Below are positions 1 through 64,000 of a DNA stretch of 64,000 bases, piece after piece. The stretch is from positions 714 through 64,713 of the forward strand of contig JAZKZG010000028.1 in the NCBI GenBank assembly GCA_045612565.1. The letters run 5' to 3'. Origin of the DNA: Eubacteriales bacterium (lineage in GTDB: Bacteria > Bacillota > Clostridia > Oscillospirales > QAKW01). Position 1 is the first letter of the stretch; the number at the start of each line of letters is the position of its first letter. Under the pieces are notes generated by a model. That model saw only the letters and a program-made list of their open reading frames with translations. It had not been told where the DNA came from and ran no database searches. A program made the position numbers and the translations under genes.

Positions 1-565
1 CGTGCATCGAATCAAAAAGCACTCTGAGACCGCGTTCACGCAGTGCATTTAAATCAAGAACATCAAGAATATCATCCAAAAACTTGTTAAATGGATTTTT
101 GAGATATACAATTTTACCGTCGGCAACAGCGCTGTCAAACGGAATGTATTCGACAGTGTCACACTTATCAATAAACTCTTCAACAAGTTTTGTTGTTTCA
201 AGCGGGGCATCACGGCCCTCGTCAACAATAAGTTTTATGCCGTTATATGCAGAGGGATTATGACTTGCTGTTATTTCAATGCCGTAATGAAGTCCTTTGT
301 CTTTAACGGTATGCATTATGAGCGGGGTAGGTGCAGAACGGTTTAAAAACCACACTGTAATACCGCCTTTTGCAAGCACTTCTGCAACCCATTTTGCCGA
401 TTCCTGTGACAAAAAACGTCTGTCATAACCAACAATAATAGGTTTTTCGGTTTTATTTTCTGTACGCGCAAGTGCGAGTATACCCTGTGCCACTTTACGT
501 ATATTATCCATTATAAAATCCTGACCGATTATGGCGCGCCAGCCGCCTGTTCCAAATTTTATCAT
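1..565 (-). CDS. phosphoglucomutase/phosphomannomutase family protein, N-terminal part (runs off the window start)
   Basis: My own reverse-strand translation from ATG (complement 563-565) gives MIKFGTGGWRAIIGQDF...GLHYGIEITASHNPSAYNGIKLIVDEG. TASHNP is the phosphohexomutase active-site serine loop. The ORF track omits it because the ORF is open at the window edge. Confidence 0.85.
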   Translation of the reverse strand, partial: MIKFGTGGWRAIIGQDFIMDNIRKVAQGILALARTENKTEKPIIVGYDRRFLSQESAKWVAEVLAKGGITVWFLNRSAPTPLIMHTVKDKGLHYGIEITASHNPSAYNGIKLIVDEGRDAPLETTKLVEEFIDKCDTVEYIPFDSAVADGKIVYLKNPFNKFLDDILDVLDLNALRERGLRVLFDSMH

Positions 566-662
566 ACTTACCGCCTTTTTGAAAAATGTTTAAATTCGGC
601 TATATCCTCATTATAATTTTAACATAGTAAAATAACAATTTCCTTATAAAATCAGATATTTG

Positions 663-716
663 TTTTACAATTTTGGTCGCATTTTATTGCAATTGTAAAA
701 ATATGTATGATATAAT
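663..716 (+). promoter_or_regulatory. candidate sigma-A promoter with overlapping 10-bp inverted repeat (operator candidate) upstream of the AraC gene
   Basis: TTTTACAATT (663-672) and AATTGTAAAA (691-700) form a perfect inverted repeat. TTGCAA (687-692) is followed by an 18-nt spacer and TGaTATAAT (708-716). Confidence 0.45.
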
Positions 717-749
717 CAAAACAATAAATATGAAAGGCATATCAAGAAA

Positions 750-1625
750 ATGCATTATACCAAAACAAAACTTTGTGATTCGCTCACAGTTGATGGTGTA
801 TATACAATTCATTATTTTGAATATGTAAAAGATTTTTCATATTCGGGAGAATTACACAACTTCTGGGAACTTGTGTACGCTGACCGCAAAGCGCTTGTTC
901 TTACATCGGGAGCAAAAGAAGTGCGTCTTGAGGCAGGTCAACTCTTTTTGCACAAGCCAAATGAATTTCATAATATCCGACCCGACAACCAGAGTGTTGC
1001 AAATTCAATTATTGTGTCTTTTGACTGCAACAGCGAAGAACTTTTGTCGATTGCGGGTGCTGTAATCAGTTGTGACAGCGACCAGCGCCGAATAATCGGC
1101 GGAATAATTCATGAGGCATCACAAGCGTTTTCGACACCTATAGGCAGTCCCTATACTTCAGGAATACAAATATCTCAAGATGCCCCGTTTGGCAGTGCGC
1201 AGATGATACGAACATACATCGAACAACTGCTTATATCATTGGTGCGCGGCGGTCACAAGCCATCGTCACGGCATAATGAAAGCCCAAGGCTTCTTATTGA
1301 TATTTGCCTGTGGCTTGAAAAAAATATCGATATGCAACTGCATTTTAACGATATACTCAAACAGTTTAACACCTCGGCATCGGTTGTAAAAAAACTGTTT
1401 GTGGAGCATATCGGCTGCGGTGCGATGGAATACTTCACACGCCTTAAAATTGATGCCGCAAAACAGATGATACGCGAAAACGAACTAAATTTTACCGAAA
1501 TTGCCGACAAACTCGCATTTAATACATCGCAGTATTTTACAACTGTGTTTAAACGTATTTCGGGTATGACCCCCACCGAGTACGAATTCTCGGTAAAAGC
1601 CAACTTTAATGACGGAGAGAAATAA
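750..1625 (+). CDS. AraC family transcriptional regulator (cupin-like N-domain plus C-terminal dual HTH)
   Basis: 291-aa ORF. The C-terminus AMEYFTRLKIDAAKQMIRENELNFTEIADKLAFNTSQYFTTVFKRISGMTPTEY is a typical AraC-type HTH. Confidence 0.85.
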   Translation: MHYTKTKLCDSLTVDGVYTIHYFEYVKDFSYSGELHNFWELVYADRKALVLTSGAKEVRLEAGQLFLHKPNEFHNIRPDNQSVANSIIVSFDCNSEELLSIAGAVISCDSDQRRIIGGIIHEASQAFSTPIGSPYTSGIQISQDAPFGSAQMIRTYIEQLLISLVRGGHKPSSRHNESPRLLIDICLWLEKNIDMQLHFNDILKQFNTSASVVKKLFVEHIGCGAMEYFTRLKIDAAKQMIRENELNFTEIADKLAFNTSQYFTTVFKRISGMTPTEYEFSVKANFNDGEK

Positions 1626-1626
1626 T

Positions 1627-2121
1627 ATGACAAGTACAAATTCTGATTTTTATAATCGTGTTACAATTGAACTTCACAGAATATGCCACTGCGACGTGCT
1701 TGTGGTGCCCGACCTTCTTGACCGCGGCAAACATTTTATTATGATGTGGCTTAAAGATGAAAACTTCAGAAAAACTTTTGAAAACGATGCGATGATGTAT
1801 TATTACAACATCGCCTGTATCGCTGTCGGCGGAGGTATTGCGTATGCCGACGCTTTTGAAAAAGACGTTTCGCAAATAAAACTCGGTTTTGTCGATACAC
1901 TTATTGCGTCACAACCCGACATAACTAAACTTGCAACCGACATTCTGGGCTATGAAGATGACGATGATAAAAAAATCGAGTACCGCAAAATGCTCGACAG
2001 TATGTTCTCCTGCTTTTTAAGCGAGATGGAGCCGTACTGGGACAAAGAAGACCCGCGCCCGTTTTTATTCCAGGGACTTATGGCGTTTTTCCAGGCGGGT
2101 ATCTCATACCGTCTTAAATAA
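1627..2121 (+). CDS. hypothetical protein
   Basis: Same frame as track ORF 1609-2121. I prefer ATG 1627 (MTSTNSDFYN...), 2 nt after the AraC stop. No family recognised. Confidence 0.55.
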   Translation: MTSTNSDFYNRVTIELHRICHCDVLVVPDLLDRGKHFIMMWLKDENFRKTFENDAMMYYYNIACIAVGGGIAYADAFEKDVSQIKLGFVDTLIASQPDITKLATDILGYEDDDDKKIEYRKMLDSMFSCFLSEMEPYWDKEDPRPFLFQGLMAFFQAGISYRLK

Positions 2122-2227
2122 CCCTCATTTTGTGTGATTATTTCGTCACTTTATTTTAAATTTCAAAAAGAACTGTTGATTTTTAGTTTTATTGTATTAG
2201 AATGAAAGAAAAACGGAGGTTTTTATT

Positions 2228-3508
2228 ATGTTTAAATCAGGCTTTGCGAGGGTTGACGTAACACCGCCCCTTGGCACAATTTTAACAGGATATTTCAAAG
2301 ATCGTATTTCTGACGGAGTCCTTGACCCCATTCAGTTAAATGCCCTTGCAATAAACGACGGTGAAAAGACTGCGCTTATTATCACCAGTGACTTTATGTA
2401 TACAATTGAGGCGGCAATGAACCGCTTCCGTTCACTTATTGCAGCGACAACGGGCGTTGAAATGGACAATATTTTTATACAGTCTGTACATCAGCACACT
2501 TCTACTACAGCCGGTATAGGCGGACCGACCGATACCGTTTATCAGGACTTTTTAGAAAGAAAATACTGCGACGTTGCACGTATGGCAATTGATGATCTTG
2601 CAGATGCAACTGTTTCAATTGCAAGTAAAGAAACCGATGAAACCATTTCGTACATCCGCCGTTTTAAAATGAAAGACGGCTCGACAATAACAAACCCAAG
2701 CGACAGACGTCTTCCCGATGTTGTGGGACCGATAGGCAAGGCTGACAATACAGTTCGTATCGTTAGATTTACAAGAGAGGGCGCAAAGGATATCGCGCTT
2801 GTAAACTTCCAGACACACCCCGATGTTATCGGCGGCAACAAATTCTCGGCAGACTGGGCAGGTTTTACAAGAAGATTTTGTGAAAAAGATATTGAAAATA
2901 TACACTGCATCCTCGTTAACGGCTGTCAGGGTGACGTAAATCACATTAACCCCTATGACCGTCACGGCGGCTATATTCACAGTGAATTTATGGGCAGAAC
3001 AATTGCAAACACCGTTGTGGCTATATGGAATAAAACAGAACAAATTGACATTGATAAAATCACAACCAAAGTTGAATTCAAGCGTATCCCTTCAAATACC
3101 AACGGCATTGATAAAATCGACGAAGCAATTCAGTTTTACAGCGATTATCAGGCGGGTAAAATTGATAAACATCCAGGTATGATTATGCTTGGAAAAATAA
3201 GGAGAATTGCTGATATGGAACAGGTAAAACTCATTCAGCGTGTGCCCGTTTCAATGATCGCTTTTGGTAAAGTGGCACTTATCGGCTACGGCGGTGAGCC
3301 GTTCTCTGAGTACGCATACGTGCTTCGTGAGGCAAGACCCGATTTGCACATAATGACTGCGTGTCTTGCAAATGCGGCACAGGGCTATCTTCCGTCAGCG
3401 GAGGCATTTTCAGAGGGCGGATATGAGGCAGAAACCACTAACTTTACCGAGTCGGTAGCACCTGTTTTGCAAAATTGTGCAATTGATATGCTAAAAGAAA
3501 TATTATAA
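2228..3508 (+). CDS. neutral/alkaline ceramidase-like N-terminal-domain hydrolase (putative)
   Basis: 426 aa with RBS GGAGG upstream. The N-terminus MFKSGFARVDVTPPLGTILTGY...DPIQLNALAI...SVHQHTS resembles my memory of that family. The assignment is unverified. Confidence 0.55.
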   Translation: MFKSGFARVDVTPPLGTILTGYFKDRISDGVLDPIQLNALAINDGEKTALIITSDFMYTIEAAMNRFRSLIAATTGVEMDNIFIQSVHQHTSTTAGIGGPTDTVYQDFLERKYCDVARMAIDDLADATVSIASKETDETISYIRRFKMKDGSTITNPSDRRLPDVVGPIGKADNTVRIVRFTREGAKDIALVNFQTHPDVIGGNKFSADWAGFTRRFCEKDIENIHCILVNGCQGDVNHINPYDRHGGYIHSEFMGRTIANTVVAIWNKTEQIDIDKITTKVEFKRIPSNTNGIDKIDEAIQFYSDYQAGKIDKHPGMIMLGKIRRIADMEQVKLIQRVPVSMIAFGKVALIGYGGEPFSEYAYVLREARPDLHIMTACLANAAQGYLPSAEAFSEGGYEAETTNFTESVAPVLQNCAIDMLKEIL

Positions 3509-3517
3509 ATACCGAAA

Positions 3518-3550
3518 GGGGAGGGCGCAGAGACCCTCCCCTACATTTTT
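3518..3550 (+). terminator. intrinsic terminator candidate
   Basis: GGGGAGGG-cgcagaga-CCCTCCCC hairpin (3518-3541), followed by tacaTTTTTT. Confidence 0.6.
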
Positions 3551-3570
3551 TAAACAGAACAGAAAAATTT

Positions 3571-3597
3571 TGCAACCTTTTTGGAGTTCGTATCGTT
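3571..3597 (+). promoter_or_regulatory. ECF-sigma-type promoter candidate (TGCAAC-N17-CGTT)
   Basis: TGCAAC at 3571-3576 and CGTT at 3594-3597. RBS GGAGGAGG (3606-3613) and the sigma-like stub ORF follow. Confidence 0.35.
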
Positions 3598-3624
3598 ATA
3601 TATACGGAGGAGGTAAAACGACGC

Positions 3625-3714
3625 TATGTACATAGAAAACATTATCGAGCGCTACGGCAGTGCTGTTTACAGTTTTGCACTGATGCGCCTTAAAAACCCT
3701 GACGATGCCGACTG
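3625..3714 (+). pseudogene. truncated ECF sigma-70 family gene (29-codon N-terminal stub)
   Basis: MYIENIIERYGSAVYSFALMRLKNPDDAD* resembles the start of sigma region 2 of ECF sigma factors. No reading frame continues the homology downstream. Confidence 0.45.
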
Positions 3715-3785
3715 ACCGAGCAACATACAGGGCATCATTACGCTCGTAATACCGTTGCGTACACAGGGAGAGTCACAATTAACAA

Positions 3786-3814
3786 TTGACAGCACTTTAC
3801 ACGAGTGGTAATAT
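3786..3814 (+). promoter_or_regulatory. sigma-A promoter candidate for the PHP-domain gene
   Basis: TTGACA (3786-3791), a 17-nt spacer, then TAATAT (3809-3814) preceded by TGg. Confidence 0.55.
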
Positions 3815-3843
3815 GTTAAAAAAGATATAAGGAGTGTCACTTC

Positions 3844-5244
3844 ATGGCTAACAAACGCACCAGATTTTGTGCTTTTCCGTCGGTTGTTCCTGCCGGCAGC
3901 AAAGCAAAAATTACTATTTTTCCTTGCGATATTTCAAGAAGATTCAGACGAGAGTACGAGTATGAGGTAGGCGTTATCGGTTTAGGCGACGATATGGTTC
4001 ACTACTATTACAAGGAGCCGCTAGATTTACCTTATGAGGTTGTTGACGGAACCTTACAATTTGAATATGATTTTTCGCGCGAGCAGGAATATAAAATCAC
4101 TTTTTGTAAAAAAGGTGAAAAGGAAGATGATTTGTCGGTGTATGCGCTTGATGGTGATCTTTATGAGCGCCGCGCACTGAAGGGTGATTTGCACACTCAC
4201 AGTTATTATTCCGATGGGGCTGACGGTGTTGCAATGACTCCCGCAAACTACCGTGAGCAAGGCTTTGACTTTTTTGCGCTCACCGACCATAACCGTATGT
4301 TTACTTCGGACTTTGCCAAAAAAAGCTTTGATGGTGTTGACCTCGGCATACATATAATGAACGGGGAAGAGATACACACCCCCGGCTCACTTGTTCACAT
4401 TGTAAACGTCGGCTCAAAGTACAGCGTTTGCGAAAAATACGTGCGTGACCCCGAAGGCTACGAAGCCGCTGTTGACGAGATTGAAAAAACGCTGATCGAC
4501 GTGCCCGAAACCTACCGCAGACGCGTAGCAATGGCGCACTGGGCGTGTAATGAGATACACAAAGCAGGCGGTATTGCAATTTTTGCCCATCCGTTCTGGA
4601 CACCGTATAAATTCAATCTTTCCGATGAGTTCCGAGATATTATATATAATCAGGATATTTTTGACGCCTTTGAGCTTATGGGCGGCTGTGGCTATAAAAG
4701 TTGTAACAAACAACTCGCGCTGTGGCACCAAAAGTGTATGGAAGGTCACAAGCTTCCGCCCGTCGGCAGTTCTGACTCACACAGTCACGAATACGCCAAC
4801 GGTAAATATGCACACAGATTTACAATTGTTTTTGCAAAGCAAAACACTACCGAGGCAATCCTTGAGGCAATAAAACAAGGATATACCGTTGCGGGTGACT
4901 TGACCGATGACGGAAGCGTTCGTTTTTACGGCGATTTGCGACTTGTATGCTTTGCGCATTTTATGTTTAATAACTATTTTGACAAAACAAAAGAACTGTG
5001 CGCAACCGAAGGCGCACTTATGCAGCGCTATGCTGCTGGCGAGGATGTTGGCAAGATAATCTCGGCACTCGCGCCGTCGGTTGAAAACTTTTATAAAAAG
5101 TTTTATGGGCTCACACCCGCGCCTGTTTTGTCAAAAGAACGTACAGAGTACCTTGACAAGCTTCTCGACGCACAAATCAACTCGGGAATTGTCACCAAAG
5201 GCTCGAACCTAGAACCCTATCCCCAAAAAGAACGCAGAGAATAA
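3844..5244 (+). CDS. PHP-domain metal-dependent phosphoesterase (CehA/McbA-like)
   Basis: 466 aa. LKGDLHTHSYYSDGADG and FFALTDHNRM are PHP-domain histidine motifs. RBS AAGGAG lies upstream. Confidence 0.75.
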   Translation: MANKRTRFCAFPSVVPAGSKAKITIFPCDISRRFRREYEYEVGVIGLGDDMVHYYYKEPLDLPYEVVDGTLQFEYDFSREQEYKITFCKKGEKEDDLSVYALDGDLYERRALKGDLHTHSYYSDGADGVAMTPANYREQGFDFFALTDHNRMFTSDFAKKSFDGVDLGIHIMNGEEIHTPGSLVHIVNVGSKYSVCEKYVRDPEGYEAAVDEIEKTLIDVPETYRRRVAMAHWACNEIHKAGGIAIFAHPFWTPYKFNLSDEFRDIIYNQDIFDAFELMGGCGYKSCNKQLALWHQKCMEGHKLPPVGSSDSHSHEYANGKYAHRFTIVFAKQNTTEAILEAIKQGYTVAGDLTDDGSVRFYGDLRLVCFAHFMFNNYFDKTKELCATEGALMQRYAAGEDVGKIISALAPSVENFYKKFYGLTPAPVLSKERTEYLDKLLDAQINSGIVTKGSNLEPYPQKERRE

Positions 5245-5281
5245 AAAGGGGTTATCGAGGACATCGACATTATCTCAATTT

Positions 5282-5307
5282 GTAGGGGCGATTCACGAAT
5301 CGCCCGT
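5282..5307. repeat. REP-like hairpin, copy 1 (GTAGGGGCGATTCACGAATCGCCCGT)
   Basis: Stem GGGCGATTC/GAATCGCCC. A second copy at 59908-59933 differs by a compensatory C>T / G>A pair. Confidence 0.7.
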
Positions 5308-5311
5308 AAAT

Positions 5312-5346
5312 AAAAAAGGTAGAATCAAACGATTCTACCTTTTTTT
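5312..5346. terminator. bidirectional intrinsic terminator between convergent genes
   Basis: AAAAAA-GGTAGAATC-aaac-GATTCTACC-TTTTTTT. Confidence 0.8.
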
Positions 5347-5386
5347 CGGGCTCCCCACAAAACCGTGGTTTTTATGGGGTGATTCT

Positions 5387-6127
5387 TTATTTATTACGAA
5401 ATCTTGCAAGGAAATCTTTTGTTGCATCTCTTTGCGGATTTTCAAAAATCTGTTCGGGGGTGCCTTCTTCGCAGATAACACCGTCGCTCATATAAACAAC
5501 GTGATTACTTACCTCACGTGCAAACGCCATTTCGTGAGTTACAACAATCATTGTCATACCCTCTTTGGCAAGTGTTTGCATAACATCAAGGATTTCGCCA
5601 ACCATTTCGGGATCGAGCGCCGATGTCGGCTCGTCAAAGAGCAGAACTTCGGGATTCATCGCGAGTGCACGTGCAATTGCAACACGCTGTTTCATACCGC
5701 CCGAAAGCTGACGCGGTTTTGCGTTTATATACGGTGCCATACCAACCTTTTCCAAAAACTTGAGCGCGGTCTCTTTTGCCTCGGCCTTTTTCTTGCCGAG
5801 TACCTTTATCTGACCCACCATACAGTTTTTGAGAACGGTCATATTATTAAAAAGATTAAACGACTGAAAAACCATACCTACATGTGAGCGGTAAGCGCTC
5901 TCGCCGCCTTTGAGGCTTGTGATATTCTGTCCGTGATACAGAATTTCACCCGAGGTTGGTGTTTCGAGTAGGTTTATACAACGAAGAAGCGTTGATTTAC
6001 CCGAGCCCGACGCACCGATAATGCTTGTAACGTCGCCTTTTTTTACTGAGAAGTCGATATCTTTTAACACGACGTGTGTTCCAAAGGTTTTGGACAGATG
6101 CTTGATTTCTAAAATCTGCTCTGACAT
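5387..6127 (-). CDS. polar amino-acid ABC transporter, ATP-binding protein
   Basis: 246 aa with Walker [13 protein letters not shown] signature LSGGMKQR and Walker [12 protein letters not shown]. GlnQ/HisP-like. Confidence 0.9.
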
Positions 6128-6928
6128 TTATCTGTCCTCCTTTTCTTCGGGCGCACGGAAAGTATACATACCGCTTGTGTGCGCGAGTGTATCGGTTGTG
6201 GCAACATCAAAGTTTGCGGGTCCGTCAAGTTTTTTCTCCCAAAGCCGCAGGAGTATCGAGCAGACAATTGTAATGATGAGGTACATTGCCATCTCGATTA
6301 CAGCGGACGGGAAGTAGAGGTATGTGCGACCCACGATTGCACTGTGTGTTGCAAACAGTTCGGTGTAACCGATAATAAACATAACCGACGTATCTTTGAT
6401 GTTTATAATAAGGTTGTTGCCAATCTGCGGTAATATATTGCGCAGAGTCTGCGGTAAGATTACATACAGCATTGTCTGAAAATGTGTCATACCGATTGCC
6501 TTTGCGCCCTCGGTCTGACCAGGGTCGATTGAAAGGATACCACCTCGTACCGTTTCAGCCATATATGCACCTGTGTTGATTGAAACAACAAGGTATGCCG
6601 CAAAGATGGGGTCGAGCGAATAGCCAAAGAAATAGGGGGTTGCAAAAAAGATGAAAACCGCCTGTAAAATCATTGGCGTTCCGCGGAAAATTTCAACATA
6701 AGCGCGGATTATACCGCGGAGTGTATAGATTGCACCGCGCTTTATGATATTGTCTTTTTTTGAACAGGGGATTGTTTGCAAAATACCGCAAAGAAGACCG
6801 ATAATACAGCCGATGAACGTTGCAACAATAGCAAGTTCAAGCGTTTTTTGTGCGCCGACAAGGTACTGCGGAAGGTTGTTTTGCAAAAGTTTTACAATCT
6901 CCTGACCAAGCTTTAAAAACTTGTCCAT
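6128..6928 (-). CDS. polar amino-acid ABC transporter, permease
   Basis: 266 aa, multi-TM, with the EAA-like loop TEGAKAIGMTHFQTMLYVILPQ typical of HisM/GlnP-type permeases. It abuts the ATPase gene. Confidence 0.85.
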   Translation of the reverse strand: MDKFLKLGQEIVKLLQNNLPQYLVGAQKTLELAIVATFIGCIIGLLCGILQTIPCSKKDNIIKRGAIYTLRGIIRAYVEIFRGTPMILQAVFIFFATPYFFGYSLDPIFAAYLVVSINTGAYMAETVRGGILSIDPGQTEGAKAIGMTHFQTMLYVILPQTLRNILPQIGNNLIINIKDTSVMFIIGYTELFATHSAIVGRTYLYFPSAVIEMAMYLIITIVCSILLRLWEKKLDGPANFDVATTDTLAHTSGMYTFRAPEEKEDR

Positions 6929-6936
6929 ATTATAAA

Positions 6937-7773
6937 TTACTCACCGATAGGCTGAATTTTTGTAGCTTCACCCATAATCTCGTTAAAGTCATCAGCAGTC
7001 ATTTTGCCAAGAACTTTATCAATAGACTCTTTAAGAGCAGTGTTGCCTTTTTGAACAGAAACACCGATGTTGATGTCGCTGTCTGCAACTTCAAAGCCGT
7101 TTTCGCCCTCGAATGAGAGGATTTTCATATCGGGGTATGCAATAACTGCGCCCTGTGCTGTGGGCATATCGGTACAAACGAAGTCAACATCGCCTGTTTC
7201 AAGTGCCATAAGCATTGCAGGAGCGGTGTCTTTTGCTGTTTCGATTTTTGCACCTTCAATCTGGGGAAGGCAAGTGTCGTACCAGATTGTACCAAGCTGT
7301 GATGTACATTTGCCACCTGCGAGGTCAGAAAGTTTTGTTGCGTTTGCAAATTTAGAATCGTTTTTAACAAGGCATACGATTGATGCATAGAGATAAGGAC
7401 CTGCAAAGTCAACCTGCTGTGCGCGTTCGGGTGTCATTGACTGACCTGCGATAACAGCGTCAACTGTACCTGTCTGAACAGCGGGAACAAGTGAATCCCA
7501 GTCAAGACGAACGATTTCGAGTTCCCAACCGTTTTCTTCACAAATCTTTTTTGCCATCATAACGTCATAGCCGTTAGCGTACTCGTTTGTGTCTTTGATC
7601 GGAACAGCGCCGTTAGCGTCTGTGGGCTGTGACCAGTTATAAGGTGCATAAGCACATTCCATAGCAACGGTGAGTACACCGTCATCAACGCCTGCTGCGC
7701 CGCTCTTTGAGCATGATACCATTGCAAATGCAAGTACCATTACGAGTAAAAGTGCGATAATTCTTTTTTTCAT
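6937..7773 (-). CDS. amino-acid ABC transporter substrate-binding lipoprotein (predicted lysine/basic amino acid, from the riboswitch context)
   Basis: 278 aa with signal peptide and Cys (MVLAFAMVSCSK) and a family-3 SBP-like body. It is the first gene behind the L-box leader. Confidence 0.8.
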   Translation of the reverse strand: MKKRIIALLLVMVLAFAMVSCSKSGAAGVDDGVLTVAMECAYAPYNWSQPTDANGAVPIKDTNEYANGYDVMMAKKICEENGWELEIVRLDWDSLVPAVQTGTVDAVIAGQSMTPERAQQVDFAGPYLYASIVCLVKNDSKFANATKLSDLAGGKCTSQLGTIWYDTCLPQIEGAKIETAKDTAPAMLMALETGDVDFVCTDMPTAQGAVIAYPDMKILSFEGENGFEVADSDINIGVSVQKGNTALKESIDKVLGKMTADDFNEIMGEATKIQPIGE

Positions 7774-7828
7774 TTTCTTTCTCTCCTAAAATAAAAATAT
7801 TTTTTTCACCCCGTTTTGCAGGGGCATA

Positions 7829-8068
7829 TAAAAACAAAAACCGCCAAACACTAATGTTAAGCGGTTCCAAAAATACCAAAAACAGTATATGTACGGATAG
7901 CGCTTCACATTAAAAAATGTGACAGTCCGCAAGGTGTTTCCCTACGGCCCAGCAACATATTTTTTAAGGCAATAGAAATATGTCACTTCGGCGGTAATCC
8001 CTTTTTGCAAAAGCATCTGCCTTTTTTCTTTTGCATACTATTGATGTACCGCGCCTCTATCATAGCGA
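7829..8068 (-). promoter_or_regulatory. lysine riboswitch (L-box) with terminator expression platform
   Basis: The reverse strand reads GATAGAGGCGCGGTACATCAATAGTATGC...AAAGGGATTACCGCCGAAGTGAC...TTGCTGGGCCGTAGGGAAACACCTTGCGGACTGTCAC. This matches the conserved L-box blocks as in B. subtilis lysC (GAGGYGCG, AGUA, GCCGAAG, UUGCUGGCCGU, CUGUCA). The hairpin AACCGC-N16-GCGGTT plus a T-run (7829-7868) follows. Confidence 0.8.
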
Positions 8069-8083
8069 TTTATGTTTTTTGTA

Positions 8084-8112
8084 ATTATATACCAACGTTT
8101 GACATTTGTCAA
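8084..8112 (-). promoter_or_regulatory. consensus sigma-A promoter driving the L-box leader
   Basis: Reverse strand: TTGACA (8107-8112), a 17-nt spacer, TATAAT (8084-8089). This gives a leader of about 300 nt. Confidence 0.65.
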
Positions 8113-8120
8113 CAGGTATT

Positions 8121-8882
8121 TTATTTTACTTTTAGTAATTTCGATGCGTTATTATACATAATGTTGTCAATATCAGTGTCAGACAGCCCTGATTTTAACA
8201 CAGCATCAATAAACGGCTGTATTTGGTAACCCGGAAAATCGGTGCCGAACAGGATGCGGTCGGAACCAATTTTTGATACGGCATCAGTAAGCATACCCTC
8301 GCGCGTTGCACCATATGCCGAGATATCGGTGTACATATTTGGGTATTTTTTCATTAAATCTATAACGCTATCAAACAGTCCGTAACCGTCAAGATGAGCG
8401 ATAACAATTTTAAGGTTTGGAAAAGAAGTGAGTAGTTTTTCCATATCGGAATACCGTTTTGACGAGGGGTGAAGTGATACCACCATACCAAGTTCGTCGG
8501 CATACGAAAAGATTTCGTAAAGACCCGCGTGGTCATACTGATAGCCCATCATATAATAAACAAGTTCGCCAACCAAAAGACCGCCACGTGATTTGTGCTC
8601 ACGCATAATTTCGCAAGACAAATCGACAAAGTCGGGGTGAACGTGCACACCTGCGGTATAAAAATCGGGGTACTGTTCCTCAATATCATAAGCGTGTGCG
8701 TTAAGACGCTTTATAATGTCGCCGTAGTTTTCAATCGGCTGAGCATTACATGCCATATCAATGGCACACCCCGCACAGCGAGTGATACCAACATTTTTAA
8801 GAGTATTTAAGTATTCGCGCGAATTGCCCGATTTTCCGTTAAAGTCATAACCCACGTGCATATGAAAATCAAATATTTTCAA
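8121..8882 (-). CDS. amidohydrolase-family metal-dependent hydrolase (TIM barrel)
   Basis: I place the start at TTG (complement 8880-8882), 6 nt after RBS GAGGTG, giving (M)KIFDFHMHVGYD... with an HxH metal motif. The longer track ORF (to 9110) reads through a terminator hairpin and a transposase relic. Confidence 0.7.
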   Translation of the reverse strand: MKIFDFHMHVGYDFNGKSGNSREYLNTLKNVGITRCAGCAIDMACNAQPIENYGDIIKRLNAHAYDIEEQYPDFYTAGVHVHPDFVDLSCEIMREHKSRGGLLVGELVYYMMGYQYDHAGLYEIFSYADELGMVVSLHPSSKRYSDMEKLLTSFPNLKIVIAHLDGYGLFDSVIDLMKKYPNMYTDISAYGATREGMLTDAVSKIGSDRILFGTDFPGYQIQPFIDAVLKSGLSDTDIDNIMYNNASKLLKVK

Positions 8883-8940
8883 CAAAATCACCTCGCAAAA
8901 ATTATATATTAATAAAATAAACTTTTCAATAAATACGTTA

Positions 8941-9300
8941 AAAAACGACTTCAGCCGAAGTCGTTTTTTAACTATAATATTATCTTGTTGCCATTTAGCA
9001 GGATTTGTGTCAATATAACCCCAAATTTTCAAATAATCGTATTTGTCACGGATACGAACGTTGCCACACAGTATAAGTATATCCCGATTTTCGAATATCA
9101 CGTGATACATTCATTTTTAAATATCCCACAGCCTTTGAAATGGTTGACCGACTTTGTTGATTGTTAATGACAATCAACAAATGAACGTGATTTTGCAATC
9201 ACTTTTACAAATCACAACTTCGCCGCCCTTGCAAAAAAGGAATGTAAAAAGGTAATAACCCTATAAAAAAGACGATGAGCAAAAACTCATCGTCTTTTTA
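8941..9300 (-). mobile_element. decayed IS200/IS605-type (RayT-like Y1 HUH transposase) element bounded by two hairpins
   Basis: Hairpins lie at 8941-8968 (AAAAACGACTTC/GAAGTCGTTTTT) and 9269-9296 (AAGACGATGAG/CTCATCGTCTT), flanking the transposase relic at 8975-9198. Confidence 0.5.
8975..9198 (-). pseudogene. Y1 (HUH) transposase relic, N-terminally truncated and frameshifted
   Basis: One reverse-strand frame reads NHVHLLIVINNQQSRSTISKAVGYLKMNVSRDIRKSGYTYTVWQRSYP*, with the HUH motif HVHLLI at about 9181-9192. After a 1-nt shift near 9050 the next frame reads IRDKYDYLKIWGYIDTNPAKWQQD. A TGA lies 2 codons upstream of NHVH. Confidence 0.6.
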
Positions 9301-9442
9301 AGAGAGAAAATTTATGAAAAACAATGTTTTACATTGCGGATATATAATAACACATTAATGTTAAAATTATATTAATAAAGTTTGCATTTTTAATTAAATG
9401 TGATATACTACTTTATGCAAATATATTTAGGAGATGATTTTA

Positions 9443-10264
9443 ATGGCAGAAAACTGCACACACAACTGTTCAACCTGCGGCGAAGACTGTGCATCACGCA
9501 AAAAAGAAAGTCTTTTGGAAAAACCGCACGAACTGTCTAACATAAAAAAGGTAATCGGTGTTGTTTCGGGCAAAGGCGGCGTTGGCAAAAGCCTTACAAC
9601 CGCTATGCTTGCTGTAACAATGGCACGTAGAGGCTTTAAAACGGCAATCCTTGACGCCGATATCACAGGCCCCTCAATCCCCAAACTCTTTGGTATTAAC
9701 CAAAAAGCAGAAGGTGACGGCACCGCAATTTATCCCGTACCGTCAAAATCAGGCATCAAGCTTATGTCAATCAACCTGCTTTTGCAAAACGACGATGACC
9801 CTGTTGTATGGCGCGGTCCCGTTATTGCAGGTGCTGTAAAGCAGTTCTGGACCGACGTTGTCTGGGGCGATGTTGACTATATGTTTGTGGATATGCCTCC
9901 CGGCACAGGCGACGTTCCGCTCACCGTTTTCCAGAGCCTTCCCGTTGACGGCATCGTTGTAGTAACTTCACCTCAGGATCTTGTTTCGATGATTGTTACA
10001 AAGGCTGTTAAGATGGCAGGTCTTATGAACATTCCGATTCTTGGTGTTATTGAAAACTACAGTTATCTCGAATGTCCCGACTGCAAAAAGAAAATTGAAG
10101 TATTCGGTAAAAGCCACATTGACGAGATTGCAAAACGCTTTGACCTTGATGTACTCGCAAAAATGCCGATAAACCCCGACTACGCATCGCTTTGCGACAA
10201 GGGTCTTATTGAGCTCTTTGAGGGTGACTTTATGGAAGGCGCTTGTGACATACTCGAAAAATAA
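9443..10264 (+). CDS. Mrp/NBP35 (ApbC-like) iron-sulfur cluster carrier ATPase
   Basis: MAENCTHNCSTCGEDC is the Cys-rich N-terminus, followed by the deviant Walker A GKGGVGKS and CPDC. ATG 9443 is preferred over 9434 because of RBS AGGAG spacing. Confidence 0.85.
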   Translation: MAENCTHNCSTCGEDCASRKKESLLEKPHELSNIKKVIGVVSGKGGVGKSLTTAMLAVTMARRGFKTAILDADITGPSIPKLFGINQKAEGDGTAIYPVPSKSGIKLMSINLLLQNDDDPVVWRGPVIAGAVKQFWTDVVWGDVDYMFVDMPPGTGDVPLTVFQSLPVDGIVVVTSPQDLVSMIVTKAVKMAGLMNIPILGVIENYSYLECPDCKKKIEVFGKSHIDEIAKRFDLDVLAKMPINPDYASLCDKGLIELFEGDFMEGACDILEK

Positions 10265-10290
10265 TTGAATATACTGATATCGGTGATGAT

Positions 10291-10587
10291 ATGAAAAGTT
10301 TTTGCTTTACCGAACTTTGCAAAAAAGAAGTTATCTGCGAATCTGACGGAAAAAAGCTCGGATATCCTACCGATATTGAAATTGACGCAAAATGCGACAC
10401 ACTCAAGTCGATTTTACTTGCACAGCGCTCGGTTTTTGGTATGATATCGGGCAAAGCCTGTATAAAAATACCGTGGTGCGACGTTGTGCGGATTGGTTGC
10501 GACGTTATATGGGTGTGTGGCAACTATTGCGGAAAGGAACACAAAAATGAACGAGATAAAAAATCAGGCTGTAGCTGTTGCGACTGA
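10291..10587 (+). CDS. YlmC/YmxH family sporulation protein (PRC-barrel)
   Basis: LCKKEVICESDGKKLGYPTDIEID...IKIPWCDVVRIGCDVIWV matches the YlmC/YmxH pattern. The 3' end overlaps the next gene. Confidence 0.7.
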   Translation: MKSFCFTELCKKEVICESDGKKLGYPTDIEIDAKCDTLKSILLAQRSVFGMISGKACIKIPWCDVVRIGCDVIWVCGNYCGKEHKNERDKKSGCSCCD

Positions 10588-11092
10588 ATTTTTAGAAAAA
10601 GTTAAACTCAACACAGGCGACATTGTGGTGATTGGCTGTTCGTCAAGTGAAATTGTAGGCGGTAATATCGGCAAAAACTCGTCTGCCGAGGTTGGCGATG
10701 TTGTTTTTAAAGCAATTCACGAGGTTTTCTCTGAAAAGGGAATATATGTTGCGGCACAGTGCTGTGAGCATTTAAACCGTGCAATCATAATTGAACGCGC
10801 GGCGGCAAACAAAGACGATATTGTAAACGTTGTACCGTTTCCCAAAGCGGGAGGCTCGTTTGCAACAGCGGCATACGCTACGTTAAAAGACCCCGTTGCA
10901 GTTGAAACTATCAAAGCCGATGCGGGTATTGACATTGGTGACACACTTATTGGTATGCATCTGCGCGCTGTTGCAGTACCGGTTCGTCTTGACACCAAAA
11001 AAATAGGTGAGGCAAATATTGTTTGCGCACGTACCCGACCAAAACTCATTGGCGGCGAACGCGCACACTATGACGAAAACTTATTAGGATAA
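10547..11092 (+). CDS. TIGR01440/DUF436 family protein
   Basis: MNEIKNQAVAVATEFLEKVKLNTGDIVVIGCSSSEIVGG...AAQCCEHLNRAII. ATG 10547 follows RBS GGAAAGGAA. Confidence 0.75.
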   Translation: MNEIKNQAVAVATEFLEKVKLNTGDIVVIGCSSSEIVGGNIGKNSSAEVGDVVFKAIHEVFSEKGIYVAAQCCEHLNRAIIIERAAANKDDIVNVVPFPKAGGSFATAAYATLKDPVAVETIKADAGIDIGDTLIGMHLRAVAVPVRLDTKKIGEANIVCARTRPKLIGGERAHYDENLLG

Positions 11093-11104
11093 AAATTGTA
11101 TAAA

Positions 11105-11137
11105 TAAAAAGCAGGTTCTTTTTGAACCTGCTTTTTA
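11105..11137. terminator. bidirectional intrinsic terminator
   Basis: AAAAAGCAGGTTC-ttttt-GAACCTGCTTTTT. Confidence 0.85.
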
Positions 11138-11650
11138 TTATTCGATTACTGTAAACGCTTTATCAAAAGGTTTGCGGTCGGTATGACGGGGAGAGGGCTT
11201 AGCTTTATCCGAAGTATATCCCACCATAATAAGACAGGCAGGAACTTCATTTTGAGGTAAATCAAGAAGTTTTCTTATGCCGTCTTTATCAAAAAGGCAC
11301 ACCCAACAAGTACCGAGTCCCTCGTTTGTTGCGGCAAGCATAATGTGTGTTGCGGCAATCGACGCATCCATCTCTCCGCGCATATCACCATCGTCGCTTT
11401 TCCAACACTCATCAGTGTTGTAACATACAGCGAACACAGCAGTAGCACCGTAACGGCTGGGAGATAAATCATCAATCTTTTTGAGCAATTCTTCGTTTGT
11501 AATCACATAAGTGTGAACAGGCTGCATATTTTTTGCAGTAGGTGCAGTATGTGCAATCTCCATAATGTTCTGAAGTTTTTGCTTTTCAACCGCAATATTT
11601 GCAAAGTCGCGCACTGACCAACGTGATTTTATAACATTTAAAAAATTCAT
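11138..11650 (-). CDS. nitroreductase family protein
   Basis: 170 aa. RWSVRDF...AHTAPTAKNMQP is a typical nitroreductase N-terminal motif. Confidence 0.8.
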   Translation of the reverse strand: MNFLNVIKSRWSVRDFANIAVEKQKLQNIMEIAHTAPTAKNMQPVHTYVITNEELLKKIDDLSPSRYGATAVFAVCYNTDECWKSDDGDMRGEMDASIAATHIMLAATNEGLGTCWVCLFDKDGIRKLLDLPQNEVPACLIMVGYTSDKAKPSPRHTDRKPFDKAFTVIE

Positions 11651-11654
11651 AATA

Positions 11655-12707
11655 TTACTCCTTTGAAAATCTGTATTTCATTCCACTATTTATAATACAA
11701 ACCCAACTGTTGCCGGGGTTGTAGGCAACGGGATTTCCGTTTGCATCGGTAAATTTAAAGCGGTCAGCGGTTGCGCCCTTTGTCCACTTTATTTCCTGGA
11801 AGGTGCCGTTTGAAAAATAGTATCCGTCGCCGCCATCAAGTGAGATGTTTACACGGTAGCCGTTTTCAAAATGTTTTACATTTGTAAAAAGCACCACAAC
11901 GTTTTTAACGCTGAGTTCTTTGCCGCTTCGCCAGTCTTTGTGACCTTCTTTTACATAGCGGTCAGTTGCCGAATCATACTTGAATGTACTTGTGTAATCA
12001 CCCGAAAAACATGCAGTGATTTTGGTGGCGGCACCGCCGGGGAGCGCCTTTGTGCTTTCGTTAAAGTTTTGCCAGTTACCCGCGTGAGTATCTTTAACAG
12101 TTGAGCGGATAGAGTTATCGGCAATCATCTTTGCAAGGCTGTCGCCCTTGATGTAAAGAGTGTGTTCAAGAGCCATTCCGTTATCAAGTCGGTATGCATA
12201 ACCGTAATAGTTGTTCAAAAGAAGATTTTTGTTGTCGATACCAAGGCTTTTCATATACGGTGCGCAGTAAGTAGGGTCGAGGCCTGCGTGTACATACAGC
12301 GAATCGTCGCCGTTGGCGATGTCAACAAAGTTATAACGTGCCGAGCGGATTGTACCGATCTCGCCGATTTTGGAAATATCTTTATAAACGGCAAGTAATC
12401 GGGTTATTCCGCCCTCAACGTATGATTCGTAAATAATATCGGCTTTTTCAAGTCCTGTCTGCACCCTTTGCGCATTAAGTTGGTTATTTACAGAAAGAGC
12501 AACAGGGCGAAGTTTGGTTTGTTCTTCTGTTTCAAGCGTGTATTCACCTGTGAGAGGATTCATAATACCTTTGGGCTGTGTCTCAGTAACCGGAGTCTCC
12601 TCTGTCTGTGGGGTTTCGGGTGGGGGTGTTTGTGCCTTGGGTTTTGAACAGGCACAAAGCAAAATCATTATTACTGTTAAGATTGCTGTTATCCTTAATT
12701 TTTTCAT
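11655..12707 (-). CDS. DUF3048 domain lipoprotein (YerB-like)
   Basis: Lipobox LLCAC. RPVALSVNNQLNAQRVQTGLEKADIIYESYVEGGITRLLAVY matches the DUF3048 signature as I recall it. Confidence 0.75.
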   Translation of the reverse strand: MKKLRITAILTVIMILLCACSKPKAQTPPPETPQTEETPVTETQPKGIMNPLTGEYTLETEEQTKLRPVALSVNNQLNAQRVQTGLEKADIIYESYVEGGITRLLAVYKDISKIGEIGTIRSARYNFVDIANGDDSLYVHAGLDPTYCAPYMKSLGIDNKNLLLNNYYGYAYRLDNGMALEHTLYIKGDSLAKMIADNSIRSTVKDTHAGNWQNFNESTKALPGGAATKITACFSGDYTSTFKYDSATDRYVKEGHKDWRSGKELSVKNVVVLFTNVKHFENGYRVNISLDGGDGYYFSNGTFQEIKWTKGATADRFKFTDANGNPVAYNPGNSWVCIINSGMKYRFSKE

Positions 12708-12715
12708 AAAAACTC

Positions 12716-13417
12716 CTAAATAGATGGCATCGCATAGACGATGTTTTCGATTTTTGATAGTTCTTCGAGAACATTTTTTTGTGTCATTTTAGAGGGAATT
12801 CGCACAGTTACCTCAATACCTGCATTACCCGAAATACCCGAGCGCGGAACAGTAACCTGTGCATCGTGGGCGTTGAAGTTTGTTTCGATGATATCAACAA
12901 TCGGCATTATTGCATTAACGTCATTAAGTTCTATGTAAATTCTAAACTTTCTGCTCTTTTTGATAATGTGCGAATCAAAGCCCGTAAGAAGCGTCATTGT
13001 AAAAATTGTCAGAAATGAAGCAATAATCGCACCCTCATAAAAGCCTGAGCCAATTGCAAGGCCGATAATGGCGGTTGCCCAGAGTCCTGCGGCGGTTGTA
13101 AGACCCGTAACCTGAAATCTACCCTTTGAAATGATGGTGCCCATACCAAGAAATGATATGCCCGATACAACCTGTGCACCAATACGCATCGGGTCTGCCC
13201 ACGACACGCCGAGTACCTTTACGTTATACCAACCAAGTAGTGTTGTTATTGCGGCACCAAGGCACACCATAATGTGCGTTCTAAGTCCTGCGGTTCTTCC
13301 GTGGCGCTCACGCTCAAAACCGATAAGTCCACCGCATACCGTTGCTAGTACCAAACGGATTATAACCGTTGTGATATTAAAATCTCGCAAATATTCTAAA
13401 ATCTGTGAAAAATTCAT
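12716..13417 (-). CDS. MgtC/SapB family membrane protein
   Basis: 233 aa with N-terminal TM bundle GGLIGFERERHGRTAGLRTHILV-like motif and a C-terminal ACT-like domain. Confidence 0.85.
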   Translation of the reverse strand: MNFSQILEYLRDFNITTVIIRLVLATVCGGLIGFERERHGRTAGLRTHIMVCLGAAITTLLGWYNVKVLGVSWADPMRIGAQVVSGISFLGMGTIISKGRFQVTGLTTAAGLWATAIIGLAIGSGFYEGAIIASFLTIFTMTLLTGFDSHIIKKSRKFRIYIELNDVNAIMPIVDIIETNFNAHDAQVTVPRSGISGNAGIEVTVRIPSKMTQKNVLEELSKIENIVYAMPSI

Positions 13418-13438
13418 ATTACCAACCTATACTAAAAT

Positions 13439-14140
13439 TTACTTTGGAAAATATTCAAGAGTTGCTTTTTGTTTGGGGTCTTTTATATATCCCGATTCTC
13501 GCATAGACTTATAACTGTTTTCACAAAAAATAATATGGTCAACAAGTTTTAAATCTAGTTCAATCAAAAATTGGTTAAACTTGTTTGTTATTACCGTATC
13601 CTCTGCCGACGGCAAAACCGAGCCGTTATGGTTGTGCGAAATAATTACACCGGTTGCCTTGTACCTGATAATAAGTTCCATTAGTTTTTTAAAGTCAAAC
13701 GGTACGTGGTCAAAACTGCCTTCACCCAGTTTTTGAGTGTGAATATGTCTATACTGTGCGTTTACAAGCACAGCATAAACCATCTCTGACTGCGCTCCCA
13801 CAAAATACGGTCTTAAATAATCAACTATTTCATCCGTTTGCACGAGTCTGCGACGGCTCTCGGAACTGTTTTGACGAAGGATATTAAAAACAAGTGCGCG
13901 AGTTAACTTTAGTATTCGTGCGCCACTCTCACCAACACCCATAATCTGACGTAAATCGTTATACGGTGTATTACATATATCAAACAGTGAGCCATATCTG
14001 AGAATCAATTCATCCGCCGCCTTTTTGGAAGGGTAGCCCGGGATTATGTCATAAAGCAGCATTGTCAACATCTCGGAGTCGCTGTACTCCGCACCCAGAT
14101 CAATTGCTTTTATTCTTGATACAATTTCTTGTTCTGTCAT
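13439..14140 (-). CDS. radC: RadC-like JAB/MPN domain protein
   Basis: 233 aa with variant JAMM motif SHNHNGSVLPSAEDTVIT. The start overlaps the HAD stop (TGATG). Confidence 0.8.
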   Translation of the reverse strand: MTEQEIVSRIKAIDLGAEYSDSEMLTMLLYDIIPGYPSKKAADELILRYGSLFDICNTPYNDLRQIMGVGESGARILKLTRALVFNILRQNSSESRRRLVQTDEIVDYLRPYFVGAQSEMVYAVLVNAQYRHIHTQKLGEGSFDHVPFDFKKLMELIIRYKATGVIISHNHNGSVLPSAEDTVITNKFNQFLIELDLKLVDHIIFCENSYKSMRESGYIKDPKQKATLEYFPK

Positions 14141-14916
14141 CAGTTATCAATTACGTCTTTTACGCCGTCAAGAATATACTTAGGGCGGTATGGGAAGTTT
14201 TTAACATCTTCGCGCGCGGTAACACCGGTCAGCACCAAAACCGTGTCTATTTCCGACTCAATACCTGCAATAATATCAGTATCCATACGGTCGCCGATAA
14301 TTGCAATCTCATCTTCGTCACAGTCAAGGATATTAAGCGCACTGCGCATCATAAGCGGATTCGGTTTACCAAGGAAATATGCCTGTTTGCCTGTTGCAAT
14401 CTCGACAGGTGACACAAGCGCACGACAGGCGGGTTCAATGACGCCACCCTCTGCGGGACCCGTTGCGTCGGGATTGGTGCCGATAAGTTTTGCTCCGCCT
14501 TTTACAAGACGAACTGCCTTGCAGATGTTTGCAAAGTTATAGTTTGCGGTCTCACCGATTACAACATAGTCGGGGTTGACATCGTTCATTGTAATACCCT
14601 CGTTATATAACGCGTTTATAAGACCTGCTTCGCCGATTACATAAGCGGTACAGCCCGGCTTTTGTTTTGCAAGATATGCCGCAGTTGAAATGCCCGAGGT
14701 GTAAAAATGCGACTCATCAATTTCAAGACCCATTCTGTAAAGTTTTTGCGCAAGTTCTTTTGGAGAACGTCCCGAGTTATTTGTTAAAAACAAACACTTT
14801 TTGTTGTTTTGTTTAAGCCAATCGATAAACTCGGTCACACCCGGCAAAAGTTCGTTGCCGTGATATATAACACCGTCCATATCGCATATAAAGCCTTTTT
14901 TATCTTTAAGGTTCAT
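14140..14916 (-). CDS. HAD-IIA family sugar-phosphatase (NagD-like)
   Basis: 258 aa with FICDMDGVIYHG (DxDG motif I) and IIGDRMDTDI (motif IV). Confidence 0.85.
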   Translation of the reverse strand: MNLKDKKGFICDMDGVIYHGNELLPGVTEFIDWLKQNNKKCLFLTNNSGRSPKELAQKLYRMGLEIDESHFYTSGISTAAYLAKQKPGCTAYVIGEAGLINALYNEGITMNDVNPDYVVIGETANYNFANICKAVRLVKGGAKLIGTNPDATGPAEGGVIEPACRALVSPVEIATGKQAYFLGKPNPLMMRSALNILDCDEDEIAIIGDRMDTDIIAGIESEIDTVLVLTGVTAREDVKNFPYRPKYILDGVKDVIDN

Positions 14917-15049
14917 AAAAAATCACCTCTCTACAATATTAGTTTATAAAAATATTATATCCTTATGCCAATGCTTTGTCAATTAAACTATTGTAATGAA
15001 CGGTTGATTATGTTAAAATATAAACAAATAACTAAAGGAAGTGTAAAAA

Positions 15050-15679
15050 ATGTCAAACGTTACTGTATTTGACCATCCGCTTATTCAACACAAAATCACT
15101 GTTCTTCGCGATATAAACACAACATCAAAACAATTCCGCGAACTTGTAGAAGAAATCACGATGCTTATGTGTTATGAATCGCTCCGCGATTTGCCCCTTA
15201 CAAAAACTACCGTTACAACACCCATTACCACAACCGAGTCAAACGTTATTGCAGGCGTAAAACTCGCCGTTGTACCGATACTCCGTGCGGGTCTTGGTAT
15301 GGTAAACGGTGTTTTGAATCTTGTTCCTTCAGCACGTGTGGGTCATATCGGTATGTACCGCGACGAAGAAACTTTAATTCCCCACGAATATTACTGCAAA
15401 CTCCCTAAAAATATTGATAAGCGTCTTATAATGGTTACCGACCCGATGCTTGCAACAGGCGGCTCGGCAATCGATGCAATCACTCGCATAAAAGAGTACG
15501 GCGGAAAAAACATCAAATTTATGTGCCTTATTGCCGCACCCGAAGGCATCAAAGCACTCACTGAGGCACACCCCGATGTGCAGGTTTATTGTGCTTGTGT
15601 TGACGAGCGTCTTAACGAGGTAGGTTACATTGTTCCGGGTCTTGGTGATGCCGGTGACAGAATATTCGGCACAAAATAG
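15050..15679 (+). CDS. upp: uracil phosphoribosyltransferase
   Basis: 209 aa. [16 protein letters not shown]...[10 protein letters not shown]...DPMLATGGS...[17 protein letters not shown] is canonical Upp. Confidence 0.95.
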
Positions 15680-15692
15680 TTTAAGTTTATAT

Positions 15693-15726
15693 AAAAAAAT
15701 CAGGTTCCGAAGAACCTGATTTTTTG
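15693..15726. terminator. bidirectional intrinsic terminator
   Basis: AAAAAAATCAGGTTC-cgaa-GAACCTGATTTTTT. Confidence 0.85.
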
Positions 15727-15732
15727 TTTTAT

Positions 15733-17589
15733 TTAGTTGCCGTATTTCATCACTTCAACAAGGTCTTTTGATGCCTCATTTGCATATTTTTCAGCCTCGG
15801 TCTTAACGTTGTATGCAGCATTTCCTCTAAGTGCAGCAACAAGATTGCCGTACTCGTGATACGGAACAGAACCTGTTGCAGAATATACAACGTGCTGTGT
15901 TACAAAGTCAAAGAACTGTTTTCTTTGTTTGTAGTTAAAGTTGTAATATTCAAATGTATTGAGGTTATCAAAGTATGTTTCAGTAAATCTGGTTGCCCAC
16001 AGTTCCATAAACTTAAGAGCAAGTGGCTCGTTATCGGGTTTGATTGTCTTTCTGGGAAGTACCATACCAAAACCATAGTACTGACAGGTTTCTTTACCTG
16101 TTTCGGTGTTTGCCTTGGGGAAAGGCACCCAGTTTATCTGAATATGCTTTGAGTATTCAGTATCGCGGTATACCTGTGTATACATTGTTGCCGACATAAG
16201 AGTTGTTCCGAGATAAAGGCCGATATGCTCTTTCTGTCCGCCTGCAGCACTGCTTGACCATTCACCTGACTGCTGATAATTTACAACCTGATTAACACTT
16301 GCAATAAACTCCCAAGAAGCAATTACCTGCGGGTCATCCCAGTTATTAACTATTGTGGGAACTTTTGCTTCGGTATCGATTTGTAAACCCGGTTTGCCGT
16401 TGGTCGAGTCCCAGGAATACGGGATATTTGTACCAAAGCAGGTCCAAGTTACAAGTGCATTACCGTCTTTTGTGGTCTTGGGTGCCGACATAAGATATCT
16501 CTTAAAGCTGTCCCAGTCCCATTTACCTTTTTCCCACATAATGTGCGGGTCTGAAAGTCCGAGTTCCTGATTGAGTGTCTGGTTATACCACAGCATATCA
16601 ACAACACCGATAGGTGCAATAAGACGGAGTGTGTTACCCCATTTACACATATCCATTGTTGTTTTACAAACACCTGGTGATGAACCAAGTTTGTTGATAT
16701 TAACAAGAGATGTAATTGATTTTGAAATACAAAGTGCCTGGGGGCAAAGAACAGCGTGGTTTGTATAAATAACATCGCACTGTTTACCCGCATTCATATA
16801 CTGAAGCGCACCGTTAATTGATGCTTCGTGCTGTTTTACAGTGTATTTGATTGTAAGGCCGATTTCGTCTTTTAAGTCTTTAAACCACTGCCACTCGTTA
16901 ATTGTCTCACCTTTTTTATTGCGGTATGACCATGCTGCAAAGCTGTCAGCTGTAAAGAACTGAAGTTTTACACCACGGAGGTCAGCAATTTTTGTACCTG
17001 CACGAACAAAGCCTGTGTCATCAATGTTAAACGAAGGCATTGCCTCGCGGTTTACCTGACGGTCACGGTTGATGAGCGGGTTCTGGTCAAAGTTATATTT
17101 TGACTGTTCTGTAGCAAAACGCTCTGATTTTTCAAGACCCTGTTCTTCATCGGGGATAAAGCCGTTGTCATTGGTTACGGCGCCGATAATACGGTCTTCA
17201 TCGTCAGTCTGATGGTTACCTGTCTGGATAACATTACCTTCTGCATCTTCTTTGTAAGAACCTGCGCCCTCGCCTTTTTGTTCGGCGTTTTCAATTGCCT
17301 CCTGCTTATCTTGTGCAGTAGGTTGTTTTTCGGGCTTTTTGTCCTCTTCTTTTTTATTTTCGTCTTTTTTGTTTTCGTCTTTTTTGTTTTCGTCTTTATC
17401 TTGCTTAGCACCTTCGTCTTTTTGTTCTTCATCGTCGGTGTCTTCGGTATTGTTTTCGGTGATGCCCTCATCTTCGGTTTCAACAACCGCTTCTTCGTCG
17501 TCGGCCTCTTTTTTCTTACAGGATACCGTAAGTGTACCAAGCATTAAAAGAATGAGAAAAATTGCAAGTAATCTGCTTATTTTTTTCAT
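15733..17589 (-). CDS. orphan solute-binding-protein-like lipoprotein, paralog A (acidic/lysine-rich linker)
   Basis: 618 aa with signal peptide plus Cys (LGTLTVSCKK), a KDENKK-repeat linker, and a C-terminal roughly 450-aa body resembling family-1 extracellular solute-binding proteins. No permease gene is adjacent. Confidence 0.7.
   Translation of the reverse strand: MKKISRLLAIFLILLMLGTLTVSCKKKEADDEEAVVETEDEGITENNTEDTDDEEQKDEGAKQDKDENKKDENKKDENKKEEDKKPEKQPTAQDKQEAIENAEQKGEGAGSYKEDAEGNVIQTGNHQTDDEDRIIGAVTNDNGFIPDEEQGLEKSERFATEQSKYNFDQNPLINRDRQVNREAMPSFNIDDTGFVRAGTKIADLRGVKLQFFTADSFAAWSYRNKKGETINEWQWFKDLKDEIGLTIKYTVKQHEASINGALQYMNAGKQCDVIYTNHAVLCPQALCISKSITSLVNINKLGSSPGVCKTTMDMCKWGNTLRLIAPIGVVDMLWYNQTLNQELGLSDPHIMWEKGKWDWDSFKRYLMSAPKTTKDGNALVTWTCFGTNIPYSWDSTNGKPGLQIDTEAKVPTIVNNWDDPQVIASWEFIASVNQVVNYQQSGEWSSSAAGGQKEHIGLYLGTTLMSATMYTQVYRDTEYSKHIQINWVPFPKANTETGKETCQYYGFGMVLPRKTIKPDNEPLALKFMELWATRFTETYFDNLNTFEYYNFNYKQRKQFFDFVTQHVVYSATGSVPYHEYGNLVAALRGNAAYNVKTEAEKYANEASKDLVEVMKYGN
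17357..17399 (-). repeat. 15-bp in-frame tandem repeat (about 2.9 copies) encoding KKDEN units
   Basis: The unit TTTTCGTCTTTTTTG occurs at 17357-17371 and 17372-17386, with a partial third copy. Confidence 0.9.
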
Positions 17590-17710
17590 AAAAGCACTCG
17601 CTCCTTTTTATATAACCTATATTTATTTAATTATATCATCATAAACACACACGTTTCAACACAAAAAATTTTTTTGTTGCATTATACAATTGAAACAATA
17701 ATTTTTTATA

Positions 17711-17741
17711 CAAAAAAACGAGGGATTTTATAATCCCTCGT
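17711..17741 (-). terminator. intrinsic terminator of paralog B
   Basis: Reverse strand: ACGAGGGATT-ataa-AATCCCTCGT followed by TTTTTTT. Confidence 0.8.
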
Positions 17742-17752
17742 TTAACTGTTTA

Positions 17753-19603
17753 TTAGTTGCCGTATTTCATTGCTGTTGCAAGATCTTTGGCCGCCTGGTT
17801 TGCATATTTTGTAGCCTCTGTTACTACGTTGTATGCTGCATTACCCTTGATAGCCTCACCCATATTACCATAGCATCCAACAATACCTGTTGCTGAATAA
17901 ACTGAATGCTGTGTTACAAAGTCGAAGTACTGTTTACGCTGTTTGTAGTTGAAGTTGTAGTACTCGAATGTGTTAAGGTTATCGAAGTATGTCTCGGTAA
18001 ATCTGGTTGCCCAGAGTTCCATAAACTTGAGTGCATACGGCTCGTTATCGGGTTTGATTGTCTTTCTGGGAAGGAGCATACCGAAGCCGTAGTACTGACA
18101 GGTTTCTTTACCTGTTTCGGTGTTTGCCTTGGGGAAGGGAACCCAGTTGATCTGGATATGTTTTGAATACTCTGTATCACGGTAAACCTGTGTATACATT
18201 GTTGCTGACATAAGTGTTGTACCAAGGTAAAGACCGATGTGTTCTTTCTGACCGCCGGCTGCTGTATTTGACCATACACCCGATGCCGAGAAGTTACACT
18301 GCTGGTTAACATTTGCTACAAATTCCCAAGCTGCAAGAACCTGAGGATCATTGTAGTTGTTCTGGATTGTAGGAGTTTTTGCGTCGTTTACAATCTCAAG
18401 ACCTGCTTTTCCGTTTGTTGTGTCCCATGTATAGAATGCGTTACCAAAGAAGCAAGTCCAGGTTACGAGTTCATTACCGTCTTTTGTTGTTTTGGGAGCT
18501 GAGAGTGTGTACTTTTTAAAGCTATCCCAATCCCATTTACCTTTTTCCCACATAATGTGCGGGTCTGAAAGTCCGAGTTCCTGGTTAAGAGTCTGGTTAT
18601 ACCAGAGCATATCAACAACACCGATAGGTGCGATAAGACGGAGTGTGTTACCCCATTTACACATATCCATTGTTGTTTTACAAACACCTGGTGATGAACC
18701 GAGGTTGTTGATGTTAACGAGTGAGGTGATTGATTTTGAAATACAAAGCGCCTCGGGAGCGAGGGTTACGTGGTTTGAATAGATAACGTCACACTGCTTA
18801 CCTGCGTTCATATACTGAAGTACAGCGTTGATTGATGCCTCGTGTTTTTTAACCTGATATTTGATATCAAGACCAATTTCGTCTTTAAGATCTTTAAACC
18901 ACTGCCACTCTGTGATGGTTTCACCTTTTTTGTTACGGTATGACCATGCAGCAAATGTATCCGCTGTAAAGAACTGAAGTTTCACACCGCGGAGGTCTGA
19001 AATTTTTGTACCTGCGCGAACAAATCCTGTTTCGTTGATATCAAAAGAGGGAAGCGCTTCTTTGTTTACCTGACGGTCGCGGTTAATAAGCGGGTTTTGG
19101 TCAAAATTGTATTTTGACTGTTCTGTAGCAAAACGCTCAGATTTTTCAAGACCCTGCTCTTCGTCCGGGATAAAGCCGTTATCGTTGGTAACGGCACCAA
19201 GGATACGGTCTTCGTCGTCGGTTTCATGGTTACCTGTCTGAAGAATTTCACCGTTTTCGCCCTCAACGTAAGAACCTGCATCTTCACCCTTGTGCTCACC
19301 TTTTTCGATTGCTTCCTGTTTGTCCTGAGCAGTAGGATTTTTCTGGGTGTCTTTGTTTTCGTCTTTTTTGTTTTCGTCTTTTTTGTTGTTTTCTTTTTTA
19401 CCGTCGTCTTTCTCGTCTTTGGCGCCCTCATCTTTTGGGTCGTCTTTTTCGTCTTCGTCGGCGCTGTTTTCACTGTTACCTTCGTCTTCGGTATCAATTA
19501 CAGCTTCTTCGTCATCAGTTTCCTGTTTTTTACAAGATACCGACATTGTGCCGAGCATTAAAAGAATGAGAAAAACCGCAAGTAATCTGCTTATTTTTTT
19601 CAT
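17753..19603 (-). CDS. orphan solute-binding-protein-like lipoprotein, paralog B
   Basis: 616 aa, collinear with paralog A and identical over long stretches (for example SSPGVCKTTMDMCKWGNTLRLIAPIGVVDMLWYNQTLNQELGLSDPHIMWEKGKWDWDSFK). Confidence 0.7.
   Translation of the reverse strand: MKKISRLLAVFLILLMLGTMSVSCKKQETDDEEAVIDTEDEGNSENSADEDEKDDPKDEGAKDEKDDGKKENNKKDENKKDENKDTQKNPTAQDKQEAIEKGEHKGEDAGSYVEGENGEILQTGNHETDDEDRILGAVTNDNGFIPDEEQGLEKSERFATEQSKYNFDQNPLINRDRQVNKEALPSFDINETGFVRAGTKISDLRGVKLQFFTADTFAAWSYRNKKGETITEWQWFKDLKDEIGLDIKYQVKKHEASINAVLQYMNAGKQCDVIYSNHVTLAPEALCISKSITSLVNINNLGSSPGVCKTTMDMCKWGNTLRLIAPIGVVDMLWYNQTLNQELGLSDPHIMWEKGKWDWDSFKKYTLSAPKTTKDGNELVTWTCFFGNAFYTWDTTNGKAGLEIVNDAKTPTIQNNYNDPQVLAAWEFVANVNQQCNFSASGVWSNTAAGGQKEHIGLYLGTTLMSATMYTQVYRDTEYSKHIQINWVPFPKANTETGKETCQYYGFGMLLPRKTIKPDNEPYALKFMELWATRFTETYFDNLNTFEYYNFNYKQRKQYFDFVTQHSVYSATGIVGCYGNMGEAIKGNAAYNVVTEATKYANQAAKDLATAMKYGN
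19356..19385 (-). repeat. same 15-bp tandem repeat, 2 copies
   Basis: TTTTCGTCTTTTTTG at 19356-19370 and 19371-19385. Confidence 0.9.
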
Positions 19604-19634
19604 AAAAAACTCTCTCCTTTTTATTAATATATAG

Positions 19635-19671
19635 ATATGTTGATTATATAATTTTTCAACATATATTTCAA
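19635..19671 (-). promoter_or_regulatory. sigma-A promoter of paralog B with a 9-bp inverted repeat spanning the -10
   Basis: Reverse strand: TTGAAA (19666-19671), a 17-nt spacer, TATAAT (19643-19648). The inverted repeat is ATATGTTGA (19635-19643) / TCAACATAT (19656-19664). Confidence 0.55.
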
Positions 19672-19811
19672 CCGTTATTCTCTATTTTGTCGTGTTAACC
19701 AAACAAAACCGCAATTATTTGGTTAAATTGCGTATTATAAATGAATATCCGGTCATCGTTCATTTATATATGTTTTTAAAGACGCAAAATGTTTCACTTT
19801 TTAAAAAATTT

Positions 19812-20291
19812 TTATTTATGATAAGCCCTGTCGGTGCGTATCATATACGCCCTGTACAGTTGTTCAAGCAACATTCCTCGTGCAAGTTGGTGGGGGAAAG
19901 TCATTTTTGACATCGAAAGACGCATATCGCACATTTTTTTGACATCATCGTTAATTCCGTGTGACGACCCGATAAACAACGTAACTCTGCCGCGGTCTAA
20001 AAACCCGCGCTCGAGGTGTTTTGAAAACTTTTCGCTGTCATACTGCTCACCCTCGATGCAAAGTGCAATTTTAAATGAAGTCGCATCACAAGCCGACATC
20101 ATAGCACGACCCTCGGCATCAAGTGCGCGTTTTATATCGGCATCTGCGGGGTTGTTGGGCAACTTAAACTCGCCGAGTTCGGTTATGTTTATTTTACAAA
20201 AGCGTGTAAGTCGCTTTTGATATTCGGCACACAAGTCTTTTAAATATTTTTCTTTAAGAGTACCGACACAGATTATATCAAGCCTTTCCAT
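19812..20291 (-). CDS. rlmH: 23S rRNA (pseudouridine1915-N3)-methyltransferase
   Basis: 159 aa SPOUT protein. IICVGTLKEKYL...LFIGSSHGI...LSMSKMTFPHQLARGMLLEQLYRAY is canonical RlmH. Confidence 0.9.
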   Translation of the reverse strand: MERLDIICVGTLKEKYLKDLCAEYQKRLTRFCKINITELGEFKLPNNPADADIKRALDAEGRAMMSACDATSFKIALCIEGEQYDSEKFSKHLERGFLDRGRVTLFIGSSHGINDDVKKMCDMRLSMSKMTFPHQLARGMLLEQLYRAYMIRTDRAYHK

Positions 20292-20820
20292 TCAATAACC
20301 TTTCTGCCTTTAAAATAGCAATCTGACTTTTACCATCGGCAATACTGCCGTCAAGCACCTGTGAAACCGCTTGTTCGAGCGGCATTTTTACTATATCCAG
20401 AAATTCACCCTCGTCAAGTTGCTGACCTACGTATTCAAGGCCAGTCGCAAGGTAAATATATGTAATTTCTGAATCGTATGCGGGAGTCGGCGCAAAACTG
20501 CCCAGAGGCACGATGTTTTTTGCTACAAATCCGAGTTCTTCTCTGAGTTCACGTACTGCGCACTCTTTCGGGTCTTCGTCTTTTTCTAATTTTCCTGCAC
20601 AAATCTCGGTGAACACCTGCGATACCCCGCATCTGTACTGTCTTACAAGCGTTACGTTTCCGTCACTGTCAACAGGCAATATACCTGCTCCGCCTGTATG
20701 AAGTACGAGTTCACGCAAAGCATTTCTTTTGTCGAGTAGCTCAACCGTATCACGTGCAACGGTAAAAATTTTTCCTTCAAATATAATATCACGTTGTAAT
20801 TGTTTTTCAAACAGTTCCAC
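20278..20820 (-). CDS. NUDIX hydrolase (ADP-ribose pyrophosphatase-like)
   Basis: 180 aa with Nudix box GKLEKDEDPKECAVRELREELG. Confidence 0.85.
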   Translation of the reverse strand: MELFEKQLQRDIIFEGKIFTVARDTVELLDKRNALRELVLHTGGAGILPVDSDGNVTLVRQYRCGVSQVFTEICAGKLEKDEDPKECAVRELREELGFVAKNIVPLGSFAPTPAYDSEITYIYLATGLEYVGQQLDEGEFLDIVKMPLEQAVSQVLDGSIADGKSQIAILKAERLLNGKA

Positions 20821-20821
20821 T

Positions 20822-21181
20822 TTATATACCCTCTCGCACTTTTAAAAACTCAACAAACTGACGCACCTCTTCGAGCAGACTGTCAGGCACCTCGTCAGTT
20901 TCAAAAAGTGCAAATTTTAGTTGTGAGTCCGATATTTTTTTAGGTTGCGTCTGGGCGTATCCTATGCCGAGCAGTTCTGCCTCGGTTATTCCCATCACAT
21001 TTGCAAGTTTTGATACTGTTGTTGACGTGAGGTTAACCGCTCTGCCTGTTCGCACATCAAAACCTCTCTCTATACTGTCGATATGTGTGTGACTCATCGA
21101 ACACAATTCGCCAAATGCCCTTAGAGATAATCCTTTTTTTAATCGATATGCTTTTACATACTCGCCTATTTTGTTTTTCAT
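20822..21181 (-). CDS. XRE-family HTH transcriptional regulator (CI-like)
   Basis: MKNKIGEYVKAYRLKKGLSLRAFGELCSMSHTHIDSIERG. I prefer ATG (complement 21179-21181), 8 nt after GGGTGA, over the GTG at 21190. Confidence 0.8.
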   Translation of the reverse strand: MKNKIGEYVKAYRLKKGLSLRAFGELCSMSHTHIDSIERGFDVRTGRAVNLTSTTVSKLANVMGITEAELLGIGYAQTQPKKISDSQLKFALFETDEVPDSLLEEVRQFVEFLKVREGI

Positions 21182-21219
21182 TTTAATCACCCTAATTTAT
21201 TGTAATATAAAGACAACTG

Positions 21220-21252
21220 TTTGTCAACTTTTTGTTGTTTATAGTTGACAAA
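21220..21252. promoter_or_regulatory. 9-bp inverted repeat operator embedded in divergent promoters
   Basis: TTTGTCAAC (21220-21228) and GTTGACAAA (21244-21252). Each arm supplies a TTGACA -35. The + strand has TTGACA-N17-TACACT and the - strand has TTGACA-N17-TACAAT. Confidence 0.6.
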
Positions 21253-21303
21253 TTAATTTCAATGGTGTACACTATAAACAACAATAAATCGGAGGTGTGG
21301 AAA

Positions 21304-21768
21304 ATGAAAACAACAAAATACGTATGTGCCGCCTGTGGCAAAGAGTTTGAAAACAGCATCACCTTAAAAACCGATGTGGGCGAATATACAGGTTGCCCAC
21401 ACTGCGGATGCTGGGATTATAACAAACAACGCGACACGACTGTTTCAAAAAAAGTGTTAAGACAGTATGTTCATCTTGTTCGCGAAACAAACCAGATGGA
21501 AAATCAGTTGCAGGAACTTGAGTCAAAAGGTGAGTGTGACACTGCTCTTTATGAAATGTATCAAAATAACAGGTTACGGTGCATGGCACTGACGTTAAAA
21601 ATCCAATCATTTATATTTGATATTGATGATTCTTTGCTTCGTCAGATTTTTGACGCGCGATACATAAAGGGAATGACCTGGGCGGCAATCTCAACACGGC
21701 TCGGCGGATATTACACGACAGATTACATCAGAATTTTACACGACAGATTCCTTAAATCCCCAAAATAA
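21304..21768 (+). CDS. zinc-ribbon protein with C-terminal sigma-region-4-like HTH (phage-type regulator-like)
   Basis: MKTTKYVCAACGKEF...CPHCGC is a CxxC...CxxC pattern. The C-terminus LLRQIFDARYIKGMTWAAISTRLGGYYTTDYIRILHDRFLK resembles small phage sigma-like/ArpU-RinA-type activators. RBS GGAGGTG precedes ATG 21304. Confidence 0.55.
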   Translation: MKTTKYVCAACGKEFENSITLKTDVGEYTGCPHCGCWDYNKQRDTTVSKKVLRQYVHLVRETNQMENQLQELESKGECDTALYEMYQNNRLRCMALTLKIQSFIFDIDDSLLRQIFDARYIKGMTWAAISTRLGGYYTTDYIRILHDRFLKSPK

Positions 21769-21838
21769 CATCATACTTGAAACAGTCGCTGTTTTGTGAT
21801 ATACTTATAACAATTACATCCGAAAGGAAACTAAAAAT

Positions 21839-22933
21839 ATGAAAAAATATGATTATGTCATTGTCGGCAGCGGACTGTTTGGCAGTGTGTTTGCATACCT
21901 TGCAGGGCAAGACGGCAAAAAATGTCTTGTAATTGAAAAGCGTGAGCATACAGGAGGTAATGTCTACTGCGAAAACATAGAGGGCATTACCGTTCACAAG
22001 TACGGCGCACATATCTTTCACACTTTTGACAAAGAGGTGTGGCAGTTTGTAAACTCACTTTGTGAATTCAATCGTTATACGAACTCACCTGTTGCATATT
22101 ATAAGGGACAGATGTACAATATGCCCTTTAATATGAACACTTTTTCAAAAATGTGGGGTGTTCGCACACCGGCAGAAGCCAAAAAGATGATTGAAAAACA
22201 ACGCAAAGAAATTAAAGGCGAACCCAAAAACCTTGAGGAACAGGCAATATCACTCGTTGGACGTGATATTTACGAGGCTCTTGTAAAAGGTTATACCGAA
22301 AAGCAGTGGGGAAGACCGTGTACAGAACTTCCTGCTTTTATTATCAGAAGACTGCCTGTTCGCTTTATTTATGACAACAACTATTTTAATGATCCATATC
22401 AAGGTATACCGATCGGCGGCTACAATGTGCTTATTGACAAACTTCTTGAAAAAGCTGATGTTATTACAGGCGTTGACTTTTTAGAGGAACGTGAGAAATA
22501 CACAGCTATGGGTGAAAAGCTTGTTTATACCGGCACAATCGACTCATACTTTGACTACAAGTACGGCGCTCTTGAATACAGAAGTGTGCGTTTTGACACA
22601 AAACTGCTTGATACCGACAATTATCAGGGAGTTGCGGTTGTAAACTATACTGATGTCAAGCCGTCATACACACGCATCATAGAACACAAACACTTTGAGT
22701 TTGGTACACAGGAAAAAACTGTTATTTCAAAAGAGTACCCTGCCAAATGGCGCAAGGGTATGGAACCGTATTACCCTGTAAACAACGATAAAAACCACGA
22801 AAAATATCAAAAATACCGCGCTCTTGCCGAGGGAGAAAATGTAATCTTCGGCGGTCGTCTTGCAGAGTATAAATACTATGATATGGACAAGGTAATACGC
22901 TCGGCTCTCGACTCTTACAAAGAAAACGCTTAA
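21839..22933 (+). CDS. glf: UDP-galactopyranose mutase
   Basis: 364 aa with FAD motif YDYVIVGSGLFGSVFA and canonical Glf blocks (HKYGAHIFHT, YTEKQWG, GGRLAEYKYYDMD). Confidence 0.95.
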   Translation: MKKYDYVIVGSGLFGSVFAYLAGQDGKKCLVIEKREHTGGNVYCENIEGITVHKYGAHIFHTFDKEVWQFVNSLCEFNRYTNSPVAYYKGQMYNMPFNMNTFSKMWGVRTPAEAKKMIEKQRKEIKGEPKNLEEQAISLVGRDIYEALVKGYTEKQWGRPCTELPAFIIRRLPVRFIYDNNYFNDPYQGIPIGGYNVLIDKLLEKADVITGVDFLEEREKYTAMGEKLVYTGTIDSYFDYKYGALEYRSVRFDTKLLDTDNYQGVAVVNYTDVKPSYTRIIEHKHFEFGTQEKTVISKEYPAKWRKGMEPYYPVNNDKNHEKYQKYRALAEGENVIFGGRLAEYKYYDMDKVIRSALDSYKENA

Positions 22934-22945
22934 TTATTTCTAACA

Positions 22946-23013
22946 AAAAGACACTTTCATATTGAAAGTGTCTTTTTAATATAACCGAGGCACACTCATT
23001 GGAGTGTGCCTCT
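22946..23013. terminator. pair of hairpins terminating the convergent glf and SLH-protein genes
   Basis: AAGACACTTTCA-tat-TGAAAGTGTCTT (22948-22975) flanked by A/T runs, then GAGGCACACTC-att-GAGTGTGCCTC (22988-23012). Confidence 0.75.
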
Positions 23014-23024
23014 TATTATTGATA

Positions 23025-26000
23025 TTATTTTGCCATAAATGAATTATGGAGTGTATAAAGGATCTGTGATGCCTGTTCACGTGTTGCAGTATCGCGAGGA
23101 CCGAATGCACCTGTTGTGTGGCCGTTAATGATATCGGCTTTCTGACAAGCTGCAACTGCAGTTTTTGCGTAACCTGCAATGCTTGAAGCATCGTTAAATG
23201 TAACTGCTGCTTCTTTCTCGGTAAGAGTTATGTTCATAAACTTAGCGAAGTTTACAACCATTACACAAAGATCCTGACGGCTGATGTTCTTGTTAGGTTC
23301 AAAGGTTGTAGCCGATGTACCCGAAACAATGGCGTTATCATTTGCCCATTTAACAGCTGCTGCATAGTACTTGCCCTTTGCAACGTCGCTGAATTTGGTT
23401 GCTGCTGCTTTGTTTGCAGCATCGTCTGTTTTAACACCTGCCATACGAGCAAGAATTGTAACAAACATACCGCGGGTAACTGATTTGCCAACACCAAACT
23501 CTGTTTTGGTAACACCGCTTACAAAACCATAAGTTGTTACATAGTCAACAGCCTCTTTGTACCATGCCGACTTAACATCCTTGAATGTCTTTGAAGAATC
23601 GTTAGCTGTGAAGGGGAGTTTTGTGCCTTCTGCAGTAATCTTATTCTCTTTACCGCAAATTTCACAAGTTGCTGTTTGTGTACCGTCCTGTGTTGTTGTG
23701 GCATCCTTATTATACACATACTCGCCCCATACGTGATATTTATCACTTGAGGGGAAGTTTGCGTCTGCAACAGTGTTGGTTGCACGGCAACCATCTACTG
23801 TACACATAGCGGTTTTTGTACCGTTCTTTTCACATGTTGCTGTACCGTCGTAGGTATATTCGCCCCATGTATGAGCAACTGTTGATTTGAGATGCTCAGC
23901 ACTTACCTGTGTCTGAGATGCTCCGCAACCGTCTGCGCAAGTTCGTGTTTCTGAACCGTCTTTGCAACATGTTGCATCGTTGTTATATACCCACTCGCCC
24001 CAGTTATGAACGGTTTTGTTCATCGGATAGAGTTTTGAATTTTCTTTTGTGCTTTCAGTACCGCACCAGATACATTTACCTGTTTCGGTACCAACCTTTG
24101 AACAGGTTGCATCGTTGTTTGAAACATAAGTATCAACCTGGCAATCAACCATTGATTTGGGCTTTTCCACAACGGTTGTTGCATTACAACCTTTGTTTGA
24201 ACATGTTAATACCTGTGTACCGTTTTGCTGACATGTTGCGTCATTGTTATAAGTACCCGAAAGCGGCCATTTATGCTCAGTACAATCAGAAGCACCTGTC
24301 ATCTTAACTGTGTAAACCTGAGGATACTCTTCGCCCTCGAAAACATATGTGTATTTATAATAGTAAGATTTATTCTTGTCTACACCGCCAACGCTCTTAA
24401 GAGTAATTGTTGAAGGATCAAGCTGTTTTGTGCTGTTTTTGGTTGTTGCCCAATAACCTTTTGCTTCGCCGTCTGCAAATATAATCTCGATATCTGCAAG
24501 TGTACCGCCGTCAAAGATACGTGCAGTTACATTAAAGCCTTCAACCACAACGTCTCTTACTTTATCGGTTGTTGATTTTATTTCGATTGGTAACACATCT
24601 TCGCTTGATACTGTCTTTGCATAGTCAAAGTAGTATTTCTCGTTACCAAAAGCTTCTGTATAGATACCTGTAAGACCTGTTGTTGTATGTGCATCGTCTT
24701 TATCTGATACAAAAGTATTTTTCATCTTGGGATTGTTTGTCTCAAGACCGATATCAAATTCTGCGTCATTTTTATCGAAACCTACAAACCAGTTATCACT
24801 AACGTCACAGTTGCCGATAATCAAAAGATCTGCTTCTTTATAATAATCGTTCTTGAGTGATTTATTCTTTTCAATAAATCCTTTTTTCTTAGCGTTTGCA
24901 CCTGTCTGGAACGCTTTATTACCTTTTACTTCAAGTGATGAAACCATTGTTGATGATAAAGTAATATAGTATTTTGCAGTACCTGATGCAGATGATACAG
25001 CGTTGCAGAAGATGTTGTTATTAATAGTAACATCATAATTTTCGCCTGCTACGAGTCTGTATTTTTCGCCGCTGCCTCTGGGACCCTCAATAACTACAGG
25101 TGTAAGGTCGCTGTTTGCGTTACCGTTTCTGATATTTGAATTTATAAGTGTAAAGGAGCCATCCAAAACCGCCGCGCCGGTCTTGAAGTAACCTATTGTA
25201 TTATCTGCAGTTTCACCAAGTGATGCAAAGTCCATATAAAGACCGTCAATTGTAAGGTTTGCAGGAACAAAGTCGTTGAACAAACGAACAGCGTTTCTCA
25301 TATCTTTTACACAAGAATTCTTTAATGTAAATGAATCTGCATAGTTTTTATTGAAGTCTTCGTATTCAATTGACATATACTGATTTTCAATAAACTCAAT
25401 CTGTGAGTTATTTGAGTTTACTGAACGTTTGTTGATAAGATTGATTACTCTGTCAACGGTAGAAGTACCGATTTCATTTTTGATAAGACCTGCGTCTCTT
25501 TCGTCTTCAACTTTGTTCTTTCTGATGTGATAGATAACACTGTTGTTAACTGTGATGTCGAGGTTGTCGTATGCAATACCGTCTTTACCCATTGTTCTGA
25601 GTGTATCGTTGATCTGACCGCGGACTGTCATACCATCGAGGTATATTTCACCCTCAAGACCGTCTGCAAAATAAATTGTTTCAAACGATGTGTCTGCGTA
25701 CATACCCCATCTGCTGTCATATACCCAATCGTCACCTGATTCGCTTGTCGATTGTGATTTGTCAACAGGGTTGATACCTGCGTTAGTACCGTAGTAATTT
25801 GCAGGATAATCAAAAACGTATTTGCCGTATTCACCCGAGGGGAGAAGGATATTAGGCATATCAACACCTGTCATTTGTGTTCTGAGCATTGACATTGTGT
25901 CGAATACGAGTAAATTATCTACCTTAAATCTATAATAGGTCTCTCCAAGGAAGCCGTAACCGTAATAGTTGCCGTCATCTTCGAGTTCGCTCTCGATAAC

Positions 26001-27800
26001 AAATACTGCTGTGTCCTCAAACACAAACTTTTTACCTGCAAAATCAAAGCCGTTCTCCATAAATGAATCGTTGAAATCAACAGGAGTTGCAGCAAGAATT
26101 TTTATCTGGTAAACAGTTTGATACTCTTTTTCTTCTTCATAATAAGCACGGAGATAGAAGGTTGCCGTTTTGTTCTCGGCAATTTTTGCGGTATCAACTG
26201 TTTCAATAATTTCAGCAAAATCTGATGTAGCCGAAAGTTCATATTTAACTGTGCCTGTTGCAGCTGAATCGGGATTTGTTTTGAATACGGGAGTCACAAC
26301 GCCCTGCTCACCAAGACATTTGATTGAGATTAAGTCTGCACCGATTTCAATCTCGGTATCAGGACCGAATTCAACTTCTGTAATCTTGATTTTGCTTGAA
26401 AATTTCATATTATAATCATATATATATGAACCTGAGCACTCTGATGTATAGCCTCCAACGGTAGTGAAGGGTTCACCTGCTTCTTCCTTGTATCCGTCAA
26501 CAGTTTCTTTAACTGTTCCAACTGTAAAGTTGTCTTCGATAAACATAGGGACAGGAGCAACAGGCATTTTATCAAGCACACTCTTTACACCAAGTAATTT
26601 GTTGCCTGTAATTCTATATGTGTTTTCATTAACGATACCCTGATCTACGTTACTGTACAAAATAAGCGGAACAGGTGACGATGAATTCTCGGTTGTTGCA
26701 ACTACAAAGTTGTTTGTGATGTGAACAGTTGACCACGAACCGTCGGTAATATAGATAAAGCCGCCTGCCTGGTTTGTGTTGTACAATGTGTTATTGTCAT
26801 AATAAAGTTCACGTGTTGTTGCATTACCCTCGTTTTTCTGACAAAGGTTCCAGTAAGGTGATGTGCCTGTTGCCTTACGGCGCATATTTGAGTTTTTGAA
26901 AGTCATTGATGAATTTGCAAAATAACCTTTCAAATGGTCATTAGCCTTTTTAAAGAGCAGGTTTGTATCTGAAAAGTCGATGTACAGACCGTCAAATACC
27001 ATATGCGGAAAATGACGTATGTTATCGCCAAAGAAACGCGATGCACCATCTGATGTACCACCGATTGATTTGAGCCAGAAGTTCTGGAAAGTCAAAACGT
27101 CTTTACAGTTAACATCTTTGTTGTTATAGCCTGTAAGAATGTTTGTGTTTGTTTCAACACCGTCCATTTTACAGTTTTTGATGAGGTACTCAATAAACGC
27201 AGCACCTGTTGAACGCTCTTTACCGAGTGTTATGTACTTTGTGATGGTAAAACCGTAAACACCAACCCATGTTGAAGGTGTACCTTTAACAATGATTGAA
27301 CCGATCTTTGTTTCGTTTGCGGTATAGGCTGTGTTCTCAGTCCAGTCTTCACCGTTCGACTTGATACCAACTTTATTCATATCACCCATTTCGTTCATAG
27401 GTAATGTGTTCCAGTTAGTGCTGTATACATTAGACTCTGCCTCAATTACAAGGTCAGTGCCTGCTGTCCAACCGGTGATGATGATGTCAGGACGTACGAT
27501 TGATTTTTCTTTTGCATAAGCATAAGCCTCTTCAAGTGACTTGAAAGCATTAGTGCCAACAACAAAAGTATAGTCGTTGCCATCCCATTTACGGGTAACG
27601 GTTTTGCCGTTATCCTCTGTGATTGTGGTGTCTACAAGCAGAGCAGTGTTTGCAATCTGCGGAACACCTTCAACGGTAACTGCACATTCGTATGCAGTTG
27701 CAAACGGTGCGGCCTCTGCCACTGCAAAAACAGTTAGCATTGAAACCAACATAAACACCGTAAGTACCATTGATAAAACGCGGTTTAATGTTTTATTCAT
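23025..27800 (-). CDS. giant cell-surface protein with signal peptide, two beta-helix-like modules, a Cys-rich repeat region and three C-terminal SLH domains (S-layer-type)
   Basis: Start at ATG (complement 27798-27800) after RBS AAAGGAG, giving MNKTLNRVLSMVLTVFMLVSMLTVFAVAEA. SLH repeats lie at 23028-23585 (FKDVKSAWYKEAVDYV..., FSDVAKGKYYAAAVKW..., FNDASSIAGYAKTAVAAC...). Five repeats of HxWGEWxYNNDATCxxxGxxTxxCxxCG type lie at 23586-24284. Confidence 0.85.
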   Translation of the reverse strand: MNKTLNRVLSMVLTVFMLVSMLTVFAVAEAAPFATAYECAVTVEGVPQIANTALLVDTTITEDNGKTVTRKWDGNDYTFVVGTNAFKSLEEAYAYAKEKSIVRPDIIITGWTAGTDLVIEAESNVYSTNWNTLPMNEMGDMNKVGIKSNGEDWTENTAYTANETKIGSIIVKGTPSTWVGVYGFTITKYITLGKERSTGAAFIEYLIKNCKMDGVETNTNILTGYNNKDVNCKDVLTFQNFWLKSIGGTSDGASRFFGDNIRHFPHMVFDGLYIDFSDTNLLFKKANDHLKGYFANSSMTFKNSNMRRKATGTSPYWNLCQKNEGNATTRELYYDNNTLYNTNQAGGFIYITDGSWSTVHITNNFVVATTENSSSPVPLILYSNVDQGIVNENTYRITGNKLLGVKSVLDKMPVAPVPMFIEDNFTVGTVKETVDGYKEEAGEPFTTVGGYTSECSGSYIYDYNMKFSSKIKITEVEFGPDTEIEIGADLISIKCLGEQGVVTPVFKTNPDSAATGTVKYELSATSDFAEIIETVDTAKIAENKTATFYLRAYYEEEKEYQTVYQIKILAATPVDFNDSFMENGFDFAGKKFVFEDTAVFVIESELEDDGNYYGYGFLGETYYRFKVDNLLVFDTMSMLRTQMTGVDMPNILLPSGEYGKYVFDYPANYYGTNAGINPVDKSQSTSESGDDWVYDSRWGMYADTSFETIYFADGLEGEIYLDGMTVRGQINDTLRTMGKDGIAYDNLDITVNNSVIYHIRKNKVEDERDAGLIKNEIGTSTVDRVINLINKRSVNSNNSQIEFIENQYMSIEYEDFNKNYADSFTLKNSCVKDMRNAVRLFNDFVPANLTIDGLYMDFASLGETADNTIGYFKTGAAVLDGSFTLINSNIRNGNANSDLTPVVIEGPRGSGEKYRLVAGENYDVTINNNIFCNAVSSASGTAKYYITLSSTMVSSLEVKGNKAFQTGANAKKKGFIEKNKSLKNDYYKEADLLIIGNCDVSDNWFVGFDKNDAEFDIGLETNNPKMKNTFVSDKDDAHTTTGLTGIYTEAFGNEKYYFDYAKTVSSEDVLPIEIKSTTDKVRDVVVEGFNVTARIFDGGTLADIEIIFADGEAKGYWATTKNSTKQLDPSTITLKSVGGVDKNKSYYYKYTYVFEGEEYPQVYTVKMTGASDCTEHKWPLSGTYNNDATCQQNGTQVLTCSNKGCNATTVVEKPKSMVDCQVDTYVSNNDATCSKVGTETGKCIWCGTESTKENSKLYPMNKTVHNWGEWVYNNDATCCKDGSETRTCADGCGASQTQVSAEHLKSTVAHTWGEYTYDGTATCEKNGTKTAMCTVDGCRATNTVADANFPSSDKYHVWGEYVYNKDATTTQDGTQTATCEICGKENKITAEGTKLPFTANDSSKTFKDVKSAWYKEAVDYVTTYGFVSGVTKTEFGVGKSVTRGMFVTILARMAGVKTDDAANKAAATKFSDVAKGKYYAAAVKWANDNAIVSGTSATTFEPNKNISRQDLCVMVVNFAKFMNITLTEKEAAVTFNDASSIAGYAKTAVAACQKADIINGHTTGAFGPRDTATREQASQILYTLHNSFMAK

Positions 27801-27852
27801 AAGTTTACACTCCTTTGTAAATTTTATGCTGAGCATATGAATAGACATATTT

Positions 27853-27881
27853 ATTATATTATTAATGTTTTTCAATGTCAA
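27853..27881 (-). promoter_or_regulatory. perfect-consensus sigma-A promoter of the SLH protein gene
   Basis: Reverse strand: TTGACA (27876-27881), a 17-nt spacer, TATAAT (27853-27858). Confidence 0.7.
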
Positions 27882-27909
27882 CCAAAATTGCAACTCAATA
27901 AAACCAATA

Positions 27910-28074
27910 TTTTTTTTGATATTTTTTTGAAAAATTTTTTTGTCTTTATGGGACATTTTTTTGTCATTATGAGTATCTATCTTTTTTGTTTTTTGTGAAT
28001 ATTTAACAAAGTTTTTTAAAAAATTTTTATATATACAACAACCAAACAAACACGAATTCACAATTTAATTTTTT
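27910..28074. other. AT-rich spacer with nine T5-T8 tracts (A-tracts on the - strand); UP-element/curved DNA candidate
   Basis: T-runs start at 27910, 27922, 27935, 27956, 27982, 27989, 28012, 28024 and 28069. Several spacings are about 12, 13, 21 and 23 bp. Confidence 0.5.
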
Positions 28075-28150
28075 GTTGACTGCTTTGCGTATATTCAATT
28101 GAAAAAAAGTATATAATTATTATCGAAATGTAACTTTTTTCAAAAAAGAC

Positions 28151-28179
28151 TTGATTTTAGAACAATTGTTTGTTACAAT
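28151..28179 (+). promoter_or_regulatory. sigma-A promoter candidate for the YabE-like gene
   Basis: TTGATT (28151-28156), a 17-nt spacer, TACAAT (28174-28179). Confidence 0.5.
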
Positions 28180-28243
28180 ATGTTCCGGTTTTGTAATCAA
28201 ATTGTAATTTTTTGAACACACAACCTGAAAAAAAGGAGATTTT

Positions 28244-29254
28244 ATGAGAGTATTAAACGATATAAAAAACATTCTGTGCTGCCGAGCAAGTCGCAAGTGC
28301 ATTGCGGTTGTAAGCGCTGCCCTCGTAATGATAATGCTTATGTCGGTAATGGTTATAAAGCGTAACGATATCCGTGTTTTTGTTGACGGAAACGAGGCCG
28401 CACACATCCAGACACTCGCAGATGATCCACAGATATGGCTCAAAAAAGCTGATGTTGAGGTTTTTGAGGGCGATTCATTTGAAACAGAAGGTCACAATAT
28501 TTTTATTGACCGCGCTGTTTACGTTACTGTTGAAGTTGACGGCGACAAAATTTCGTACAAAACCGCAAAAGGTACCGTTAAAGATGTTATTTTAGCAGGT
28601 GATATCGAACTCGGCGACGCTGATATTGTTACACCTTCGCGTTTTACTGAGGTTAACGGCAATATTTCAATTGTAATTGAGCGTGTCAGCACCGCAACAA
28701 TTACCGAAACAGAAATTATAAAACACGACACTGAGAAAGTAAAAGATTCTTCATTATATGAAGGTCAGACAAAAGTTAAAACAGAGGGTGTAAACGGAAA
28801 AACCGAACACACCTATAACGTAACCTACATTGATGGCAAAGAAGTTTCACGCGAACTCGTTTCAAGCAAGGTTGTAAGAGAAGCTGTAACAGAAGTTATT
28901 AGCGTGGGAACAAAAATCAAATCGTCATTCAAAGCATCGGCAAATGCACCCAAAAACTACAAAAAGGTGCTTACAATGAAAGCAAGTGCCTACACCTATG
29001 GCAACGACGGCGGAAACTACACCTGCCTCGGAAAGCCCACATCACGCGGAACAGTTGCGGTTGACCCGCGCGTAATACCACTTGGCACGAAACTTTATAT
29101 TGAATCAACCGACGGTAAATATATTTACGGTGAGGCTGTCGCAGGTGATACCGGCAGTGCAATCAAAGGTAACAAAATCGACCTGTTTGTTGAAAGCGCA
29201 AGAGAATGCCGCGCATTTGGCAGACGCAACGTTGTTGTATACATTTTAGACTGA
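28244..29254 (+). CDS. YabE/RpfB-like cell-wall protein (TM anchor, DUF348-like repeats, G5 domain, C-terminal 3D domain)
   Basis: 336 aa. The G5-like segment is YEGQTKVKTEGVNGKTEHTYNVTYIDGKEVSRELVSSKVV. The 3D-like end is GTVAVDPRVIPLGTKLYIE...AVAGDTGSAIKGNKIDLF. Confidence 0.8.
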   Translation: MRVLNDIKNILCCRASRKCIAVVSAALVMIMLMSVMVIKRNDIRVFVDGNEAAHIQTLADDPQIWLKKADVEVFEGDSFETEGHNIFIDRAVYVTVEVDGDKISYKTAKGTVKDVILAGDIELGDADIVTPSRFTEVNGNISIVIERVSTATITETEIIKHDTEKVKDSSLYEGQTKVKTEGVNGKTEHTYNVTYIDGKEVSRELVSSKVVREAVTEVISVGTKIKSSFKASANAPKNYKKVLTMKASAYTYGNDGGNYTCLGKPTSRGTVAVDPRVIPLGTKLYIESTDGKYIYGEAVAGDTGSAIKGNKIDLFVESARECRAFGRRNVVVYILD

Positions 29255-29272
29255 TTTTTTGCAAAACTTTTT

Positions 29273-29298
29273 AAAGGGCAGTAGTCTGCCCTTTTTTA
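29273..29298 (+). terminator. intrinsic terminator
   Basis: AAGGGCAG-tagt-CTGCCCTT followed by TTTTAT. Confidence 0.8.
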
Positions 29299-29355
29299 TT
29301 TTTATTGACACTTATTTTATCTGGTGATAAAATAAAATGTTGAGAGGAAACTGAT

Positions 29356-29967
29356 ATGAAACGTTGTGTTATTATCGGCGGCGGCGAAATTGGCTGTACG
29401 CAATTTTTAAAAGAACATATTTTATATGATGATTTTGTGATTTGCTGTGACGGGGGATACTTACACGCTTTTGCCGCAGGAATCACTCCAAATCTGATTT
29501 TAGGAGACTTTGACTCGTCCGATGTTCCCAATTGCGACATCGAAACCATCATATTGCCATGTGAAAAAGACGATACCGACAGTTTTTTTGCAGCAAAAGA
29601 AGGCTTAAAACGCGGTTTTGAACGGTTTTTGTTGCTTGGTGTCACAGGCGGTCGGCTCGACCACACTTTAGGCGCAATTTCAATACTTGAATTTTTGCAA
29701 AAAAACGGTGCCGAGGGCGAAATTTACGACCAAAACACAAAGATCCGTGTTTGTAACACCAGTCTTTCGGTTAAAAAAGGATGCAGATATTTTTCGGTGT
29801 TTGCAATCGGCAGTGCAGAAAGTGTTTGCATTTGCGGTGCAAAATATAATTTGGATAATGCTGTAATCAATTCCCACTATCAATACGGAATAAGCAACGA
29901 GGTCACAGACGAGTTTGCAACAATTTCTGTAGGACAGGGAAATGTTATTGTTATGGAGATATTTTAG
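29356..29967 (+). CDS. thiN: thiamine diphosphokinase
   Basis: 203 aa. IIGGGE...CCDGG...LILGDFDS...KDDTD...LLGVTGGRLDHTLGAI is the TPK pattern. Confidence 0.8.
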   Translation: MKRCVIIGGGEIGCTQFLKEHILYDDFVICCDGGYLHAFAAGITPNLILGDFDSSDVPNCDIETIILPCEKDDTDSFFAAKEGLKRGFERFLLLGVTGGRLDHTLGAISILEFLQKNGAEGEIYDQNTKIRVCNTSLSVKKGCRYFSVFAIGSAESVCICGAKYNLDNAVINSHYQYGISNEVTDEFATISVGQGNVIVMEIF

Positions 29968-31851
29968 ATGTATCATATTGAAGATTTTGATGTAGTTGTA
30001 ATAGGTGCAGGTCACGCAGGAATTGAGGCGGGACTTGCTTCGGCGCGTCTTGGCTGTAAAACTGCGGTGTTTACTATAAATCTTGATGCCGTGGGAAATA
30101 TGCCGTGCAATCCCTCGATTGGAGGCACTGCAAAAGGACATCTTGTGTGCGAAATTGACGCACTCGGCGGTGAGATGGGAAAAGCCGCCGACGCCACGTT
30201 TTTGCAAAGCAGAATGCTCAACCGCGGTAAAGGACCCGCAGTACATTCACTGCGCGTACAGTCTGACCGCAGAGAGTATCAGAAATATATGAAACATGCG
30301 CTTGAAATTCAGGATAATTTGAGCCTCGTTCAAGCGGAAATTGTTGATATTGAAGTTCAAAACGGTGTTGTAACAGGTGTTACAACACATCTCGGTGCAC
30401 ATTATGGTGCAAAAACCGTTGTTATTGCAAGTGGCACCTTTCTTGCTGGAGAGATTATCATCGGAACGTCGTCAATCCCGAGCGGTCCCGACGGTATGTT
30501 TGCCGCAACTCAACTTTCAGCAAAACTAAAAGACTTAGGTGTGCCGCTCAGACGTTTTAAAACCGGCACTCCTGCGCGTATTAATAAGCGTAGTATTGAT
30601 TTTTCGGGTCTTGAGGCACAGGCGGGTGACGACGAAATTGTTCCGTTTTCGTTTGAAAACGAGTACATAGGCGAAAATCAGGTGGTTTGCCACCTCACCC
30701 ACACCAACGAAAAAACACATCAGGTTATCCGCGACAATATCCACCTTTCACCGCTCTACAGCGGTATGATAAAGGGCGTCGGTCCTCGTTACTGCCCCAG
30801 TATCGAGGACAAGGTTATGCGCTTTGCCGACAAGACTTCGCACCAACTTTTTATTGAGCCGTGCGGTCTTGATACCGAGGAAATGTACCTTCAGGGACTT
30901 TCTTCTTCACTTCCCGAATTTGTTCAGCGTGAGTTTATAAAAACCATCAAAGGCCTTGAAAATGCACAGGTTATGCGTGTTGCATACGCAATTGAATATG
31001 ACTGTGTAGACCCGCTTGCGCTCTATCCCACACTTGAGTTTAAGGCAATCAGCGGACTTTACGGCGCAGGTCAGTTCAACGGTTCATCGGGCTATGAAGA
31101 AGCCGCCGCACAGGGTCTTGTTGCAGGTATAAATGCCGCTCATCGCGTTCTCGGACGCGAAAAATTTGTACTTGACCGCGCGTCGAGTTATATCGGAACA
31201 CTCATCGATGACCTTACCACAAAAGGCACTCCCGAACCATACCGTATGATGACTTCACGAAGCGAATACAGACTCATTTTGCGCCAAGACAACGCCGATT
31301 TGCGTCTGACTCCAAAAGGCTATGAAATCGGCCTTATTTCTGAGCAAAGATACAACAAGTTTTTAGACAAAAAGCGTCAAATAGAACAAGAAACCGAGCG
31401 TTTATGCCACGTTAATGCATCACCGAAAAACGATGAACTTACCAACAAACTCGTCGAACTTGGCACCGCAACACTAAAAAGCGGTTGCTCACTTTATGAC
31501 CTGCTATCGCGTCCGCAGGTGAGTTACCAAGACCTTGCGTGTGTTGATCCCGACCGCCCCGTGCTTTCAAAAGCGGTTATAAATCAGGTGGAAATTTCTA
31601 TTAAGTATAAAGGATACATCGAAAAACAACTTGCCGCGGCACGTGATTTTGCACGTCTTGAAAACAGACTATTACCTGACGATATAGATTATAATAAGGT
31701 AACAGGACTTCGCATAGAAGCACGTCAAAAACTGATTGCAATCCGCCCCGTAAGTCTAGGACAGGCAAGTCGTATTTCGGGCGTAAGCCCTGCTGACATC
31801 AGCGTTCTTATGATTTATCTTGAACAGGAGAAAAAGCGTAATGAAAACTGA
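29968..31851 (+). CDS. mnmG: tRNA uridine-5-carboxymethylaminomethyl synthesis enzyme MnmG (GidA)
   Basis: 627 aa. FDVVVIGAGHAGIEA...NPSIGGTAKGHLVCEIDALGG...GPRYCPSIEDK is canonical. Confidence 0.97.
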   Translation: MYHIEDFDVVVIGAGHAGIEAGLASARLGCKTAVFTINLDAVGNMPCNPSIGGTAKGHLVCEIDALGGEMGKAADATFLQSRMLNRGKGPAVHSLRVQSDRREYQKYMKHALEIQDNLSLVQAEIVDIEVQNGVVTGVTTHLGAHYGAKTVVIASGTFLAGEIIIGTSSIPSGPDGMFAATQLSAKLKDLGVPLRRFKTGTPARINKRSIDFSGLEAQAGDDEIVPFSFENEYIGENQVVCHLTHTNEKTHQVIRDNIHLSPLYSGMIKGVGPRYCPSIEDKVMRFADKTSHQLFIEPCGLDTEEMYLQGLSSSLPEFVQREFIKTIKGLENAQVMRVAYAIEYDCVDPLALYPTLEFKAISGLYGAGQFNGSSGYEEAAAQGLVAGINAAHRVLGREKFVLDRASSYIGTLIDDLTTKGTPEPYRMMTSRSEYRLILRQDNADLRLTPKGYEIGLISEQRYNKFLDKKRQIEQETERLCHVNASPKNDELTNKLVELGTATLKSGCSLYDLLSRPQVSYQDLACVDPDRPVLSKAVINQVEISIKYKGYIEKQLAAARDFARLENRLLPDDIDYNKVTGLRIEARQKLIAIRPVSLGQASRISGVSPADISVLMIYLEQEKKRNEN

Positions 31852-32560
31852 AATATCACAGCTTTTGCAACTACTTGACGAGCACAAAATCATGGCTGAC
31901 AGCGATTTTGAGCAAAATATATTAAAGTTTTCAGATATATTTCTCGAAACTGCAAAAACACTCAATCTTACCGCAATAAAAGAGCCTCACGAGGTTATGA
32001 TAAAGCATTATTTTGACAGCCTCTACCCGATGTCACTGAATCTTATAAAAAGCGACAGTAAAATAATCGATATCGGTTGTGGCGGAGGATTTCCGTCGAT
32101 GCCTCTCAAACTTTGTGACAAAACGCTTGAGTTTACACTGCTCGACTCACTTAAAAAACGCCTCACTTTCCTTGACGGAGTTATAAACGAATTATCACTT
32201 GACAAAATCTCCACTCTTCACGCAAGGGCAGAGGAGGCGGCGCGTAAAAAAGAGATGCGCGACAGTTATGACCTGGCAATCTCTCGTGCGGTGGCTTCGC
32301 TCCCGCTTTTGTGCGAGTTATGTTTACCGTTCGTTAAAGTCGGCGGCTATTTTCTGGCATATAAAGGCTCAGACCAGAGCGAAATAGATCAGGCAAAAAC
32401 ACACATCAAAGAACTTTCAGGCGAAATAGAAGACATAATCACATATAATCTGCCCGAAAATATGGGTGCACGTACTCTCGTTATTATAAAAAAGGTAAAG
32501 CCGACACATCCAATCTATCCGCGCACATCAAAGGCTTTGTCGAAAGCGTTCGCAAAATGA
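31841..32560 (+). CDS. rsmG: 16S rRNA (guanine527-N7)-methyltransferase RsmG (GidB)
   Basis: ATG 31841 follows RBS AGGAG and overlaps the mnmG stop. IIDIGCGGGFPSMPLK is the SAM motif. Confidence 0.9.
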   Translation: MKTEISQLLQLLDEHKIMADSDFEQNILKFSDIFLETAKTLNLTAIKEPHEVMIKHYFDSLYPMSLNLIKSDSKIIDIGCGGGFPSMPLKLCDKTLEFTLLDSLKKRLTFLDGVINELSLDKISTLHARAEEAARKKEMRDSYDLAISRAVASLPLLCELCLPFVKVGGYFLAYKGSDQSEIDQAKTHIKELSGEIEDIITYNLPENMGARTLVIIKKVKPTHPIYPRTSKALSKAFAK

Positions 32561-32622
32561 CGAACTGTTTTTATTGACAATATTTTCCAAATATGGTATC
32601 ATTTAGTCAAAGAAAGGGTTAA

Positions 32623-33417
32623 ATGATGCCATTTTTATTTACAAGACAACAAACGGGCATTGTTATGCTTGAAACAAATAAAATTAAACCGTCAAAATAC
32701 CAACCGCGGAAGACTTTTGCCAGACAGCCGCTTGACGAACTCTGTGAGTCGATAAAAGAGAACGGAATTTTGCAACCGCTCATCGTAACAGAGCAAGACG
32801 AAGAGTATATGCTGATAGCAGGGGAGAGGCGGTTACGTGCCGCAAAACTTGCGGGACTTAAAACCGTTCCTTGTATCGTAAGCGCATACAGCGACCAGAA
32901 ATGTGCTGAACTTGCTATAATCGAAAATGTTCAGCGCGAGGGACTCTCTTTTTTTGAAGAAGCGGAAAGTTATATGCGTCTTATTGAAGAGTTTGATATG
33001 ACGCAAGGGCAAATTGCAAAAAAGGTTTGTAAAAAGCAATCTACAATCTCAAATAAAATCAGACTTTTAAAACTGCCGCCCACAGCACGTGCAATCATAG
33101 TTGCCGCAGGGCTGAGTGAACGACACGCCCGTGAACTTTTGCGAATACAAAAAAAGGAAATGTTGTTTTTCGCACTTGATAAAATAGTTGAGAAAAAGCT
33201 GAATATCACACAGACAGAACAGTTTATTACATCACTTTTAACTCCTCCGCCCGAAAAACCGAGTCGTTCCTGTAAAATCGGTGACGTAAGGATTTTTATT
33301 AACACAATAAACAAGGCGGTTGACCTGATTAAACAGTCGGGTATCAAACCCACCACACAACTTTGTGAAAAGGATGGGTTTGTTGAATATATAATTAAAA
33401 TACCCAAATCATCCTAA
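32623..33417 (+). CDS. noc: ParB-family nucleoid occlusion protein Noc-like
   Basis: KPSKYQPRKTF...LQPLIV...IAGERRLRAAKLAGL is the ParB box. The Noc-like C-terminus is DVRIFINTINKAVDLIKQSGIKPTT...EYIIKIPK. The exact start is uncertain. Confidence 0.7.
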   Translation: MMPFLFTRQQTGIVMLETNKIKPSKYQPRKTFARQPLDELCESIKENGILQPLIVTEQDEEYMLIAGERRLRAAKLAGLKTVPCIVSAYSDQKCAELAIIENVQREGLSFFEEAESYMRLIEEFDMTQGQIAKKVCKKQSTISNKIRLLKLPPTARAIIVAAGLSERHARELLRIQKKEMLFFALDKIVEKKLNITQTEQFITSLLTPPPEKPSRSCKIGDVRIFINTINKAVDLIKQSGIKPTTQLCEKDGFVEYIIKIPKSS

Positions 33418-33418
33418 T

Positions 33419-33769
33419 CCCCTAAAAAGAAGAAGGAATCATCGAAAGGTGGTTCCTTCTTCTTTCATTTCTGCTCTTTCCCTTTGCGGGACGACGCGTT
33501 AAAAAAATATGCCTGTGGCATATTTTTAGCCAAAGTCGGTCGCAGATTATACTGCGACCTGGACCGCGGCAGCTCCTTTCGGTTCGCTTTTTCCGCCCCC
33601 GGCGGCGCTCACCAACGTCCCCCCTAAAAAGAAGAAGAGAATGCCGCAAGGTGTTCTCTTCTTCTTTTATTTCCACTCTTTCCCTTTGCGGGACGACGCG
33701 TTAAGAAAATATGCCTGTGGCATATTTTTAGCTAAAGTCGGTCGCAGGTTATACTGCGACCTGGACCGC
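33419..33769 (+). repeat. two tandem copies (period 202 bp) of a 149-bp three-hairpin element with a GC-rich 53-bp spacer
   Basis: Copy 1 is 33419-33567 and copy 2 is 33621-33769. H1 stems are 33426-33438/33453-33465 versus 33627-33641/33654-33668, with different stem sequence but preserved pairing. H2 is ATATGCC-tgt-GGCATAT plus T-runs on both strands. H3 is GGTCGCAG-N6-CTGCGACC. Confidence 0.85.
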
Positions 33770-33815
33770 CTCGTCCTACATTGTGACGTCAAACTTATTC
33801 CTAGTATTCTCCCAT

Positions 33816-33831
33816 TGTTTCACGTGAAACA
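33816..33831. promoter_or_regulatory. parS centromere-like site 1 (perfect palindrome TGTTTCACGTGAAACA)
   Basis: Matches the Firmicute parS consensus TGTTNCACGTGAAACA at 16/16 positions. Confidence 0.9.
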
Positions 33832-33853
33832 TTGTTTTGGGACGTTTTTTGAA

Positions 33854-33869
33854 TGTTTCACGTGAAACA
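33854..33869. promoter_or_regulatory. parS centromere-like site 2 (identical 16-mer)
   Basis: Same 16-mer, 38 bp centre-to-centre from site 1 and about 85 bp upstream of parA. Confidence 0.9.
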
Positions 33870-33952
33870 TTATAATTTTACAATAAAAGTCTTTATTTTT
33901 TTAAATATATATGATACAATATCAAAGCCTAATATGAATTTGGAGAGTAATA

Positions 33953-34726
33953 ATGGGAAAAATAATATCTATAGTTAATCAAAAAGGTGGGGTTGGTAAA
34001 ACAACAACTGCCGTAAACCTTGCATCTTCAGTTGCACAGATGGGCAAAAAGGTGCTTTTGGTAGATATGGACAGCCAGGCGAATGCAACATCAAGCTTTG
34101 GCATATCACAAAAGAAAGCAAAATACACAGTATATGATATACTTATTAATAATGTAGATATTAAAGATGTTGTTATAACATCATCATATGATAATATAGA
34201 TGTAGTTCCATCACACATTGACCTTGCTGGTGCAGAAATAGAAATGGTTGTTGCTGACAACCGAGAGTTTTTATTAAAAAACGCTCTTAACACCATCCGA
34301 CATCTTTACGATTTTATATTTATAGACTGCCCACCGTCATTGGGTCTTTTAACGCTTAATGGTCTTGCGGCATCAAACAGCATATTAATACCTATTCAAC
34401 CCGAGTATTTTGCGCTTGAAGGCGTATCCAAACTAATAAACACAGTACGTCAGGTTAAAAAACGCATCAATCCTTCGCTGTTTTTGGAGGGAGTTCTGCT
34501 GACAATGTATGACGGCAGACTTAATCTTACTTTACAGGTTGCAGACGAAGTTAAAAAATACTTTGGAAACAAAGTTTATAAAAATGTAATTCCGCGTAAC
34601 GTTCGCTTATGTGAGGCTCCCAGCCACGGAATGCCCGTATCAGCTTATGACAGATACTCAAAAGGCGCACTCACTTACCGCGAACTTGCAAAAGAATTTT
34701 TAGCAAATCAGGAGGTGGCAGAATAA
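33953..34726 (+). CDS. soj: chromosome partitioning ATPase ParA/Soj
   Basis: 257 aa with deviant Walker A NQKGGVGKTTT. Canonical ParA blocks throughout. Confidence 0.95.
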   Translation: MGKIISIVNQKGGVGKTTTAVNLASSVAQMGKKVLLVDMDSQANATSSFGISQKKAKYTVYDILINNVDIKDVVITSSYDNIDVVPSHIDLAGAEIEMVVADNREFLLKNALNTIRHLYDFIFIDCPPSLGLLTLNGLAASNSILIPIQPEYFALEGVSKLINTVRQVKKRINPSLFLEGVLLTMYDGRLNLTLQVADEVKKYFGNKVYKNVIPRNVRLCEAPSHGMPVSAYDRYSKGALTYRELAKEFLANQEVAE

Positions 34727-35571
34727 TGAAAAAAGGACTTGGTAAAGGACTTGATTCACTTTTTGAAGAAAACTCATTCGATATATCAGAAAGACCTATA
34801 ACCGAAGCACGAATCACACAAATTGAACCGGATAAAAACCAGCCGCGCCGCGATTTTGACCAAGAGGCACTTAACGCCCTCAGCGAATCAATAAAACAGC
34901 ATGGAGTTATCTCGCCAATCATTGTAACACAAATCGACGATGACAGATACCGCATAATAGCAGGTGAGCGCCGCTACAGAGCTGCGAAACTCGCAGGGCT
35001 TGAGACAATGCCTATAATAGTGAAAAACTACACCGAAAGCGAAATTTCAGAGATAAGCCTTGTGGAAAACCTTCAACGCGAAGACTTAAACCCACTTGAA
35101 GAGGCATTCGGCTATAAAAAACTGATGATTTCATACGGTCTTACGCAAGAACAGGTTGCAACAAAGGTTTCAAAATCAAGAAGTGCTGTTGCTAATTCAA
35201 TGCGACTTTTGGCACTTCCCGAGGGTGCCCTTGAATACGTAAAAACAGGGGAGTTATCGGCAGGTCACGCACGTACACTCCTTGCACTCGAAAACCCCGA
35301 CGATATCCTTGCTGCAGCAAACAAAATAATCAGTGAGGAACTTTCAGTACGTCAGACCGAAGAACTCGTTAAGCGTATGAAAGCTGTAAAACCGGATAAA
35401 CCGATGCCCGACCCCGAGGTTGTCCTCGCACTCAAAGAACTTGAATCGCGTGCAAGAGTTGGGACAGGAAACAAGGTAAAAATAAAACACACAGCCAAAA
35501 ACACAGGTAAAATTGAGATTTTCTACAGTTCTACCGACGAACTCGAAAAACTTATAGATATGCTATCATAA
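34726..35571 (+). CDS. spo0J: chromosome partitioning protein ParB/Spo0J
   Basis: 281 aa. GLGKGLDSLF...NQPRRDF...IAGERRYRAAKLAGL...LVENLQREDLNPLEEA is canonical. Confidence 0.95.
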   Translation: MKKGLGKGLDSLFEENSFDISERPITEARITQIEPDKNQPRRDFDQEALNALSESIKQHGVISPIIVTQIDDDRYRIIAGERRYRAAKLAGLETMPIIVKNYTESEISEISLVENLQREDLNPLEEAFGYKKLMISYGLTQEQVATKVSKSRSAVANSMRLLALPEGALEYVKTGELSAGHARTLLALENPDDILAAANKIISEELSVRQTEELVKRMKAVKPDKPMPDPEVVLALKELESRARVGTGNKVKIKHTAKNTGKIEIFYSSTDELEKLIDMLS

Positions 35572-35584
35572 GGCGGTGAAAAGT

Positions 35585-36085
35585 ATGTTTAAAAAGAAAA
35601 AGACAGACGCACCCGTACAGAACAATGCCGAAACACAAGAGTTTGAAAAAAATATAAAAACACTTTGGATTTATACCACACTCTTTTGCCTGTTTGCATT
35701 GATACTTATAATAATATCATCGTACGTACAGTATAAAATCGACCGTCGCGCCGAATACTATCAGGACCAGTACGAGTCGGCGCAGACCTCTTCTCAGTCA
35801 ACAATAAAAAATATCCAGACTGAAAATAATACACTTAAAAAAGACATCGAAAAATATAAAGAACAAGCCACGATTTGTAAAGAACAGGCGGAACAGGACG
35901 CCGTTTTATTGCAAAACAGTGCAGAAATGCTCGAAAACGCCGAGATATTGCTCGATATACAAAATGACGTATCAAAACGTAACTATATCTCCGCTCGCGA
36001 AAAGATGAAAACAGTGAGCGAACAACACCTCAGCGAAAAAATGCTCGAGATCTATAACGGTCTTAAGGACAAGCTGGGTATATGA
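35585..36085 (+). CDS. membrane-anchored coiled-coil protein, function unknown
   Basis: [10 protein letters not shown]... with one TM ([22 protein letters not shown]) and then a heptad-rich region. ATG 35585 lies 8 nt after AAGGCGG. Confidence 0.6.
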
Positions 36086-36531
36086 AACAGGTAACAATAT
36101 ACTCCGACGGCGCATGTAGCGGAAACCCCGGTCCCGGCGGTTACGGAACCGTTCTTGTATACAACGGCGTTGAAAAAGAACTTTCAGAAGGATTTGAAAG
36201 TACAACTAATAACAGAATGGAACTTTTGGGTTGCATAAAAGGTCTTGAATGTCTTAAAGAACCGTGTCAGGTAACTGTCATAAGCGATTCAAAATACCTG
36301 TGTGATGCAATAAATCAGGGTTGGCTTGAATCGTGGAAAAACCGCGGTTGGAAAAAAGCCGATAAAAAGCCCGTTCTTAACCAGGAACTGTGGGAGCGTC
36401 TTGATAAACAACTTGCAATTCATACGGTTTCATTTGAATGGATAAAAGGTCATAACGGCCATCACTATAATGAACGCTGCGACACCCTTGCCGTCAGCGA
36501 ATATCAGAAGTTTTTGAAAGGAAGTAATTAA
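36082..36531 (+). CDS. rnhA: ribonuclease HI
   Basis: 149 aa. [17 protein letters not shown]...TNNRMEL...SDSKY...[18 protein letters not shown] carries the DEDD catalytic pattern. Confidence 0.92.
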
Positions 36532-36533
36532 CT

Positions 36534-37703
36534 TTGGAAAAGAGATTTGTTTATGCAGACAACGCGGCAACAACAAAAGTACGCCCCGATGTCTTTGCAA
36601 AAATGATACCGCACTATGTTGAACACTACGGCAACCCCTCAAGCATCTACTCGGTTGGCCGAGAGAGTGCGGTAGCAGTAATGGAGGCACGTAAAACCGT
36701 TGCGGAGTGCCTTAATTGCGACCCGAAAGAGATTGTGTTTACATCGGGCGGCAGCGAGAGTGATAACCTTGCAATCGTTGGTATTGCAAAGCGCAAGGGC
36801 AAAGGCCACATCATCACTTCAAAAATCGAACACCATGCTGTACTCCACACTGTACAGGCACTTGAAAAAGACGGCTTTGACGTAACTTATATTGATGTTG
36901 ATGCCGAAGGCCTCGTAAACCCCGAGGATATAAAAAATGCAATCCGCGAAGATACAATTCTAATAACAATTATGTTCGCAAATAACGAAATCGGCACAAT
37001 CCAACCGATTGCAGAAATCGGTAAAATAGCACGTGAACACAAAATTCCCTTCCACACCGATGCTGTTCAGGCGGCAGGTCACATTGAAATCGATGTTCAG
37101 GCATTGAATGTTGATATGCTGTCACTTTCTGCTCACAAATTCGGCGGTCCCAAGGGAACAGGTGTTCTGTACGTACGCCGCGGTGTTGTTTATAAACCGA
37201 TCATTATGGGCGGTGCACAGGAAAACAACAAACGCGCAGGTACCGAAAATATTGCAGGTATTATTGGTACAGCCGAGGCACTTAAACTCGCTTGTGCTGA
37301 GATTGACCACGAAACAAAGCGTCTTACCGCACTCCGTGACAAACTTATCGACGGTATTTTAACAACAATTCCGTACACACGCCTAAACGGAAGCCGTACA
37401 CAGCGTATGCCGGGTAACGTTAATATCTCGGTTGAATATATCGAAGGCGAAGCACTCATTCTTATGCTTGACTTCAACGGCATCTGTGCCTCGAGCGGTT
37501 CGGCTTGTACAACCGGCTCACTTGACCCGTCACATGTGCTTTTAGCTCTTGGCCTTACACATGAGGTTGCTCACGGCTCACTCCGTTTATCACTCGGCAG
37601 AGATAATACCGAGGCAGACGTTGATTATATTCTTGAAGTATTGCCCAAAGTTGTAGAAAGACTTCGTGCAATGTCACCCGTATGGGAAAACAGACCGCAA
37701 TAA
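36534..37703 (+). CDS. nifS: cysteine desulfurase NifS/IscS type
   Basis: TTG start. YADNAATT...FTSGGSESDN...SAHKFGGPKG (PLP lysine)...SSGSACTTG (active-site Cys). Confidence 0.92.
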   Translation: MEKRFVYADNAATTKVRPDVFAKMIPHYVEHYGNPSSIYSVGRESAVAVMEARKTVAECLNCDPKEIVFTSGGSESDNLAIVGIAKRKGKGHIITSKIEHHAVLHTVQALEKDGFDVTYIDVDAEGLVNPEDIKNAIREDTILITIMFANNEIGTIQPIAEIGKIAREHKIPFHTDAVQAAGHIEIDVQALNVDMLSLSAHKFGGPKGTGVLYVRRGVVYKPIIMGGAQENNKRAGTENIAGIIGTAEALKLACAEIDHETKRLTALRDKLIDGILTTIPYTRLNGSRTQRMPGNVNISVEYIEGEALILMLDFNGICASSGSACTTGSLDPSHVLLALGLTHEVAHGSLRLSLGRDNTEADVDYILEVLPKVVERLRAMSPVWENRPQ

Positions 37704-37715
37704 AGGAGAAAACTT

Positions 37716-38141
37716 ATGTATACAGAAAAAGTAATGGATCATTTTTCAAATCCCCGCAATGTTGGTGAAATCGAAAACGCTGACGGTGTCGGCGAGGTTG
37801 GTAATGCAAAATGCGGCGACATTATGCGTATTTATTTAAAAATTGATAACGATACAATCACCGATGTTAAATTTAAGACTTTTGGCTGCGGTGCCGCTAT
37901 TGCAACATCATCAATGGCAACCGAACTCATAAAAGGCAAAAAAGTAGAAGACGCACTCACCCTCACAAACAAAGCGGTTATCGAGGCTCTTGACGGTCTT
38001 CCGCCCGTAAAAGTTCACTGCTCTGTTCTGGCAGAGGAAGCAGTTAAGGCTGCAATCAAAGACTATTTTGATAAAAACGGCATTGAAAATGACCTTGAAA
38101 TCGGAGGATGCGCAGGTTGCTGCAGCAGCTGCGACAAATAA
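37716..38141 (+). CDS. nifU: Fe-S cluster assembly scaffold NifU/IscU type
   Basis: 141 aa. HFSNPRNVG...GNAKCGD...FKTFGCGAAIA...VHCSVLA carries the three scaffold cysteines. Confidence 0.92.
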   Translation: MYTEKVMDHFSNPRNVGEIENADGVGEVGNAKCGDIMRIYLKIDNDTITDVKFKTFGCGAAIATSSMATELIKGKKVEDALTLTNKAVIEALDGLPPVKVHCSVLAEEAVKAAIKDYFDKNGIENDLEIGGCAGCCSSCDK

Positions 38142-38145
38142 GGCT

Positions 38146-39513
38146 ATGAGACGTTTAATTTCAATTGCTTTAGTACTTGTTTTTATTATATGTATGTCGG
38201 CGTGTACCCCAAACAACGTACTCACTCCCGACACACCTGATACTCCAAACGATACCCCCACCCAAACTCCCGAACCAAATACTCAAGAGCAAACTCCCGA
38301 TAACACAGAAAACGAACAAACTCCCGAACAACCTACAGACGACGGCTATGTTATTGCGGGTAAAGAGAAAAATAAAGACCTTATGCCAACAGTTGATATC
38401 GAATCACTTGGTATTACGCCTGTAAAGGTTTCTGACCTTACAGATAAAACTCTTACAATCTACACAGCAGAACGTGACGCTTTCTCTGTTGATAAACTTG
38501 ATGACAAAGCGTGGATTAATGCGGTTTCGGAAGACCTTGGCATAAAAGTAAAACAGTATATGCGCTCGGATAAAACTCTTTATTCTGCACAGGCGATTGC
38601 GCAAAAATCGGGTATGTCACTCGATATTGTGTCAACACTCATAACCGATATAATCCCTACACGTTCACTTATGAAAAGTGAATTGGAACTTAAAGAAGAC
38701 GGTAAACTTATGCCGTTCTCAAAGCGCGTGTACACACTCTCGGGCGGAAAAGTGTTTACAGGCTACGGCAGTTCAAAAATGATGTGGTATAACAAAGATA
38801 TCGTCAGCGATAAAAAAGCGTACGACCTTTTTGAACAGGGTGTTTGGAACACCGAGGCACTCGCTTCTCTCAATACCGAAATCACCTCGGCAGAAAAGAA
38901 TATGATTGAATGTTCCAACTGGGCATCTTTTGCTTCGTCTTGCGGTACACAAATAACAGGTCTTGCAGACGACGGCAAAACATACTGCTCATTAAATGAT
39001 GAACAGTCAATAAACGCTTTAAAAACTTTCTCACAACTTTTAAATACGGTATCGACCGATAAAAAGACTTTCAAAAACGGCAACACCGCTTTTTGTTATA
39101 CTGATGCTCCCGTTCTCGAAAAAGGTGAACTCGGCTTTGTACCCGTTCCGTCATACAGTCACAACGGAAAGAATGTAACAGAGCTTTGCGGTATTGGTAT
39201 GGGTGTTTCAAAAACAGCCGATGAAATTCAGTCGCAATATGCCCTCACATTCATTTTGTTGTGGGCGGCACGTTACAGCGAAGCACGTGCAGACGCACTC
39301 GTTTATGACTATAAGCTGGACGAGAAAAAAGCTGAGAAATATATCGAGTTTTCAGAAACTGACGGCGGTCTTTACAATGCCGACCGCATTATATCGTCAT
39401 ACTTTACAAATTCGACAATTCCCGAAACACTTTATGCCACTGCAGACGAAATAACACAAGAATATGCAGATGCGTTTACCCGCGTCGCTCTTTTAAATAA
39501 CAAAATTCAATGA
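38146..39513 (+). CDS. orphan solute-binding-protein-like lipoprotein with Pro/Thr/Gln-rich linker (distant paralog of 15733/17753)
   Basis: ATG 38146 (MRRLISIALVLVFIICMSAC lipobox), a linker TPDTPDTPNDTPTQTPEPNTQEQTPDN..., then an SBP-like body (KTLTIYTAERDAF...GIKVKQY). Confidence 0.65.
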   Translation: MRRLISIALVLVFIICMSACTPNNVLTPDTPDTPNDTPTQTPEPNTQEQTPDNTENEQTPEQPTDDGYVIAGKEKNKDLMPTVDIESLGITPVKVSDLTDKTLTIYTAERDAFSVDKLDDKAWINAVSEDLGIKVKQYMRSDKTLYSAQAIAQKSGMSLDIVSTLITDIIPTRSLMKSELELKEDGKLMPFSKRVYTLSGGKVFTGYGSSKMMWYNKDIVSDKKAYDLFEQGVWNTEALASLNTEITSAEKNMIECSNWASFASSCGTQITGLADDGKTYCSLNDEQSINALKTFSQLLNTVSTDKKTFKNGNTAFCYTDAPVLEKGELGFVPVPSYSHNGKNVTELCGIGMGVSKTADEIQSQYALTFILLWAARYSEARADALVYDYKLDEKKAEKYIEFSETDGGLYNADRIISSYFTNSTIPETLYATADEITQEYADAFTRVALLNNKIQ

Positions 39514-40283
39514 AAATTTTATGTATAGGCGACATTGTTTCGCACGAGGGTATAGATTGCCTTTTTGATGTTTTACCGCGTTTAAGGCGAAAATACAGCC
39601 CTGATGCTGTTATTGTAAACGGCGAAAACTCGGCAATCGGTAACGGAATTGATAAAATCGCATATGATATGATTATAAATGCCGGTGCCGATATTGTTAC
39701 GGGCGGAAACCATTCGTTTCAAAAAAATACGGCTGGCGAACTGCACCAAAACGCAAAAAGACTTTTAAGACCCGCCAATATAGAGGGTATCTCTAACGGT
39801 CAGTGGGATATAAAACTCAATTTTGGAAAAAATACCCTCAGGGTTATAAATCTTTCAGGAACTCTTTTTATAAAAAACACAACAAATCCGTTTGAGTTTT
39901 TGGAAAAAGCGTTGGAGACTGACAAAGACTGCATAACAGTTATTGATTTTCATGCCGAGGCTACAAGCGAAAAACGCGCACTTGGTTTTTTTGCCGACGG
40001 CAGAGTGTCGCTCGTTTACGGCACACATACACATGTACAAACAAATGACGCACAGATTTTAGAGGGCGGAACAGGCTACATAACCGATATCGGTATGACA
40101 GGCGTTAAACAGTCGGTGCTTGGAAAAGATAAGGACGTTTGTGTTCATAACTTTTATAAGCCCGAGGACCGCCAGAAAATCAAAGACGCAAAAGGGGAGT
40201 GTATACTCTCGGGAATTTTTGCAAAGATTGACGATGAAACAAAAAAATGTGTTTTAATCGAGACTATAAATATTGACAATTAG
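39510..40283 (+). CDS. ymdB: YmdB-family metallophosphoesterase (2',3'-cyclic-nucleotide phosphodiesterase type)
   Basis: MKILCIGDIVSHEGIDCL...VIVNGENSAIGNGI...GGNH...DFHAEATSEK...GTHTHVQTND. Confidence 0.85.
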   Translation: MKILCIGDIVSHEGIDCLFDVLPRLRRKYSPDAVIVNGENSAIGNGIDKIAYDMIINAGADIVTGGNHSFQKNTAGELHQNAKRLLRPANIEGISNGQWDIKLNFGKNTLRVINLSGTLFIKNTTNPFEFLEKALETDKDCITVIDFHAEATSEKRALGFFADGRVSLVYGTHTHVQTNDAQILEGGTGYITDIGMTGVKQSVLGKDKDVCVHNFYKPEDRQKIKDAKGECILSGIFAKIDDETKKCVLIETINIDN

Positions 40284-40310
40284 TTATTGATGTGATAATA
40301 TAATTGTTGC

Positions 40311-40397
40311 GCTGGTGTGGCGGAACAGGCAGACGCCCGGGACTTAAAATCCCGTGATAGCAATATCGTACCGGTTCGATTCCGGTCACCAGCACCA
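40311..40397 (+). tRNA. tRNA-Leu (anticodon UAA), CCA-encoded, long variable arm
   Basis: Acceptor GCTGGTG/CACCAGC, anticodon stem-loop CGGGA-CTTAAAA-TCCCG, T-arm CCGGTTCGATTCCGG, 87 nt. Confidence 0.92.
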
Positions 40398-40431
40398 AAA
40401 ATCCCGTTCACATAAGTGGGCGGGATTTTTA
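40398..40431 (+). terminator. intrinsic terminator after the tRNA
   Basis: AATCCCG...CGGGATT stem followed by TTTT. Confidence 0.7.
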
Positions 40432-40471
40432 CTTATTACTTTTTACCTCTTCACTCTTACCTCAAAATGTT

Positions 40472-40765
40472 ATGATTGATTTAGAACAATTTGATGAGTC
40501 ACTTGTACGTTTATATAAAATTATTGAACGTATTAATTTTAAAGATTTATTTGACTCGCTTGATAACAAGAAATTATATAAAAAATCTCCGCTTGAATAT
40601 CAAATTGGCGATAAATTTAATTACAAAGAGTTGAATTTAACTGAATATCAACAAATTGTACTAGAAAAGTATTTTAATTTTCTTGAATATGAAACAAAAG
40701 CAAAGGTTTTCCTCACTTATTTAAAAACAATTGAGCATACCGTAAAATTTATTAAAGACACATAA
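40472..40765 (+). CDS. hypothetical protein (AT-rich, no family recognised)
   Basis: 97-aa ORF followed by the strong terminator at 40779-40815. It is visibly more AT-rich than neighbouring genes. Confidence 0.45.
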   Translation: MIDLEQFDESLVRLYKIIERINFKDLFDSLDNKKLYKKSPLEYQIGDKFNYKELNLTEYQQIVLEKYFNFLEYETKAKVFLTYLKTIEHTVKFIKDT

Positions 40766-40778
40766 ATATTACGCGATA

Positions 40779-40815
40779 AAAGCACACCGAAAAATAATCG
40801 GTGTGCTTTTTAAAA
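40779..40815 (+). terminator. intrinsic terminator
   Basis: AAAGCACACCG-aaaaataat-CGGTGTGCTTT followed by TTAAAATTTTTT. Confidence 0.8.
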
Positions 40816-40877
40816 TTTTTTGTAACCTTTTGTGGTATTCAATGCATTTATATGTTAAGATAAAAAAGGGTGATTAT

Positions 40878-41744
40878 ATGAAAAAAATATTATGTAGTAT
40901 ATTAACATTGTGCATCGTTTTATCGGGGTGTCAAAGTACACCAAAATCTGATGAAACAATAATCACACCACAACCGGCTCCACAGTTTGTTACGGCAGAT
41001 ACCGTGACGGATAATGAAACTGTTGACGAGCAAATTCCAAAATATATCAGAACACAGGTTGTTGACGGTATTACCTACAAAAGTGTATCCGACCCGCTCG
41101 GTTATGACTTCGACATACTTCAGGTGAGTGCAGACGGTGAAAAGTCTCTTTTAAAAGACAAAGAATTTTACGGCAGACAGTTAATCGACTGGAAGATTTG
41201 CGACGGAAAAATACTGTTTAAAACAAATATATGGCTTTATTGCTATAATCTTGCCGACGGTACAACCGACCTTATTTTAAGTGACGTGTGCAGTTTTGAC
41301 TACTATAACGGCTATATTTACTACAGAGAACACGCATCACGTACTTTCACAGTCTACAGAACAAAAATCGGGTCGGAAGATAAACAAGTTGTGCTCGGTC
41401 ACGACGTCTATGACAAAGAAAACCCAAAAGAGCTTGTATCAAATTTTGTAATAACTGACGACGGGGAAATTGTGTTTACACAGCGCGTACCTTATGGCTT
41501 GTATGTTTACAAAAACGGAAAAACAAAGTTGATTCTGGAAAGTAAGGATATAAATGAACGTTCGATCTGTTGTGACAAAAATGACGTGTATTTTGTTATG
41601 CAAGATTCACTTTACGTCTATACCCAAGGAAAAATCAAACAACTATTTGAGTTAGAAGATTATAAATGCAATCTTTATGTACAAAACGGAAAACTAACCT
41701 ACGTTTCAGTTAACGATGAAATAATAGATAAATGCCTCTCATAA
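40878..41744 (+). CDS. lipoprotein with DUF5050-like beta-propeller repeats (putative)
   Basis: ATG 40878 (MKKILCSILTLCIVLSGC lipobox). Repeated motifs of the type YYNGYIYY / LYVY / DVYFV. Confidence 0.55.
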   Translation: MKKILCSILTLCIVLSGCQSTPKSDETIITPQPAPQFVTADTVTDNETVDEQIPKYIRTQVVDGITYKSVSDPLGYDFDILQVSADGEKSLLKDKEFYGRQLIDWKICDGKILFKTNIWLYCYNLADGTTDLILSDVCSFDYYNGYIYYREHASRTFTVYRTKIGSEDKQVVLGHDVYDKENPKELVSNFVITDDGEIVFTQRVPYGLYVYKNGKTKLILESKDINERSICCDKNDVYFVMQDSLYVYTQGKIKQLFELEDYKCNLYVQNGKLTYVSVNDEIIDKCLS

Positions 41745-41757
41745 GAGAGGCATTTAT

Positions 41758-42351
41758 TTAATCTAAGTCAAAAAAATCAAGTATACCCTGATAGATTGCG
41801 TATGCAAACATATATCGCTCATCGCGTAAAAGTTCGGCATCGTCAGCATTTGTAATAAATGCAAGTTCAATTAAAAGCGCGGGCATATTTGTGCGTCTTA
41901 AAACATAAAGTGACGGATTTTCTTTTACACCAAGGTCTTTTGTGCCGAGTCTTTCGACAATCTGCTCCTGTATATCCTCGGCAAGCGGAAAAGCAGGGGA
42001 GGTTCGCGAATAAACATAAACCTCTGTACCATTTGCTGAGGGGTTTTCGGATGCATTTGAATGTATGCTGATAAAATAATCAGCACCCCAACTGTTTGCA
42101 TCGTTAACGCGTGTCTGAAGGCTCGTTGCGTTTGATGTACCAAGTGAAGTTTCGGGTGTGGGGCGTGAAAGTCTTACATCAAAGTTACCGTTTTCGCGAA
42201 GTAACTCGGCAAGATAAATACCCACTTCATAGTTTACGTCCTGTTCACGCAGTCCGTTACCCTCGGCACCTGCATTTATACCCTCGGGGTTATGACCCTG
42301 GTCTATATATATTTTAGTTATAGTAATCACCTCGTAATATTTTATGCACAC
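41758..42351 (-). CDS. N-acetylmuramoyl-L-alanine amidase (Amidase_3 family), no signal peptide; start codon uncertain
   Basis: KIYIDQGHNP...ADYFISIHSNA...ALLIELAFITN is the Amidase_3 zinc-ligand pattern. The track start is a GTG with no RBS. An RBS GAGGTG lies inside the ORF but has no canonical start at proper spacing. Confidence 0.75.
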   Translation of the reverse strand: MCIKYYEVITITKIYIDQGHNPEGINAGAEGNGLREQDVNYEVGIYLAELLRENGNFDVRLSRPTPETSLGTSNATSLQTRVNDANSWGADYFISIHSNASENPSANGTEVYVYSRTSPAFPLAEDIQEQIVERLGTKDLGVKENPSLYVLRRTNMPALLIELAFITNADDAELLRDERYMFAYAIYQGILDFFDLD

Positions 42352-42379
42352 AGCAAATATAATGTTTTAGGTGATAATT

Positions 42380-43501
42380 ATGAAAATATATGTAACACAG
42401 CCCGGTGACTCACTTTACAGCATCGGCAAAAAATTTGGTGTAACAATTGAGCAGTTGATTAATACAAACGGAAATACTGTAACACCAACTCTTATTATCG
42501 GTCAGGCAATTATCATACCGACCGCCGAACAAGAAAAAACAAAAAAAATTATAAACGGATATGCTTATCCAAATATTGAAAGAGGAGCATTACAGTCAGC
42601 TTTACAATACTTATCTCACATTTCTCCTTTCAGTTACGGTATAAAAGAGGACGGCTCACTTGTTTTATTAAATGACAGCGATATGATTTCGATTGCCGCG
42701 GGATTTGGAGTAAAACCTCTTTTAATTATAACTACTCTGACAGAAGAAGGAACTTTCAATTCACAGCGCAGTGCGGATATTTTAGAAGATAAAAACTTTG
42801 AAAACACTTTAATAAAAAATATCATAGAACAACTCGAAAAACAGGATTATTATGGTGTTGACATCGATTTTGAATACATACCGCCCCAACTTCGCCAAAA
42901 TTATGCCTCATTTATTTCAAATTTAAAATCACAGATTGCACCGCTCGGCTACAAAACCTTTGTTTCGGTTGCCCCAAAAACTTCAAATACACAGCGCGGT
43001 CTGTTATATGAAGCACACGATTATGCACTTTTAGGTGATGCGGCAGACTACGTTCTCGTTATGACTTATGAATGGGGATATACCTACGGTCCGCCGATGG
43101 CTGTGGCTCCCATTGACAAAGTAACAGAAGTTATTAACTATGCAATTACAGAAATAGATCCTCAAAAACTGCTTTTGGGCATACCCAACTATGCGTATGA
43201 CTGGACACTTCCTTTTGTTTCGGGAAACAGGGCAGAATCGATGTCCAACGTCGAAGCGGTAAACCGTGCAAGACGTGTTGGCGCAAATATTATGTTTGAC
43301 GAAGTGTCACAGACTCCGTATTATAATTACTACAAAGACGGAAAAGAACACGTTGTATGGTTTGAAGATGCAAGAAGTGTCAACGCACGTATGCAACTTA
43401 TAAATTCGCTTGGTCTCGCCGGAATGTCGATATGGAACATAATGAGCTTTTATAAACCTCTTTTCAGTGTAATAAACTCATACTTTTTACCAAATAAATA
43501 A
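42380..43501 (+). CDS. LysM plus GH18 domain spore peptidoglycan hydrolase (YaaH/SleL-like)
   Basis: MKIYVTQPGDSLYSIGKKFGVTIEQLINTNG is the LysM domain. The GH18 catalytic motif is YGVDIDFEY. Confidence 0.8.
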   Translation: MKIYVTQPGDSLYSIGKKFGVTIEQLINTNGNTVTPTLIIGQAIIIPTAEQEKTKKIINGYAYPNIERGALQSALQYLSHISPFSYGIKEDGSLVLLNDSDMISIAAGFGVKPLLIITTLTEEGTFNSQRSADILEDKNFENTLIKNIIEQLEKQDYYGVDIDFEYIPPQLRQNYASFISNLKSQIAPLGYKTFVSVAPKTSNTQRGLLYEAHDYALLGDAADYVLVMTYEWGYTYGPPMAVAPIDKVTEVINYAITEIDPQKLLLGIPNYAYDWTLPFVSGNRAESMSNVEAVNRARRVGANIMFDEVSQTPYYNYYKDGKEHVVWFEDARSVNARMQLINSLGLAGMSIWNIMSFYKPLFSVINSYFLPNK

Positions 43502-43517
43502 AAAACTTTTAAAATAT

Positions 43518-43550
43518 AAAAGCCTATCACTTTATGTGATGGGCTTTTTG
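43518..43550 (+). terminator. intrinsic terminator
   Basis: AAAGCCTATCAC-tttat-GTGATGGGCTTT followed by TTG. Confidence 0.7.
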
Positions 43551-43722
43551 TTCGTTTTGTTCGGTTTTCTTTTTTATAATGGAATTATAAGGTGATAACA
43601 CAAAAAACCGCCTATATGAGTATATATTAGATAATATTAATATATATACTACTTTAATATTGAAAAATGAAAAGGAGTGTGTTATAATTATGATGTATAA
43701 AATTTACAGAGGAGAACAACTT

Positions 43723-45081
43723 ATGGAGTCATTTGCAGACGTTTGGTCAAACGCACTTTCAATAATTAAAGAAGAAGTTTCTGAAACCGCCTATGACAGT
43801 TGGATAAAGCTTTTGCGCCCCATCAAGTTTGAAGATGATACAGCTTTCCTTTATGCACAGTCAAACTTCCAAAAGGTGCTTATCAATAATAAATTTAACG
43901 ATTGTATTCAGGGCGCAATATATCGTGTAATGGGTTTTGAGGTAAAGGTTGTTGTTTTATCTGAAGAGGATGTAAGCAAAAAAGTCAGCGCACCTTTACA
44001 GGAAAAAGAAGTTGAGCCAATTAAAATAAACGAAGATGATAACAGAATAGATTTTCATCTTAATACCGAACTCACATTTGAAAATTTTGTTGTAGGTAAC
44101 GAAAACAAGTTTGCACACGCAGCGGCACTTGCTGTTGCAAATAATCCCGCTGTGGCATATAACCCGTTTTTTATTTACGGTAAGTCGGGACTCGGAAAAA
44201 CTCATCTTCTTTGTGCTATCGCAAACGAAATCCGAAAAAACAATCCCGCCGCAACAATTATGCTTGTAAAAGGCGAGGACTTTACAAATGAACTCATTGA
44301 TGCAATCAAAATGGGTGAACAGGCAAAGTTCCGCAATAAATATCGTTACGTTGACGTATTTCTTGTAGACGACGTTCAGTTTATCGGTGGTAAGGTTTCG
44401 ACCGAGATGGAATTTTTCCACACGTTTGAAGCTCTTTATGAGGCTAAAAAACAAATTATCGTAACATCTGACCGTCCGCCCAAAGATATGGCAACTCTTG
44501 AGGACAGGCTTAAAACACGTTTTGAATCGGGTCTTATTGCCGATATTCAGCCTCCCGAATACGAAACACGAGTTGCAATTATTCAAAATAAGGCAGAATC
44601 GATAAATCTTAATCTTACCGATGATGCAGTAGATTATATTGCAAATAAACTCAAAAACAATGTACGTGAACTTGAAGGCGCCGTTAAAAAGATTAAAGCA
44701 TACTCACTGATTTTTAAAGATCACACTCCTACAATCGGCGAAATTCAAAATGTTATTCAGTCGGTTATAAAAGAAAATGTTAATTCCGACATAACTCCCG
44801 ACGTAATTGTCGATCACGTTTCAAAATACTTCAATATTTCAAAAGAAGATATCTACGGCACAAAACGCCGTTCAGACATAATGAACGCGCGTCAGGTTGC
44901 TATGTACATAACACGTGAACTTACCGATATCTCACTTTCGCTTATCGGTGACGAATTCGGCGGTAAAAACCACTCAACTGTTTTACACTCAATAAATCAG
45001 ATAAGTCAAAAGATGGATACCGACTCAAAATTCTCGCAGACAATCAGCGAACTTATGGAAAATATCAAGAAATCTTTTTAA
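43723..45081 (+). CDS. dnaA: chromosomal replication initiator DnaA
   Basis: ATG 43723 after RBS AGGAG. MESFADVWSNAL...NPFFIYGKSGLGKTHL...DDVQFIGGK...KNNVRELEG...HSTVLHS is canonical. Confidence 0.97.
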   Translation: MESFADVWSNALSIIKEEVSETAYDSWIKLLRPIKFEDDTAFLYAQSNFQKVLINNKFNDCIQGAIYRVMGFEVKVVVLSEEDVSKKVSAPLQEKEVEPIKINEDDNRIDFHLNTELTFENFVVGNENKFAHAAALAVANNPAVAYNPFFIYGKSGLGKTHLLCAIANEIRKNNPAATIMLVKGEDFTNELIDAIKMGEQAKFRNKYRYVDVFLVDDVQFIGGKVSTEMEFFHTFEALYEAKKQIIVTSDRPPKDMATLEDRLKTRFESGLIADIQPPEYETRVAIIQNKAESINLNLTDDAVDYIANKLKNNVRELEGAVKKIKAYSLIFKDHTPTIGEIQNVIQSVIKENVNSDITPDVIVDHVSKYFNISKEDIYGTKRRSDIMNARQVAMYITRELTDISLSLIGDEFGGKNHSTVLHSINQISQKMDTDSKFSQTISELMENIKKSF

Positions 45082-45086
45082 CAATT

Positions 45087-45248
45087 TTTTAAACAAGTTT
45101 TTATATCTTTTAAACAGTTTCATAAACCATTTTTTTCCATCAGAAACAACTGTTTAAAACCCAATAATTTTAAACATAGATTGCCATTTGTTTTTAACAT
45201 CGATTTTTTAAGGTGCCACAAACAAAAACTGCAATTTTAAACAGTTTC
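45087..45248. repeat. six copies of TTTTAAACA (two extended to TTTTAAACAGTTTC) in the dnaA-dnaN spacer
   Basis: Copies at 45087-45100, 45108-45121, 45143-45159 (inverted, with a 3-nt insertion), 45168-45176, 45191-45199 (8/9 match) and 45235-45248. Spacings are about 21, 23, 44 and 60 bp. Confidence 0.75.
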
Positions 45249-45256
45249 AACCTACT

Positions 45257-45274
45257 CTACTACTGCTACTTCTA
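45257..45274 (-). promoter_or_regulatory. DnaA-trio-like run (bottom strand 3'-GAT GAT GAC GAT GAA GAT-5')
   Basis: The top strand reads CTA CTA CTG CTA CTT CTA at strict 3-nt periodicity. The central A is conserved in all six trios, and the run lies 9 nt right of the last 14-mer. Confidence 0.55.
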
Positions 45275-45304
45275 AATGTATAGAAAAGAAAGGAAATGAT
45301 TTTT

Positions 45305-46429
45305 ATGCGTTTTGTATGCCAGAAAGATAAACTCAATGAAGCGGTAAGCATTGTTTCAAAAGCCGCATCAGTTAAATCAACCATCTCTGCTCTTGAAGGA
45401 ATTAAGGCAGAGGTAAAAGACGGACTTATTAAATTATCGGCTTATGACTTCACTCTTGCAATATCTGCTTCTTTTGATGCTGATGTTGTTGAAGAGGGAA
45501 CAATTATATTTCCTGCAAAACTTTTTGGTGATATTATCCGCAAACTTCCAAACGGCGAAATTTATATTGAAGCCGATGAAAATTATCAGATAAAAATTAC
45601 TGCAGGCGGTTCGTTCTTTAATATTATGGGCGTATCACCCGAAGATTTTCCTGAAATACCTACTGTTGATACAATTGACAGAGTTGACCTTGCAGTACCC
45701 GCATTTAAACGTCTTGTAAAACAGACAATCTATGCGGCATCAACTCTTGATATAAAACCTATCTTAACAGGTATTCTTTTTCAGATTAATGACGAGGAAT
45801 CGAGTGTTCTTGCAGTTGGTCTTGACCAATTCAGACTTGCTCTTAAAAAAGAAAGTTTTGAATATAAGTCAGGAGAACTTTCGGAGTTTATTGTTCCTGC
45901 AAAAATACTTAAAGAAATAATAAACATTTTGCCTGAAGAAACCGATTCAAACATCGGTATCTCGGTATCAGGTAAAAACGTTATGTTTACTTATGAGAAT
46001 TTTGTTATTATTTCACGTACTCTTGAAGGTGAATTTTTAAATTATAAAAATGTTATTCCAAAAGAGAGTTCTTTTGAAGTTAAAGTAAAAACGCGTGATC
46101 TTCGCGCAATGATAGACCGTGCAGCGCTAATTACTTCAAATGCAATAAAAAGTCCTATAAGATGTGATTTTGATTTTGATTCAATTAAAATTTCAACTGC
46201 ATCAAATATCGGTAAATTTTCCGATATGATAAATACTGATAACTTTGGTCAAAAAATGACAGTCGGATTCAATAACAAATTTATGCTTGAGGCACTCTCG
46301 GCATGTGACTGTGACGATATTATAATTAAAATTAATTCGGAACTCACACCAATTCTTATTTTACCGCCCGAAGGCGATGACTTTTTGTTTATGGTGCTTC
46401 CGATGCGCCTTAATCTTGACCTTAAATGA
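45305..46429 (+). CDS. dnaN: DNA polymerase III beta sliding clamp
   Basis: ATG 45305 (MRFVCQKDKLNEAVSIVSKA...). About 374 aa, at the canonical position after dnaA. Confidence 0.95.
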   Translation: MRFVCQKDKLNEAVSIVSKAASVKSTISALEGIKAEVKDGLIKLSAYDFTLAISASFDADVVEEGTIIFPAKLFGDIIRKLPNGEIYIEADENYQIKITAGGSFFNIMGVSPEDFPEIPTVDTIDRVDLAVPAFKRLVKQTIYAASTLDIKPILTGILFQINDEESSVLAVGLDQFRLALKKESFEYKSGELSEFIVPAKILKEIINILPEETDSNIGISVSGKNVMFTYENFVIISRTLEGEFLNYKNVIPKESSFEVKVKTRDLRAMIDRAALITSNAIKSPIRCDFDFDSIKISTASNIGKFSDMINTDNFGQKMTVGFNNKFMLEALSACDCDDIIIKINSELTPILILPPEGDDFLFMVLPMRLNLDLK

Positions 46430-47508
46430 TTATAAAATCAATTATATTAAAAGACTTCAGAAACTTTGTTTTTGAAAAAATAGAGTTTGAAAAAGGTGTT
46501 AATATCCTTGTTGGAAAAAACGGTCAGGGTAAGACGAATATTTTAGAGGCAATCAGTTTTTGTTCGTTTTTAAAGAGTTTCCGCGCGGCAAAAGAAGAAC
46601 AGTTAATTCGATTCGGATGCAACAGTGCGCGTATACAAATTGAATATTTAAATCAAAATAATACTGAGAGTATTGAAATTGTTATAAATAAAGACGGTAA
46701 TAAGCAGTTAAAACACAACGGAATGACTGTTTTAAAAAACCGAGAACTTATCGGCAGTTTTTTATCAATACTCTTCACACCCGACCATCTTAACCTCATA
46801 AAAGAGGGTCCGAACAAACGGCGTTCGTTTTTGGATATGGCGCTTTGCTCACTTGATATAAAATATACCGATGCACTGCTTCGATATCAAAAAATATTGG
46901 CACAAAGAAATGCGCTTTTAAAAAAAGAAAGCGTTATTGAAGATTTGCTCGAAATATATGACAGAAAACTCGCATATGAGGGTGCGTATATTGCGAATGC
47001 AAGAGCAAGATATATTGAAAAATTAGAATATTTTGCAAAAACAATTTTTGGTGATATTTCAAAATCACAAAACAAATTAAAACTTTTATATATTAACCAA
47101 TTTTCAAAAACTGTTGAAAACTGTGAGCAGATAGAAAAGGCAATGTATGAGCGTTATCAGAAAACACACGCAACAGATATTTTGCTGAAAATGACAACGA
47201 GCGGTATTCAAAAAGATGACCTGCTCATTTTGCAAAACGGAAAAAGCCTTAAATATTTCGGTTCTCAGGGACAGATACGCTCGGCTGTACTTTCACTCAT
47301 ACTTGCACAGGCAGACGTGATTTTTGACAAATACGGCGAGTATCCTGTAATTATACTTGATGATATTTTGTCGGAACTCGACAGAACACGTCAAAAGTAT
47401 ATTTTTACAGGTTCACGTGCATCCCAAGTGCTTGTTTCGACTTGTGAAACGCAAAAGGCACGCGGAAAGGGAAATATAATAAAAGTCAGCGAAGGCAGGA
47501 TTGTTTAA
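46426..47508 (+). CDS. recF: DNA replication and repair protein RecF
   Basis: 360 aa with Walker A GKNGQGKTNILEA and signature FGSQGQIRSAVLSL. Overlaps the dnaN stop by 4 nt. Confidence 0.95.
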   Translation: MIIKSIILKDFRNFVFEKIEFEKGVNILVGKNGQGKTNILEAISFCSFLKSFRAAKEEQLIRFGCNSARIQIEYLNQNNTESIEIVINKDGNKQLKHNGMTVLKNRELIGSFLSILFTPDHLNLIKEGPNKRRSFLDMALCSLDIKYTDALLRYQKILAQRNALLKKESVIEDLLEIYDRKLAYEGAYIANARARYIEKLEYFAKTIFGDISKSQNKLKLLYINQFSKTVENCEQIEKAMYERYQKTHATDILLKMTTSGIQKDDLLILQNGKSLKYFGSQGQIRSAVLSLILAQADVIFDKYGEYPVIILDDILSELDRTRQKYIFTGSRASQVLVSTCETQKARGKGNIIKVSEGRIV

Positions 47509-47509
47509 A

Positions 47510-47779
47510 ATGTATCTTCACTTAGGTAACGATATTGTTATAAAAAAGAAAGATATACTCGGAATTTATGATCTTGATAATACAACAATATCAAAACGCA
47601 CCCGCGAATTTCTGGAGTATTATGAAAAATCAGGAAGGCTCAGTTATGCAACAACCGATCTTCCAAAATCATTTATAGTATATACACAAGAAAAAAACAC
47701 ATTTGTTTGTGTTTCGCAAATTTCAACATCAACTTTGTTAAAACGCTGTGAATTTATAAAGAAAATATCTGAAATATAA
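47510..47779 (+). CDS. DUF370 (RemB/YaaB-like) protein
   Basis: MYLHLGNDIVIKKKDILGIYDLDNTTISKRTREFL...KSFIV, at the conserved recF-gyrB position. Confidence 0.8.
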   Translation: MYLHLGNDIVIKKKDILGIYDLDNTTISKRTREFLEYYEKSGRLSYATTDLPKSFIVYTQEKNTFVCVSQISTSTLLKRCEFIKKISEI

Positions 47780-47788
47780 GAGATATAG

Positions 47789-49714
<1,926 letters not shown>

Positions 49715-49726
49715 GGTGAACAGAAG

Positions 49727-52216
49727 ATGGCAGAAATTAAACATAGCAGTGAAATAGATTTCGAGGGACAGAAAGTCATTAACATCGATGTCGAAAACGA
49801 GGTAAGAAACGCCTTTATCGACTATGCGATGAGTGTTATTACAGCACGTGCCCTCCCCGATGTCCGTGACGGTTTAAAACCTGTTCACAGACGTATACTT
49901 TACACAATGCACCGCGCAAACCTCACTCCCGACAAACCGTATCGTAAATCGGCTACCACAGTCGGTGATGTGCTCGGTCATTTCCATCCCCACGGTGACG
50001 CTTCGGTTTATGATGCGATGGTACGTCTTGCACAGACATTTTCGCTTCGTTATCCGCTCGTTGACGGTCAGGGTAACTTCGGTTCGATTGACGGTGACGG
50101 CCCTGCTGCTTACCGTTACACCGAGGCAAGAATGCAAAAAATTGCACTCGAAATGCTCACCGATATCAAAAAAGATACCGTTGACTTTATGCCCAACTTT
50201 GACGATAAGGACGAGGAGCCTACAGTTCTTCCCGCACGTTTTCCAAATCTTCTCGTAAATGGCTCATCGGGTATCGCGGTTGGTATGGCAACCGAAATTC
50301 CGCCTCACAATCTCACCGAGGTTATTGACGGTACAATCGCGCTTATGGAAAACCCCGATATTGATATTGAAGGGCTTATGGAATATGTAAAAGGCCCCGA
50401 CTATCCCACAGGCGGTATAATTATGGGCAAAACCGGTATCCGTAATGCCTATAAAACGGGCCGCGGCAAGATTTATGTTCGTGCAAAGGCAGAAATTGAA
50501 GAGCACAAAGAGGGTAAATTCCGAATTGTTGTTACCGAAATTCCGTATATGGTACGCAAGTCTGCACTTATCGAAAAAATTGCCGAAGAAGTTAAGGGTG
50601 AGCGCATAAACGGTATCTCGGATATCCGTGACGAGTCGGACAAAGACGGTCTTCGTTTTGTTATTGAACTCAAAAAAGAGGCAAATCCGCAGGTTGTTTT
50701 AAACCAACTTTATAAATACACCGAGATGCAGTCAACTTGCTCGGCAATTATGATTGCGCTCGTTAACGGTGTGCCTAAGTGCTTAAATCTCAAAGAGATG
50801 CTCACCGAGTATGTTGGTCATCAGCGCAGTGTTATTACACGTCGTACACAGTATGATATCAACAAGGCAAAGGCACGTGCACATATACTTGAAGGTTTAC
50901 TTAAAGCCATTGATTATATTGACGAGGTAATTGAACTTATTAAAAAGTCATCGTCGATTGCTGATGCAAAACTTGCTCTTATGAACCGCTTTGAACTCGA
51001 TGATGCACAGGCACAGGCTATTGTTGATATGCGCCTCGGTCAGCTCTCGGGTCTTGAACGCGACAAAATCGAAAATGAATATAAAGAACTTACCGAAAAA
51101 ATTGCAGACCTCGAGGATATCCTTGCAAACGCATGGAGAGTTGATGCAATCATCAAAGAGGATCTCTCTGAAATCAAACGTAAATACGGCGATGCAAGAC
51201 GTACTGAAATCGGCGTAGGTGAGGTAGGTCTTGAGGATGAGGACTTAATTCCCGTTGAAGACTGCGTATTTACACTTACCGATGCAGGTTATGTTAAACG
51301 TATCCAGACGTCAGAATACCGCGCACAGCACAGAGGCGGTGTTGGCGTTAAGGGTGTCAAAACAAAAGAGGATGACACAGTGCGTCAGATGTTTGTTGCA
51401 TCAACCCACGATTATATCCTGTTCTTTACCAACTTAGGCCGTGTATACAAGGCAAAGGGCTATGAAATCCCCGAAAGTTCACGTACCGCAAAGGGTACAA
51501 GCGCCGTTAATATCATTCCGCTTATGTCAGGTGAGCGCGTATCGTCAATGGTTAAGGTAAGTGAATTTAGTGACGATAGTTATCTTCTTATGGTAACACG
51601 CAACGGTACCGTTAAAAAGACATCAATGAGCGAGTATGCAAATATCCGTAAAACAGGTGTTATTGCGATAATAATCGATGAAAACGATACTCTTGATACT
51701 GTTCTTAAAACAACAGGTGATGATAATATCATTATTGCATCACACTTTGGTAAGGCTATTAAGTTCTCTGAAATTGATGCACGTCCTATGGGCCGTGTTA
51801 CCCGCGGTGTGCGCGGTATCAGGCTTGAGGATGATGACTTTGTTGTTGGTGCGATTATTGAACAGCCCGACTCGGCAATTCTTACAATCACCGAAAACGG
51901 CTATGGTAAACGTACCGAAACCACCGAGTATCGTGTACAAGCTCGTGGCGGTAAGGGTGTTGGTAACTATAATATTACCGACAAAACAGGTAATATTGCC
52001 GCAATTGCTGTAACAACAGGCAACGAAGATATTATGCTTATCACTTCGGGCGGACAAGTTATGCGTACATCGGTTGAAGAAATTTCGGTATTTGGCAGAA
52101 CAACTCAGGGTGTTCGTATTGTAAAACTTCCCGAGGGCGTAAAGGTTATTGATATTGCGCTTTCCGAAAAGGAAGAAGAAACACCCGAAACCACTGAGGA
52201 AGAAACTGAAGAATAA
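49727..52216 (+). CDS. gyrA: DNA gyrase subunit A
   Basis: 829 aa. [18 protein letters not shown]...[17 protein letters not shown]...[10 protein letters not shown] carries the active-site Tyr region. The tail is acidic. Confidence 0.98.
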
Positions 52217-52289
52217 AAATATAAAAATTGGCTCCAGACTTATAATGGATCCAATTTTTCAAAATACGTAAAAACCAAAGGCTACTTCT

Positions 52290-52381
52290 GGGAGGGAGTT
52301 GTCACCGAAGGTGACTGAGGGAGAACGTTAATAGAAATAAAAGCAAAATTTCGCAAACTCCCTCCGTCACGCATTTGCGTG
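52290..52381. repeat. nested inverted-repeat element downstream of gyrA
   Basis: The outer inverted repeat is GGGAGGGAGTT (52290-52300) / AACTCCCTCC (52356-52365). Inner hairpins are GTCACC-gaa-GGTGAC (52301-52315) and CACGCA-ttt-GCGTG (52368-52381). Confidence 0.6.
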
Positions 52382-52422
52382 TCACCTTACTCTCGGAGGA
52401 AGGCAAAAGAGAGAGTAGAATT

Positions 52423-53226
52423 ATGAACGTAGATATAATTATTTTTAGTGGTCAAAGTAATATGCAAGGGCAGAGTCCCACGCTCAATAGTCCATTTATA
52501 GTTCAAAACTGCTATGAATATAAATATTTAACCGATGAGTTTGTTCCGCTTAGCGACCCTGTCGGTGAAAACATCCGCCGTGACGGCAGCAAAGGTATTC
52601 CGCTTGACCCTGATGTTCCATTAAAAGAAATTCTTCCCGAATGGTTAAGGGCACACGCTCTGGGTGCATCCGGCTTTGGTTACGCATCGCTTGTTCCGAG
52701 TTTTTGTAAAGAATACGGCAAACCAACCGTTGCAATCCACTGTGCAAAAGGCTCAACTACTATAGCCGAGTGGAGTGAAGGCTCAGATGGATATAATCTT
52801 TTGATGAAAAAGGCAAAAGCAGGTGTTAAAAAAGCAAAAGAAAATTTTACAGTAGAAAAAATCTATTTTGTGTGGCTTCAGGGTGAAAGCGATCAGATTG
52901 AAGGAAACAGCGAAGAATATTATATAAAAAAAATCACCAACCTCAAAAACTCACTGAAATGTGAGGTTGGTATTGATAAATTCGGAATTATACGCGTTGG
53001 CCGTTTTACAAAAACCGAAAAGGACGACGCAATTATAAACGCACAGTATAGCGTGTGCAAAACCGACCCTGATTTTATAATGCTTAGCGAAATTACAGAA
53101 GAAATCTGCCAAGACGAGCAGAATATGAATCCTTATTTTAAAGGTCACTATAGCGAAAAGGGCTATGCCAAAATCGGCATTGCCGCCGCAAACGGCCTTA
53201 AAGTAATAAAAAAAGACCTCAATTGA
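52423..53226 (+). CDS. sialate/carbohydrate O-acetylesterase-like SGNH-type esterase (DUF303 family)
   Basis: ATG 52423 gives MNVDIIIFSGQSNMQGQ, where GQSNM is the catalytic-Ser block, and WLQGESD follows. The longer track ORF begins inside the inverted-repeat element. Confidence 0.7.
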   Translation: MNVDIIIFSGQSNMQGQSPTLNSPFIVQNCYEYKYLTDEFVPLSDPVGENIRRDGSKGIPLDPDVPLKEILPEWLRAHALGASGFGYASLVPSFCKEYGKPTVAIHCAKGSTTIAEWSEGSDGYNLLMKKAKAGVKKAKENFTVEKIYFVWLQGESDQIEGNSEEYYIKKITNLKNSLKCEVGIDKFGIIRVGRFTKTEKDDAIINAQYSVCKTDPDFIMLSEITEEICQDEQNMNPYFKGHYSEKGYAKIGIAAANGLKVIKKDLN

Positions 53227-53237
53227 GGTCTTTTTTA
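53208..53237. terminator. bidirectional intrinsic terminator
   Basis: AAAAAAAGACCTC-aatt-GAGGTCTTTTTT. Confidence 0.85.
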
Positions 53238-53313
53238 TTATTACGTAACCGCCGCTATGCTCAAGGGGAGATGTGCCCCAGGTAAAGTCGAGCGGATCGG
53301 CGCCAACAAACAG

Positions 53314-53415
53314 CTAGTTTTCGATTGTTTCCAAATCAACTATCTGTATTCTATCTTTTGTTATTACTACAGGTATATTTTTATCGTTTGTAAACTCGTA
53401 GTAAAGATTATTCAT
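53314..53415 (-). CDS. 33-codon ORF translationally coupled (ATGA overlap) to the acyltransferase gene; hypothetical
   Basis: MNNLYYEFTNDKNIPVVITKDRIQIVDLETIEN*. Its ATG (53413-53415) overlaps the TGA of the upstream gene. It falls below the ORF-track length cutoff. Confidence 0.3.
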   Translation of the reverse strand: MNNLYYEFTNDKNIPVVITKDRIQIVDLETIEN

Positions 53416-54482
53416 ATTTTTGATTGTATAAAATCGCACAGTTTTTCAATATGTAAAAGTTTAAACAAAAGTACGCGCACCTTGTCGATAAGTACACACA
53501 CAACAAAAATTGTAAGTGCGATTGCCACAACTGTCAAAACAAGCATTACGGGAGAAAAGTCACCGACGTTTTTAAACGCACCTTTAATTATGTTGTCTCT
53601 GAAATAATTGTTGTCGTGAATGAGATATACCGAAAATGCCGATGTTGAGAAAAATGTGATAAGTCCTGCCACAAATTTGTGTTTTATATTGATTTTTGCA
53701 AAGAGGCAAACAGTCATTATTGCCGCAATCACAATGGTGGGTGAGATGTATGAAACAAGCGAATCACTTAGTTTTATCATTCCCTGACTGATGTCAACCC
53801 CAACACTGTTAATTTTTACAAGCCAGGTTGAAAGGTATGCAATTAACAATGTCGGCAGTGCGGCATAGACGGGTATTTTTTTATAAAGTTCCGTCTTTTT
53901 GATAATCGCGCCCAGAGTGTACATAGGCAAAAACCACATAACGCTGTAGCCGTTTGCAAGTTTAAAATAGTCACCGTGTGCTTTTGTGTATGTGCCGTAT
54001 ACCGAGAACACCAAAAAGATTATTATGCCAACAATATAAAGTGTCTTTTTGTCGGCGTAATTGACAAATCCGTTTATTAACGGCGAAAGCACAAGCATAC
54101 CGATATAGCATGTAAAAAACCAATATTGATATGTGGTAACCGGCATAAAGGTAGAACCGAGGTCAGAAATCGGCACAGTCTGCGGGTAAAATCTTGTCAA
54201 TATTGCAAAGATTGATACCGAGTACAAAAGCACGGTAAGATATAATGTCACCACGCTTTTAAGGCTCGGCAAAACGCGCTTACAGCCGACAAAGCCCGAG
54301 ATGAGCAAAAAGCAGTCGACTGCGGGGTAACCGACAACTTCCAAAAACCACGCGGTATCAAACTGATTTTCGCGAATGGCACCCGATAGCACACCGCCGT
54401 GACCGAGTATGTGCAGTGTTGCAACACCGATCATGGTAATAATTCTCAAAAGGTCAATCCCATAGTTACGCGATTTATTCAT
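53412..54482 (-). CDS. acyltransferase family 3 membrane O-acyltransferase
   Basis: 356 aa with about 10 TM segments. YGIDLLRIITMIGVATLHILGHGG is the acyltransferase_3 N-terminal His motif. Confidence 0.8.
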   Translation of the reverse strand: MNKSRNYGIDLLRIITMIGVATLHILGHGGVLSGAIRENQFDTAWFLEVVGYPAVDCFLLISGFVGCKRVLPSLKSVVTLYLTVLLYSVSIFAILTRFYPQTVPISDLGSTFMPVTTYQYWFFTCYIGMLVLSPLINGFVNYADKKTLYIVGIIIFLVFSVYGTYTKAHGDYFKLANGYSVMWFLPMYTLGAIIKKTELYKKIPVYAALPTLLIAYLSTWLVKINSVGVDISQGMIKLSDSLVSYISPTIVIAAIMTVCLFAKINIKHKFVAGLITFFSTSAFSVYLIHDNNYFRDNIIKGAFKNVGDFSPVMLVLTVVAIALTIFVVCVLIDKVRVLLFKLLHIEKLCDFIQSKI

Positions 54483-54540
54483 AGGCGTATCTCCTTAATC
54501 ATTATATTTTAATAATATAATAATCTTTTAAAAAAGTAAA

Positions 54541-56442
54541 TTACTTTTTAAGAATAAAACCGGTAAATCCGTAAGGAATAATATCGTTCAAAACAACTTT
54601 GGCACCCGACAAAGTACCGCTGCCTTGTATAAATTCAATATCCGAGTAGGTATTGCCAAGTTCAACTACAGGTGAAAAGGCAGTGTCCTCAAAAAAGTTC
54701 CAAAGACCGACAGTCAGCGTATCACTATCCTCTTTGCACTGAATGTACATTGACGGACAGCCGTAAACAAACGCGGGTAAAGTTTTGCCCGACAGCCACG
54801 GGATAACGTTTGCGTACTGACGCGCACGTTCGTAATGATACAAAAGATTGCTGTTTGGATCTTTTGACACAATTCTGGTGTTTATGTTCAAAACCAAAAA
54901 CCGCTCGCCGTCAGCATTTTCGTAAATATACGATATCGGCAGTCTGCCGTTTGCGGTATCACTGAGCACTTTTGCGGATTTGTTGATTTCTATATCAAAA
55001 AACTGTGAACCGAGCGACAAAATGTGATTGTCATTATGTAAAAAGTGTTCTTCAACGTTTGCAGGCAGGTGTTTTTCTGGTGCGTTTTGTAAAAGACCGT
55101 TAAAACGAGTAAGTCCAACATCAACACCGCGGTCAGTTAAGATTTTTGCCGCAATCGCGTCAATAATCATTCCACCTTTAAGCGCGTCTTTTGGAATATG
55201 TCTTGCATTTTCGTCAAATACCGCGCCGCAAACACCCGCACCCTCGTAAACGGTGGGGATTGTATTATATGCAAGAGTACGTGCAGCCGCCGAAAAGAAC
55301 ATATATTCGGGTCTTTGACATTTAACAGGCGCAGATATATCCATATCGGCAAACTTGCTTTGGTATTCGTAAATACGCACACCTGTTGCATTCTTGTTGG
55401 TAAATGCAGAGTCGATTTTTTTGTAAAGGTCGGAATTTTTTTCGTGATATTTTATGTATCCATCTTCGTAGTCGGCATTTGAGCAATAGTCGATATTATA
55501 TTTTAAAATACCGTCGGTACATCCACTCGCGCGGATTGCGGTATCGTGACCTTCCACAAAACTTGCAGGGCAATTTGTTCGCGGACGTGGGTATGAATCA
55601 CCCTCCGCCATAATCTCGATGTTTTCGTCGCGTGTCCACGCGCTTTCCATACGTTCAAGTTCAATTGTGTCTTGAAGTTTGTTGCCCCACGATTTTCTTG
55701 CCGCCCAGTATGGCGCACCGATAAGGCGCACAAACGGTTTGGTGTTACCCGCAAGAATATACGCAAGTTCACGCGCCATAATTCCGTCAATATCCCACGA
55801 CGAAAGACAGGCACACGTACCAAGTCGAATTTTTTGGTCAATTTCGTTTACAGCACTTCGCATCTCACGTGCAAACTCACGGAATGCATCACCGTTTGCC
55901 TTTATATACGCATCACGGTAGATATTTTTACCGCCGTTTATTATCTGTTTATATAACTGCTCACGTGTTAAAGCCTCACCCGTCATCTCGTTTATCATTT
56001 TAATGTGATTATCGCAAAGACAGGCAGGGGAGTCACATAAAAATGCGTATCTGAAATCGTCATCAAACATAATGATTTCAACACCGCTTTTTGCGATATT
56101 TTTTATGTACTCAGACGCAAACTTAACAAATTTTTTGTCGGTAGGACAAATAAATTCGTTGATTTCGGTGCCGTCAAGACCGCGCATATTGCAAAAATTA
56201 TGTGCGCCCTTTATCCAGAATGTCCATATCCATGCGCCCACCTCAAAGCCGTGCGATTTAAAAAAAGCACAGTTTTCGGCAAGGTCTGCAAAAATTGATT
56301 TTTGCGTGTCGGAGTCGAGTTCATAATTTGACAGCGACAAAAATACACGCTCCGCCTTCATTCTTTTAAGCTGTGAAAGGATAGTTTCACGACCTGCACG
56401 CTTTACGTTTGATAAGGTGATTGGAACAGATATCTTATACAT
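54541..56442 (-). CDS. hypothetical 633-aa cytoplasmic protein, possibly a TIM-barrel glycoside-hydrolase-like enzyme
   Basis: Long ORF with good coding character and no signal peptide. The alternating beta/alpha-like N-terminal 350 aa (VFLSL..., GFEVGAWIW, IIMFDDDFRY, IMAEGDSYPRP) is my structural guess only. No family recognised. Confidence 0.6.
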   Translation of the reverse strand: MYKISVPITLSNVKRAGRETILSQLKRMKAERVFLSLSNYELDSDTQKSIFADLAENCAFFKSHGFEVGAWIWTFWIKGAHNFCNMRGLDGTEINEFICPTDKKFVKFASEYIKNIAKSGVEIIMFDDDFRYAFLCDSPACLCDNHIKMINEMTGEALTREQLYKQIINGGKNIYRDAYIKANGDAFREFAREMRSAVNEIDQKIRLGTCACLSSWDIDGIMARELAYILAGNTKPFVRLIGAPYWAARKSWGNKLQDTIELERMESAWTRDENIEIMAEGDSYPRPRTNCPASFVEGHDTAIRASGCTDGILKYNIDYCSNADYEDGYIKYHEKNSDLYKKIDSAFTNKNATGVRIYEYQSKFADMDISAPVKCQRPEYMFFSAAARTLAYNTIPTVYEGAGVCGAVFDENARHIPKDALKGGMIIDAIAAKILTDRGVDVGLTRFNGLLQNAPEKHLPANVEEHFLHNDNHILSLGSQFFDIEINKSAKVLSDTANGRLPISYIYENADGERFLVLNINTRIVSKDPNSNLLYHYERARQYANVIPWLSGKTLPAFVYGCPSMYIQCKEDSDTLTVGLWNFFEDTAFSPVVELGNTYSDIEFIQGSGTLSGAKVVLNDIIPYGFTGFILKK

Positions 56443-56452
56443 AATTTTTCTC

Positions 56453-57301
56453 CTAAATATTGAGTAATATTACCGATACGGTGCCGAGCGCAAAACCGAT
56501 AAGCTGAACGTTTGTCAGTTTTTCTTTGTAAACAAAGCGCGAAACAAAATATGTAATAACAATGCCGCCTGCCGATACGAGCGGGAACATAATCGAAACA
56601 GGCATTCTGGCAGATAAAATCATTACAAACAGGTTTACAACGCCGTTCATAATACCGCAGGGAAGCGCCAGATACCAGCCGAATTTTACACACTGTTTTA
56701 TATCGTTTTTTTCACAGAAAAGCGACACAATCAAAAGCCCGATTACAACCGCTGCAAGAGCTATTATCATAAATTCGTTTTTATAAGCTCCGTCAAATTT
56801 CACCTGCTGCATCTTCTGCACGGTTGAACACATTCCGTTGCCCGCAAACGCCAAAAATGCGTACAAAATCCATTTGCGTGTGATTTTTACCGAGTCAGAT
56901 TTTTTGTTAATGAGTACGAGTGAAACGGAAAGCAATATAAGCCCCGGAATAAGTCCTGCGCTGACGTTGTCGTGTAAAAATATAAGTCCATAAAAGGTGG
57001 GTATCATAAGTCCGAATGAAATAAAGAGCGCAGTCAACGACAAAGAGCCTGTTGCAGTAGCAAGAACGCTGAACACCGCCGACGTGCCGTACGCCAATGC
57101 AAAACCAAGCGCATACGGAATTACTTCTGCTTCCCACTTAAAACCGCCCGACGATATCACAAAAAACAACATCGCCGCAAAGGTCGACAGCGAGCCAAAT
57201 AAAAACGTACCACTTCCGCCGCACTTTTGTGTGTACGGCTTTTTTATTATGTTTTGCGCAGATGCACCCACTATTATTAAAATCAAAAGAAATGTGTTCA
57301 T
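56453..57301 (-). CDS. DMT-superfamily (EamA-like) transporter
   Basis: 282 aa with about 10 TM segments and two-fold internal repeat architecture. Confidence 0.75.
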   Translation of the reverse strand: MNTFLLILIIVGASAQNIIKKPYTQKCGGSGTFLFGSLSTFAAMLFFVISSGGFKWEAEVIPYALGFALAYGTSAVFSVLATATGSLSLTALFISFGLMIPTFYGLIFLHDNVSAGLIPGLILLSVSLVLINKKSDSVKITRKWILYAFLAFAGNGMCSTVQKMQQVKFDGAYKNEFMIIALAAVVIGLLIVSLFCEKNDIKQCVKFGWYLALPCGIMNGVVNLFVMILSARMPVSIMFPLVSAGGIVITYFVSRFVYKEKLTNVQLIGFALGTVSVILLNI

Positions 57302-57420
57302 AGTTTTCTCCCTTCATTATATATCATTTATACATAAAATCACATAATTTTTCAATGTTTTTTCTTCTTAAAATATTGCACTTTCTTCCTGAAAAAAGTA
57401 TAATATTTACGGTGATTAAA

Positions 57421-58203
57421 ATGAGGATACGCTACGACAGAAAAAAACTGCAGCAAATAACCGACACGTTGTTTGTACTTACAGGAATAAGTATAGCAGT
57501 TTTAGACACTGAGTATAAATTTATATGTAATAGCACAAAGCAAAACGATTTTTGTACCTGTATGCAAAACAACCCTATAAGCAAGGCACGGTGTAAAGTC
57601 TCGGACGAAAAGCTACTACAAAAATGTAAAAAAAGCAGATGCTTTGAAAGTCATATCTGTCATGTGGGATTGTATGATGCGGTTATGCCGCTTATAAAAA
57701 ACGAAATAATCGTGGGCTACGTTATTATGGGTCGTATACGCGCAACAGATTCGCCCAAGACGGTCAGGGGAAACGTAAGCGTAAGCCTTAAAAAGATGTA
57801 CGATGAACTGCCACAGTTTGACAGCACACAGATAGACAGTATAAAGACGCTGATTGAGGAAATTATTTTTGAGTCGTCGATAACGGTAGAGTATGATAAG
57901 ACCATAGAAAAAATCGGTGCGTTTATAAGCGATAATCTGACTGAGAAATATACCGTAAATGAGATATGTAAAAAGTTTTGCGTGTCAAGAAATTATCTGT
58001 ACAGCGGATTTTTGCGGATATTCGGCATGACGGTAAACGAATATATAGTTAATTTGCGTATCGAACGCGCAAAGGAACTCCTTTCAAAAGGGGAACTGCG
58101 CGTTTATGAGGTGTGTGAATGCGTCGGGATAGATAACTACACCTATTTTTGCCGACTGTTTAAGAAAAAAACGGGCGTTACCCCAAATAAATATAAAGGA
58201 TAA
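57421..58203 (+). CDS. AraC-family regulator with N-terminal PocR sensory domain
   Basis: ATG 57421. The PocR-like segment is GISIAVLDTEYKFI...FCTCMQ...CHVGLYDAVMPLIKNEIIVGYVIMG. The C-terminal AraC HTH is VYEVCECVGIDNYTYFCRLFKKKTGVTPNKY. Confidence 0.8.
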   Translation: MRIRYDRKKLQQITDTLFVLTGISIAVLDTEYKFICNSTKQNDFCTCMQNNPISKARCKVSDEKLLQKCKKSRCFESHICHVGLYDAVMPLIKNEIIVGYVIMGRIRATDSPKTVRGNVSVSLKKMYDELPQFDSTQIDSIKTLIEEIIFESSITVEYDKTIEKIGAFISDNLTEKYTVNEICKKFCVSRNYLYSGFLRIFGMTVNEYIVNLRIERAKELLSKGELRVYEVCECVGIDNYTYFCRLFKKKTGVTPNKYKG

Positions 58204-58235
58204 TTGTAGGTACAGGTGTCCTCGACTGTCCTAAA

Positions 58236-58265
58236 CAAAAAGACCTCATCTGAGGTCTTTTTTGT
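58236..58265. terminator. bidirectional intrinsic terminator
   Basis: AAAAAGACCTCA-tc-TGAGGTCTTTTTT. Confidence 0.85.
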
Positions 58266-58269
58266 ATGG

Positions 58270-58803
58270 TCAGCTTTCCATTTGTTTTGCCATAAACGTT
58301 GCCGCGGCGGAAAGCAGTTTGAGGTCGCTTTCGGTTGCGCTCTTTCCGCTTGTTTCAACAAACGCAATAACACCCATAATGTCACCCGATGAAATAATGG
58401 GACTTGCCGCAATAATTGAGGGCGACGATTTATCGGCAGTAAGGGGGATTTCGCCTGTGTCAGAAAGATAATTCTTTCGGCGGTCGATAAGTTCTTCGCA
58501 CTCGGTGCTTATACTTTGCTCAAGAACCTCTCGGGTTCCTTTTCCCGAAAATGCGATTACGTTGTCACTGTCGCATACCGCGCAGTAAAGACCTGAGGCA
58601 GAATATAGCGATGCGCAGAGGTCGGACGCGTGACTTGACAGATCGGTGATGGGGGAGTATTTTTTAAAGATGACACCGCCATCTTTGTCGGTGTAAATCT
58701 CTAATGGATCTCCTTCTCTTATCCGCATCGTGCGGCGGATTTCTTTGGGTATAACCACACGACCTAAATCGTCAATTCTTCTCACAATACCTGTTGCTTT
58801 CAT
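58270..58803 (-). CDS. spoVT: stage V sporulation protein T (AbrB-type N-domain plus GAF-like C-domain)
   Basis: 177 aa. MKATGIVRRIDDLGRVVIPKEIRRTMRIREGDPLEIYTD... is the SpoVT/AbrB swapped-hairpin domain. Confidence 0.9.
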   Translation of the reverse strand: MKATGIVRRIDDLGRVVIPKEIRRTMRIREGDPLEIYTDKDGGVIFKKYSPITDLSSHASDLCASLYSASGLYCAVCDSDNVIAFSGKGTREVLEQSISTECEELIDRRKNYLSDTGEIPLTADKSSPSIIAASPIISSGDIMGVIAFVETSGKSATESDLKLLSAAATFMAKQMES

Positions 58804-58931
58804 ATATAAATCTCCTTTAAAAACAAAATCGTGATACTATTATTTGTGATTTGTGGGAATTTATACTGTCCAACTTTACTTTTTAGAGCAACTATGGTAT
58901 AATTATTAAAAATTATTCGAGGGGCACAAAT

Positions 58932-59702
58932 ATGAATAAATTTTCTGCATTTTTGACTAATTTCTTTCTAACTGCATTTCGTCACATAGGGTCTATTGTG
59001 ATTTCTATAATCCTGATTGTAGTCGGTGTAATATGGTCTAAAGTTTGTTTTTACATAGGATTGTTTTTAATTATCTCAAATATAATTGTTGCTTTTGTCG
59101 GTGCAATTCGTATGCAAAATATTATGAATTATCGTTCTGATGATGACCCCGAATTCAATGAAATGATGGAAAAATTGACTGCTGACCCAAAATCTTTTTT
59201 ATCCGAGATAATGGAAGCGCAAGAAGAAAATAGACATTTACATGGCGAAGATTTATTATCCCTTTCGGATGACGATTTGTTTGAAACTATCTATTTTCAA
59301 AACGTTGATATTGCAGAAGAAGCCGAGGACGAAGATAAAGAAATAGAACAATTTACAGGTGCTCGCAAAACAGTTTATGTTTTAGGCTTATTTGATTCAG
59401 AAATTCAAAATGGTGGTCTTTGCCAATTTTTCGTAAACTCATCAAGAGTTGTTGCACCGTATGTTAGTGAATCGCTAAAAAGTGTTGGAGCGAACGAACA
59501 CCTAAATCTTTTTGAAGAGTTTATCACAGCAAATAACATCGATATTTCTAATCTCGAATCATTTAAAGTATACAGTATAAGAGGATTCAAAAAGCAAACC
59601 AAACGGTTCGACTTTGATTCATTTGATGATAAATATTATGAATTGCCTGCATTACAAGAAAAAGTAGTTGCATACATCAAAAATAATATAAAAGAGTTTT
59701 AA
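58932..59702 (+). CDS. membrane-anchored DUF4375 (DMP19-like) domain protein
   Basis: Two N-terminal TM helices are followed by FDSEIQNGGLCQFFVNSS...LKSVGA, which matches my memory of the DUF4375/DMP19 C-terminal domain signature (NGGfxQff.N). Extended -10 TGgTATAAT lies upstream. Confidence 0.65.
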   Translation: MNKFSAFLTNFFLTAFRHIGSIVISIILIVVGVIWSKVCFYIGLFLIISNIIVAFVGAIRMQNIMNYRSDDDPEFNEMMEKLTADPKSFLSEIMEAQEENRHLHGEDLLSLSDDDLFETIYFQNVDIAEEAEDEDKEIEQFTGARKTVYVLGLFDSEIQNGGLCQFFVNSSRVVAPYVSESLKSVGANEHLNLFEEFITANNIDISNLESFKVYSIRGFKKQTKRFDFDSFDDKYYELPALQEKVVAYIKNNIKEF

Positions 59703-59704
59703 CT

Positions 59705-59880
59705 AAAAGCGAGGGGAGTTTCCCCTCGCTTTTGCTATGTAACGGTCAGAATATGCTATTTTTCGTCAAAAATTTTTCTTCAAAAATTGCCCGAAACCCC
59801 AGTATTTATAAGGCTTTGTCGCACTTTTGTGTTATTATAACACCAGCATCTATTCTACGAACTATTCCTGTTGCTTTCAT
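59705..59880 (-). repeat. 176-bp direct repeat DR1 (terminator hairpin, conserved spacer, 24-codon AbrB-N-terminus stub ORF 59806-59880)
   Basis: About 80% identical to 62370-62545. The hairpin is GCGAGGGGA-gtt-TCCCCTCGC. The stub is MKATGIVRRIDAGVIITQKCDKAL*. Confidence 0.85.
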
Positions 59881-59907
59881 ATATAAATCAATCTTCTTGT
59901 TATCTTC

Positions 59908-59933
59908 GTAGGGGTGATTCACGAATCACCCGT
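59908..59933. repeat. REP-like hairpin, copy 2 (GTAGGGGTGATTCACGAATCACCCGT)
   Basis: Same 26-mer as 5282-5307 with a compensatory stem change. It sits between the stub ATG and its -10-like box. Confidence 0.7.
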
Positions 59934-60109
59934 TTGGCTTTCGTGCATATTTTCAAATTGTATTGTTACTATCTGTATTTTGAGGAGATTTATACTGTAA
60001 AGGAAAATCATTTTGCGTCCACAACCGGTAGTTGTATAAATTACTATTTGCAGTTTATTGATTTCTGGCATATTTGACTGTAAAATAAAAACAGATAGGA
60101 GGCTATGTT

Positions 60110-61687
60110 ATGACTATAGGTAAAGCAATAAATAAACTGAGAAATGATGCAAATATTTCCCAAGAACAGTTCGCAACACTGTTCGGGGTTTCACAGCAAT
60201 CCGTTCAAAAATGGGAAAACGGTGATTCTGTTCCGGAACTTAGCAAAATCATAAAAATTTCCAAGCATTTTGGCGTTTCGCTTGATGCGTTGATTTTAGG
60301 GAACGACAACCGCATTGTAGAAGAAATGAAAGGAACTAATCAAATAAAGCCGCAGTACGCAAATATTCACGATTGGGAATTTTATTCATCCAATTTGATG
60401 ACGGAATATCAGCAATCTATAGAAGAAGGGCTGGATATCGAAGCATATAAGGATGTTTTTTCGGCCGTAGCAAGACTTCCAAAGGATGAACACAAGAAAA
60501 AAATTGGGGACACCCTTTTCGAAATCGTAATAAATGCAAAACAAAAAGAAGGCTATCCATATATTGAACCGTCCAACCTTGAAGCCATCAAAGATTTGAG
60601 AAAGCCTTATGTTTATAAGAATAACAGCCCCTTGGATCTGGAAGATAAAATTCACGGTGCATGGATGGGCAGAATTTGCGGATGTATGGTGGGCAAGACT
60701 GTAGAAGGTATCCGCACAAACGAGTTGGTTCCCTTCCTAAAGGAAACCGGCAATTATCCTATGCACAGATATATTCTGCAGAGTGACCTGAGTGACGAAA
60801 TTTTAAACAAATACAAATATCATTTTCCAAGCAAATGCTATGCCGACGCCATAGACGGAATGCCGGTGGATGACGATACCAACTACACCGTTCTTTATCA
60901 AGAAATCGTCCAAAAATACGGCAGAGATTTTACCCCTTTTGATGTTTCACGTGCTTGGCTGCATTATCAGCCTAAAGATGCCTATTGCACCGCTGAAAGA
61001 GTAGCTTTCTGCAACTTTGTAAAAGGATATACGCCGCCGGAATCTGCCATTTATAAAAACCCCTATCGTGAATGGATCGGCGCACAAATACGAGCCGACT
61101 ATTTTGGATATATTAACCCGGGCAATCCCGAACTTGCTGCCGAAATGGCGTGGCGCGATGCCTCGATCTCTCACACGAAGAACGGAATCTACGGCGAAAT
61201 GTTTGTGGCAGCGATGTTGGCTGTTGCGGCAGAAACAAAGAATATCAAAGATATTATACTCGGTGGACTTGCACAGATTCCACACACATCCAGATTACAC
61301 GAAGATATTATGTTCGTAGTGGACGGATTTGAAAACGGTGTTTCTCAAAGCGAATGCTTTAAGAGCATTCACGAAAAGTATGACGAGCACAGCGCTCACG
61401 ATTGGTGCCACACCATTTCTAATGCAATGATTGTAGCGGCCTCTTTGCTCTATGGTGGCGGAGATTACGGCAAATCCATCTGTATGTCTGTTGAAACAGG
61501 TTTCGACACCGATTGTAACGGTGCTACCGTTGGTTCGATTTTAGGTATGGCAAACGGAATTGAAAGTATTCCAAAGTGCTGGATAGAACCGATAAACGAT
61601 ACACTTCACACTTCTATTTTCGGTATTGATACTGTCAAAATCAGCGATAGAGTAAACTTGACAATGGAGCATATCAGGGGGAAATAA
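60110..61687 (+). CDS. XRE-family HTH fused to an ADP-ribosylglycohydrolase (ARH/DraG-like) domain
   Basis: The N-terminus IGKAINKLRNDANISQEQFATLFGVSQQSVQKWENG is an XRE HTH. The ARH blocks are GAWMGRICGCMVGKTVEG, VDDDTNYTVL and VETGFDTDCNGATVGSILGMANGIESIP. Confidence 0.8.
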   Translation: MTIGKAINKLRNDANISQEQFATLFGVSQQSVQKWENGDSVPELSKIIKISKHFGVSLDALILGNDNRIVEEMKGTNQIKPQYANIHDWEFYSSNLMTEYQQSIEEGLDIEAYKDVFSAVARLPKDEHKKKIGDTLFEIVINAKQKEGYPYIEPSNLEAIKDLRKPYVYKNNSPLDLEDKIHGAWMGRICGCMVGKTVEGIRTNELVPFLKETGNYPMHRYILQSDLSDEILNKYKYHFPSKCYADAIDGMPVDDDTNYTVLYQEIVQKYGRDFTPFDVSRAWLHYQPKDAYCTAERVAFCNFVKGYTPPESAIYKNPYREWIGAQIRADYFGYINPGNPELAAEMAWRDASISHTKNGIYGEMFVAAMLAVAAETKNIKDIILGGLAQIPHTSRLHEDIMFVVDGFENGVSQSECFKSIHEKYDEHSAHDWCHTISNAMIVAASLLYGGGDYGKSICMSVETGFDTDCNGATVGSILGMANGIESIPKCWIEPINDTLHTSIFGIDTVKISDRVNLTMEHIRGK

Positions 61688-61746
61688 AATAACCGTCATA
61701 GGAAGTGCAAATGAAGTGAAATAAACGAAACGTAAGGAGTATTTTA

Positions 61747-62382
61747 ATGAAAATAACGATACAACAAGACACAAAGAGTATTTTTCCGTATATTACGTAT
61801 GAGCCCGAAACCTTGACCGACCGTCCCGCGTTAATCATTCAGCTTCACGGTGCCGGTGAACGAGGAGACGGAGGGGTGGATATCAAAAAGGTGCTTGTTT
61901 ACGGATTTTCTAAAATCGCAAACGACAGCAACCTGAAAAATTGTATTTTAGTTATGCCGCAATGTCCCACAGATACCTTCTGGGTTGCCAAAATAGAAAG
62001 TCTTAAAAAATTCATTGATGAAATGATCCATAAATACTCCGTTGATGTCAATCGTGTATATCTTTGCGGCTTGAGTATGGGCGGATATGGAACGTGGTAT
62101 ACTGCTATGGCATATCCAGATTTGTTTGCTGCTATAGTACCTTGCTGTGGTGGGGGTATGGCATGGAATGCAGATGTGCTCAAAATGCCTATATGGGCAT
62201 TTCACGGATTGAAAGACACCACAGTTTCTCCAACGCAAACAATCGAGATGGTAGAAAAGTTGAAAGGTAAAAATCCCGATCTGAAATATAATTTATACGA
62301 AGGTGTAGGACATAATTGTTGGGATAATGCCTTTTCGGAAGAAACATTGAGTTGGTTATTGTCACATACAAAAGCGAGGTGA
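61747..62382 (+). CDS. alpha/beta-hydrolase esterase (carboxylesterase / predicted peptidase type)
   Basis: 211 aa with nucleophile elbow GLSMGGYG plus downstream D and H (FHGLKDTTV, GVGHNCW). Confidence 0.75.
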   Translation: MKITIQQDTKSIFPYITYEPETLTDRPALIIQLHGAGERGDGGVDIKKVLVYGFSKIANDSNLKNCILVMPQCPTDTFWVAKIESLKKFIDEMIHKYSVDVNRVYLCGLSMGGYGTWYTAMAYPDLFAAIVPCCGGGMAWNADVLKMPIWAFHGLKDTTVSPTQTIEMVEKLKGKNPDLKYNLYEGVGHNCWDNAFSEETLSWLLSHTKAR

Positions 62383-62545
62383 ATTTCACCTCGCTTTTGC
62401 TATGTATTTGTCAATATATGCTTTTTTCGTCAAAAAACTTTCTTAAAAAAATCGCTTGAAAAGTCAGTATTTATAAGGGTTTATCGCACTTTTGTGTTAT
62501 TATTATATCCGCCTCTATTCTACGAACAATTCCTGCTGCTTTCAT
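62370..62545 (-). repeat. 176-bp direct repeat DR2 (terminator hairpin, conserved spacer, 24-codon stub ORF 62471-62545)
   Basis: The hairpin is GCGAGGTGA-att-TCACCTCGC, compensatory relative to DR1. The stub is MKAAGIVRRIEADIIITQKCDKPL*, with RBS AGGAG 13 nt upstream. Confidence 0.85.
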
Positions 62546-62631
62546 AATATATAATAATCTCCTCGCTTTACAAATTTGTACTGCCCACATCAGTAAAACA
62601 AGCAGATTTATACTGACTATATTTTCAAATA

Positions 62632-63879
62632 TTATTCTAATTCCAAAGCCTTTTTATAATTTTCAACCTGTTTCTCAGTGGGTTTGAAATCCGGTTGAGA
62701 ACAGCAAGGCAGCGTCGGTTTGGTGCCGTCCGTGTTGTAGAACGGCGACAACCGGTCGTTTTCATAGAGTTTGCAGTCCTCTTCCTTGGTAAAATCGGGA
62801 ATGTCATACGGCTTACCACCTTCAAGCATTGAGCGATGAGCAAGAATTGCTACAGAAGACATATTGATGGCGCTGTATATATCAAAAGGATGTTCCGGTT
62901 GTTTGCCTTGCTTTATGCAGTCAAGGAATACACGGCAGGTTAAATAATCCCCACCACCGTGACCGCTGGTTTTGAATATTTCTTCATCAGGGTCGTTCCA
63001 CTTGGGCTCATACAGATTTACCGCATCCATATCCTCGGGCTTTGACCAGCTGTTATAACGGAGCATGATCTTGTTACCCATTCCACGTAAATTTTCTATC
63101 TGTCCATTGGTTCCGCATATTCTATACGCATTATGATGTGCGCCAAATGCCGCACAACCGGTTACTCTGAAAATAGAACCGTCATCATTTTGAGTTGTAA
63201 TAATAGAAACCCCGTCACCGCCAAAACTCGCCGTGGGAACATCACCCTCTACAGGTGCAAAGGAAGCGAAGGAGGTTACCTTCTTAGGAGTTGCCCCGGT
63301 TGCCCACATAATAGGGCCCAAAGAATGCGTTACATAATAACTTCCCGGCAAGAAATTGCGCCAATGCCCGGGAAAATAGTTATATACTTTTTTAAACGTT
63401 GTATCATTCGGGTTGACGGGATGATTATATTCACCTTCAGCATAAAGAATTTTACCCAAAGTTCTACCGTCGCAAACACGCTTCATTTCACGGTTGAATA
63501 TCATTTGAGGGTAGTTTTCTGCAAGCATATAAATACTATTGCTCTTTTCAAATGCTTTTAGCAGTTCTATACCCTCTGCCATAGTACCGTTACTGATGCA
63601 TTCGCTGAAAACGTGAATTCCTTTTTCAAAACATTTTATAGCGTACGGCGCGTGATCATAAAAATAGTTTGCAATCACTACAGCATCCAGACCGTGGCCG
63701 AGGAAAGCATCAAAATCGGAATAAACTGCCGTATCAGTTCCTACTTTTTTAGTTGCCGCATCTAAACGTTCTTTATTAAAATCGCATATAGCGACAATAT
63801 CAGCTCCAAGAAGCATAAAATCCCTTGCGAGATCCATTCCTCTGCCAACACCAAAAATACCCATTTTAATTTTTTTCAT
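62632..63879 (-). CDS. Gfo/Idh/MocA family oxidoreductase
   Basis: ATG (complement 63877-63879) lies 9 nt after AAGGAG. MKKIKMGIFGVGRGMDLARDF is the Rossmann N-terminus. About 415 aa. Confidence 0.8.
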   Translation of the reverse strand: MKKIKMGIFGVGRGMDLARDFMLLGADIVAICDFNKERLDAATKKVGTDTAVYSDFDAFLGHGLDAVVIANYFYDHAPYAIKCFEKGIHVFSECISNGTMAEGIELLKAFEKSNSIYMLAENYPQMIFNREMKRVCDGRTLGKILYAEGEYNHPVNPNDTTFKKVYNYFPGHWRNFLPGSYYVTHSLGPIMWATGATPKKVTSFASFAPVEGDVPTASFGGDGVSIITTQNDDGSIFRVTGCAAFGAHHNAYRICGTNGQIENLRGMGNKIMLRYNSWSKPEDMDAVNLYEPKWNDPDEEIFKTSGHGGGDYLTCRVFLDCIKQGKQPEHPFDIYSAINMSSVAILAHRSMLEGGKPYDIPDFTKEEDCKLYENDRLSPFYNTDGTKPTLPCCSQPDFKPTEKQVENYKKALELE

Positions 63880-63901
63880 AATAAGCAACTCCTTATATTT
63901 T

Positions 63902-64000
63902 TTAAATCGGTATTGCAAACAGCAACAATAAACCGATAAACGCAACAATGATTGATAAAATCTCTTTTTTAGAGGGTTTGTTTTTTCCAAAAAAGCAAAT
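63902..64000 (-). CDS. 3' end of an unidentified gene (C-terminal hydrophobic segment), runs off the window end
   Basis: The open frame ...ICFFGKNKPSKKEILSIIVAFIGLLLLFAIPI* stops 22 nt upstream of the oxidoreductase ATG, which suggests an operon. Confidence 0.3.
   Translation of the reverse strand: MCFFGKNKPSKKEILSIIVAFIGLLLLFAIPI

Follow-up and report, generated by a model that had tools for sequence, protein, structure and literature searches.

We analysed a window of 64 kb, to which all coordinates refer, in which an intact spoVT gene on the minus strand (58270-58803, 177 aa; Pfam SpoVT_C, 7.5e-29, and MazE/AbrB, 4.7e-12) anchors an array of repeats and accessory genes. A preliminary description of this DNA had reported three co-oriented AbrB-type gene starts. 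This was confirmed: with up to three mismatches allowed, ATGAAAGCAACAGGAATTGT occurs at exactly three sites of the 64-kb sequence, each of them on the minus strand (58803, 59880 and 62545), for a chance expectation of 0.01. The three starts have in common a 41-nt core composed of the end of the 5′ UTR and codons 1-11 (reference copy at 58772-58812, minus strand; other copies at 59849-59889 and 62514-62554, 85% and 68% identical to it). The two sites upstream of spoVT open short stub ORFs, whose peptides are, as claimed, MKATGIVRRIDAGVIITQKCDKAL and MKAAGIVRRIEADIIITQKCDKPL; the six codons by which stub 1 differs from spoVT within codons 1-11 are all synonymous.

Each stub belongs to one copy of a direct repeat. 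Announced as 176 bp at about 80% identity, it measures 177 nt at 81% (59705-59881 and 62370-62546). We call these copies units; both lie on the minus strand and belong to class Ia (see below). Unit 1 comprises the stub ORF (59806-59880), a tail (59735-59848) and a hairpin, and matches the family profile with 174 bits (nhmmer, E 1e-51). Unit 2 is more decayed (144 bits), with a stub ORF at 62471-62545 carrying Thr4Ala, a tail and a hairpin. Hairpin 1 (59705-59734) is a palindromic two-way terminator at the stop of the first cargo gene. Hairpin 2 (62369-62399) has the canonical family sequence AAAAGCGAGGTGAATTTCACCTCGCTTTT, which recurs unchanged in no fewer than 119 stretches from other genomes. 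The two differ by a compensatory change, T-A to G-C, as previously noticed, and are the only sites of the unit hairpin within the window.

The modules preceding the units on the plus strand were also correctly recognised; by Pfam, the ‘esterase’ is an alpha/beta hydrolase. The first cargo gene (58932-59702) encodes a 256-aa DMP19/DUF4375-family protein (PF14300, 1.6e-19); its GC content of 0.31-0.34 is lower than that of the flanks (about 0.40-0.48). The second module carries two genes identified by Pfam: one for a 525-aa protein with HTH_3 and ADP-ribosylglycohydrolase domains (60110-61687), with its own promoter-like site at 60058-60086, and one for the 211-aa hydrolase (61747-62382), whose TGA stop lies within hairpin 2. 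In the window, the array is bounded on its distal side by a minus-strand GFO/IDH/MocA oxidoreductase gene (62632-63879; Pfam).

Promoters of spoVT, stubs and cargo

The current spoVT promoter and 5′ UTR occupy 58804-58869 (minus strand), with a ACAGTATAAAT box at 58859-58869 that is probably a -35 element. Its counterpart at stub 1 (59882-59998, minus strand; box at 59988-59998) has a weakened ribosome-binding site, AAGAAGA, and an inserted REP-like hairpin (59912-59931) that adds to the length of the 5′ UTR and resembles window positions 5279-5307. Several units of the family carry insertions of REP-like hairpins. The stub-2 promoter region (62547-62616, minus strand; box at 62606-62616) has a degraded -10 region. 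The 5′ base of the CAGTATAAAT box lies 66, 118 and 71 nt upstream of the spoVT, stub-1 and stub-2 ATGs, and the box is followed by 17 nt and then a GATAATA-like sequence. In Bacillus subtilis, spoVT is sigma-G dependent. By this analogy, a -35 element (GTATA) belonging to a forespore-type promoter is a likelier identity for the box than a -10 element. The presence of the box before all three starts and the extra distance at stub 1, hairpin included, thus stand from the preliminary description, whereas its ‘-10-like’ label probably does not.

The spoVT promoter of the window (58886-58826) resembles the promoter of a stub in a related locus (L001, 7143-7203). The stub-2 promoter region is 80% identical over 101 nt to the promoter and start of a real spoVT gene in another relative (L002), and in both genomes it lies 16 nt past the stop of the upstream co-oriented gene. 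From this match and position, the stub-2 promoter is probably the displaced ancestral spoVT promoter. Divergent from the spoVT promoter, a sigma-A-type promoter serves the first cargo gene (58875-58903, plus strand: TTTACT, 17 nt, TGgTATAAT; 10 matches out of 12, with the TG). A conserved cargo promoter found in many units, ATTTACTTTTT...TGTGATATAAT, is represented in the window by this copy.

Distribution and anatomy of the unit

The unit family was defined by an nhmmer profile made from the two repeats of the window and searched in 119 loci of Oscillospirales metagenome-assembled genomes, fetched by the hairpin sequence alone. About 100 full units were recovered, and the family is widespread. 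At least one full unit is present in 70 of the 119 loci, these 70 coming from many genera, and 26 loci carry two to four co-oriented units. Where the available sequence reaches far enough, units precede an intact spoVT in the same orientation: 20 of the 70 unit-bearing loci have such a gene at a distance of 0.3-4.8 kb downstream, and none has it elsewhere; in three, no full spoVT was found despite at least 4 kb of downstream sequence. In three other species used as controls, spoVT loci are stable and without units. Synteny with relatives, a comparison suggested by the preliminary description, is one-sided: the region downstream of spoVT (PocR/AraC, EamA and a gene of 627-633 aa) is kept in four of them (L001, L002, L146 and L147), and upstream there is none between the window and its close relatives.

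A unit extends from one cargo gene's stop codon to the next one's start codon and contains the hairpin terminator, a tail of about 115 nt, spoVT codons 11 to 1 and a spoVT-type promoter. Most units also carry the divergent sigma-A promoter with a ribosome-binding site, and the same sequence precedes real spoVT genes; the promoter/5′ UTR region is conserved before stubs and real genes alike (about 150 anchors). Where the stub joins the tail depends on the class: codon 11 in one, codon 34 in another (class II). Stub codons 2-10 show a dN/dS of 0.07 (pS 0.60) and class II codons 1-34 a dN/dS of 0.05, so that the protein-level conservation claimed for codons 1-11 holds across the family. It is better explained by former or interchangeable functional 5′ ends of spoVT than by a functional peptide. 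The tail and hairpin contain the invariant blocks GTTATAATA, ATAAAYACT and ATACATAGCAAAAGCGAGGTGAA..TTCACCTCGCTTTT. Shortened units in L034 and L147 keep the cargo promoter and hairpin and lack stub and tail.

Modules between units (n = 66; median, about 1 kb) usually hold a single gene; 45 of the 66, read by eye from the module list, contain only opposite-strand genes ending at the hairpin. Their content is diverse: 85 of 109 cargo ORFs are singletons, and Pfam content is heterogeneous. One cargo gene is preceded by a class II tail in L040 and a class I tail in L102; therefore tail and cargo are not always linked. In L147, whose SpoVT is 88% identical to that of the window, the DMP19 gene occupies the second cassette position, and an extra block (class II stub, hairpin, LRR gene and promoter) adjoins spoVT.

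Alleles of the 5′ region have been exchanged between stubs and real genes. Identical 20-nt 5′ alleles are found on both, one of them at 19 anchors in 16 loci, and the first 47 nt of the window spoVT are identical to those of L147, the whole genes being 79% identical. Within a locus, 5′ alleles are more similar than between loci (p = 0.001). Linkage blocks run as promoter box, UTR, stub codons, tail and region beyond the hairpin; the breaks are sharp and lie at three fixed places, which coincide with the longest invariant stretches.

Origin of the array

On balance, we favour the view that the repeats are junction scars of horizontally spreading cassettes, repeatedly inserted by insertion-duplication at the promoter and 5′ codons of spoVT. 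The preliminary description had envisaged cassette insertion at an AbrB-like 5′ end; this finds support in a widespread unit, upstream of and co-oriented with spoVT, separating diverse and mostly single-gene modules, and with the extra cassette of L147, which has exactly the predicted structure. The mobile cassette would be a short DNA, usually with one gene, flanked on one side by the hairpin terminator and a tail of about 115 nt and on the other by spoVT sequence, copied from the promoter through the 5′ UTR to codon 11 (codon 34 in the second class). If this copy recombined with the promoter and 5′ end of the resident spoVT, the result would be a Campbell-type insertion. spoVT would stay intact, with its promoter and N-terminal codons provided by one of the two copies, each insertion supplying a fresh one; the remaining copy would stay upstream, fused to tail and terminator, as a stub. 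Repeated events would yield stub units alternating with cargo (stub unit, cargo, stub unit, cargo) and spoVT at the end. Cassette 1 of the window would span about 58813-59848 (DMP19 gene) and cassette 2 about 59890-62513 (HTH/ADP-ribosylglycohydrolase and hydrolase genes), leaving stub 2 with the displaced ancestral promoter. Recombination was probably homology-driven. Its sites would be the three longest invariant stretches (the RBS-ATG core, the hairpin and the point at codon 11 where homology ends), and it would depend on functions of the host, not on a recombinase encoded at the locus. Neither a circular intermediate nor an empty site was seen, nor any insertion/deletion polymorphism between strains, and two metagenome scans for strain variation gave nothing. 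The incomplete linkage of tail and cargo argues against a simple circle, and additional recombination at the hairpin must be assumed. Homologous recombination does not explain the fixed spacing of dozens of unrelated ORFs to the same ribosome-binding site and terminator.

An alternative is a dedicated site-specific system acting in trans, a recombinase encoded elsewhere in the genome or an RNA-guided one, building an integron-like array with fixed insertion and excision points. We consider this possible, though doubtful. Its candidate recognition elements would be the RBS-ATG-GCAACAGG core, a conserved motif of the tail (CATAAAYACTGGG) and the palindromic hairpin. Such a system would fit the ORF-precise cargo boundaries (adjoining AAAGGCGGTGA at the 5′ end and AAAGCGAGGTGA at the 3′ end), the conservation of tail and hairpin far above neighbouring stub synonymous sites, an independent structured insertion of about 104 nt that three genomes carry at this GCAACAGG site, and the diversity of cargo, which implies frequent capture. 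The sharp breaks at three fixed places would fit as well, but homology-dependent recombination equally predicts breaks at the longest invariant stretches, and a junction at codon 11 or 34 according to class speaks against a single crossover point. A crude search of 4-10 kb on each side of the arrays revealed no tyrosine- or serine-recombinase motif; only spoVT and an AraC-family group recur there. The unit itself lacks the form of an attC-like imperfect palindrome and has no match in Rfam.

Tail conservation could also point to a role of the tail itself, for example as an RNA or as a site to which a recombinase binds. The preliminary description had proposed a family of small transcripts or peptides; each cargo would then travel with a regulatory small gene, either a short SpoVT-like peptide or protein or an RNA of about 130 nt starting at the conserved TATAAT just past the stub and ending at the hairpin. 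Every unit does have a promoter, ribosome-binding site, start codon and terminator, and an extended -10 (TGTTATAAT) is conserved 12 nt past the junction. Tails fold with z-scores of -3.4 to -6.7: class Ib tails into a predicted 52-nt two-tier hairpin presenting CAUAAACACU in its loop, class Ia tails possibly into an analogous fold of different sequence. Class II units also keep an ORF of 58-60 aa ending in the hairpin TGA, but their tail has a dN/dS of 0.6, and in class I the frame past codon 11 is not conserved (12, 20, 22, 24 or 26 aa). Within class Ia, compensatory pairs are confined to the terminator, the 5′ helices being 76-81% paired with none compensatory. With the units lacking stub and tail, the degraded expression signals of both window stubs and no match in Rfam, we find this explanation unlikely.

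Two further readings seem to us very improbable. Decay in place of an abrB/spoVT paralogue followed by segmental duplication, also raised previously, would account for two similar copies within 2.7 kb and for a part of the tail loosely alignable to spoVT codons 12-20 (GGT...GTTATA..AAAG). We rejected it: the unit occurs in about 70 loci of many genera, and unit 1 is 89-90% identical to units of four genomes (L108, L114, L009 and L078) whose SpoVT is only about 50% identical, against 81-83% to unit 2. Close relatives share no synteny upstream of spoVT, and in none of the relatives does a full-length paralogue stand in the place of a stub. As to a dispersed MITE- or REP-like element with an incidental spoVT-like end, inserting in many intergenic regions, the hairpin alone does recur as a terminator after tandem genes (e.g. 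L034), and several units contain REP-like insertions. Full units, however, are always co-oriented with one another and with the downstream spoVT, no wrongly positioned case being found; they have no terminal inverted repeats, and the 64-kb window contains no further copy.

On the view that we favour, the locus would be an integron-like gene-capture hotspot, although no integrase was found nearby; the same architecture precedes spoVT in gut Clostridia by the dozen.

Repeated spoVT starts in the window

Self-comparison of the window gave a 177-nt direct repeat at 81% identity, formed by unit 1 (59705-59881, - strand) and unit 2 (62370-62546, - strand). Both copies share a 41-nt core with the true spoVT start (58772-58812), the core being present three times in the window. 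A search of the 64 kb for the 20-mer ATGAAAGCAACAGGAATTGT with 3 or fewer mismatches gave exactly three hits, always on the - strand, for a chance expectation of 0.01. Of the three starts, spoVT itself (58270-58803, - strand) encodes a product with both SpoVT_C and AbrB/MazE domains (Pfam), and this stretch alone has both. Translation of the truncated start ORFs in the units, called stubs here, gave the peptides listed in the preliminary description, and the sequence bore out its other readings: the six codon differences between stub 1 and spoVT are all synonymous, the hairpins closing the two units differ by a compensatory change in the stem, and the stub-1 leader contains an extra hairpin. 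The CAGTATAAAT boxes start 66, 118 and 71 nt upstream of the ATGs of spoVT, stub 1 and stub 2, respectively. Stub 2 has a decayed -10 region and a Thr4Ala change, and the ribosome-binding site of stub 1 is weakened.

In stubs, and in part of the real spoVT genes as well, GC-rich REP-like hairpins are inserted in the leader, after the promoter and before the ribosome-binding site. They lie at 59912-59931 (stub 1) and 5279-5307 in the window, and in two close relatives at 7215-7265 (contig L001) and at 1224-1296 and 2270-2350 (contig L147). The stub-1 hairpin is 90% identical to that at 5279-5307 over 29 nt.

The intervening genes encode a DMP19/DUF4375 protein (cassette 1) and an HTH plus ADP-ribosylglycohydrolase (HTH-ARH) protein followed by an alpha/beta hydrolase (cassette 2). 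By Pfam, the window cassettes encode only these, without integrase or excision factor. The window is the chromosomal origin region, with dnaA, gyrB, gyrA, parAB and gidAB. Positions 1-53000 carry this replication-origin neighbourhood, with DnaA, gyrase B/A, ParA/ParB pairs, GidA/GidB and an SMC/RecF-type domain protein; gyrA is about 6 kb from spoVT, and a very long ORF of 1678 aa occupies 23025-28061 (- strand). Exact-protein look-ups with the window SpoVT, its 100%-identical cluster representative and the GFO protein matched no record.

Cassette arrays anchored at spoVT

The hairpin pattern was scanned against 185,579 species genomes and matched at least 119 stretches. Among the matches listed, all 80 titles were those of uncultured Oscillospiraceae, Acutalibacteraceae, Faecousia or other Clostridia-type MAGs, several of them named after ruminant gut samples. 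Copies of the unit in related genomes, which the preliminary description had proposed to look for, proved numerous: with a profile made from both window copies, about 100 full-length units were detected, and 70 of the 119 hairpin-retrieved loci hold at least one. As the hairpin was the sole search criterion, these 70 loci form a sample without bias towards spoVT. An intact, co-oriented spoVT lies 0.3-4.8 kb downstream of the units in 20 of the 70 and in any other position relative to them in none, 34 of the loci stopping less than 1.5 kb past the last unit and being uninformative on this point. In three unit loci, at least 4 kb of downstream sequence is free of a complete spoVT. In 26 loci, co-oriented units number two to four; they are typically spaced by 0.7-1.3 kb and followed by the real spoVT (examples from other Clostridia MAGs are L102, L009, L070, L036, L106 and L010). 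A dispersed MITE- or REP-like element found no support: the 64-kb window contains no further unit copy and none of the 70 loci is misplaced. The three control species, initially examined for strain variation, turned out to be array-free, with a stable spoVT neighbourhood. These data reveal a widespread cassette array anchored at spoVT, a real finding and a larger one than the preliminary description could show.

Contig L146 begins 82 nt upstream of spoVT and belongs to a close relative in which another sample (L147) shows an array. Such a break just upstream of the spoVT start is expected if repeated units fragment short-read assemblies, and arrays may thus be under-represented in MAGs.

In-place decay of an abrB-like gene followed by local duplication, one of the origins considered in the preliminary description, is excluded. 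The unit is widespread, and unit 1 is closer to units in L108, L114, L009 and L078 (89-90% identity) than to its neighbour unit 2 (81-83%), though the L009 SpoVT protein is only 49% identical to that of the window.

Read in the direction of spoVT, a full unit starts with the reverse complement of the cargo start region and its ribosome-binding site TCACCGCCTTT. This is followed by a sigma-A-like promoter with extended -10 (on the cargo strand ATTTACTTTTT...TGTGATATAAT), then by a GCAGTATAAAT box, 17 nt and a GATAATA-like sequence. The spoVT-type start comes next, with ribosome-binding site, ATG and codons 1-11; after it stand the tail, about 115 nt long, and finally the palindromic hairpin, at which conservation ends sharply on that side of the unit. 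The whole measures 190-330 nt and includes promoter, ribosome-binding site, gene-start codons and terminator. In most units the predicted cargo promoter and ribosome-binding site stand directly upstream of the cargo start. Real spoVT genes are preceded by the identical type of promoter segment. The spoVT gene of Bacillus subtilis is sigma-G dependent and, by analogy with it, the box plus GATAATA would be a forespore promoter of sigma-G/F type.

Reduced units also exist. In L147 the promoter box is joined directly to the hairpin, and locus L034 has a hairpin followed by the cargo promoter only. In L034 the hairpin alone also stands as terminator after three tandem genes, downstream of the promoter box (1156-1192, 3107-3143 and 4339-4375); these lone hairpins look like arrays that lost stub and tail. 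In three genomes, an insertion of about 104 nt lies within codons 3-5 of stubs of different classes (L147 1335-1437, L148 ~6889-6992, L023 ~1575-1680), with an 8-nt duplication (GCAACAGG) on both sides. Because its copies differ by compensatory changes (GCGTCC..GGACG versus GCTGCC..GGCAG), it is a structured element; it has no Rfam match and could be a small mobile element aimed at the same invariant core. The likeness of the ribosome-binding site AAAGGCGGTGA to the hairpin arm AAAGCGAGGTGA was not taken as evidence of a recombination core, both resembling the Shine-Dalgarno consensus.

The inter-unit modules (n = 66) are about 1 kb long at the median. Counted manually from the list, 45 contain only genes whose strand is opposite to that of the stub, 10 same-strand genes only and 10 both. 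Opposite-strand cargo genes terminate at or within the hairpin, and the TGA stop of the window hydrolase is part of hairpin 2. The hairpin palindrome has GCGAGGTGA on both strands, which provides an in-frame TGA for ORFs entering from either side; stops supplied in this way are those of the window hydrolase (62380-62382) and of class II stub ORFs ending in ...AR, for example in L040 (unit 2087-1880) and L010 (1265-1447). Cargo ORFs sit at a fixed distance from the common ribosome-binding site and terminator. They are very diverse, 85 of 109 having no relative among the rest, and their families are heterogeneous (Pfam, PADLOC): GH127 and other glycosidases, esterases, MTHFR, methionine synthase, GNAT, glycosyltransferase and SoFic, together with defence- or immunity-like proteins (DMP19, Abi_alpha, TIR, parts of type I/IIG restriction-modification systems). 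The 25 most frequent Pfam families of 74 scanned cargo proteins include no recombinase.

Stubs, tails and the origin of the arrays

Units were classified by the number of SpoVT codons kept and by the tail. Class I (Ia, which includes the window units, and Ib) keeps 11 codons and class II 34, so neither contains the complete AbrB swapped-hairpin N-domain of about 50 aa. Class I stubs give ORFs of 24 aa (30 copies), 20 aa (22) or 12 aa (9). As these end at different stops, the tail is non-coding, and no frame or length is conserved as in a small protein. Codons 2-10 of class I stubs have a dN/dS of 0.07 for a pS of 0.60; the synonymous-only difference described for stub 1 therefore holds generally. 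In class II, the 34 SpoVT codons are followed by about 24 in-frame codons up to the hairpin TGA, with a dN/dS of 0.05 in the SpoVT-derived part. The resulting ORF of 58-60 aa, SpoVT residues 1-34 plus xTTLTxxDRFCxAIHSVVERYK..AR, is present at about 16 loci (L010, L040, L057, L093, L114 and others). A dN/dS of 0.6 in the tail makes selection on a protein product improbable, although the frame stays open to the hairpin.

The tail carries the conserved motif CATAAAYACTGGG. Class Ib tails have a nearly invariant 52-nt two-tier hairpin presenting CAUAAACACU; class Ia tails could form an analogous fold from different sequence, a parallel that is suggestive only. The terminator shows five pairs with compensatory changes and the class Ia 5′ helices none. 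For class Ia, the consensus fold predicts the terminator only and the structure derived from unit 1 gained no compensatory support; the covariation analysis advocated in the preliminary description thus yielded nothing beyond the terminator in this class. Rfam searches of the window region and three related loci gave nothing near any gathering score, with no window match at E up to 5. The tail may act as an RNA or bind a protein. A TATAAT, nearly invariant, lies about 12 nt after the stub/tail junction towards the hairpin (window 59833-59838 and 62498-62503; columns 46-56 of alignment A4). Its class Ia form, TGTTATAAT, stands within the 15-nt palindrome GTGTTATAATAACAC. The TATAAT could serve as internal promoter or as binding site.

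The 5′ ends of stubs appear interchangeable with those of real genes: the same 20-nt alleles (codons 5-11) occur on stubs and on real spoVT genes of different genomes. The commonest is that of window stub 1, with 19 anchors in 16 loci, 11 in full units and 8 in starts without tail, several of these at real spoVT genes. Alleles show 3.48 differences within a locus versus 4.93 between loci (p = 0.001), and 12 of 44 stub-real pairs within a locus differ by at most 1 nt, compared to 7.6% of between-locus pairs. Across codons 2-11, third-position identity among six close relatives varies between 0.2 and 1.0, without relation to that of the rest of the gene (0.49-0.67); the spoVT genes of the window and L147 are identical over their first 47 nt for 79% identity over the genes.

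Polymorphisms in 70 distinct units fall into linkage blocks: the promoter box, the 5′ UTR, the stub codons, the tail (one block, positions 33-150) and whatever follows the hairpin. Between the stub codons and the adjacent tail, excess association is 0.02, versus 0.18 between tail segments about 100 nt apart, and Mantel correlations of the stub are r = 0.00 with the UTR and r = 0.15 with the tail. Linkage breaks at the invariant RBS-ATG-GCAACAGG stretch, at the end of homology with the real gene and at the invariant hairpin. Such blocks are expected from recombination needing short perfect homology and are compatible with a fixed crossover site or with none. Cargo-sharing pairs have the block from stub start to hairpin exactly in common by BLAST, which was used because indels spoiled an ungapped comparison of the flanks of shared cargo families and which did not locate the crossover point. 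One 312-aa cargo is common to L040, where the tail is of class II, and L102, where it is of class I; identity between the two begins right after the hairpin. The tail is much better conserved than neighbouring synonymous sites; our explanation is that tails would spread with the cassettes, the 5′ codons being resident or converted from resident copies.

Synteny, another comparison called for in the preliminary description, is kept on one side of spoVT. In relatives whose SpoVT is 92%, 88% and 84% identical, the downstream genes are retained, whereas the upstream genes are unrelated and accompanied by copies of the unit or its hairpin. L147 has the order spoVT, LRR gene, class II stub with hairpin, DMP19 gene, where the window has spoVT, DMP19 gene, unit 1. 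The difference is one block composed of tail, hairpin, cargo, promoter and 5′ codons, which we infer, for the direction of the event as well, to be exactly the product of one insertion-duplication. The stub-2 promoter is 80% identical to the promoter and start of the real spoVT of the close relative L002, and both directly follow the stop of a co-oriented upstream gene; it is probably a displaced ancestral spoVT promoter. Metagenome scans for strain-level cassette polymorphism with 29- and 32-nt species-specific spoVT words gave no matches. A polarity with the newest cassette always adjoining spoVT was considered and dropped, unit scores showing no trend with distance in L102 and L009.

We favour, at somewhat better than even confidence, a model where cassettes would enter by homology-driven insertion-duplication at the spoVT start. 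The chief rival, a dedicated site-specific system acting in trans to build the arrays, seems rather unlikely. Crude searches of 4-10 kb on each side found no tyrosine- or serine-recombinase motif in any array locus (regular expressions) and no recurrent neighbouring gene besides spoVT and an AraC-family group (neighbour clustering). As for a vehicle, the hairpin pattern had no match in 2.9 million viral contigs and the unit none in PLSDB plasmids. A functional small-gene family appears improbable: the TATAAT and the class Ib fold would suit a family of small RNAs, but the class I frame is not conserved and class Ia covariation is confined to the terminator.

It is also conceivable, if doubtful, that the arrays are a gene-capture platform of Oscillospirales equivalent in function to integrons. 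A modular unit of about 330 bp would there provide captured ORFs with promoter, ribosome-binding site and terminator, the spoVT start would be the docking site, and a trans recombinase or the unit-tail RNA the machinery. We keep this reading mainly because the capture of ORFs at a fixed distance lacks an explanation under insertion-duplication.

If arrays are indeed built by homology-driven insertion-duplication, they would constitute a widespread, easily recognised gene-gain hotspot in abundant gut Clostridia, where genes arrive singly, with promoter and terminator, at the start of a regulator essential for sporulation. Glycosidases, esterases, methyltransferases, restriction, abortive-infection and immunity-like genes would be gained in this way, by a natural, non-disruptive process that keeps the target working through a swapped promoter and N-terminus. 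With the spoVT promoter swapped at each event, expression of this sporulation gene may be affected. The unit sequence is a signature by which uncultured Oscillospirales can be mined for their mobile gene pool, and the arrays raise the question whether such clusters can form and be renewed in the absence of an integron integrase, and by what route new cassettes are made.

Relation to known systems

Full-text literature searches turned up no earlier description of this locus. In Campbell insertion-duplication, a laboratory technique, a circle carrying a promoter and a 5′ gene fragment yields, by one crossover, a truncated and an intact copy in direct repeat. This is exactly the layout of stub and intact spoVT. 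We know of no case where such insertion acts as a natural, recurrent, cross-species process of gene capture.

SXT/R391 elements (at prfC) and dusA elements (IMEVchUSA3) insert in the 5′ end of a conserved gene, supply a promoter and N-terminal codons that keep the target expressed, and are flanked by short direct repeats of the target 5′ end (PMC8409611). Similarly, spoVT stays intact beside the cassettes, alleles pass between the 5′ ends of stubs and real genes, and the 41-nt core forms direct repeats at both ends. However, those elements measure 20-100 kb and have their own integrase, excision factor and transfer functions, whereas spoVT inserts are of about 0.5-4 kb, usually hold one gene, have no recombinase that we could find and form arrays of up to four or more.

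Many CALINs, clusters of attC sites with diverse ORFs but no integrase of their own, have no integrase nearby, and none of the Firmicutes genomes surveyed had a complete integron (10.1101/030866). The spoVT arrays resemble integrons and CALINs in their mostly single, co-oriented and very diverse ORFs and in a repeat that begins at or inside the stop codon. They differ from complete integrons in that no intI was found adjoining the array in the crude search of 4-10 kb on each side and the anchor is a gene start, not an attI beside intI. An attC is an imperfect palindrome of 57-141 bp with inverse core and core (R) boxes at its ends; the only inverted repeat of the unit is the 30-nt terminal hairpin, and its ends are not inverted repeats of each other. 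Integron cassettes are promoterless and depend on a common Pc, whereas each cassette here has its own predicted promoter.

In Bacteroidales, rAID-1 clusters are gut arrays of diverse small accessory genes with intergenic repeats 'reminiscent of integrons' (10.1101/471110). Some spoVT-array cargo is likewise immunity- or defence-like (DMP19, TIR, Abi, restriction-modification). A conserved XerD-family recombinase heads the rAID-1 array; here spoVT does, no recombinase is within reach and the cargo is not mainly made of immunity genes.

Neisseria minimal mobile elements are fixed loci of variable gene content, the exchange being attributed to homologous recombination in conserved flanks (PMC3787668). 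As is the case there, the closest relatives of the window differ in the genes present at a fixed locus. Each Neisseria locus is flanked by two distinct core genes and exchange leaves no scar, whereas the spoVT promoter and 5′ codons are duplicated at each event and the cassettes carry their own copy.
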